A DNA stretch of 62,912 bases, counting the filler, from Kipferlia bialata (taxonomy: Eukaryota): assembly GCA_003568945.1 (NCBI GenBank). It is 6 parts of 6 records of this genome, joined end to end, with 100 filler letters (N's around TTAATTAATTAA, not from the genome) between each part and the next. Parts side by side here need not be neighbours in the genome. Positions count along the whole stretch, not along the records: positions 13,653 to 27,188 come from BDIP01000933.1; 5 more parts are not named here. The stretch is one strand, 5' to 3'. Shown here in pieces: positions 1 to 62,912 of this stretch. The position numbers and the translations under genes were made by a program. Under the pieces are notes generated by a model. That model had not been told where the DNA came from. It searched no databases and was given only the letters and a program-made list of their open reading frames with translations. Position 1 is the first letter of the stretch. The number at the start of each line of letters is the position of its first letter.

Positions 1-54
1 CTCCTTTTTTTTTTTCCCCCCCACCCCCCCCCCCCCCCTCCTCCCTCACCCCAG

Positions 55-753
55 CCATCTCCTCTGTCATTGCAGCCCTAGGCTCACTCATCTTCGCCAA
101 TGCTCAGGTACCAGTATATGTATCACTCTGTTATATCGGTATTTATAGAGGATCCATCTTCGCCAATGCTCAGGTATATATTCATATATAAGAATGAATG
201 TCTGTATCTTCGCCAATGCCCAGGTGTATTCATACAAATATTACTATCAGTCATGGACTATCTCTGTCAGTGTCACTCTCCTCTGTGTCAGTCACTCATG
301 TTACTGTACATTATCGACCCTTCTCGTCAGTGCACAGGTATTCGTATCAAGTTACAGCGTCACTCGTCTTTCTATACATATATGTATCAGTATCACCCGC
401 CCTTGCCAACGCACAGGAGTTCACAATGGTCTTCATCGGTCGCTTCCTCGTTGGTCTCGGAGGCTCACTGGGTATGATAGTGCCACTCCCTCTGTGTCTA
501 AATATTATTTCCTTTCTACATTTGTGTCTATTCTCCCTGACCCCCCAGTGTTTGTGCCCACCATCAAGCTCCTCACCCTGTACTACAGCCCCAAGGCATT
601 TGCCAAGGTCACGGGTATCCTCATCGCATTCGCAGGTACACATGGGCATCTACATATTGATATAGTGTAGGTATATGTTATACTTGTACTTGTCTGACTT
701 CCAGGTGTTGGTAGCCTCCTGTCCACCTCCCCCCTCGAGTGGATGAGCACAAA
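55..753 (+). CDS. Major facilitator superfamily transporter, internal fragment (4 exons)
   Basis: Spliced exons read AISSVIAALGSLIFANAQ / EFTMVFIGRFLVGLG / VFVPTIKLLTLYYSPKAFAKVTGILIAFA / GVGSLLSTSPLEWMSTK. GRFLxGxG is the MFS TM4 motif. The gene is truncated at the contig start and at the poly-C run 770-806. Confidence 0.8.
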
Positions 754-770
754 GTACGACACATGTAAAG

Positions 771-806
<36 letters not shown>

Positions 807-884
807 TAGCCATTCTCCTCACGTATTTCGTCCAGTGGACTTCTGTGCACTATGGCTACCAACCTCTCTCCCTCTCACCCTCAG

Positions 885-1615
885 TTGTGACTAGACATGG
901 TGCCAGGTCCACCCAGAACCCCTTCCCAACAGAGCCAGATGCATGGCACTGTGACCTCAACGTGAGTGCACCCTCTCTCTGTGTGTCTCTCTCTCCAGTT
1001 ATCCCCCCTCCCCCTCCCCCAGCCCCTGGCTTGATTCCTCTTCCTTCTCTCTCCCCTCACATTCTCCTCAGTATATGATATATATATATATATGATATAT
1101 CTCCTCAGTCTTGCCCCAGTACATATCCGATCGTGATATATCTAGGTGTCTCTCTTCCAACCACCACTCTTCCTCACCAATCTACCCTACTCAGTCATTC
1201 CCTTCTCTTCTCGATCAGAACTCATCATGCAGATTGTTGCTCTTATCTCACTTCCTTCTCCCAGTTCGCACTCTCTACCGACTCCCTACTCATCCCAGTA
1301 CCTGATGATGTATGTATAATATACCAATGATGTATGTATATGTATAATATACTATACGTATATCTATCTGTATATATAAATATATACCATGTCTATCTCA
1401 CCCCAGTACCTCATGATGTATGCAGATGGCGATGATCCCATTGAGCAGCCCTTGTACTTGGAATTCTACTACGACAACGGGTACAACGCCCTGCCTGGCA
1501 CATGTATGTGAATGTGTATAAGTAATATATATATGTGTAGTGTATATGTAGACGGAAGATACATTCTAGTATTCCTATACGACAACGGGTACAACGCCCT
1601 GCCTGGCACATGTAA

Positions 1616-1651
<36 letters not shown>

Positions 1652-4600
1652 AAATTGTATTATTCTTCTACAAATATTGTCACGACGTGCTATACATGAG
1701 TATATAGTATTACGTAGATGAATTCCTCTTCATAATAGCCTATGCTGACCCCCTAGGCATGCTAGGAGAGCTCACCTGTGTTGGAAGAGACATGGTGAGT
1801 CATTTCTCTCTCTCTCTCTCTGTCTACCTCTCTCTCTGTCTCTCAGTCCTTCCGTCTCCCCCCCATATATATATATATATATAAATATATATATCAAAGA
1901 GTCCTTCCCTTACCCATCAGGAGAAGGCCCGTGGAGAGTGGTACAGGAACAGGTGAGTAATTGTTGTATATGGATTCATATATATCATATATATTAGTAT
2001 ATATGTATATCTATATATATATATATATTAATATATAGATACTCATATATCGATATGTGGAGAGTGATACAGGAACGGGTGGGTACCAGATTCACTAAGG
2101 CTCAGCTGTGTGTATTCTTCATATATATACGTATGCTCTATACACAAGTGGAGAGTGGTACAGGGATATGTTGGTGTCTCTTTTATATGTCTTCATTTGA
2201 TATATATACTCATGTGAATCGACAAGTGGAGAGTAGTTATAGGAACAGGTGTGTATCCACCTCTCTGTTTGAATATACACTACTTTTGACAAGACCCATT
2301 CGATAACGGAATCTCTCTTTGTCTTCACCCTCATACCAGATATGTCAATGAGCTAGGTCTCCTGCCAGACACCATGGACCCCACCACCCTGTACCTCAGA
2401 TCCACAGACATCCAGAGGACAAAGGTTTATAATACTGTTACATTCAGCATATATACATATTATACTAATAATAACGTGAGGTAGTATGACGATATCTTGA
2501 GGTTTAACTATATGTACAACTCTGCCTTTGATCAACAGACATCCAGAGGACAAAGGTAATCTATATACATATATGAGTATTCAATAAGAGAGTATTATAT
2601 ACATACTATATATGTGTAAATATGCGCTGCCTCAGATCCACAGACATCCAGAGGACAAAGGTATTGCAGATATACGCAGTGGTATACAACAATACTGAGA
2701 GAGAGACATAAACTTACACAGAGAACTAGGGTAGTTGGGATGATATCTAGAGGTTCACATATATATACATACTACCCTGCCTTTCATCCACAGACATCCA
2801 GAGGACAAAGGTAAATAGTTCTCTTAGAATCACTATTGAGTACGATATCGTATCTATGTCTTGCTTAAAGGAGTCCTTAAGTGCACTAATATCTAGGAGT
2901 CCCTTATGGCCCAGCTCAATGGCCTCTATCCTGAGTCTGCCAGGCAGCACAGGCTGCACGTGCACACAGGTATAGTATGCTAACTAATGTCTTTGTTATC
3001 GGCTCTAGCGATGAATATAGTGTCTTCTTCCCACCACCTTCCTCGCTCCCCTCTCTCTCTCTCTTCACCCTATACTCATTCTAGGTGACAGTGGCTACGA
3101 TGACATGATCCCCCAGTGGTCCAGATGCCCAAGGTATGACTACTAATATATATGTATATATATTATAATAGGTAAAATACAAATATATATATAGTGAGAT
3201 ATGTATATATATATGTGTGTTATGTACGAGGACATCAGTATGTATAATCCCTCAGTGGTCCAGATGCCCAAGGCATACACATGTATATATGTAAAGATAG
3301 ATAGATATATATATATATATATATATACTCATTCGGTTTGTACCAATGCCTCTCAATATGTATGTCTTTTGTGGGCCGATCTCTCTCATCTTTCTTTCCT
3401 GTCATTCCCTCTCTGGGCCTGTCTTCCTTATCATTAGTATGAATAATATACTGTATACTATGCTTGGTGTATAAATATCAACTCTCATCCTCAGGATGCA
3501 CCAGATGTACCTATAGATACCTACTCCTATGTATATGCATACATGTTCATACCCCTTATCCTGCAGGATGCACCAGATGTACTACGGAGGCATCAACGAG
3601 GAGCCATTCTACCTGGGTATGGATACATAGTTCTATTTTTGCTTTCTAACTTATAACAATATTCAGTAAGAGACTCACTACTATATTCAAGAGTGTATGT
3701 CCCAAGTGCTAGTGAATATATTTCACCACCACTTTCCTTACGAGGGAACTTTCCACAAGTACTCTTTATTCTGCTCTATATTCTGTGGTGTATTCATCAG
3801 CACTGACCCGCCTAGACTACATGGCCACCATCCAGCCCGAGTTGACTTGGTATATATATATATATATATATACATTATATACATTATATACATTACTAAC
3901 CTCATGGACTACGTGGCCACCATCCATCCCAAGTTGACATTGTGAATATAGTCTCTCTCTATGTATATAGTATCTATCCATATACATTACAATACTAACC
4001 TCCCAGACCACATGGCCACCATCCAGCCTGAGCTGGACAGCATCATTATACATATATATATACATATATATATACATATATATATATACATGTATTGTGG
4101 CCATTAGTGTGGTTAGTGGTCATTATACCACTCACCCCAGACTATATGGCCACCATCCAGCCTGAGCTGGACAGCATCAATGCCAAGACAGGGGGGGACA
4201 TGACATGGGTGCCCATATACGATAACCTGGACTGTAGGTATGATGGAGATAACCACATCTACTGTATGTACTGAGTAGTGTGTTCCTACGGTAACCTGGG
4301 TTGTAGGTATGATAGTAGTATCCACACCTACTGAATATACTGAATAGCGCGTTACTCATGCGCAACAACAATTGTCTAGACTCCTATTCTATATTGAATA
4401 TATAGTGTTTCTAGTCCTACTAATCTATAGGAATGCCAGCGCCATGGAGTTCCCTATGTTTAGCAAATGTAAATGCCCTCAATATCTCACATATACTATA
4501 TTACAATTCTAGTGTTTCTCACCTTTAGGAATGCCAGTGCCATGGAGTTCCCTCTATTTAGTATGTAAATACTGTAGCAAGTACTGTTATCAATTCTCCT

Positions 4601-5968
4601 ATTCTGTAATGAGATCCTTCTCATCCTCTCAGGAATGCCAGCGCCATGGAGTTCCCCTTTGGCATCACAGAGCACGAGTACCTCACATCAATAGGTATAT
4701 AGTATACATACATATTAACATATACTTATATCAATATATTAACCATATATAGTGAAGTGTTCCCCTTTGGCATCACAGAGCACGAGTACCTCACGTCAAT
4801 AGGTATAGAATTGTATTTACTATACAGAGAGATAGTATTCATCTATAGTGAGTGTGTCTCAATGGTTATAGACGAAGGCACTCATGTGATGTATTGTTGT
4901 GTCCTCACCCCAGATGCTGCCAACTTTGAGATGTATCATCATATGTGTCAATTTGGTGCCAATGTTATAGTATATACTCTGCATTCAAGCATGTCCTCAC
5001 CCCAGATGCTGCCAACTTTGAAATGTATGCCCAGTTCACAAACCAGACAGAGTACCTGCAGGTGAGGATATCTAGCATAATTACATTTGTTACTCAACCT
5101 ATGTCTCTGCAATAATAGCAACTCTCCATTAGCAGTATCACATAAGTCTCTACGTAAGGTTTACTTGTCAATACCAGCTCTACATTGGCATGTTTGTCCA
5201 GGAGATCTCAGACATGTTGGTTGATGCCGCAGCTGGTAACTTGGAGTACACATTCGCCATGCACAGGTGGGTTTTACATGGTAGAGGATCAATTACGTGT
5301 ATAGCATCAAGTTGAAACAGTAAGAGATCAAATACAAGTGGTTTACACTCAATATTCCTTGATATGAATCAATGTCTGACCCTCAGTGGCCATGACAGCA
5401 CAATATCGCCCCTGATGGGAGTGCTTCAGGTAAAGGGGGCATCAAGTATCTCTGCAATTACCATCAATATACACAGTGTTGTATTCGTATGTGGATGTAC
5501 TCTCTCCGGATGGGGGGGCATCAAGTATCTCTGCTTTTCACCATCAATATACACAGTGTGGTGGGGGCATTGTCTTCTCTCTTTCCCACCATGTTGATAC
5601 CCAATGATGTATTTGTATGTGGGTGTACTCTCTGACTTCTAGGACTGGGACTACACATGGCCCCCCTATGCGAGTGTCATAGCCTTTGAGCTGTACAGTG
5701 ATGACAGGGGGGAGCAGTACATCAAGAGCAGGTGAGACACCCCATTTTCATTCCCCCTCTCTCTCTCTCCATGTCTCGCTCGCTCGCTCATCCCCACTGT
5801 CATTCTCCTTTACTGTTATATCCTCACTATAGGTACCTGGACCGTGATCTGAGACCCCCCTTCTGCAACGGCCTTGTCTACTGTCCTCTGGACATGTTTG
5901 TGGCTGGACTGGCTGAGTTTGCAGTACCAGGGGTCAACTCTTACTTGGAGAGATGCGTGGCGCTCTGA
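885..5968 (+). CDS. Histidine acid phosphatase (branch 2, lysosomal acid phosphatase-like), multi-exon, 5'-truncated
   Basis: Exons give VVTRHGARS (catalytic RHGxR), GELTCVG, LRSTDIQRTKES, GHDSTI (HD motif) and WPPYASVIAFELY, with a final exon ending ...YCPLDMF...ERCVAL* at 5968. Confidence 0.92.
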
Positions 5969-6309
5969 GGATAGTATGTATCAGGATCTTGCATAATTAG
6001 CATGCTTCCATATTGTGAACTTTACTCTTCCTGATGAAATACAGATGGATTATCCATGAATGAGGAGTATAGCTGTAAGTCCACATAAATATTGCGTTGT
6101 ACCCGTGACAAGAATTACCCACACTGGTGCACCACACAGTGATGTAAATACGAAACCAAGTGTCATCATCAGCGATAACAGAGCGAAATGCGTAAAAGTA
6201 CCCTATCCTCTCCAATACCTTTAGGAATTACAAACTGGGAGTGGGGGTTTGAAAGGCTTCCCAAATAGGGGTGCTGTGGAGTGTGTACTTACGGGGCAAC
6301 ATGGAGACA

Positions 6310-7632
6310 TTCATCTCAGATGAATCATCTGACTGTGTCCTGCGACAAAGTACCTCTTGCTCTAGAGTCTAGAGTCTAGACAGGAGTGAACAAGTGGTTG
6401 GTCGGCGTTGCGTACTCAACGCTTCATTCCCAAGAAGCCTCAATTTGACCGCTTCGAAACGTGCTCCGGTCATATTGATGACTATGCACATAGTCTCTAT
6501 ATCTATGTGGATCTATTGTTGATACATCTACCATGGTAATAAGAAATTCCAGGATTTTCCTAATAGGAATAATTCCTATTTGGAATGCCCTCTGATGATA
6601 GGGATCATCCCTAAGGGAAGTAATGAGTCATTACTAATGACAATAGATCACTCGCTCTTCATCTCAGTGCAGGGCCTGCTGCCCTAGCAGTACCCTTGGG
6701 AGCACATCTCCTCAGGACCTGAGGCTCAGGAAGGGGCACTGAGTGGAGACCCCTGCGGACTCCTGGGGGGTGCGAGTCGCACCGTGCGACGTTACATAGT
6801 GATTATCAAAGCTGGTTCATCTATGATGTATCATCTTGCAACGAGCCACCGCGATGTCCTGAGTCATGGCGGTGTGGATGACGACGCGGTAGGGGTAGGC
6901 CAGCGCGCACTTGAACAGGTGATGGTTAGGGTCGTCAAGGAGGTCAGGGTCGGCGTTCCCCTCGAGGAAACGTGGAAGGATATCGTTGTCATGATTGGTG
7001 GGGGTCATGTCGAAGTGGACACCAGTGATCTCAGGGCCATGGGACATATGTATACCCTTGCACACATCGTAGAGACCCCGGTAGTTGTAGAAGCTCTTGG
7101 CGTCGTGGTGCATCTCATCCCTGTCATCGGCGGGGGTAGAGACCCTCTACTAGAGAGGCCCTTGGCCGTACCCAGCCTTGGCTCTGATCTGACCTGCCCG
7201 GTCTGGCTACCCGGAACCGCACCGCGTCACTGGACACCTTGTTGGCCTAGGGGGTGAAGTGGGACGGCTTGTCGAGCTTGTTGTTCTCGGCGACAACGCC
7301 CATGTTAAGGTCGCTGGTCATGGACAGGACTCCTGTCACAGGAAGTAGAGTACAATTCCGAATCCGCATTGCCGATCATCAGGCCCCTCTGCTTGGACAG
7401 TCCAAGTTGGACTCATACTGTCACAATATGATATTGTGCAAGAAGTATCCCTTCTGTAAGTGTGACACTGTCACAGTGTGACACTTACTAATATCAGTAC
7501 CACTACTTTGCTAGAGTATGAGATATGATACATGGAATTCATATCACATGGACAAAATTGAAGTTCAATTTGCTTTGACGGCAATCACGAGTCGCGATCT
7601 CCGTGAGCGAACTCCCACTGAGTGGGCCACTC
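6310..7632. mobile_element. Cluster of hairpin-type (hAT-like) transposon excision footprints
   Basis: 22-bp motifs of the form 8-mer minus last base + reverse-complement 8-mer + 8-mer minus first base. Exact at 6310, 6360, 6620, 6769 and 7392; one mismatch at 6599, 6710 and 7323. Confidence 0.7.
6817..7321 (-). pseudogene. Degenerate intronless ORF of unknown origin (possible mobile-element remnant)
   Basis: Reads MTSDLNMGVVAENNKLDKPSHFTP*ANKVSS...EGLYPR, then an apparent frameshift into ADDRDEMHHDAKSFYNYRG...ARCKMIHHR*. It is GC-rich and coding-like, lacks microsatellites, and is flanked by excision-footprint-like motifs. Confidence 0.4.
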
Positions 7633-7846
7633 TCAGTAAGGGTCTCTTATCATACAATATAGATTAACAATATATGGAATGAATTACATATACTAACACG
7701 GAACAACCTGGGAGCACCGATGAATTTACTAGCTAAGTACGAAATCCACTAAATAGACATTGACTGTCCTTCCTCACTATAATAATGTACACTTCCACTC
7801 CACAATCTCCCCGCTTCACAACTGAATATCCTGATATGCGTGACCC

Positions 7847-10130
7847 TTAGTCCATCCACGATGGAGACACCTGTTTGTATCCCATACGGTTGGACCCCCT
7901 TCTGGCACCAGTCTTGGGTACCTGAAGCATTAGATATATATATATATATATTTATATATATGTATAATAATGTAGAGGTAGAGAGTTGGAGACAGAATAG
8001 GAGATCGAGCGAGAGAGAGAGAGAGAGAACACTCACCACCAGGGTTCCAGGCACAGCTGCATATCCCTCATAGGGCAGGGGCTGCCTCCTCTCCCTGCCC
8101 CTCTCTCTCTCTCTCTCCCCTCCATTTGTGCCCATATCTGCTGTATCCACACTGGTGCCAGTTGGGTTGAACTGGTCAAGTCCATAGACATCTCCCTCCC
8201 CCTGTCTCTGCTGCATGGCTAGCATCTGCACCAGCTTGTCAGTCTGGGGGTCAGGGTTCAAGCCCCACCATAGTCACTATTTACCATACTGCAATAGTAT
8301 ATATATATATTCACACAGCATACCTCAGTGTCGTATGTCCTGAACGAGAAGGAAATAGTATATATGCATATATATATATATACATGACATATCATGCATT
8401 TGGTCAATACCTCAGTGTCGTATGTCCTGAGCGAGAAGAGCACGTCAAGTACATATATATATATATATATACAAAATCGTAATTCACTATATTTGTATAA
8501 TACTTGTTATATGTATATGTATATACTTGTAATTATACCTCAGTGTCGTATGTCCTGAGCGAGAAGGGCACGTGGCCAAAGGCAGGGAAGTATGCCTTCT
8601 CCCTCTCCCTCTTGCCACTACTGCCGGGGGTGGGGTGCTGGGGCTGACGGTGAGTGGATACATAGTAGACAATACATATGTACTTTCGTACATACACACC
8701 TGCTCATTGACAGTGGGTGTGACAGTCTCTATATCATAATGAACATATACTATTCTACATCATATACACATATGTGTATATACATAATGCATACCTGCTC
8801 ATTGACTGTGGGTGTGACAGTATCAGAAACATAATGAACATACATNNNNNNNNNNNNNNNNNNNNNNNNNNNNNNNNNNNNNNNNNNNNNNNNNNNNNNN
8901 NNNNNNNNNNNNNNNNNNNNNNNNNNNNNNNNNNNNNNNACACCTGCTCATTGACAGTGGGTGTGACAGTCTCTGAAACATAATGAACATACATGTATGT
9001 ATCTCCATCATATACATATATAAAATGCATACCCGCTCATTGACTGTGGGTGTGACAGTCTCCACTGCCCCCTTTCTCCCTCTCCCTCTCTCTCTCTCTC
9101 TCTGTCCCTCTGGGGTAGCCTCGTCCACATACTCTGGGTGGAAGCGTATGGGAGAGGGAGAGGCAGCAGCCACTGGGGCGGGGGAATACGTGGGAACCTA
9201 TGAGTTAGAATACAATCATCTATACGCTAATCTATGGTATTGATTGATTTATATATATATATATAGATGCGTCTTATGCAGTACCTGGGAGTCCTGGTCC
9301 AGTCTGTTCCTGTCAATCACGACACTACCACGGAGCTGTCGCCTAGGGGTGAGAGGCAGAGGTATATGAGAAGTAGTATCAGTGCCAGTAATGACCGCCC
9401 CCTCCCCATGAAGCCCGTAGACAGTGAAACTGTACTGGCTAACTACTGCACACCACTGGTATTCAACTAACCTCCGTATCTCCCTGCCGTGTCTGCTGGG
9501 TGTACCCACAGATGCTCTCCTACCCTTGCCTCTCTCTACCCCTCTCTCTCTCCCCCTGTCCCTACTGCCTCTCAAGGGTGGCAGGGAGGGGGACTCAAGG
9601 TCCATGCCTAAGGGTCAGTATATAGCATATATCACTACGAATATTGTATATAACTAAAGAGAGAGAGAGATTGAGAGAGGGAGAGAGAGAGAGACTCAAG
9701 GTCCATGCCTAAGGGTTAGCATTAAGAGAGAGAGGCAACAAGACGATGATGTATGTATAGAGCATGACAATTTTATGATACTGACATACCCAGGACTGCC
9801 ACGCTGACCCCCTGCTCTGCTGGCCTGAGGTCCCTATGGTATATAAATTCGTATTCATTATATATATACACACACATATCTGTATATATATATAGTGAGT
9901 ATATATATATATATTTACCTAGCACTGCCACGCTGACCCCCTGCTCTGCTGGTCTGAGGTCCATATGATATATATATATATATTTATATATATGTGTGGG
10001 TGTGAATATTCAATGAATAGTGTATATATATACCTAGCACTGCCACGCTGACCCCCTGCTCTGCTGGTCTGAGGTCCCTGTGTCCTCCCACACTACGGCG
10101 CCTGTTACCAGTGTTCCTGGGGTGAGGAAG

Positions 10131-10168
<38 letters not shown>

Positions 10169-10366
10169 TAGAGAGCCTGTGACCAGTGTTCCTGGCGTGA
10201 GGAGAAATGTATATGTATGTATACAACAAATGCATATATTCCTTGGGAGAGAAGATGGTATATATCCATATATAACAATTTAGCCACTGAGAGGCAGTAA
10301 GCCATATTAAAGAGAGCATACCTAGGGGTGGGGCTTGTCTCCCAGAGGCAGAGAGAGCATCCCTAG

Positions 10367-10404
<38 letters not shown>

Positions 10405-13362
10405 GTGTATATATACCTAGGGGTGGGGCTTGTCTCCCAGTTAGCGGCTGGTGTCAGGACCGTGGATCCCCTGTGTCCTCTTCCTCTCTCTCTCTCCCTC
10501 TCCATGTCTCCTCGGGGTGTGAATATGACAGAGGCAGAGGGGGAGAAGGTGTGGAGGGGCTCTAGACGACCGGGGCCTATTGGGTAAGAGGGTAAGAGAG
10601 GGAGAGAGAGAGAGAGAGGCCGAGGGGGAGAAGGTGTGGAGGGGCTCTAGGCGACCGGGGCCTATTGGGGAAGAGGAACAGAGAGAGAGAGACAGAGAGA
10701 GAGATGCACACACACATTAATCACTATTACTAATCAATATAGGGAGGACGTACTCTCCATGCTGTCCATGCCTGCCTCTGCGGGTGTCCTGGATCGGACA
10801 GGGGTGCCTGGGGGTGAGGACATAGGTATATATACATATACACATATACACACACACACACATATATATATACGGTACTGGGGGTGAGGACATTGGTATA
10901 TATATAAATGAACATTAGTATACATATATATAGGTGTGTGTGTGAGAAGTACTCAGACAGGGGTGCCTGGGGGGTGAGGGGGGGGGAGGGGACCAGGTAT
11001 AGTGATATATATACATTACTCCTACCTCTCTGGGGCGTCCCCTACCAACCCAACCCGTATATTTATATACTAAACTATATATGACATAACACTATACATA
11101 ACATATGATTAACAATAACTCGTACCTCTCTGTGGTGTCCCCCTGCCAGCCCACCTCTCTCTGCTGGGTGGGGGGGAGGGGTAGCCAGGGAAGGGGTCAA
11201 CGTGCTCCATGCCTGGGGGTCAGTATCATGTTATGCATGTACACATACAGCATAACATTACAGTATGGCATATGGTATCATTAGGTCCTGCCTGGGGGCC
11301 AATGAATTCATGAATATACACATATTGATGAATATACTTAGCATGCCTAAGGGTCAACTAATACACTCTAACATCCATACATTGTCACATACCTGTTGTG
11401 GCGGGTCTGGGTGGTAGTGGAACACGGAAGTTGGCCCTTTCCAAGGCCTGGGGGTGAAGGTAAATATTACTACTGTAAAGATATCCTGTGGATAATACAT
11501 TTATGTAGGTATCCATACCTGTCTATCCCCCCTGTCTCTGTGTGTGTGTGGTGATGAGGCAGCACGTTTGGGCATATGGTTGAACTGGGGGGTGAGAAGA
11601 GATAACAGAAATAGTAAATGCAATAGTATATATATATATACTATAGACAGATATGCACTCATGTGGTTGAACTGGGGGGTGAGAAGAGAGACCACACACA
11701 TACATATAGCAGTACACCAAAGACCAAAGCAGTCAAAAACACAGATACAGTATATTCACAGTATATTCACAGTATACATAGTATATGCAGTATACCCAGT
11801 ATATACACTACCTGATGGGGTGGGGTGTTGATGCGGCTCGTGGAGGCTGCCTGGGCCTTGAACCTAGAGGTCAAGAGAAGTAAGAATAAGCCATAAGAAG
11901 TCAAGATAGAGAGAGAGATAGAGAGAGAGAGATCATATACCTCCTCATGCGTGGGTTGGGTGCCCTGGGAGGGCCTCCCGAGAGACGTCTTGCTGCCTAA
12001 GAGTTAATAGAAGAGAAGAAGGGGTACTTGATGCAAACGCATAGAATGCTCATTGGTTATACCACACCCGTTTTACCTCCAGTATTGGTTCTCCCCTCGA
12101 TGGTGGGACATCCACATCCAAGGGCACAACACCCTCTCCCTCGGCCTCTCCCTCAGACTCCATACCCTCACTCCTCTCCTGCTGTTCTGGTTCCTGTGGC
12201 ACATCCTCCACACTGTCCTCCTTGGACACCCTGGGTGATTAAGGGTGTAGAGAGAGAGAGAGAGAGTGGGTGTTAATGGTAATAAGGGTGTATAGGGGGA
12301 GAGAGAGATGGGGAGAGGTGGTTGGGGGTCTGGTGAGTAAGAGGTTGAAGGTACACACCTTCCACTTGACCGTCTCTTGGCACTCCTGGGGCGCCTCTTC
12401 TTGGTTCTCTTGGGCCTGTATGTAAGGAATATATGTCTACACGTGTTCAACGATATATCCACTAGCAAGTATACCTGAAAAGACAATTATGGCACTGAGT
12501 CAACTCAGAGTATACATACTATATAGTCTCTGTACATACACAATATACACATATACATACTTTGCGGGTTCCGCTGCCCCTAGTTGCATCACAGAGATGG
12601 GGACATTAGATGCAAATACACTATAAACAAACACTATACATACACTATATATACAGTGTATTATACATACTCTGCTGGCTCTGCTGCCCCTAGTTGCACC
12701 ACGGAGATGGGGACGTCCACTATATATCCACTATAAACACTATATATATACTGTATATATATATAAGTATACACATACTTTGCTGGCTCCGCTGCCCCTA
12801 GTTGCACCACTGAGATGGGCACATCCATGCTGCGCTCCTTCCTCTGCCGCTCTCTGGTCCTAAGGGTTAGAGAAATATAGACATATGTAGAATGAGTATG
12901 TCACAGTCTGCCTCTCCCTTGTCCTACGGGTTAGAGACATCTAGACATATAGAGAGTAAGATGTCACATATATACATTCATGAATGCTGCGCTCCTTCCG
13001 CTGCCTCTCCCTGGTTCTGAGGGTAAGAGAGTGATACTAATATGATGTATTGATACACAACTCTGGTTCTGAGGTTAGAGGATGTAATAACAGAAATCCA
13101 ATGAAACTACGCTTGTCTCTCAGCCTCTCTCTGATTCTGAAGGGGTAAGGATGTGTATGATAAATTGACAATATGTTCCTCCCTGGTTCTGGGGTTAGAG
13201 GAAGCTGCAGTTAAAGAATACAACCTCCAAGTGTATCCCTACCAAACGATACTTACAGAATCAACATCTATCTTTACATAAGAATTTACCAATACACCAT
13301 ACCTAGCCATGTCCCCCTGAGTCACCACCCACCCATCTCCCAGGTCACGCAGCGAGGACTGC
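7847..13362 (-). CDS. Hypothetical low-complexity multi-exon protein, 5'-truncated
   Basis: A series of GC-rich exons with canonical GT and fused BP-AG ends. The last two exons splice in frame: ...YAAVPGTLV|VPKTGARRGSNRMGYKQVSPSWMD*. No recognisable domain. Confidence 0.65.
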
Positions 13363-13552
13363 CTAAGGTGTGAGGATGGTGCCTATGCAATAGATACACA
13401 GTGACATCTCCTAAAATACCACAACACTTCCCATGATCCCCATGAGGGACTGCCTGGGATAAGTGTGAGGATGGTGGCTATGCCAACAGATACACTAAGT
13501 ATTGCACCCCCCCCCCCCCCCCCCCCCCCAACCCCTCCCCCCCCCCCCCACC

Positions 13553-13652
13553 NNNNNNNNNNNNNNNNNNNNNNNNNNNNNNNNNNNNNNNNNNNNTTAA
13601 TTAATTAANNNNNNNNNNNNNNNNNNNNNNNNNNNNNNNNNNNNNNNNNNNN
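13553..13652. other. Artificial contig linker
   Basis: N44-TTAATTAATTAA-N44 (stops in all six frames). Confidence 0.97.
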
Positions 13653-13666
13653 ATATCTAATGCCAG

Positions 13667-16572
13667 GCCCTGATCCTGACCAAGGACTACGATGCAGCAC
13701 ACACTCTGCTACAGGGGGACCCAAGGTACAGAAATGCACATAGTGTATGCATATTTACAGTACTCCAACCCTGCTGGAACTCTGTCTTTTATGAGGTCAT
13801 TGATCTATCTATCCCTCTCTGTCTCTTCCAATACAAAGTGTCTCAATCTTTAGGACCCCTCCCCTCCTAGACCTTCGACTCTCTCTGTGTGTCTCTCTCT
13901 CCCTCTGTCGTCTTCAGTATCTCTCGTGACTAAATATCAGAACTCCCCCCCTGCTGGACCCCTTTGACGAGGCCAGTCTCTGTGTGCTCAGAGGCAGGCT
14001 GCAGCTGCTGAGGTATAATATATATTATTACCTCTTGCATATGTATATCGTGTATATATGTGAAGATCTCTCAGTCTCTCTCTCTCTCACACTCACACGC
14101 ATATACTCACTCGCTCTCTCTCTCTCTCTCTCATGTCTAGGAAGAACCCCGAGCGTGCCGTGTACTGGTATGGCCGTGCCCTGAGACACGAGCCAGGTAA
14201 ATTTGCTACATGATGCCATATAACGCTGTACATATACCTCTATATGTGTATTGTATGTATTTCTATTATTCTCAATATGTCACTCACCCCCCAGGCTGTG
14301 TGAGTGTTACCTTCATACATATACACTCATACATGTAGTATATATGAGTATATTGTTCAATATATCCCTCACCCCCAGGCTGTGTCAGTGCTGCTGTGGA
14401 GCTCAAGAGCAAGGAGCTGATAGGTACATGGGGTGATAGTATAGATTCTGTCACACATACACAGCATTTACATGACCATATCTAACCTAGTAGTATCTCT
14501 ATCTTATACGCAGGCACCACAGATTTATGTATTTATGAATAGATGCCTAAGTATCTCTCTCTGATTCCTAGGCGTACAGACGAGGCAGTACTGGAGAGCT
14601 TCTTCTCCCAATGAGTGTACTATTCATTCATATACATACATATATATATGTGTATACGTTGCTCTATCTAACCCCCAGGCACCACCGACGAGGCAGTGTT
14701 AGAGAGCACCCTGATCAGGGGTCTGCGTCAGAAGAGACAGGAGGAGAGAGAGGCACAGGGAGAGAGAGAGGGAGAGGGAGAGGGAGGAGGAGATGGTGTG
14801 ACAATTGACATGGAGGGAGAGACAGAGGTGGAGAGTGATGCTGACCCAGACCAGCATCTGTACGACCTCTACGGTGCTCTGTTTAACAGGACTGGTGGTA
14901 ACTTACGCGATAGCGCTGTGGATACCACTATACACGATGATGGTGGGCCCCTAGCTGGTCTGCCTGGTAGCAGTCCTGCCTTCTCTCCCCCTCCTGTGCA
15001 TCCCCTGTCACCTAGTGCAACAGGGTATGCTAGGGAGAGTAGGTACATGCCACAGTCACCTGAGGGGGTAGAGGGGGAGAGAGAGAGCGAGAGCGTACTG
15101 GGTGAGAGTGGGTACTCTAGGGACTCTAGGGTGTCTGATGATACTAGTACCTACCCTATGCTGACCCTCTCCGACAGAGGGGACGGAGAGGGAGAGGGAG
15201 AGGGGGAGAGTAGTGGGTATGAGGGTGTGGGGGAGGAGGAGGGGAGAGAGACACTTGTACAGGAGGAGAGTGTCACTAGCTATGGACCACCCCAGACAGG
15301 GGCAGATGCATACGCACAGTTACAAGGTACTATACTAATATATACTTAGTATGGTATATATATACATGTATATATGTAATGTGTGTGCATCCCCCAGACA
15401 GGGGCAGATGCATACGCTCAGCTGCAAGGTATCAGTCCCATTTCCTATTTCTCTCATTGTATGTGTATGTTCACATATACATCTCCATCTCACCCCCAGC
15501 CCTGTGGCACCGGGGAGATGTGGATGGCACACTGGCACTGGGGGCAGAGGTATAGTCTGTGCTTTGTATCAGTATGGTTACCTACAGGGTATATATGTTC
15601 GTGCTCATACTTACATACGTATATGTACTACTCTTTGTATATACATACTGTTATATGTTGCTCTATAAGGTGTGACGTGGATGGGACACTGGCACTGGGG
15701 GCAGAGGTAAGAGAAATATATTGTTAATGTGTGTGTGCATTATTACGTAATATAGCATATCTTCCCCCCAGGTACTTGTATCCATGCCCCAAGCTCTTGT
15801 ATGTATAAATATACATATATATATATACATTCCCTATATATGAATTATTAATTCCCTCATGTTTAGGTCCTTGTGTCCATGCCCCATGCCCTTTTGTGCA
15901 TGGTTATATGTACATTCACTGTATATGTATATTTACTGTATTTGTTGTTACTTAACCCCCAGGTACTTGTGTCCATGCCCCATGCCCTGATGTGCGTGCC
16001 CATAGTGGCAGCTGCCATGGTGGAGAGGTATTGGTAGACACATTAACTTACTATATATATATATATTGGCCATATTTCACAAATACATGTGTACATGAGG
16101 GTGTGCCCATAGTGGCAGAATTGTGGAGAGGTATGGATATACACATACTTGTGTATACCATGTATACAATATGTATTCATATATATATGTAACACTAGGA
16201 AGCGTAAGTCTGAGCTCTACCTCTGTGCATCCAGACCCAGAAGACTCTCTCTCTCTCTCTCTCTCTCTCTTCCCCTGTATATATACGTAACACTAGGAAG
16301 CGTAAGTCTGAGCTCTATCTCTGTGCATCCAGACTCAGAAGACTGGCACCTGACCATGGGTGCACATGGCTGGCCACAGGACTATATTACCTTCTATCAG
16401 GTATTGTATGTATTAATAATCATATAGGTACACCCTTTGACCACGGGTGCACATGGCTGGCAACAGGGCTGTACTATCTGTTATCAGGTAATCTCTTACC
16501 CCCAGAGAAGTGGCCCAAGTGCTCTGCCCACTGTCACAGGCCTCTCTCTCTCTCTTGCTCTCTCTCCCTATC

Positions 16573-16612
<40 letters not shown>

Positions 16613-18747
16613 TATCAGTATACTCTGGTACCTATATGCATATTCTTACCCTCAGAAGAGTGGGCCAAGTGCTCTGCCCACTGCCACCGGGCACTGGAGC
16701 TAGAGCCCACACTAGTCCATGCCAGACTGGCACTGGCCAGGGTGGCTAGTGTTAGAACACAGGTATAGTACATAGATATACACATACTATAATGGATAAA
16801 TATGTAAACATATATATACACTGGCTAATACCAGTCCGACTAGTATTGGAACCGAGGTATGATTGCCACTTCATTCTCTCTGGCTCTCTCTCTCTACCTC
16901 ACCCAACAAGAGCATGCTATGTCCTTACATCTCTTCATATACTTGTAGTGACTTAGAGGTATAACCTATCATTACTCTTACATCATCACGAGCATGCCGC
17001 GTGCATCTGACGCATCTCTCTCTCTCTATGTCTCTCTCCCTATATTTGTATATATACCTCACCCCAGCACGAGCATGCCATTGTCCACCTGAGACGTCTC
17101 TCTCTCTCTATGTCTCTCTCCCTATATTTGTATATATACCTTACATCAGCACGAGCATGCCATTGTGCATCTGAGGCATGCCCTGGCTATATCACAGGGC
17201 AGCATAGAGATATGCATTGCAGCTTGTAAGGTACATAGAAGTGTGTGCAGTTGACCCTAAGTGTACATATATACCTCTTACCCTCAGGAGTACCTGTCCC
17301 TTGACAACAAGGCTGCAGATGCACTCGAGATGGCACTCATGGCGAGGTTAGTCTCTCTCCATCCATCCCTTCTTTTTCCTATTTCTCTCTTACATATCAT
17401 ATATGTATACGTATATGATTATACATTTGTATCTCACCCCCAGGGACATCTCCCCCCACACCCCTGTGGTCTGGGGCCTCACCCTCTGTGCAGCATACTA
17501 CAGGAACAGGTGTGTGTGCATTTTCTTATACGTCTACTCAATATGTGTCCCAAGGATGTACGACGATGCCATCAGCAAGTACTGCTTATAGATACTCTCA
17601 TGTTCACATGGTATTGTAGTTATCAGTGTGACATATGCTTAGATATATCTCACCCCTAGGATGTACGACGATGCCATCAGGGCAGCAGACTATGTCACCA
17701 ATGCCAACTTCTTTTTACATACAATACTATATGTAATAGAGATATGCCTCTATCTCACTGTGTAGGATGTACGATGATGCCATCAGTGCAGCAGATGCAT
17801 GCATACAGAGGGTGACAGGGGGGGAGACAATACCAGGTACTATAGTATAAATACACACACGTATAAATTATATATACATAGTGGCTTCGATGGGAGTCGA
17901 ACCCACACCCTCTCACTCCCAGGCCGTGACACGTCTGTGCTGTGTGAGGCCTATGCCGCCAAGGGCCACTGTCTGATGCACATGCACAAGTACCAGAGTG
18001 CAGAGGGGTGTTATGAGCAGGTACACTACTCACACGCATCCTAATGCCATATTCTTAGATGGTATATGTGACAATGTATACCTTACCGCAGGCCCTGTCC
18101 CTGGGATGTGGCAGGGAGGCCCAGGTTGGACTGGGCATGGTGTACCACAGGATGGGGAGGTGTGTATACATGTATGGTATATATACTTTTGTATAGTGAG
18201 GGATGCGTGAAGTACTGACCCCAGATACTCCGAGGCCTGCCAGGTGTACAATGCTGCCCTGTCTGAGAAGGGCAGCCCAGACCTGGTGGCACTGCTACAG
18301 GTATTATATACTATGCATACATTATGTATATATAGTATATGATATGATGCCCTGTCTGAGAAGGGCAGCCCTGACCTCGTGGCATTGCTGCAGGTATAGT
18401 ATACTATGCATATATTATGTATATATAGTTATATAGTATATGGTATGATGCCCTGTCTGAGAAGGGCAGCCCAGACCTGGTGGCGCTATTGCAGGTATCC
18501 AGACATTATGTATATATATAGTATATCTTATAGTATATGATATGCTGCCCTGTCTGAGAAGGGCAGTCCAGACCTCGTGGCACTGTTACAGGTATGTATA
18601 TGTGTCTTGTAATACATATGTTGAAGGTGTCTCTTTATAGTAGTTTGGCAGTATATAATGTATTAATATGAATTAATATGAATAATTGACCCTTAGGATG
18701 CTCTGGTCAGGTCCCTCCGCACCCAGACCAAGTCAATACCCACTTAA
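13667..18747 (+). CDS. CDC16: Anaphase-promoting complex subunit 6 (CDC16)-like TPR protein, 5'-truncated
   Basis: The spliced product has ASLCVLRGRLQLLRKNPERAVYWYGRALRHEPGCVSA and CVPIVAAAMVERKRKSELYLCASRLRRLAPDHGCTWLATGLYYLL. These match Cdc16 segments I recall (SSICLLRGK..., CLPVHIGTLVELNKANELFYLSHKLVDLYPSNPVSWFAVGCYYL). Further TPRs follow, with a stop at 18747. Confidence 0.78.
17879..17923 (-). pseudogene. tRNA 3'-half (Pro-like), antisense to and coincident with an intron acceptor
   Basis: The minus strand reads CC-TGG-GA-GTGAG-AGGGT-GTGGG-TTCGACT-CCCAT-CGAAGCC-A-CTA, which is the canonical spacing of tRNA positions 32-73. No 5' half is present. Confidence 0.65.
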
Positions 18748-18956
18748 CGATGTTAATAGATAGTTAACTGTCTTATGCTGATACTGTGCTTTGTTAGTAG
18801 GCATGTGATTTGCCTGGTGTATTTCTGTGTGTAAGTGACACTGTCATGGATCATTAGCTGACCCCTCCCTGCAAGAAACAAACGTATGAAACGTGTGCAG
18901 TTCGGTCGTAGTTCCAACCTTGGCTCTTTCAAAGCACTGTATTCAGCGTAGTGTCC

Positions 18957-19601
18957 ATGCCCTGCTGTTCTGTGTGCAGTCACACCTGGGAGAACAGCTA
19001 TGTCACTGAGTGTCTGATGTGTGAGTGGAGGGAGAGGGAGGAGAGGGAGAGGGAGGCCAAGAGGATAGAGGCTGACAAGGAGAGAGCAAGGCGCAGTGCA
19101 GCAGAGTACAGCCTGATCAGACCGCACCTGGCACCACTGTTCAAGGATGTGGAGTTAGTGAGGTATACATTTTACAACTATGTATGATATTTGTATGAGT
19201 GTATATGTGTTTGTATTTGTATGATACTGACCCCCAGGCAGGATGTTGCCAGCATCAGGCATGTGTCAGTGGAGATTGAGAGGGAGAGGGAGGAGAGGCA
19301 GCGGGAGAGAGAGAGCAAGGAGGAGGCAAGAGTGGAGAGGGAGAGAGAGAGACTGGCAGTTGAGGAGCAGCTGCAAAGGCTGGTACCTTCTCTCTCTCTC
19401 TCTGACTCTGCCTCTACCCCTCTTGTTGCCAGTCTGACTGTGGTGGTGGATGAACTACTGCAGTTGAGGGAGAGAGAGGCAGAGAGGCAGATGGAGAGAG
19501 ACAAGGAGAAGGAGAGAGAGGCTGGGAAGGAGAGAGAGAGACTGCTCTTCCTCGACTTCAATCCCGATGCCCTTGCCTCTCTGCAGGCACTCATAGAGCA
19601 G
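18957..19601 (+). CDS. N-terminal CxxC...CxxC zinc-ribbon plus charged coiled-coil exons (RecQ N-terminus or separate gene)
   Basis: MPCCSVCSHTWENSYVTECLMCE followed by ER-rich helices in two exons. It ends in a phase-0 donor before the poly-C run at 19675-19753. Confidence 0.6.
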
Positions 19602-19674
19602 GTATATGACATATATATATATATATACATATAAATATATATATATATACAACCCCTGCCCTTGTCTCTCTACC

Positions 19675-19721
<47 letters not shown>

Positions 19722-19870
19722 AGGGAAAAACCCCCCCCCCCCCCCCCCCCCCCTCACAATCCACCTTTCGAGTAGGATCACAATTCCGCATGTTTCCCTC
19801 AAGTACATTCTTTTGCCCACTTCTGTATTTCCAGTCTCCATGTATACCTGTGTATACTTCTAATGCCCAG

Positions 19871-24484
<4,614 letters not shown>

Positions 24485-24890
24485 CACGAGCTCCCAATAG
24501 ACTCTCTCCAACACTGTTTCGTAGGAGGTACTATGTTATAGGAACTGTTATGTTGTAGGTGTCCCATCTGGATGCGCCTGTCGAGATGATATATCCTTAA
24601 TCACATTCAGTTCACTGAGACAATTTTGCTGTAACTACCACTACTGTAACGACGCGTTGGTGCAATGAAACACACCATCGCGGACTCGGCTCTACTTGAG
24701 AACTATATATCTATTGGTCCTTTCTCTATGCTGTCTCAGTCCCCTTCCACACACCCTGGAGTGTGCACTCAGTATGTATGACCCATGTACTCACACGGGT
24801 CTTACATACTGGCAGTGCACACCCCAACATGTGTGGCGAGGGACTGAGCTAAATAGTAGAGATACTCTCCACCTCTCCACTAGTGATATC

Positions 24891-27067
24891 CTACATCTGC
24901 CCTCCCCAGATACCACTCGCCACCCTCTCTGCCTCCTCTCTCTCCTCCTCTCTCCTCCTTGCTAGGTACTGGGGGTAGCTCACCTTGGGATTAGTAAAAC
25001 TACTTTAGTAATACTAGTTTAGTATCATATTTATGCTACACTGCCTAGGTAGCTCACCTTAGGCCTCCACACAGTCACAACCTTGCCTGGGGTGGAGTGG
25101 TTCCTGCCCCTCACGAACACGCCGACGAAGTGGGGGAAGATGATCTGCAGTGAGGATTAGTTGCGATGAAATAGTAACCACGCAGGGTAGTATTGCTCAG
25201 TACTCCATATTTACTTATTGTAAGCGTCAGCATCGTATTGAATACAGTGATACACCAATGTATGTATATGTATATATATGAGTGAGTGTATACCTTGTAG
25301 GCATCGGCATCTGCTGGCACACTCACTGGAACAAAGGACCCACACATCCTTGGAGTGAGAATGTTGTACATAGTGGTCATTGTGTGTAGCTCTATATAGT
25401 GACTGTATACTGTCACTCCCACCCCGTCTCTGTGCTAATATGATGTAGTATGTGTCATGATAGAGAACAATACACCGCTACTATTAGTATGGTGCTGCCA
25501 TATATACAGTATATATGATATACAGTATATATGATATATACTGTCCCACCTCTGAGCATCGACTGTGCTGGAGTGTACAAACTGAGTGATGAGGGGGGTC
25601 ACGTCTCTCTCATCAGCTCTCTGCTCTCCTGGGCTCAGTGACAGATTGAGTAGTATTATGAATTATATGAATATAGATATACGGTGCTATATACACCCAC
25701 CCATGCAGTGTCATCCTGAGCCACTTCTTGGAGCACTCAATGTCGTCACGGGACATGACGGAGACGTCCTGGGGGTGGGTCTCCATGTATGGAGCCTAGC
25801 TGGTCCTAGTACTCGAATGAAGCAACAGACATGGAGAGAGAGATGTTGCATTGTGGCAATAGAGTGAGAAAACCAAGTACACACTCTCCAACTTGAGTAA
25901 GTACGTACCTCAGTATCGAGCATGTACACGTCCTTGAGGTAGGACAGCTGGGTGGCACAGAGAACCCTTGCCCTGGTTCTCTGGAGTTAGGAGAATGTGT
26001 ATGGAATGATATATAAGGGTGATTCTTATTCATCTCAAGTTGACGAGGTCAAGCATGGCTACAGTATATTGCTACGGAATGCCTGTAATGTTCACACAAT
26101 AGCCCCTTAATATATAGTATATACGGGTAACCGCCATAACTTACCTCCTTTATCCGCTCCCACTGTGGCCTGTAGGTCTCTTCTTTGGTCTATTGTTAGA
26201 TTAGATTAGTGCACTTAAGAGGGACATATAGTATATGTCACATATACTCTAACGTCGAGTTAGTAACGGAACCCTACACATACCTTGGCGCTCTCCATCG
26301 CACCCTGCAGCCTCTCCCTGAGTGTGGTGGCATCCGCACAGACGGCATCATTCTTCTTCTGGAGTTAAAGTGAGATGTATTTGATGACGTCGCTATGTAC
26401 AGCTGTTGTGTTGAGACTCTACTTGTGGACTCGAAGTTAGAGTAATCCATGTATATACTACTATGAGAGCTGTCACTCAGGTGTCGGTGTTTAGACACAT
26501 ACACATATCCACCAAGTACGATATCCCACCTCCAGAAACCGCATGAAAGCATCTACCACTCTAAGGCCATTAGTGGGGAGAGGACCTGAAGTTTGGTGTA
26601 ATATGATAAAGGTCCAGGGAAAGCCTAGAACTCATATTCAGACAAAGCTGTCGTGCACTCATGCACTCATTACATTGTGTGTAGTATGGGTAGTAGTCAA
26701 TGGAGAGTTTACAATGTGTGCAGCTACTGTATACTCAGTGTGCAATGTGTACCTTGGCAGATGAGGTGTGCTGGTATGGTGTCGTTTGAGGGGTCGGAGA
26801 CTACCTAGTGTGAGGTATATAGAGTACTACAATGACTAGATTTCATTCACTTCTACATATAATAAGTGATACACCTGTAGCAACTATTACTGTGGTATCA
26901 CATACCACAGGAAACATTGAGTGGCAATGAATTTCCCATTACCAACCAATAGTTATGATACACAAGTAGAAACATACCCTGATTGTGCAGTGGATGGCAA
27001 TGGAAGACATCTCACAGATCTTCACGCCCTTCTTCCCAATCAGATGGCAGACCAGAGACTGGGGGAC
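24891..27067 (-). CDS. Multi-exon protein with a KH-domain-like GxxG motif, 5'-truncated
   Basis: Exon 26978-27067 reads VPQSLVCHLIGKKGVKICEM (KH-like V-P-x-x-x-V-x-x-x-I-G-K-x-G). Further small exons follow; the probable last exon ends ...GIWGGQM*. Confidence 0.5.
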
Positions 27068-27188
27068 CTGCAATGAGAAGACTCTTCTCATTGAGAAGAG
27101 ACTAGCAACATAGGGAAAGTGATATATGTGCCGGGAAGTTAAAGAAGGGGGGGGGGGGGGGGGGGGGGTCGGGTCCCTTTGGCGGAGG

Positions 27189-27288
27189 NNNNNNNNNNNN
27201 NNNNNNNNNNNNNNNNNNNNNNNNNNNNNNNNTTAATTAATTAANNNNNNNNNNNNNNNNNNNNNNNNNNNNNNNNNNNNNNNNNNNN
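27189..27288. other. Artificial contig linker
   Basis: N44-TTAATTAATTAA-N44. Confidence 0.97.
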
Positions 27289-27338
<50 letters not shown>

Positions 27339-27905
27339 ACGCACCTTCAGTACACCTACACCCACCAACACACATATAGATCCTATTATAGTCAGTCTAG
27401 GAACAGCAGATGGAGTACAATTACTCAGTGAGCACTGCATAGGACCTACCTCGCTGTCTATCACACTATTCTCCAGGTCCGCCATCTCCAGCTAGGCCCC
27501 AGCGCACCAGCAGATACTGGGTTCACTAGTGGTGCTTAAGGATTCCAGTTGACACCCTGTTAAGGCCTATCGTATAGGTGGCAGGGTGTCCCAATATGAT
27601 GGAGGGATAGAGTAGGTACCTCTTCTCAATACATCAAAAATGAAAAAATAGACAAAGGGGTTAGCAGAGATATCTCTTGACTATGAAGAGGATACAGATC
27701 TACACTACACTCCACACAACAACTTACGATACAATTCTATTGGACAACCGCTTGGGCATATGCTAACTCGACAGTATCTGAGTATATGTACTAGATACTC
27801 TGCACACAAGGGTCTAGATGGTAACAAAAGGGTCCAATCCTATGGCTAGAGGTACTCTCTTTCTCTCTCTCTCTCTATTTCTCTCTCACTCTCTATCTCA
27901 TTCTC

Positions 27906-28838
27906 TCATGGTTCTAGGTACTCAGTCTCACCCCAACACGTGATGAGACCTAGTGTTAGTTGCAAAGTCTCTCACATCCAATACACAACCAGTACGGTGA
28001 GAAAAAAAAAAAAAAAAAAAAGGAAACTGCTCGTGTACTTATATATATATACATACATATACACTGTGCTATACCTGTCTCATCCACCACCGATGACACA
28101 TCTACCATCACATACGTATATAGTAGAGCATACATCATAGACAATAGTATAGTATCTATATACAGTTGTATATAAGGTACCTGTCTCATCCACCACCGAT
28201 GACACATCTGCCCCACCTACATACATGCATATATACCATAGTATTTATAGAATCTTTATATACGATACTATACTATGGTACCATACCTGTCTCATCGACC
28301 ACCGATGACACATCTGCCACATACATACATATATACCATAGCATATACATCATAGACAATAGTATAGTATCTATATACAGTTGTATATATAGTACCTGTC
28401 TCATCCACCACCGATGACACATCTGCCCACATACATATATACCATAGTATTTATAGAATCCTTATATACAATACTATACAATACAGTACCATACCTGTCT
28501 CATCCACCACCGATGACACATCTGCCCACATACATACATATGTACCTTAGTATTTATAGAATCTATATTTACCATACTATTAGTACAATATACCACACCT
28601 GTCTCATCCACCACCGATGACACGTCTGCCCCAGCTGCTATCATGACAACACGGCCCAGGCCTAGGGTTAGAGTACGTATATACAGACATATTCATAATT
28701 ACACATAAATGTATAGAGAGAGAGAGAATAACAGTTGTCCCAGCTGCTATCATGACAACACGGCCCAGACCTAGGGTTAGAGTATGTACAGAGAAGCATA
28801 TACAGACACACATATATAGATAAAAATATATCTGTGTG

Positions 28839-28869
<31 letters not shown>

Positions 28870-31085
28870 TTGTCCCAGCTGCTATCATGACAACACGGCC
28901 CCATGCCTGGTAGCGAGAGAGAGATAGAAGCATGCATATGTATATATATATATATAAACATACCTAACACTGGCTCCATGTATGTGTTCCCCTGTGCACT
29001 CCATGTCCATGCTACTCTCCCTCACTCTCTCTCTCTCTCTCTCTATATATATACAAATACTATATATACACATACCTAGCACTGGTTCCATATAGGTATT
29101 GCCCTGTGCACTCCATGTCCATGCTAGACATACTCTCTCTCTCTATGTATATACATATATGTCACTATATACTATCTCTCTCTCTCTCTCTCTACATAAA
29201 CATATACATGTACCTAGCACTGGTTCCATATAGGTATTGCCCTGTGCACTCCATGTCCATGCTATGCCATGGGAGTCGAGGCAGATGCCGTGGGTACTGT
29301 GGTTAGGTTACACACATATCCATACATCTATATACACCGAGAGAGAGAGTACTATACACTGTGTGTGTATGCCATGGGAGTCGAGGCAGATGCCGTGGGT
29401 GCTATGGTGAGTGTATATATACAGTGTATACTGTATATAATGAATACAATGAATATACCCACCTCCCCGCTGTTATCTCTGTGTATCAATATCTACATAT
29501 ATACACAATATACATATATATTATAATATACCAACTATACCTCCCAGCTGCTATCTCTGTGATTGGCAGGGCAGGGGTCTCTCCCTCTATCCCACACTCA
29601 GATACACTAGGGGGAAAGGGTATCCTTTCAACCGGAATGTCCAACTCCTCTAACTCGCGTAACCCTCCTATTTCGCGTATCGCTGAGTGGTACAGACAAT
29701 TGTGTTCCATACCACCGTCACAGGGTAGCATAATGATATAGGAACCAAAGGCTGGCATAAGAGAGGACAGTATGTGGGTACATATCTACATACATGCAAA
29801 GAGAGAGAGAGAGAGTATATATATATGGAGAGAGTATGTGTTGTGAACATTAACAGTTAGACACCTGATATCCTTCCAATGGGTACAATCTCCTCTCCCT
29901 CTGTCACAAGAAGGGCGTGGGACTCTCTCTCTCCCTCTAGACCCTTAATATGCACTGATCCGTCGTCCAACAGATACACCAGGTATCCATCACCTAGAAG
30001 GTCAGTATCATACAAATCAGTATCTATAGTATTGTAATCAGGCGTCAGTAATAGCACTCGACAATAGATAGAACCAGAATAGAGGAAATAACAGAATATA
30101 GACGCTACCAGGCCTAGTGGTTAGTATCACAATTACAATTATATAATTATAAATATAATATATAATAATATATATAATATATAATAATATATAATAATAA
30201 TTATTATAGCAGAGAGTGCGGAACATGACTATCACACATACTGTACCAATACACTTACAATATATATACTAACCTGCAGCAATATCCTTAACCACTTCAG
30301 TGAGGCTCAGATCCTCAAACGGTGAACGTTCCCGTACTGTGTCTACCGGCGTATGGTCCTCTCTCTCTCTCTCTCTGGTCCAGTATACTCTGCCACTGGC
30401 ACACAGGACAGCAGTATAACTCTCTCCCTCTCCGTCTCTCCCTGTCTCTGCCACTCTCCCTGTCACTCTGTCTCCCTCTCCCTCTCTCCCTATCTCTGTC
30501 TCTCTCCCTGTCTCTATATGAGGAAGGGTGCCAGAGACAGCCTTGACCACATCCTCACCAGGGGTGAGAAGCGATACTGTATATATACCTATACTATATA
30601 TGTATGTATACTATTGTTCTATACACACCTGGAATCTCGGTGTATGTCTCCTCTGTCTCCATGGCGTCTCTCTCTCTCTCCCTCTCCAACTCTACCCTCA
30701 CTCGCTCCCTCTCCCTCTCTGCCTCCCTTGGGTCGATGTTGGAGTGGATATGCATGGCCTAGGGGTAAGAGAGAGATCGTACACATATATATATTTACAT
30801 GGGAGAGAGAATACATCTGAGTGTCAAATAGTATGTATATATATATAGAGAGAGAGAGAGAGAATACATCTGGAGACGATGTTGGAGGGTAGTAGCATGG
30901 CCCTGGGGTAACAGAGCAGAGAGAGAAATTGAGGATGAGAGAGATAGAGAGAGTGAGGTTGTCGAAGTGGATCTGCACGCCATACGGGTATGAGAACGGA
31001 GAGAGAGAGGTAGATTATGTATGAGAGAGTATGAGAGTATGTATGAGAGAGAGGGGTTGTTGGAATGGATCTAGAGGCCATGGGA
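27906..31085 (-). CDS. RCC1/BLIP-II-like beta-propeller protein, 5'-truncated at gap
   Basis: Repeated blade signatures VKDIAAG, ITEIAAG, VVMIAAG followed by LCASGRVY, LLDDGSVH, CLDSHGIAWTW and VDETGLITCWG. Stop after ...ETEYLEP*. Confidence 0.65.
28071..28651. repeat. Donor-echo tandem array, 6 copies, ~105-nt period
   Basis: The core acctgtctcatccaccaccgatgacacatct recurs at ~28072, 28179, 28284, 28393, 28492 and in the real exon at ~28598, with two alternating spacer types. Confidence 0.95.
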
Positions 31086-31483
31086 ACATGGGGTAGAGTA
31101 TACTCATATATTTGTTGTGTTTGGAGTAAAATAATGTATGTGTCAGGGAGGGGGGGGGGGGGGGGGGGGCCCGGGGGGGTAATGGGGNNNNNNNNNNNNN
31201 NNNNNNNNNNNNNNNNNNNNNNNNNNNNNNNNNNNNNNNNNNNNNNNNNNNNNNNNNNNNNNNNNNNNNNNNNNNNNNNNNNNNNNNNNNNNNNNNNNNN
31301 NNNNNNNNNNNNNNNNNNNNNNNNNNNNNNNNNNNNNNNNNNNNNNNNNNNNNNNNNNNNNNNNNNNNNNNNNNNNNNNNNNNNNNNNNNNACCCCCGGG
31401 GGGGGGCTTTCCCCCCTTCCCCCCCCCCCCCCCCACACACACACCTCCACTCTTCCCATTTCTCCCTCTCTTGTCTCACCCAG

Positions 31484-33181
31484 TGTTGCCACTGCTCTCT
31501 GCGACACTCTGAAGGGCTCTGACCCCAAGCTCAAGATGTCCATTGTGTCCATTGCTGCCCAGTCTCTGGAGCAGGTGGGCACCTCTCTGTTATAACCTCA
31601 TATAACTATGCATATATGTATATATATATCCATACTCTGACTCGTAGGTCCTGCCTGTGATAGGGTATGGCAAGAAGCAGGTGACCGCCACCCAGTTCAT
31701 CGAGCTCTACTCCACCCTGGCAGCCAACGCCACAGTCATCCCACACGCCAGGTAGGCATATATCCCCACTCTCCCTCTCCCTCACACTCTCTCCTCACCC
31801 TCAGGGACACCTTCGTGGCCTCTCTCAAGAAGTCCTCTGCCTTCATGTCCAAGGGGTGTGCCATTGCATTCACCAAGAACGCAAAGGACAGCAAGCTCAT
31901 GAGGTCTTTCAGGTACAGTCTCTCTCTCTGTCTCTCTCTCTCTCTCCGTCTACACCCCTAATGTCAGGTCCAACATGACCCGTCTCATCCGTAACCTGTG
32001 CTGCTCCGCTGAGGTGTCACCCAAGGCACTCGGAAAGTACATGCCCCACCCCCAGGTATATACCCACTGTGTATATTATGCCTCCCTTCTCACCTGACCC
32101 TAGGTCCTCCCCGCCCTCTTCAACTCCCTCCTTGCCTCTGAGGGGGGTGTCACCCCAGACATCCAGGACGCACTGCCACACCTGCTCAGGTGCCATTAGA
32201 TATGTATAGTCATACATCCATATACATACATATATATACATATATATATCCTTCTTGTTGTCTGTCTGACCCCAGGTTCATGGTGCCATCAGATGCACAG
32301 GGGGTCCTCAGGTATCACCGTTATGTGTATACAAATGTATACATATATATACAAATACAACACTCTATACATGGCTAGGTAATGTCTGAAGCAGAGTAAT
32401 GGTATATGTAGAAGAGACATGGAATACCTGGGTCTCTCTCCTCTCACCCCCCAGGTCCGATGACATGCTGAGTCCAGAGGAGATCAAGGGAGGCAAGGTG
32501 AGGGTGACAATGCAGTTTGCATATAGTGCCCTGTACTGTATATATATACTGTGTGCAGTCTCTCTGACTGTCAGGGCTTCCGCCAGATTGAGCTGGATGG
32601 GATGGACTCCTATGTGAGGAGCTGGGCAGATGGGTCGGAGGAGAGGTGGGGACAGTGTATATACATATGTGTTTACATATATCTATACATCAAACATGGA
32701 TGCGTTGGGCAGATGGGTCAGAGGAGAGGTGGTGGGACACACTTTCGCACTGACACGTACATGATACACACTCCCTCTCACCCTGCCTCTACCCCCCAGG
32801 AATGTTGCCTACTGCCTGGGCAGGATGGAGTTGGAGATGGCGGCCAGATGCATGGTGCTCATATGCAAGACAGACGAGGTACCACACATATCAAAAGTGT
32901 TCATCCCCATATCTCTCTGTATATATCGTATATCTATACCCTTATGTGTCTGACCCCCAGGGCTGTGCCAAGGTCAGGGACATGGGGGGATACGCTGTGC
33001 TCAGGGAGATGCACAGGAGCCAGGGGGACAGCGAGGTATGGTACCCCTCACTCCCATGTATATATATATGTATATATTATATATATATTTGTACTACCTA
33101 CTGACCCCCAGGTTGCCACCAACCTGATGACTGCCATCGACAGGATGCTGTCCTCAGACCCAGACAACAAGGACATCGCAG
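31484..33181 (+). CDS. HGH1: HGH1 (FAM203/BRP16)-like armadillo-repeat protein, partial
   Basis: The C-terminal segment CMVLICKTDEGCAKVRDMGGYAVLREMHRSQGDSEVATNLMTAIDRML matches the Hgh1 pattern LLCxTxxGRxxxRDxGxYxxLRELH. LIRNLC and VLPAL lie upstream. Confidence 0.72.
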
Positions 33182-33527
33182 GTGGGTACTATACTATATA
33201 CATACCCCTACACACACACACTGAGTCCCCCCCCCTCTCCCCCTTCTCGCCCTCTCTCTCCCCCCCCCCCCCTTTTTCCAGGGGGGAAAAAAAAGAGAGT
33301 GGGGGGGGGGGGGGGGGGGGGGGATACATGGTATACGATACATGATGGGATACGGGACTCTCAGCACTATACGACCCATTGACTACAGACCCATTGACTA
33401 TGCATATAACACTATGCATCGACTCCATACGACACCACCAGCATGTATATACTGTATACATACATGTGCCTATATATGTATACGTGTCTATATGCACATG
33501 TGTTGATATGTCTATATGGTGTTGGTA

Positions 33528-36500
33528 CCTGAGCTCATGGCCTGGGCTCTGTTGGCCGACCACCCCCGGGGGGCCTTCCTCTGCGTGTTGATGTCGTGAC
33601 TAGAGGCTGGGGTCGGATAGAGGCATAGAGGTAGAGGGTACAGACAGCATACAGACACACATGTACATAATCACTCATCACCCATACCCCCACCCAACTA
33701 CACCCGTACCGTCAATATATATATATATATCTACACATATCTACACATGGATATCCGTACCGTTGATGAGGTCCTCGACCTTGGGCGGGCCGGGCCACAG
33801 CACAGACATCACCCCAGGGTCAGTGTCTGCTATGCCACCCAGTAGATTAGAGGGATGCATGTTGATACCATCAATACCCCCAATACCCTCAGTGCCAGGG
33901 TGGGTGTCCAAGGCACAGGGGCCTGGTAGACCCGGGTACACACTCACGATGGCAGCCCCGGCTAGGGAGGGGTCTCTGTGGAGGAAGAGCTCCGACACCA
34001 CCCCCACCACCCTCCTCCTGGTGGGTCTGATGGCATTGGGTCTGATGCCCAAGGGGGGGGCACAGGCCTTGGCTGACGATGACACCTCTCTGCCCTGGAC
34101 CGTGTCAGCACCACCAGTGTCACCAGTATCAGTGTCACCAGTATCAGTGTCAGCACCACCAGTGTGAGTAGGTGTAGGGGCCTTGGCAACAACACCTCCG
34201 GTGGGCCCTGCCTCAGTCGAGGGGACACGGGCCGCTCCCTCCTGTGTTGCCTGTACTGCCTTCACTGCCTGTGTTGCCTGTGTGGCCTGTACTGACTCAC
34301 TCTCCACTCCCGCACTCACCGTCTGACACTGACCCTGATCCGTTCCCGCGGCTGGGGGATGGAAGGCAGATTGGACCGTGGCACCCCCCCTTCCCAAGGT
34401 GCCGCTCCCATCAATGCCCACCGATATCGGAACGGTCACTGCTTCAGTCACTGCGTCCGTCTCAGCATGAGCAGGGTCTGCCTCATCATGCTCAATGCCA
34501 ATGCCTGCCCCCCTGGCCTGGGTCGCATCCGTCCCCTGTGTCCCCTCACCGTATGCTGTCATAGGGAGGGTGGCCACCTCGGGGCTAGTGTCTGATGTAA
34601 GTGTGAGTGTCTGGGTGAGACATCATCCCTACATACATCTAGGTCTGTATGCATCTATACCTGGGGGGGGACAGGGGGCCTGGTCGGTGGGGGAGGTGTC
34701 AGGAGATATATCAGGATCTGATTTAGGGGCAGCGACAGCCGCCTTGCCCTGCCTCTCCCTCTCCCTCTCCCTCTCCCTCTCCCTCTGCCTAGAGGAAGGC
34801 GCCAACTCAGAAGACACCCACGCTGAGGGGGCAGGACCTGCCTCCTCCACACCCTCCTTACCCTCTGCCTCAGTGTGTGTATCGGCTGGGGGTGAGAGAA
34901 GGGGGGGGGGGGATGGTCTTACATGTGACATGTGTGTAGGAGACACACTCTGTGTGATATGGTGTTGGTGATACCAACCGAGATATGTCTACATTCGCAT
35001 CCTGTGACCAACAACCCCCATACCCCTATACACATGCCCCCATACCCCTATACACATGCCTCCTCTCCCATACCTGTCTCTGCAAAGAGAAGGGGCGGTC
35101 TCTGGTGGCTGAACCCGACAGCCCGGGCTGGACCGGGGACTGGGGTAGGGGGACATACGGATAGACACCTGTATAGAGAGAGGGGACCATACCGGGTGTG
35201 TATGTGTGTGGGTGTATACATACACATACACTGTATATACTCACCTGGCACAGACAGGTCCAGCAGGCACTGCTTCCTCTTCCCCCTGCCTCTCTTCCCC
35301 TTCCCCCTTCCCTTGCCCCTGGCCAGTCCTGCCAGTCCATCGGCCTCCCTCTCCCTCCTCTTCCTCTCCTCTCTCTCTCGCTGGGCGCTGGGAGCTGAGA
35401 GGGCCAGCGCATCCTACAGTCAGTCCAGACACACACACACATGCATGTATACACACATACACATATATATATACACACATCCACACTCAGTATCAGTATC
35501 ATTGCCATGAGGGACCGGTATATATACCCCCCCACCCCCCTCTCCCCCCACCTGCATGGTCAGCACTGGCTGGGAGGGGGCAGTCCTAACAGCATGGCGC
35601 TCAGCCTCTCTCTCCCTCTCCACGTCTCTCTCGTTGTCTATGCCTACTAGTCAGTCGAGAGCACATGGGTAATGCACAGGACACAAATACAGCAGTTCTT
35701 CTTTAGACAACGCCCCAAATTCTCCCCTAGCAGTTGTATCGTCTGCACTATCCTGTACTATCACTTCTCCTACATATACGGTCGTCAATGCTGAGGAAAC
35801 ATTGGTACTACATACATATATATATCTAGCCCATCTACCACACTATACACATACATATACATATATACATATGCACATATACATATACACATGTGTGTGT
35901 GACAAGGAGTGAGTGTAGTACCTAGTGCCGGGGCGGTTCCCTTCTTAGTGGTGAGGTCGGAAAGAGCAGCCATAGTAACAGAGTCTCTGTCTCTCTTGCA
36001 GTCTCTCTCCCTCTGCCTATCCTCCTCAGCCACGGCACGTGCCACATCGTCTGCTGAGGCACAGATATCATAGGATGTATAGGCAGTGTCAGTACATGCA
36101 GTATCAGTACAGGCGATAGCCACGGCTGTGCCACGTCCCTCAGCAGCAGCAGCACCACTGGCAGCCATAGGGGGCAGCCCTTCCATAGGCCCCGCCACAC
36201 CCCCTCCCCCGTTGGTGTATAGGGCATGATGTGTATGATGTGTAGGGTATGCATCAGCACCAGTCCCATGGGTGGACACGGGCTGGGGTGTGGCGTCCCG
36301 GCACTGGCTGTCCGAGGCCGGGGCCGGCCCTGTCGAGTAGGGAGTCACCCCCATCAGGGGACGCTTGTCCCCAAACTCTCTGTCGCTCTCCCCCTCCCCC
36401 TCCCCCCCGCTCTCTCTCTCATCCGAGGACGCAGGGTCACAGGGGGACATACATGCATCAGTACACCGACCCGATGTGTGTGATGTGTGTGTCCCACCCC

Positions 36501-38149
36501 GAGTCAGGGCATGACCCTCAGTGCAACCGGTCCTGCCTTCCATGCCTCCCATGTCATAGGAGCCCATCTCTAGAGATCCCAGACCCCCCAGACCCCCCAG
36601 ACCCCCTAGGCCGTCAAGTCCGTCAAGTCCGAGTCCGTCGAGGGGGTCGTAAGGGGTGTCGAAGTCAAAGGCTGCCAGGTTGCGACCGGTGGGGTAGAGG
36701 CCAGCCCCTTGGGTGTCACACGATGCATAGGATGTGTAGGATGCTGAGACTGATGCATCCCCAGGCCCCCCCATGGAACCATCCCCCATGAGACCAGATG
36801 CAGCCACACCCCCATAGGAGAGAGAGACAGAGAGAGACTGGCCCAGGGTGCCTGCCCCCGATGCATACAATGACAATGCGCTGTCTGGGTTGGCCCCTGT
36901 CTGCAGACCGCCTCCTATGCCAGTGCCACCGGGCCCATTCATCAAGGGGGACATGCCAGACATGTCGACATGCCCATCCACATGTCCACAGGGGTCCCCC
37001 CCGTCTCTCTGGCGGCCCTCTGACACAGACCCATGCCTGTCGAGGGTATAGGGGGCGTCCGTGTCTGTGTGGCGTCTATGCAGGCAGGGGTGTCCCCGGC
37101 GAGTATCCGCCCTCCACCCAGTATCAGTATACTCCTTATATACAGGACTGGACATCAGGGTGTCAGTGCCTATACCAAGCACTAAAGATGATGGAGAGGG
37201 AGAGGGAAACACGGCCCCGTCCTCCACCAGCAGTAAGGGGGCGAGACGGTCGGGCTGGGAGTAGCAACTGACATCGGAGTCGCATGTGTGCTCTGAGGAA
37301 TGGACACCAGGGGCAGCCCCAGACAACGGGCGTGATGTAGAGGAATGGGCATTAGGAGAGGTAACACACGCTGTGGCAGCCCTGACCCCCCCTGACCCGG
37401 CCCTGTGTGCAGCCCTGGTCTGTACCGATGATGCTGCTGATGCTGATGCTGATGCTGATGCTGATGATGCTGATGCTGGTGCCCTGGGCTGTGATACAGA
37501 CCCACTACCTGACACTAATACTGACGGACGGGCATCACGGGGTGGGGATGACGGGGGGGCATCAGTGTCAGTGTCAGTGTCAGCGCTGGGGCCAGAGAGG
37601 GCAGGGTGGGTCGGGATGGCATCTAGAGAGGCAGTGGGAGACGGGACACCAACACTCACGCCAGAGGCTGAAGCCTTGCTAGCCCTGACGGTCTTGCCAC
37701 GCACAGCCTCCCTGGGGGTGAGACGAGTATCAGTATCAATACAAGTATCAGTATCAGACTAGCGTGAAGATGCGGCAGTGCGCAGCACCAGGTATACTAT
37801 ACGCCAGGTACCCTATACACTACGTACACGATATATATGATCAGGACTACCTGGGGACGACTAGGAATGTGGCGTCGGCAGTGTCCAGGGCCTGGAACAG
37901 AGGGCGCACATTGGCTCTGATGTGGGGTATCGGTACTGGAGACGGGAGAGGGAGACATTATATCTCAGAGATTCATCTCATGGACAGGAAACACAGACAT
38001 GGCAATACTCTCATGTGCATGAATAGTTATATACATATATCTACACATACATCTACATGTCTCTATACCTGGGAGGCACGACGTTGTGGGGCACGCCCTC
38101 CCCGTCGACCAACACAGACACCAGGTCCCACCTGAGTGTGAGAGGAGAG

Positions 38150-38181
<32 letters not shown>

Positions 38182-40138
38182 AGGGCGACATGAAGAGTTG
38201 ACCCGTAGTATAGGAGAAGAGCCAGGACTGAATACACATACTGATACACATACTGATACACATACTGATACACATACTGATGCACATACTGATACACATA
38301 CTGATACACATACTGATACACATACTGATACACATACNNNNNNNNNNNNNNNNNNNNNNNNNNNNNNNNNNNNNNNNNNNNNNNNNNNNNNNNNNNNNNN
38401 NNNNNNNNNNNNNNNNNNNNNNNNNNNNNNNNNNNNNNNNNNNNNNNNNNNNNNNNNNNNNNNNNNNNNNNNNNNNNNNNNNNNNNNNNNNNNNNNNNNN
38501 NNNNNNNNNNNNNNNNNNNNNNNNNNNNNNNNNNNNNNNNNNNNNNNNNNNNNNNNNNNNNNNNNNNNNNNNNNNNNNNNNNNNNNNNNNNNNNNNNNNN
38601 NNNNNNNNNNNNNNNNNNNNNNNNNNNNNNNNNNNNNNNNNNNNNNNNNNNNNNNNNNNNNNNNNNNNNNNNNNNNNNNNNNNNNNNNNNNNNNNNNNNN
38701 NNNNNNNNNNNNNNNNNNNNNNNNNNNNNNNNNNNNNNNNNNNNNNNNNNNNNNNNNNNNNNNNNNNNNNNNNNNNNNNNNNNNNNNNNNNNNNNNNNNN
38801 NNNNNNNNNNNNNNNNNNNNNNNNNNNNNNNNNNNNNNNNNNNNNNNNNNNNNNNNNNNNNNNNNNNNNNNNNNNNNNNNNNNNNNNNNNNNNNNNNNNN
38901 NNNNNNNNNNNNNNNNNNNNNNNNNNNNNNNNNNNNNNNNNNNNNNNNNNNNNNNNNNNNNNNNNNNNNNNNNNNNNNNNNNNNNNNNNNNNNNNNNNNN
39001 NNNNNNNNNNNNNNNNNNNNNNNNNNNNNNNNNNNNNNNNNNNNNNNNNNNNNNNNNNNNNNNNNNNNNNNNNNNNNNNNNNNNNNNNNNNNNNNNNNNN
39101 NNNNNNNNNNNNNNNNNNNNNNNNNNNNNNNNNNNNNNNNNNNNNNNNNNNNNNNNNNNNNNNNNNNNNNNNNNNNNNNNNNNNNNNNNNNNNNNNNNNN
39201 NNNNNNNNNNNNNNNNNNNNNNNNNNNNNNNNNNNNNNNNNNNNNNNNNNNNNNNNNNNNNNNNNNNNNNNNNNNNNNNNNNNNNNNNNNNNNNNNNNNN
39301 NNNNNNNNNNNNNNNNNNNNNNNNNNNNNCTGATACACATACTGAATATACATACTGAATATACATACTGATACACATACTGATGCCATGGGTGGGGCCC
39401 CAGTCACATGAATGGGTATCCACATATACACGGCCCCACCTTGCTGCAACCCCTGCAACCCCTGCAACCCCTGCCACCCTCTGGGCCACACTGGCAGGCA
39501 CGAGGAGGGCCAGCGAGGAGGGCTTCTGCCTGTCCAGACAGAGACTGGACTCGTGCAGAGAGGAGAGACCCAGGGACAGGAAGGCACTGAGGTCAGGCTC
39601 AGCACAAGTGTTTAGGCATTGGGGGGTGAACAGTTGGAGAGAGAGGATAAGAGAGGAGGGCGCAGTATCACTATCAGTATCTGTAGATGGGGAACATATA
39701 TATATATGATACACTCATGAGTCATGACACTGACACGAGCTTGTATCAATTACGATATCGACCGCACAATATAAATATATATATTGTACATAAGGGCACC
39801 CACAGTGAACCTGACAATATCATTCACGGAAAAGAGAGGATGAAATGATCAAGCAACCATGATTGGAGGAAGATACACAGCATAACCATCACAGGACACC
39901 CGTAATATACAGCCCAACACCCTCCCACTCACACACCAGGCACCCCAACACCAACGTCTCCTGTGTCTGTGTTTGTGTTTGTGTTTGTGTCTCATGCATA
40001 TAGTACAAGGACTCACCTGCATCGGCAGGCATCCCCCTGACTCTCACACTCCTCGAAGAACGAATTCTCTTCACTGTCTTCACACAGGGAGAGGGTATCA
40101 GAGTACGTCCAAAAGACGTGTATCACGTCCCCCCCCAT
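33528..40138 (-). CDS. Large hypothetical low-complexity protein (may be more than one gene)
   Basis: Long open exons 35921-37711 and 33759-34611 plus small exons with canonical splice signals. The likely start is MGGDVIHVFWTYSD at 40138. It is interrupted by a ~1-kb gap and the 3' end is missing. Confidence 0.6.
38232..39385. repeat. 12-bp tandem repeat (tactgatacaca)n spanning an assembly gap
   Basis: The unit is visible on both sides of the N run 38338-39329. Confidence 0.9.
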
Positions 40139-40811
40139 CACAGAGTGTCCGTTCCACTCGAGGACAAAGAGAGTGATGCACAAGAATCTAGATGATATGA
40201 ATAAACCCTTTGTTTCTCCTAACAAGTCGGGTGACTCAGATCCTACACGGCCACTTATGTACCTTACCTTGGTAATACTGGGGATGTGGTCCTTATTGTA
40301 TTATTGTGTTTTGAACAGTTAAACTAGTTTTGCGACTGCCCTTTGAGGAGCCATTATATATCCGGATATCTCCACCTTGACTAGGACATTGTCTGGGACA
40401 CCTTGACTGCACCTTGACTTGGTCTCTAACAGGGCACAGTGTCAATGGATAATAACCAATAGACATTGGATCGAGTTGAGCCTCATGAGTTGTCCTCACG
40501 GCAGGAGTAGTGCCACTACTCCTGCACTAGTAGTGGTGAAAATACCTCTATGGAGGACTATTACCATGATCCCTTATGGAATAGATAGAGTCCAAGGAGT
40601 ATATCTATTGTACCCACACTCCATCCTATCCAGAGACTCGAGGGGCAGGGACCTGGAGATGCCTTGCCTGGCCCCGTCAGCATCACAAGGGACAGGAATG
40701 GGGATCAAATGGACACAGCTGTTGCTTAGAGTATAGGGAGGGTACATATATATCAGGAGATGGAGCAGGAGGGGGGGGGGGGGGGGGGGGGAAACATAAT
40801 ATAGAACACAC

Positions 40812-40911
40812 NNNNNNNNNNNNNNNNNNNNNNNNNNNNNNNNNNNNNNNNNNNNTTAATTAATTAANNNNNNNNNNNNNNNNNNNNNNNNNNNNNNNNN
40901 NNNNNNNNNNN
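40812..40911. other. Artificial contig linker
   Basis: N44-TTAATTAATTAA-N44. Confidence 0.97.
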
Positions 40912-41029
40912 CTACCTTGTCTCCTGTGTCTGTGCACTGATGCCAAGGGCAGGGTACTCATATATATATTGTACATTCATATATATAGATGAATATTACC
41001 TAGTATATTTACACATACACATACTATAC

Positions 41030-44000
41030 CTTGTCTCCTGTGTCTGTGCACTGATGCCAAGGGCAGGATACTCATCCAGATTGGGGGGTAGCTGAGGGTC
41101 AAACGCAAAGATCTACATGTATATACAGGTGTATACACACACAATACTAAACATATACAATCACATACCTGGGTGAGTGACCCGTTCTCCGGCAGCCCAT
41201 TCAGAAGACACACGTCCCTGGCCATCTCTCTCTCTCTCTCCCTCTCCAGTGCTGTACTGCTGACAGTGACCTCCTAAGCATTAGTGTCATATATATACAG
41301 TTAGGTATACATATTTAGTGATAACTAATAATAATATCATATAGGTAATCAGTATCCTATAGAATGAAGAGGTACGAGTATCAGTGTCATATACAATGGT
41401 AATGACAGTATCAGATAACGACGCTGACACTGACCTTACTATACCCTATATACATACCTATATACATTCGTTCTGATACTGACCTCCGTTTCATCTATAC
41501 GGTACTAATACCCTAGATACATAGCATATATACAATGATATAGTATAAATACACTATGATACTGATACCGAGTCTCACCGCAGGATCTACGACACTGACA
41601 ATGACACATACAGTAGTCTCCCATATATATACCCTATATACATACCTTGGTGTCCATGCCAGACATCGTGTCAGTGTCATATACTACCCTATAGCACATA
41701 CTATGCCACTGTTACCGTGGTGTCCTATATACATACCTTGGTGTCCATGCCAGACATCTGGGCCACTTTGAGGGTGTGGTCAAGCATACAGGGGCCTAGT
41801 AGAGCCTAATGTAAGAAGGATATATACTAATTACAAATGTACATGGCCTAACATGAGAGAGAGAGAGGTATATAAGTAGGGTGTGGTCAAGCATACAGGG
41901 GCCCAAGAGGGCCTAGTATTAGTAAATATCTGGGGGCTCATCAAGGGTATATATGTGTACTATATGACTCATATAGTACATGAGTCCTCATATAGTCTAT
42001 GAGGAAATATGTGTATATATGTGTACTATATGAGGAAATATGTGTATATATAGCTGTGCCACCCGGGATGTTGTCTAGCATACATACATGTATATAGATA
42101 TATATGTATATGTGCCCTCCCAAAATGACTATTAACTCATAATTGTGTGTTATAGAATCTACACCTGCACATATAGAGAATATATAATTCATATATACAT
42201 ATATCTAGGGCTGCATACAGATAGTGAAGTCGATGGTGTCCACAAACACCTCAATCAAGCACTTTGTGTAGAAAATGTACTTATGAAAGAATAACACAAT
42301 TACATATATACTATATTGTTTAGAGTATATACCTGGTAGTCGATGGTATCCACAAACACCTCTGCCAAACACTCAGTATACAGCTTATAGACGCGAAGTA
42401 TTTACATATACACTATAATGTTTAGAGTATATACCTGGTAGTCGATGGTAGTAGATGGGCAAGAAGTGGATGGCGACTAAATCATATAACATATATATAT
42501 ATACTACATATACTTGTGCACCTGGTAGTCGATGGTATCCACTGAGCCCTCTATCCTGAACTCGTTGAGGAGAGAGGTCAGGGGGGCAGTGTCATTGGAG
42601 GGGCCTAGAGTCAGTTAGAACCAATATATATATATATATACACGTATATGTATATAAATAGAGGGAGAGAGAGAGANNNNNNNNNNNNNTATATACACGT
42701 ATATGTATATAAATAGAGGGAGAGAGAGAGAGAGAGGTCAGGGGGGCAGTGTCATTGGAGGGGCCTAGAGTTAGTTTGAATCAATATATATATACATATA
42801 TAGAGAGGGGGAGAGAGATAGAGAGAGAGAGAGAATAGAGGTCAGGGGAGCAGTGTCGTTGGAGGGGCCTAGGATGAGAGACTAATACGGAGACGGAGAG
42901 AGAGAGAGATAGAGAGATAGAGAGAGAGGGGGAGAGAGAGAATAGAGGTCAGGGGGGCAGTGTCATTGGAGGGGCCTATAGGATGAGAGACTTATACGGA
43001 GACGGAGAGAGAGAGATAGAGAGAGAGAGAGAGAATAGAGGTCAGGGGAGCAGTGTCATTGGAGGGGCCTGGGGTTAGATTGTTAATAAATATATAAACC
43101 TGGTCGTGGATGTTGTCCTCAGGTTGTCGTATGGGTGTTGAGCATAAATGAAGAGTTACATCCTGATATATGAATAGAAATATATATATACACTAGGTTG
43201 CTAGTAGTAACTTACTATACCTGGCGTTGAGACTGTCAGCACCCTCAGGCTGCAATGTCTGAATACTCATACCTATACATACACCTATATACATAAACTA
43301 CCATTGAATAGTTACAACTGGAATATTACCTGGTGTTGACACTGTCAGCACCCTCAGGTTGCAGTGTCTGAATGCGGCATGCTTGTTGAGGAGGTAGGGC
43401 AGGAGGAGGCAGAGACCACCATCGTCAACCATCCAGACCTAGTGTAAGATTAAGAGTGCAATAGTACTCCACACATTGAAGTATGTACATTGTTATATAG
43501 AGCCAGAGACCACCGTCGTCAACCATCCAGACCTAGGGTGAGATTATATATATATATATATATATACATAGCAGTATAGTATAGATTGTATATATAAATA
43601 TATATATTATTCAACTAAGAATTTATATACATAAAGGCACATGCCGTCGGCGTCAACCATATAGGCCTTAAATATATATACATATATATATACATATATA
43701 TATAGCAGTATAGTATAGTATATGATTGAATAGTGAATTATCCACTTGAATGAGCTCACCATAACCATAAACAATATAGTTAACGGTAGGTATAATAGTG
43801 TAACACTCACCAGATCTATCCTGGAAGGGGGTTTCTTGCCCGCAGAGTGCTTGAAGGCCTAAGGGTGAGATACTAAATACACGCATAGTATTATACAATA
43901 CCATAGCCTCATCTCTCGCTGCCGTTGGGTATCTCAGGGGCATGGACCCAGACATTGTATATATATATGTGTGTATAGAAATACATATTACAATTGTAGT

Positions 44001-47000
44001 CCCACCTTAGCTTCCTCCCTGGCTGCCTGTGCCGTTGGGTATCTGAGTGGCATGGACCCAGACTCGGCCAGGCTGCGCTGGAGGAGACGGCGGCACCTGA
44101 GTAAGTATATGTATAAGTAACACTATCATATGTATACATACATCAGTATTGTGTATCCACAGAAATAGGCTGCACTGGAGGAGACGGCGGCACCTGAAGA
44201 ATAGATAATCACACCAACATTATCACTCTCGCTATATGAGATAATACCTGTTGTTGCAGATGGTGGCTGCTAGCACTGGCTCTGCGGACAGGCATATATG
44301 AGTGTGTTCAACATCTCTCTCTCACTCTATATATACAAATATATACTCTCCATACACTCATTCAGTACCTGTTGTTGCAGATGGTGGCTGCCAGCACCGG
44401 CTCTGTAGATATGATGGGGATGGATGGGGGTCTAGACAGGGGGGGGAACTCGGTGTGGGCCTGAAATGAGTGTACTATACACACAAAGAGTCATTAGTAT
44501 ATACTATATTGTATAGTATGGAACTCGGTGTGGGCCTAGGTTCAGAATGTATCGCACTATCCCCCATTATATAGTATCATATTCTATATAGTAATACATT
44601 CACACAGAGGGTGGCCTGGACCACATCAGACTCGCCATACATATATGAATATATATGTATATATCTCCTGTCTAATGTATATCTGTATACCTCTGGCGCA
44701 TCAGACTTCTTGAGGAACTCCACATCTGACACGGCATGGATGTATACAGATACTATATATATATTAGTTACTATAATTACTATTACCACTATATATATAT
44801 AAATGGTCATTATACCTCTGACCCATCAGGCTTCTTGACAAACTCCACATCGGACGACACGGCATACTTATAGAATATGTAATATACATGTATATCTATA
44901 ATAGTATGTATACATGTATATGCCTCTGATGCACCAGGCTTCTTGCTCCACATCTGACACGGTATGGGGGTATACAATATCATATCATATACTTGTTTAT
45001 ATGGTAGATATACATAGTCATCTACGTATGTACCTCTGACGCATCAGGCTTCTTGACAAACTCCACGTCTGACACGGCATGTGTTGAGTAGAGGGGGTCG
45101 AGGTTCCTAGCCACAACAAGGCCATAGCCTGTCATCATTAGATTAAGACACATTCGAGTAATATAGTAATCGCGTAAGTTAGGCCATACTCTGCGTCATT
45201 AGAATGAGACACTCCGAGAAAGAGAAATGGAAAGTAATGGATAGACATGCCGAGAAACAGAATGTTATCGCGTAGGTTATAGAAGGGTATAGGTTATGGA
45301 GTGTACCTAGAGACGCGGCGTCTCTAAGGACTCCTACGTACTCCTCTGCTGCGAAGCGTGTTCCCTCGTCTATGTGGTAAATAGCATCCTCCCCATCTCC
45401 CTCTGTCTCTCCCTCTCTCTCTGTAGAGGGGTAGGGGGAGAGACCGAAGTTGGTACGTACTGAGGAGACAGCGCGTCTGGAGTGAAGGGAAGATCATGAA
45501 AGAGAATTCTAAAGGGGAACGGTAGTACATAAAGTAGTATATAGATATTAGAATTTATGTATGTATAATGAGAATACAAATACATATACCTGTACATGGC
45601 GTGTTGATCCTGTGCCATCCCAGAGTCACAGTGCCTCCAGTCACTCTTGAAGCCTAGCATGATCGTGTTAGGGCGCATCACACCTGGAAGTCAAAAGAAG
45701 TCAAAATTAACCAGAAAAAGTCAAATTGGCACATATATAGTGTTGGGGCGCATCACACCAAAGTGTCAGATATATATACATACTTATGTATGTATATATA
45801 TATATACTATGGTTAATATGAACTAGCATAACAGTATTGGGGTGCATCACACCTGGAAGTCAAAGTGAGTGACATATAGATAGCCATATATCAGGGCGTG
45901 GTGTATCCTGTAACCATGAACTCACTTTGAACAACTGCAATTTCTTATTAATACTCTGACATGCAAACTCTATTAAATAAATAATCCTGGAATACCTATC
46001 CCGTTTGATGTCAGCAGTGCCCTAGCTCCCTCTCTCACTAATGTATGAATATGGTATGTTATGTATACACTTTCTCAAGTGTACCTATTCCGTTTGATGT
46101 CAGCAGTGCCCTAGCCCCCTCTCTGAACGATGATGCTATGGTGTTGCTGTAGGTCGCGGTGTTGGTGATAGGAGAGGCAGCCAAGAGGTAGCCGGTGAGG
46201 GCTCTCTCTCTGTGGGTTAGACTCGATGAATAATCATATACAACCTTTACTTACAGAAAGGATAACTATATTTACAGTATATGTATAGAAGTATGTATAA
46301 GTATGTAGGGACTCAATACCTCACGTATCTGGCAGACACTGCCTTGGGCCACTCTCTTGATCTCAGAGGTCCATCCCCAGCATACACGACATCACCCACA
46401 GACAGAAGACCATGGCCCTAGATGTAAGGTGTAATATATATATATATATGTACATTCAGGTATATGGGCATCATGGGTATAACAACTGATATACAGACAG
46501 ACAGGAGACCATGGCCCTGGAGAGAACATAAGAAATACATATCAATATAGATCATTATATATACCTTCTTGCTAATGTGTGTCTCTATACATACTATACA
46601 TATTATACATACTACAAATGCATAAATCTACCTTCTTTGTCATTTGTGCAGCTGGTGCTAGGAGGTCATTACTCTATACCACGAAAGCACATATATGTAT
46701 ATATACATAGTATATAGAGTATACATAGTATATGTCTATATCTACACCTTCTTCGTCATGTGTGCAGCTAGTGCCAACAGGTGTGGACGGTGCATGGGAC
46801 GGCCTGACGGTAACATGTGGATATATATATACATATATATACATATATGAGTATATACATATATATAATACTTGTGTGGACGGTGCATGGGACGGCCTGA
46901 CGTTAATATACGGATATACACATTATGTATACATACATGTGCTGGAAGACAATGAGAGGGGGTGGTGCATGGGACGGCCTGACGGTAACATGTGGATATA

Positions 47001-61510: not shown

Positions 61511-61997
61511 CAATAGATGAAAAGATACTTCTTTAAAGGTACTAATTACTAATACATAATTCCTATCATAAGATACAACTTTAGATGTACATGCAAATTC
61601 TTGCAATAACAAGTCACGTCTTCAACTCAGAGAGTACAAGTGACAACAATAGATACAAAGAGAACTCTTTAGAGGATCAAGTAGTTTCCTGGAAAATACT
61701 AGTCACTTCTTCTTCAACTCAAAGTGTGACAGACAATAGATGATAGGGTTCTTGACAGTCAGTCAAGAGTAGTTAAGTTGACTATCCGTGCCCATAGTGG
61801 CTGAGAAACACCAACATGTATTGCTTAGATCAGTATCAACCACTCATCAATACACTCTAACACACATCTATATCTATTGAACCCAACAGTACACAATTTC
61901 CTCCTCCCGGGAGGGATTCGTAGAGGAACAAATGTTGTCTCTGACATCATAATAGTTCACAACTTGATCACCTTAAAGGTGCCCTAGTAACAAAGGC

Positions 61998-62867
61998 CTA
62001 GTAACAAAGGTCGTAGTCCACTAGGGGTTAGAAAGTGTCGAAAGATAGTATATATAGAGCATAGTGAGAGTATATATATATATATATATGTGTGTGTACA
62101 AAAATATACTAAATATATATACCTATGATCTCATTGAATGCCCCCCACAGGTCATAGTCCACCATGCACAGGGCACCACCGCCTCTCTTACGCTGTGACT
62201 CCATCCTAAGAGTGAGAGGTCCCGGGTTCGAATCCCCGTATAGATATTATATATATATATATATATATAGTCCACCATGCACAGGGCACCACCGCCTCTC
62301 TTACGCTGGGACTCCATCCTAAGAGTGAGAGGTCCCAGGTTCGAATCCACGTATATATATACTCTCTATATACATTGTCAAATATACACAGGGCACAACC
62401 GCCCCTCATACGCTGTGACTCCATCCTAAGGGTAAGCGGTATATATATGTATATATACATATAGAGAGAGAGAGATGAAGATCATACCTGTTAATGTCTC
62501 CTATGCACACAGTAGGGTGGTCCATACCTATACAGGTATATATATATATATGTGTATAGGTGTATATACATATACTTTCATACTATATACCATACTATAT
62601 ATATATATATACTTATACACCTGTTAATGTCTCCTATGCAGACTGTGGGGTGGTCCATGTCCACAGCCCATATATATACCCACACATCATAAAAATGTAT
62701 ACGTATACCCATATGCTACATGCTATATAGAGAACTATACCAATTCACATATATATAGATATATACATCTATACACCTGTTAATGTCTCCTATGCAGACT
62801 GTGGGGTGGTCCATGCCCACTGCCCACTTGGAGTGGTCCTGGGTCTCGCCAAAGGCATAGCCATCAA
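61998..62867 (-). CDS. Hypothetical protein, terminal exons
   Basis: DGYAFGETQDHSKWAVGMDHPTVCIGDINR|MESQRKRGGGALCMVDYDLWGAFNEII with canonical splice signals. The final exon is uncertain. Confidence 0.5.
62205..62351 (+). pseudogene. Two tRNA T-arm fragments antisense to a duplicated acceptor site
   Basis: CC-TAA-GA-GTGAG-AGGTC-CCGGG-TTCGAAT-CCCCG at 62205-62238 and a decayed copy at 62318-62351. Confidence 0.6.
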
Positions 62868-62909
62868 CTGGGGGTGAGGAGGTCTCGGGTTCGATTCCCA
62901 CAGGAGTCA
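62867..62909 (+). pseudogene. tRNA 3'-half-like fragment antisense to an acceptor site
   Basis: AC-TGG-GG-GTGAG-GAGGTC-TCGGG-TTCGATT-CCCAC-AGGAGTC-A. Confidence 0.5.
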
Positions 62910-62912
62910 CAA

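What the first reader, a model, noticed from the sequence alone, without database searches (positions are those of the whole stretch)
18256..18593. Intronic half-exon echoes in CDC16 differ only synonymously (11 of 11 changes)
The real exon end is GCC CTG TCT GAG AAG GGC AGC CCA GAC CTG GTG GCA CTG CTA CAG|gt. Echoes at 18349, 18450 and 18547 end ...CCT GAC CTC GTG GCA TTG CTG CAG, ...CCA GAC CTG GTG GCG CTA TTG CAG and ...AGT CCA GAC CTC GTG GCA CTG TTA CAG. All encode ALSEKGSPDLVALLQ, yet the echoes have no acceptor and cannot be ordinary alternative exons. Neutral decay would give mostly non-synonymous changes. Inference, three options: (a) echoes are regularly recombined into the live exon and so purged, acting as silent cassettes; (b) they are fresh captures of divergent alleles by unequal exchange; (c) they are used at RNA level through a homology-guided junction.
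Basis: partly seen in the sequence, partly recalled or inferred. Interest (0 to 1): 0.92.

Follow-up and report, generated by a model that had tools for sequence, protein, structure and literature searches.

The report
Introns archive recombined exon-end alleles
In the free-living protist Kipferlia bialata about three in ten splice junctions examined have intronic copies of the neighbouring exon end that differ from the working exon mostly at synonymous sites, likely because they are former working exon ends exchanged with diverged alleles by recombination, which would make its introns a record of hidden sex.

Summary
The gene is the CDC16/APC6-like KIPB_004386 of Kipferlia bialata. They have strong donors and no acceptor, and the one RNA-type contig splices past them with live codons only. 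Across 148 curated exons I found 130 echoes at 76 of 262 internal junctions, always donor-end downstream or acceptor-end upstream. Echo-versus-live dN/dS is 0.17-0.19 (bootstrap 0.13-0.23), against 0.47-0.51 for a neutral echo. Echoes still decay: 24 of 130 carry stops, frameshifts or lost splice dinucleotides. Exonic parts are often near-identical while their intron flanks are unrelated, and arrays are mosaic. In toy simulations clonal exchange gave dN/dS 0.56-0.67; inter-allelic exchange gave 0.15-0.38 and matched the data. Best reading: old junction-spanning duplications whose exon part is continually refreshed from diverged live alleles. No second strain was available, so the alleles themselves are unseen.

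The parts
13667..18747 (+). CDC16/APC6-like TPR gene, 17 modelled exons (KIPB_004386, Kipferlia bialata); 5' end cut by an assembly gap
   Evidence: my exon model contains P0001 letter for letter; best natural PDB matches CDC16/Cut9, E 2e-11 to 4e-11; 7 introns listed as joints of an RNA-type contig
18225..18300 (+). live exon; its last 50 nt (18251-18300) are the echoed part; donor GT at 18301
   Evidence: RNA-type contig of X2 covers it with 0 other letters and joins it to 18697
18301..18696 (+). 396-nt GT-AG intron holding three donor echoes
   Evidence: joint
18344..18393 (+). echo 1 (4 synonymous, 1 non-synonymous change), followed by GT
18445..18494 (+). echo 2 (4 synonymous, 1 non-synonymous change), followed by GT
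18542..18591 (+). echo 3 (3 synonymous changes), followed by GT; not covered by the DNA layout
18301..18343 (+). TA-rich spacer after the live donor; alike to the next two spacers (18394-18444, 18495-18541), not to the rest of the intron (18592-18696)
16438..16487 (+). donor echo of CDC16 exon 16297-16400: 8 synonymous, 0 non-synonymous changes in 50 nt
   Evidence: loose end of the RNA-type contig shows the live version
17555..17689 (+). two acceptor-side echoes of exon 17766-17836, skipped by the 256-nt intron
53831..54242 (-). five acceptor-side echoes of an SLC12-family exon (53785-53693); includes a TCC>AGT serine switch; 5 of 6 informative site pairs incompatible
55..62867 (.). window-wide set: 130 echoes in 82 families, on both strands and in all six assembly pieces

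Best explanation
The echoes are intronic copies of an exon end with its splice site, spaced about 100 nt apart, and are likely former working exon ends that recombination between diverged alleles keeps moving into and out of the live position. Shown: the half-exon anatomy, strict orientation, skipping in one RNA-type contig of CDC16, low dN/dS with ongoing decay, unrelated intron flanks, mosaic arrays. Inferred steps: (1) a rare junction-spanning duplication or microhomology-joined repair makes the first echo; (2) it is harmless because the spliceosome takes the first donor and the last acceptor, the shortest acceptor-donor pair; copies in the other orientation would break the gene and are absent; (3) when diverged homologs meet in one cell (sex, parasex or a heterozygous phase), break repair can pair only in the exon part, the one stretch that purifying selection keeps alignable; misaligned strand annealing then installs the homolog's exon end as live and demotes the old one, or overwrites an echo; (4) echo codons thus spent most of their history under selection and decay neutrally only since the last exchange. 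No function of the echoes is needed. The model needs synonymous diversity among alleles of roughly 0.15-0.25.
For: dN/dS 0.17-0.19 over 130 echoes, bootstrap 0.13-0.23; 0.17-0.19 without the focal family. Controls: shifted frames 2.22 and 1.47; neutral echo plus constrained live through the same detection filter 0.47-0.51. Variants private to one echo: pN/pS 0.27-0.31, bootstrap 0.16-0.45, where neutral decay needs about 1. Inner echo differing while a more distal echo matches the live copy: 0.21, 0.13-0.39. Synonymous differences are directionless (113 GC>AT vs 100 AT>GC) while non-synonymous ones lean to AT in the echo (73 vs 39; Fisher p 0.045). dN/dS rises with distance from the splice site (0.07-0.13 at 6-18 nt, 0.29-0.31 beyond 33 nt) and with rank (0.14-0.15 nearest, 0.32-0.35 third or later). 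Spacer versus start of the remaining intron: 2 of 113 above the null's 95th percentile; only 7 of 30 echoes with at most 4% exonic difference have an alignable flank. Four-gamete failures: 13 of 23 informative pairs, 5 of 6 in the focal array. Simulated inter-allelic demotion gave pS 0.245, pN 0.067, near 0.11, far 0.38. Fornicates lack NHEJ and Rad51A and keep two Dmc1 paralogs (PMC8516963, section 8 read); Dmc1 stabilises mismatched joints (PMC6719624, abstract).
Against: No second allele was seen: no other letters in X1 contigs over the stretch, no relative in two metagenome scans, no close relative or paralog among proteins. The diversity required equals the highest on record (0.13-0.20 in Schizophyllum, PMC4576712 abstract). 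Sex has not been observed in metamonads (PMC8516963 passages). The shared stretch is only about 32 nt (median), short for frequent recombination. The simulations are toys (N=200, one echo, strong selection), and their rate was picked from four settings. The first 6 nt from the splice site have dN/dS 0.18-0.20, breaking the gradient, and the far-end rise may be partly alignment overrun. Only 3 of 6 informative families fail the four-gamete test, and recurrent change at synonymous sites could mimic it. Echo density differs strongly between neighbouring genes (p 4.5e-6), unexplained. Frames outside CDC16 come from my own gene models.
Confidence: 0.6

Rival explanations
1. One-off hybrid or allopolyploid past: echoes are ends captured from a diverged sub-genome or sister species during homeologous repair, after which the second copy was lost. 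It is the same molecular route, without a standing hyperdiverse sexual population.
For: Accounts for low dN/dS as well; all 9 variable sites of the focal array are biallelic; the strain shows no second allele now.
Against: Per-echo synonymous distance is spread from 0 to above 0.5 without a clear second mode; 6 triallelic sites in 4 of 13 large families; mosaics need several exchanges within about 25 nt.
Confidence: 0.14
2. Echoes are used at RNA level in some transcripts (homology-guided junction or another unknown route), so selection acts on them directly, with DNA exchange supplying the homogenisation.
For: 106 intact echoes have pN/pS 0.16 against 0.43 for 24 disabled ones; echo donors are as strong as live ones in 33 of 69 cases; conservative multi-base synonymous switches such as TCC>AGT and TTA>CTG; no snRNA candidates were found in K. 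bialata (PMC6679479 passage).
Against: The RNA-type contig has 0 other letters in the listed CDC16 exons, including three that have echoes; 2 stops, 12 frameshifting indels and 15 lost GT/AG; the intact-disabled contrast is also what age alone predicts; no such mechanism is known for spliceosomal introns (my knowledge).
Confidence: 0.1
3. Clonal silent cassettes: echoes recombine into the live exon on the same or sister chromosome and are purged when they damage it.
For: Explains refreshed exonic parts with old flanks without needing other alleles.
Against: Seven clonal settings gave dN/dS 0.56-0.67; rates high enough for selection erase the synonymous distance (pS 0.06). An earlier run gave 0.33-0.41 in two settings, but it had a synonymous site fixed at the slowest-exchanging position.
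Confidence: 0.06
4. Serial snapshots: echoes are neutral copies made at different times of a live exon whose synonymous sites change several times faster than the echoes mutate.
For: Live-private differences are 14 synonymous to 3 non-synonymous; distal echoes are more decayed.
Against: Inner echoes differ synonymously where a more distal echo matches the live copy (53 vs 33; pN/pS 0.21); intron flanks change faster, not slower; four-gamete failures.
Confidence: 0.04
5. Relics of mutually exclusive duplicated exons that later lost one half.
For: Would give synonymous-biased divergence.
Against: Only 7 of 69 donor echoes have an acceptor-like site in their unit and 2 of 61 acceptor echoes a good donor (background 9%); near-identical echoes with unrelated flanks.
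Confidence: 0.03
6. Assembly artefact: haplotypes of a mixed culture stacked in tandem.
For: Short-read assembly (PMC5874029, section 7); spacing near 100 nt (median 104); X1 may be the same sample; echo 3 not covered.
Against: A separately assembled contig bridges live-echo1-echo2 with 0 differences at full depth, and the shared stretch has double depth; stops, frameshifts and lost splice sites in echoes; strict orientation 31 and 30 vs 0, 0 and 0 of 110.
Confidence: 0.02

Closest known systems
Human F7 intron 7 VNTR, a 37-bp minisatellite whose first unit spans the exon-intron boundary (PMC1557585; abstract and outline read)
   Same: Tandem copies of an exon end with its donor lie in the intron; they are intact but silent because the most upstream donor is chosen.
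   Different: One locus there, about 29% of junctions here, with a mirror class at acceptors. Units here share only the exonic part, and their differences are mostly synonymous.
Inter-allelic conversion at human minisatellites (MS32, MS205, CEB1), proposed to run through synthesis-dependent strand annealing (PMC2599865; passages read)
   Same: Repeat arrays reshaped by non-reciprocal transfer between alleles, giving mosaics and length change.
   Different: Here one unit is a working exon, so selection filters what passes through it; homology is about 32 nt islands between unrelated spacers. The mechanism is inferred, not observed.
Intron gain by tandem duplication of exonic AG/GT sites (PMC2891723, passages read; PMC3265369, search listing only)
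   Same: Small duplications at splice signals that are tolerated by splicing.
   Different: No new intron arises; an existing intron grows by about 108 nt per echo.
Silent cassettes of antigenic variation (VSG, pilin, vls; recalled, no call)
   Same: Unexpressed partial gene copies that keep coding sense through exchange with an expressed site.
   Different: Housekeeping genes, no amino-acid diversification, cassettes inside the gene's own introns; clonal exchange did not reproduce the signal.
Tandem mutually exclusive exons (Dscam type; recalled, no call)
   Same: Neighbouring copies with synonymous-biased divergence.
   Different: Echoes have only one splice site and are half exons.

Membership tests
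Mutually exclusive duplicated exons | each copy has its own acceptor and donor | tested here: not met
   focal echoes: best acceptor 0.5-1.2 vs 5.7; 7 of 69 donor echoes and 2 of 61 acceptor echoes have a partner-like site
Mutually exclusive duplicated exons | alternative copies appear in mRNA | tested here: inconclusive
   one RNA-type contig, live copies only; contigs drop rare forms
Splice-junction-spanning VNTR (F7 IVS7 type) | first unit spans the exon-intron boundary and later units carry intact pseudo-donors | tested here: met
   GT kept in 65 of 69 donor echoes; focal echo donors score above the live one
Splice-junction-spanning VNTR (F7 IVS7 type) | most upstream donor is the one used | tested here: met
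   joint 18300 to 18697 in the RNA-type contig; shown for CDC16 only
Splice-junction-spanning VNTR (F7 IVS7 type) | units alike over their whole length | tested here: not met
   spacer vs rest of intron 2 of 113; spacer vs spacer 10 and 22 of 55; the focal array is among the partly alike ones
Splice-junction-spanning VNTR (F7 IVS7 type) | copy number varies between individuals | not testable with these tools
   no second strain found
Inter-allelic minisatellite conversion | mosaic units from more than one allele | tested here: inconclusive
   13 of 23 informative site pairs incompatible, in 3 of 6 families; donor alleles unseen
Inter-allelic minisatellite conversion | transfer from the homolog seen in progeny or gametes | not testable with these tools
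   needs crosses or population genomes
Antigenic-variation silent cassettes | cassettes diversify the protein | tested here: not met
   48 of 130 echoes have no amino-acid change; dN/dS 0.18
Antigenic-variation silent cassettes | exchange into the expressed site within a clone | not testable with these tools
   no variant live exon among X1 contigs, but raw reads were not available
Nested or recursive splicing | echo donors and acceptors pair off inside an intron | tested here: not met
   counts unequal in 43 of 55 echo-bearing introns; the focal intron has 3 donors and 0 acceptor echoes
CDC16/APC6 | TPR superhelix protein most similar to CDC16/Cut9 | tested here: met
   TPR families; CDC16/Cut9 best natural matches; no tree built

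The most novel reading that the evidence does not exclude
Kipferlia runs a dedicated, splice-junction-anchored recombination system: in a lineage with only Dmc1-type recombinases and no NHEJ, exon ends are routinely swapped between live and silent positions at tens of thousands of junctions, and the echoes are kept as working cassettes (DNA templates or occasional RNA parts) rather than as debris.
Probability: 0.13. Interest if true: 0.95.

Novelty: new variant of a known kind. Interest (0 to 1): 0.82.

Why it matters
If the best reading holds, one apparently homozygous genome carries a large archive of other alleles in its introns. There are 120 echoes in 131 internal introns here; with 124,912 introns (PMC5874029) that would be of the order of 10^5 echoes if the window is typical. 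It would make an open question testable from existing data: whether free-living metamonads recombine between diverged genomes, which has not been observed (PMC8516963), and how diverse they are. It also shows that low dN/dS can mark sequence with no present function. It gives a new route to intron growth: about 108 nt per echo, roughly 13 of 29 kb of intron DNA examined. And it shows that a reduced spliceosome (87 of 174 proteins, PMC6679479 passages) ignores strong decoy donors and acceptors about 100 nt away.

Tried and rejected
No whole genome was held, so 'genome-wide' here means six assembly pieces of the window. No RNA holder is on record; X2 is only guessed to be RNA, though its contig is spliced at GT-AG introns. 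Only one read layout was obtained, 16625-19010. Metagenome scans with the CDC16 protein and with a RhoGAP exon found no relative. Protein searches found only KIPB_004386 and remote TPR proteins. The search of earlier findings returned nothing. The first simulation had a positional bias and was redone; both are reported. Nested splicing was rejected. An early impression that changes cluster next to the splice site, with an identical far end, holds for the focal array and two others but not window-wide: pS is roughly flat at 0.21-0.33. Constant unit length as the mark of a fixed repair tract was not supported (echo and spacer length r = -0.10). Fresh templated insertion of exon end plus intron start from one allele is disfavoured as the main route: far-end breakpoints are shared within most multi-echo families, and identical exon parts have unrelated flanks. 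TA density of introns did not predict echo density (p 0.41); AT content did weakly (p 0.018, 11 genes). tRNA-like stretches next to acceptors were not confirmed by ARAGORN or Rfam. Of 147 raw alignments, 17 were dropped before counting: more than 6 nt from the splice site, score under 28, or low-complexity.

Full report
Source and gene. A read-through stretch of the gene found one protein among the 7,987 candidates scored: KIPB_004386 of Kipferlia bialata, on a 13,536-nt contig. My exon model of 13667-18747 contains that protein letter for letter. The window is six assembly pieces joined by five linkers. No whole genome was held.

The observation. The four copies read ALSEKGSPDLVALLQ followed by GT, with 11 synonymous differences from the live copy. 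They are 8 distinct variants. The homology runs 5 nt further, where two echoes have Asp for Ala, giving 11 of 13 pairwise and 8 of 9 distinct; p = 3e-4 to 0.02 by the null used. The echoes have no acceptor, their donors score higher than the live donor, and using them would read into a stop. An RNA-type contig of run X2 joins 18300 to 18697 and shows 0 other letters in the eight exon pieces listed. It also skips the two acceptor-side echoes before 17766. DNA contigs of X1 bridge live, echo 1 and echo 2 without a difference, at double depth on the shared stretch; echo 3 is not covered, X1 may be the window's source, and no second allele is seen.

The pattern is general. A codon-blind repeat scan gave 224 near-tandem pairs. 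I trained a small gene finder on the window and curated 148 exons in 17 gene pieces, all with open frames and matching phases. Only CDC16 is checked by RNA and by a public protein. Pfam supports frames in the SLC12, DHHC, RhoGAP and DNase II genes and weakly in the RecQ-like gene; the labels acid phosphatase, MFS and RecQ are recalled from motifs. Aligning exon ends to their flanking introns gave 147 hits, of which 130 in 82 families were kept; 12 of 2,184 random exon-intron pairs reach the score used. Echoes sit at 41 of 131 internal donors and 35 of 131 internal acceptors. Orientation is strict: exon end downstream 31, exon start upstream 30, the two other arrangements and reverse complements 0 of 110 exons. 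Median echo length is 32 nt and spacing 104 nt. Each echo adds about 108 nt to its intron (r 0.91).

Selection signature. Live versus echo: 268.5 synonymous and 161.5 non-synonymous differences, pS 0.23-0.25, pN 0.05, dN/dS 0.17-0.19, bootstrap over families 0.13-0.23; echo versus echo 0.26-0.28. The right null is about 0.5 (neutral echo, constrained live), confirmed through the same filter at 0.47-0.51; shifted frames give 2.22 and 1.47. Variants private to one echo give 0.27-0.31, and inner echoes that differ where a more distal echo matches the live copy give 0.21. Neither neutral decay nor serial snapshots explains this. The echoes are not protected, however: 2 stops, 12 frameshifting indels, 4 lost GT and 11 lost AG, 24 disabled of 130. 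Non-synonymous changes lean toward AT in the echo while synonymous ones do not, as expected if the first arise in the echo and the second arose in live exons.

Traces of exchange. A simple tandem duplication copies the intron flank too. Yet spacers match the start of the remaining intron in 2 of 113 comparisons, no better than chance, while spacers of one family match each other in 10 and 22 of 55. Echoes identical to the live exon over 24-31 nt often have unrelated flanks. So the junctions are old and the exonic part is refreshed. Far-end breakpoints are shared within most multi-echo families, so arrays grow from existing units. In the focal array 5 of 6 informative site pairs fail the four-gamete test; overall 13 of 23, in 3 of 6 informative families.

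Which exchange. In forward simulations of one live and one echo copy, seven clonal settings gave dN/dS 0.56-0.67. Four inter-allelic settings gave 0.15-0.38, and one gave pS 0.245, pN 0.067, with 0.11 near the splice site and 0.38 at the far end, close to the observed 0.07-0.13 and 0.29-0.35. A first, positionally biased run gave clonal values as low as 0.33. The reason is simple (inference): in a clone only one copy of a site is live at a time, so about half of the history separating two copies is unselected; two copies can both be live only on different homologs. The data imply that about four fifths or more of that history was under selection.

Mechanism proposed. Rare junction-spanning duplications are tolerated when the shortest acceptor-donor pair remains the true exon, as for the silent pseudo-donors of human F7 intron 7 (PMC1557585, abstract). 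Repair between diverged homologs can pair only where selection has kept homology, the exon and its splice signal. Misaligned annealing installs the homolog's end and demotes the old one, or overwrites an echo, much as inter-allelic transfer reshapes human minisatellites (PMC2599865, passages). Fornicates lack NHEJ and Rad51A and have two Dmc1 paralogs (PMC8516963, passages and section 8), and Dmc1 tolerates mismatches (PMC6719624, abstract); the link to echoes is my inference. The weak points are that no second allele was found, that the diversity needed equals the record (PMC4576712, abstract), that about 32 nt is short for recombination, and that echo density differs between neighbouring genes without explanation (0 of 18 to 30 of 60 junctions, p 4.5e-6).

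Novelty. In the main text of the genome paper the words duplicat-, exon, tandem, polymorphism, heterozyg- and ploid- occur 0 times (PMC5874029, passages and section 7). Ten full-text searches were run; those on Kipferlia with intron, recombination or tandem exon, and on partial exon duplication, duplicated splice sites and intronic exon fragments under purifying selection, listed no paper whose title or abstract start describes this pattern. I saw listings only for most (20 of 33 and 25 of 60 in the two largest), and the library lacks most subscription papers. PMC12584245 (passages) concerns whole-gene tandem arrays. The parts are known, but their genome-scale combination, with mirror donor and acceptor classes and an inherited coding signature, appears undescribed. 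Verdict: real; new variant of a known kind; interest 0.82; best explanation 0.6.

Noticed in passing
window 17880-17922, 62205-62245, 62318-62360, 62867-62905: Three different introns (one also echoed) end in a stretch whose opposite strand looks like the T-arm half of a tRNA, placed so that it supplies the branch site and acceptor. ARAGORN and Rfam did not call a tRNA; the likeness is recalled.
   Followed up: partly
window 13553-13652, 27189-27288, 40812-40911, 54434-54533, 59658-59757: Five identical N-flanked linkers: the window is six unlinked assembly pieces, three of them about 13.5 kb.
   Followed up: yes
window 24900-27070, 31484-33181, 33761-38131: Three genes with 0, 1 and 0 echoes in 52 junctions, next to echo-rich genes on the same pieces.
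   Followed up: partly
whole window: Branch site almost fused to the acceptor: 3-7 nt between the branch A and AG, mostly 4-6, like the fused branch and acceptor described for diplomonad introns (PMC6679479 passages).
   Followed up: partly
window 14679-15326, 19238-19601, 30629-30758, 55087-55970: Coding exons rich in GA dinucleotide runs giving Glu-Arg and Glu-Gly tracts, including a roughly 200-residue insert in CDC16.
   Followed up: no
window 5435-5560 and 61470-61730: Near-tandem repeats that do not map to a modelled exon end; possibly echoes of unmodelled or non-coding exons.
   Followed up: no
window 60270-60730: An exon with two acceptor echoes and one donor echo was left out of the counts because two frames are open.
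   Followed up: no
multi-echo families, whole window: Spacers are more alike at the junction side (22 of 55) than at the splice-site side (10 of 55); not explained by the model, pairs are not independent.
   Followed up: partly
window 38232-39390: 12-nt tandem repeat array broken by a 992-nt assembly gap.
   Followed up: no

What the first reader, a model, noticed from the sequence alone, without database searches (positions are those of the whole stretch)
17879..17923. Antisense tRNA 3'-half fused in register to an intron branch point/acceptor (CDC16)
The intron ends gtggcttcgatgggagtcgaacccacaccctctcactcccag|. Its reverse complement is a correctly spaced tRNA 32-73 segment with a TGG anticodon, G37, a paired T-arm and a ..GCC-A end. 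The branch motif ctcac equals the anticodon-stem 3' strand and the AG falls in the anticodon loop. Inference: either tRNA halves or a tRNA-derived SINE supply splice acceptors, or repair switches template onto tRNA using microhomology between the acceptor consensus and tRNA-Pro.
Basis: partly seen in the sequence, partly recalled or inferred. Interest (0 to 1): 0.72.

Follow-up and report, generated by a model that had tools for sequence, protein, structure and literature searches.

The report
tRNA fragments captured at intron ends
In this intron-rich eukaryotic genome, five intron ends carry a backwards 15-30-base piece of transfer-RNA-like sequence fused to the splice signal, likely copied in during error-prone DNA repair, which would be an undescribed source of splice signals.

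Summary
An RNA-type contig splices 17837-17922, so this acceptor is used. The window has 5 exact B-box motifs against 0.14 expected. All 5 lie antisense, 13-22 nt upstream of a strict acceptor: 17922, 8244, and 62206/62319/62868 in a DNase II gene. They represent 3-4 independent events.

The details need correcting. Position 33 is C, the 'TGG anticodon' is the complement of the acceptor consensus, a tRNA-Leu fits as well as tRNA-Pro, and the '..GCC-A end' is probably a fold-back copy. Secure tRNA likeness runs from about position 37-44 to 65. No source tRNA was found (inconclusive).

The setting is a genome full of duplicated exon starts that each carry a different branch site (27 families). 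The best reading, at 0.45, is microhomology-guided template switching onto a tRNA gene during duplication-with-filler repair. A SINE is disfavoured. Earlier scan notes hold only related cases on other DNA (a SINE beside an acceptor; skipped duplicated acceptors), not this one. New variant of a known kind.

The parts
17837..17922 (+). Spliced intron (86 nt, GT..AG) in a TPR-protein gene (CDC16/APC6 by recall only)
   Evidence: RNA-type contig X2 skips it; reading frame continues across the joint; TPR_1 E=4.5e-4, below cut-off, on the next exon
17890..17918 (-). Copy A: tRNA-like segment, positions 37-65 (anticodon-stem 3' strand, variable region, T-arm), antisense to the pre-mRNA
   Evidence: Numbering and 5 of 5 T-stem pairs; 28 of 30 to tRNA-Pro L054; 26 nt exact to tRNA-Leu L132; Rfam tRNA 15.3 bits
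17912..17922 (+). Branch pentamer CTCAC (predicted branch A at 17915) and acceptor TCCCAG; pentamer = complement of tRNA 39-43
   Evidence: Strict acceptor consensus; acceptor used; branch point itself not mapped
17881..17890 (-).
   Evidence: 9 of 10 inverted repeat; best of 57 fetched tRNAs is 8 of 10
8244..8268 (+). Copy B: T-arm only (about 51-65) abutting branch site CTGAC and the acceptor at 8244 of a minus-strand gene
   Evidence: Exact B-box at 8255; strict acceptor; weakest copy (7.9 bits, 14.9); intron 8323-8244 read from sequence, splicing not tested
62206..62238 (+). Copy C: tRNA-like 37-65 (62210-62238) fused to the acceptor at 62206 of the last DNase II exon (gene on minus strand)
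   Evidence: B-box 62225; 23 of 23 to tRNA-Ile L068; exon after this AG matches PF03265 positions 294-320, contiguous with 265-292; splicing inferred
62319..62351 (+). Copy C': duplicate of C in front of a partial exon copy
   Evidence: 2 differences from C in the tRNA-like part plus acceptor, 1 in 52 nt of exon copy
62386..62440 (-). Most upstream copy of the same exon start, with a plain acceptor (CTTACCCTTAG at 62426) and no tRNA sequence
   Evidence: 3 differences in about 40 nt from the coding copy; 8 of 11 match in register to C's -15..-5, which 13 of 53 other acceptors also reach
62868..62901 (+). Copy D: tRNA-like 44-65 (62880-62901) fused to the acceptor at 62868 of the DNase II exon PF03265 265-292
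   Evidence: B-box 62888; 18 of 21 identical to C over 44-64; T-stem 3 of 5 paired; upstream context cut by the window end
17510..17765 (+). Neighbouring intron holding two partial copies of the next exon's start, each behind its own acceptor-like end; both skipped
   Evidence: X2 joint skips 256 nt, GT..AG; sequence

Best explanation
These are short tRNA-like pieces (variable loop plus T-arm) lying antisense against the branch site of spliced introns, likely copied in as templated filler when a repair polymerase switched templates at the acceptor. Shown: the fragments, their orientation and position, use of acceptor 17922, and a window-wide habit of duplicating exon starts with the break 2-8 nt inside the acceptor and a different branch site behind each copy. 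Inferred: a broken antisense strand ends in the complement of the acceptor and anneals by a few bases to something that looks like an acceptor. Usually that would be another intron end; sometimes it would be a tRNA gene, because the complement of the anticodon arm of some tRNAs (Pro above all) reads like CTCAC-YYY. The polymerase would copy about 15-30 nt to the end of the T-stem, fall off, add fold-back or (TA)n filler, and rejoin, sometimes leaving an exon-start duplicate. The event would survive because the copied stem supplies or preserves a branch pentamer at the spacing this spliceosome uses. The T-arm would be a passenger.
For: 5 of 5 B-boxes at acceptors, antisense, none elsewhere. Junctions vary (34-37, 37, 43, 51) but always fall in the branch/acceptor. 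Likeness ends near position 65 in all copies, followed by an inverted repeat (A), a short palindrome (B, read) or (TA)n (C). In 27 hand-curated acceptor-duplication families (34 extra copies), 30 of 34 share at most 8 nt upstream of the exon start and 28 of 34 have their own branch-like motif (background 320 of 2930 AGs). Identity at -15..-3 is 56%, against 93% in the exon part and 38% for unrelated acceptors. In DNase II the upstream, most diverged copy has a plain acceptor and the two downstream copies have the tRNA one. Natural tRNA-Pro genes exist whose complement scores 13.7 on the window's acceptor matrix (real acceptors: median 12.8), and unselected Thr, Leu and Asn tRNAs score 8.6-10.6 (the Pro ones were fetched with a pattern made from these fragments, so this shows existence only). 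A58 is intact in all copies and no 1-mismatch B-box lies in this arrangement, which suits a DNA or unmodified template. Templated and fold-back insertions at breaks are known in yeast (PMC11724301, passages).
Against: No donor was found. No X1 contig other than the source matched copy A at 80% or more (6 laid, the other 5 on TA-rich stretches), and nothing was laid on a eukaryote-type tRNA-Pro (the tool warns this can be false). T-stems of C, C', D and B have 1-2 unpaired positions, so they are decayed, chimeric or not from intact tRNAs. The match of C to the plain acceptor (8 of 11) is no better than consensus level. No non-simple intron end is shared between unrelated acceptors in the window apart from the tRNA type (229 sites compared), so 'switching to other introns' is unshown. 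Copies A and B have no acceptor duplicate. A's 5-nt CCAGG overlap at the intron ends is matched by a non-tRNA neighbour. The B-box is intact while its flanks differ, which selection could also explain. Only 3-4 independent events.
Confidence: 0.45

Rival explanations
1. One or a few old tRNA captures made an acceptor cassette (or a truncated tRNA-derived SINE head) that has since been copied from intron end to intron end.
For: C and D lie in neighbouring introns of one gene and are the closest pair (18 of 21). C was duplicated to C'. A, B and D share AGYCAC at 69-74. Antisense tRNA-derived SINEs (MIR, B2) are known to donate 3' splice sites (PMC2394776, passages).
Against: Other pairs agree at only 13-16 of 21. 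No A-box, body or poly(A). No sibling of A was laid from X1. A SINE should leave copies away from acceptors; 0 of 5 are. The shared 69-74 letters are explained in A by fold-back and in B by a palindrome.
Confidence: 0.2
2. Mature tRNA or its 3' half was reverse-transcribed (retroelement RT or Pol theta), stopped near modified G37, and the cDNA end annealed to the branch site.
For: A and C both end at about position 37. Positions 74-76 read CTA, CTA, CAA in A, B, D (6 of 9 letters of CCA, P about 0.004 post hoc). tRNA halves join LINE-1 insertions in antisense (PMC13174262, passages). Pol theta reverse transcription is cited in PMC8516963 (passages).
Against: C75 matches in 0 of 3. The 74-76 letters fall inside a fold-back (A) and a palindrome (B). 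C stops at 65. A58 is unchanged in 5 of 5 although m1A58 usually blocks or miscodes RT (recalled; partly ascertained, but one search shows no mismatched sibling). The LINE-1 chimeras mostly take positions 1-37, the other half.
Confidence: 0.17
3. The B-box is kept by selection: it works as a TFIIIC site, or as a pairing site for tRNA fragments that tunes splicing of these introns.
For: The B-box letters are intact in 5 of 5 while flanks differ, and allowing one mismatch adds only 4 sites against about 6 expected, none in this arrangement. Spacing to the AG is 21-22 nt in 4 of 5.
Against: Intact boxes are how the copies were found. Different tRNA donors explain differing flanks without selection. 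The box is also intact in C', which precedes a partial exon copy. The sense-strand hairpin of A is unremarkable (z -0.8). TFIIIC binding would not need this orientation (recalled).
Confidence: 0.12
4. The resemblance is chance or an assembly artefact: acceptor consensus plus local palindromes.
For: Positions 33-43 are acceptor consensus anyway. Rfam scores are below threshold or absent. B is near the null, and the reversed window gives one 17-bit site.
Against: 5 against 0.14 exact B-boxes. Placement probability about 8e-5 for three independent events on loose acceptors (0.043 cubed). 23-30 nt matches to real tRNAs at E 2e-7 and 5e-8. Copy A lies inside one unbroken DNA contig.
Confidence: 0.02

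Closest known systems
Templated / fold-back insertions at DNA breaks (alt-EJ, MMBIR; yeast, PMC11724301, passages read)
   Same: Short filler copied from elsewhere or by snap-back, joined through a few bases of microhomology, beside duplicated target sequence.
   Different: Here the donor is tRNA-like, the junction is always the branch/acceptor, and the product is a working intron end. No donor or enzyme has been shown.
Intron gain by double-strand-break repair with filler (Daphnia) and by tandem genomic duplication (review PMC3443670, passages; Hellsten 2011 PMC3265369, abstract)
   Same: Splice sites reused through duplication; foreign filler between short repeats.
   Different: Existing intron ends are rewritten rather than new introns shown to be gained. 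The passages read name mitochondrial DNA as filler, not tRNA.
Antisense SINE exonisation (Alu, MIR, B1, B2; PMC2394776, passages)
   Same: A Pol III RNA-derived sequence in antisense supplies a 3' splice signal.
   Different: There the poly(A) tail becomes the pyrimidine tract and most copies are not at splice sites. Here the anticodon-stem complement is the branch pentamer, there is no tail or A-box, and every copy is at an acceptor.
tRNA-half/LINE-1 chimeras (PMC13174262, passages)
   Same: Half-length tRNA pieces inserted antisense at a break.
   Different: Those are mostly positions 1-37, with a LINE-1 partner and 9-19 bp target-site duplications, and no splicing role. Here it is positions 37-65 with no LINE.
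Introners (search listing only; definition recalled)
   Same: Repeated sequence that provides splice signals to many introns.
   Different: No near-identical whole introns; only a 15-30 nt sub-terminal piece recurs.

Membership tests
Functional tRNA gene | Complete cloverleaf with D-arm / A-box | tested here: not met
   ARAGORN 0 genes; no 5'-half match; Rfam 15.3 bits against 29
Functional tRNA gene | U33 and paired anticodon stem | tested here: not met
   33 = C in A, C, C'; the 27-31 side is coding exon and pairs 3 of 5 in A
Functional tRNA gene | T-arm with B-box | tested here: met
   Exact box in 5 of 5; stem 5/5 (A), 4/5 (C), 3/5 (B, C', D)
tRNA-derived SINE | A-box plus B-box head | tested here: not met
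   B-box only
tRNA-derived SINE | Homogeneous copies with shared body and tail, dispersed regardless of splice sites | tested here: not met
   13-18 of 21 identity; 0 of 5 away from acceptors; window only
tRNA-derived SINE | Target-site duplication | tested here: inconclusive
   5-nt overlap at intron A also seen at a non-tRNA intron; C lies in a 40-55 nt exon-start duplication
tRNA-derived SINE | High genome-wide copy number with a master element | tested here: inconclusive
Retrocopy of mature tRNA / 3' half | Non-genomic CCA end | tested here: inconclusive
   CTA, CTA, CAA; C truncated at 65; overlaps fold-back and palindrome
Retrocopy of mature tRNA / 3' half | RT stop or miscoding at m1A58 / m1G37 | tested here: inconclusive
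   A58 intact 5 of 5 (ascertained); 5' limit near 37 in A and C only
Templated insertion (alt-EJ / MMBIR) | Microhomology at the junction | tested here: inconclusive
   Consensus-level only: 8 of 11, reached by 13 of 53 other acceptors
Templated insertion (alt-EJ / MMBIR) | Adjacent duplication or fold-back filler | tested here: met
   Exon-start duplication at C/C'; 9-of-10 inverted repeat at A
Templated insertion (alt-EJ / MMBIR) | Donor locus in the same genome | tested here: inconclusive
   Searches found none; filter and seed limits
Templated insertion (alt-EJ / MMBIR) | Dependence on Pol theta / Pol delta repair | not testable with these tools
   Needs genetics or the proteome
Introner | Families of near-identical full-length introns at unrelated sites | tested here: not met
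   Self-BLAST finds only simple-sequence matches more than 1.5 kb apart; window only
Introner | Terminal inverted repeats | not tested
   No dedicated search run

The most novel reading that the evidence does not exclude
This genome continually rewrites its intron ends by template switching between acceptor look-alikes. tRNA anticodon arms, tRNA-Pro above all, mimic the branch/acceptor consensus well enough to be captured, so that tens of introns per megabase would owe their branch site to a tRNA. The tRNA piece would be a traceable tag for where new splice signals come from.
Probability: 0.35. Interest if true: 0.82.

Novelty: new variant of a known kind. Interest (0 to 1): 0.62.

Why it matters
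Where new intron sequence and branch sites come from is a long-standing open question; most gained introns have no traceable source (PMC3443670, passages). Here a recognisable donor sits exactly at the branch site in 5 of 58 strict acceptors, inside a genome whose splice junctions are duplicated and rewritten at high density. One genome-wide scan would give hundreds to thousands of events if the window is typical (3-4 in 61,088 bases; extrapolation). Those events could show whether the template is tRNA gene or tRNA, which strand was primed, and whether ordinary fillers come from other introns.

Tried and rejected
No whole genome is held, so the genome-wide test and the tRNA inventory could not be run. 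ARAGORN found nothing. Rfam at E up to 5 over the window gave 125 matches, nearly all simple-sequence miRNA look-alikes, and no tRNA or rRNA family; local scans gave no tRNA hit for B, C, C', D. Exact fragment patterns found nothing in viral contigs. No RNA holder is on record; X2 is a guess. Laying both runs on a tRNA-Pro from L003 laid nothing, which the tool says can be false; I treat it as no result. Both read-laying runs are used, so splicing at 8244, 62206, 62319 and 62868 is inferred only. CDC16 could not be confirmed from single exons. Rejected: intact tRNA gene; standard LTR primer-binding site (it would cover positions 59-76, recalled; the fragments cover 37-65); a special match between C and its predecessor acceptor; a stable RNA structure (z -0.8 to +0.9); the CCA hint as evidence. 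Of the 36 acceptor-duplication families I dropped 8 by eye as donor duplicates or wrong-strand reads and merged 2, leaving 27. The matrix is circular for A, C and D; one search is the independent version. Literature: ten searches listed no paper describing tRNA fragments fused to branch sites; only listings were seen for most hits, subscription papers are missing, and no supplements were read.

Full report
1. The observation. It ends an 86-nt GT..AG intron, 17837-17922, that the RNA-type contig X2 record 7 splices out; the DNA contig X1 record 1 covers 17450-18250 without a difference. X1 may be the window's source and X2 is RNA only by the tool's guess, but its four skips are all GT..AG and the frame stays open across this joint. 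The host gene encodes TPR-like repeats (sub-threshold Pfam matches). 'CDC16' is plausible from recalled motifs and was not confirmed. Read on the minus strand and numbered from T54, the segment gives GA (37-38), GTGAG (39-43), AGGGT (44-48), a fully paired T-stem and a TTCGACT loop.

2. It recurs. The window (61,088 non-N bases in 6 linked pieces) has 5 exact matches to the recalled B-box GGTTCRANYCC, against 0.14 expected and at most 1 in 100 shuffles. All 5 are antisense to, and 13-22 nt upstream of, one of 58 strict branch/acceptor sites: 17922 (A), 8244 (B), 62206 (C), 62319 (C') and 62868 (D). Such places are 0.76% of strand positions, or 4.3% with 328 loose acceptors. C' is a duplicate of C, and C and D are neighbours in one DNase II gene (PF03265 positions 265-292 and 294-320) with 18 of 21 identity, so there are 3-4 independent events in 3 of the 6 pieces. 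A T-arm matrix from 14 tRNAs not chosen by these fragments puts A, D, C and B first to fourth and C' seventh; the reversed window's best scores are 17.0 and 12.8. Allowing one mismatch adds 4 sites, no more than chance, none in this arrangement.

3. Position 33 is C. TGG is the complement of the acceptor's own CCA. A matches a tRNA-Pro at 28 of 30 but also a tRNA-Leu(CAG) at 26 of 26, and C matches a tRNA-Ile at 23 of 23; these are foreign tRNAs and show only that the isotype is open. In favour of Pro, all 5 ARAGORN-called metagenome hits of 11 to a pattern including 37-43 are Pro, and T follows CTCAC in 3 of 4 tRNA-type acceptors against 2 of 16 others. The supposed acceptor-stem end of A is a 9-of-10 inverted repeat of positions 49-58, more than in any of 57 fetched tRNAs. 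B's counterpart is a small palindrome and C simply stops at 65. The secure tRNA-like part is therefore about 37-44 to 65. There is no 5' half, no ARAGORN call and only 15.3 Rfam bits. No source tRNA or sibling was seen in X1 (6 records laid, 5 on TA-rich stretches; none laid), but the tool filters contigs and its seed is unknown.

4. The setting. Many introns in the window contain partial copies of the next exon's start or the previous exon's end, separated by TA-rich filler. After dropping 8 of 36 script families by eye and merging 2, there are 27 acceptor families with 34 extra copies. The exon part is 93% identical between neighbours and the -15..-3 part 56% (unrelated acceptors 38%); 30 of 34 share at most 8 nt upstream of the exon start, yet 28 of 34 carry their own branch-like motif (background 11%). 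An uncurated script counts 98 donor families. In the one case covered by RNA, two such copies are skipped and the last acceptor is used (17510-17765). In DNase II the most upstream, most diverged copy has a plain acceptor and the two downstream copies have the tRNA one, which suggests the tRNA piece arrived with a recent duplication (order inferred).

5. Mechanism. The best reading (0.45) is templated filler. A broken antisense strand ending in the complement of an acceptor anneals by a few bases to an acceptor look-alike, copies a short stretch, adds fold-back or (TA)n filler and rejoins. Some tRNA anticodon arms are such look-alikes: the complement of natural tRNA-Pro genes scores 13.7 on the window's acceptor matrix against a median of 12.8 for real acceptors, and unselected Thr, Leu and Asn tRNAs reach 8.6-10.6 (circular for Pro). 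This explains the fixed place and strand, the variable junctions, the stop near 65 and the intact A58. Shown: arrangement, enrichment, use of 17922, the duplication habit. Inferred: breaks, switching, the donor, the branch adenosine, selection for splicing. Against it: no donor found, imperfect T-stems in four copies, microhomology only at consensus level (8 of 11, reached by 13 of 53), and no shared non-simple intron ends between unrelated acceptors. Rivals: a cassette or SINE head copied between intron ends (0.2), reverse transcription of mature tRNA (0.17), a selected B-box (0.12), chance (0.02).

6. Organism. It is not established. Fixed branch-to-AG spacing and intron richness recalled the free-living fornicate Kipferlia; this is a lead only. 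Its genome paper reports 124,912 introns and has no occurrence of 'tRNA' in the main text (PMC5874029, passages; supplements not read). Fused branch/3' sites are described for related lineages (PMC6679479, passages). Metamonads lack Ku-dependent NHEJ and some keep alternative end joining (PMC8516963, passages), which would suit the model if the guess is right.

7. Comparison and novelty. It works like a templated insertion at a break (PMC11724301, passages) combined with splice-site reuse by duplication or filler (PMC3443670, passages; PMC3265369, abstract). It resembles antisense SINE exonisation (PMC2394776, passages) and tRNA-half/LINE-1 chimeras (PMC13174262, passages) but fails their defining tests or leaves them open. 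PMC11782384 (passages) did not bear on it. Ten searches listed no report of tRNA pieces fused to branch sites; the library lacks most subscription papers. Earlier scan notes gave two related cases on other DNA and nothing on this genome.

8. Verdict. The feature is real, recurrent and apparently undescribed, but it rests on 3-4 events in one window with no donor in hand. New variant of a known kind; interest 0.62.

Noticed in passing
window-wide, e.g. 42605-43069 (-), 4430-4632 (+), 28070-28630 (-), 18226-18600 (+): Partial exon copies with splice sites are tandemly repeated inside many introns, with unalignable TA-rich filler and a different branch site behind each acceptor copy (27 curated acceptor families; 98 uncurated donor families). 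This may be more general and more surprising than the tRNA pieces.
   Followed up: partly
window 17510-17765 (+): The RNA contig skips a consensus-like acceptor copy (17659) and uses the last, less consensus-like one (17765).
   Followed up: partly
window 6763-6790 (-): Possible sixth, weak case: an AG preceded by a 7-bp fold-back whose opposite strand reads GGGTGCGAG, like a Pro anticodon arm (recalled); 12.7 bits, below the null's best.
   Followed up: no
window 13553-13652, 27189-27288, 40812-40911, 54434-54533, 59658-59757: The window is six pieces joined by N-flanked TTAATTAATTAA linkers, and long G/C runs lie near several piece ends and gaps, probably assembly artefacts.
   Followed up: no
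window about 20220-24480 (+), 43000-54400 (-), 57000-59600 (+): Intron-split genes that by recalled motifs look like a RecQ helicase, a cation-chloride cotransporter, and a DHHC palmitoyltransferase next to a RhoGAP-like gene; not tested.
   Followed up: no
window 38240-39385: A 12-nt tandem repeat runs into both sides of a 992-base gap.
   Followed up: no
L003:66-222, L007:66-227: tRNA-Pro(TGG) followed within 2-10 nt by tRNA-Ser(TGA), a tight tandem pair in two metagenome contigs.
   Followed up: no
L004, L008, L010: tRNA-like 3' halves in GC-rich contigs that ARAGORN does not call; perhaps integration-site remnants (guess).
   Followed up: no
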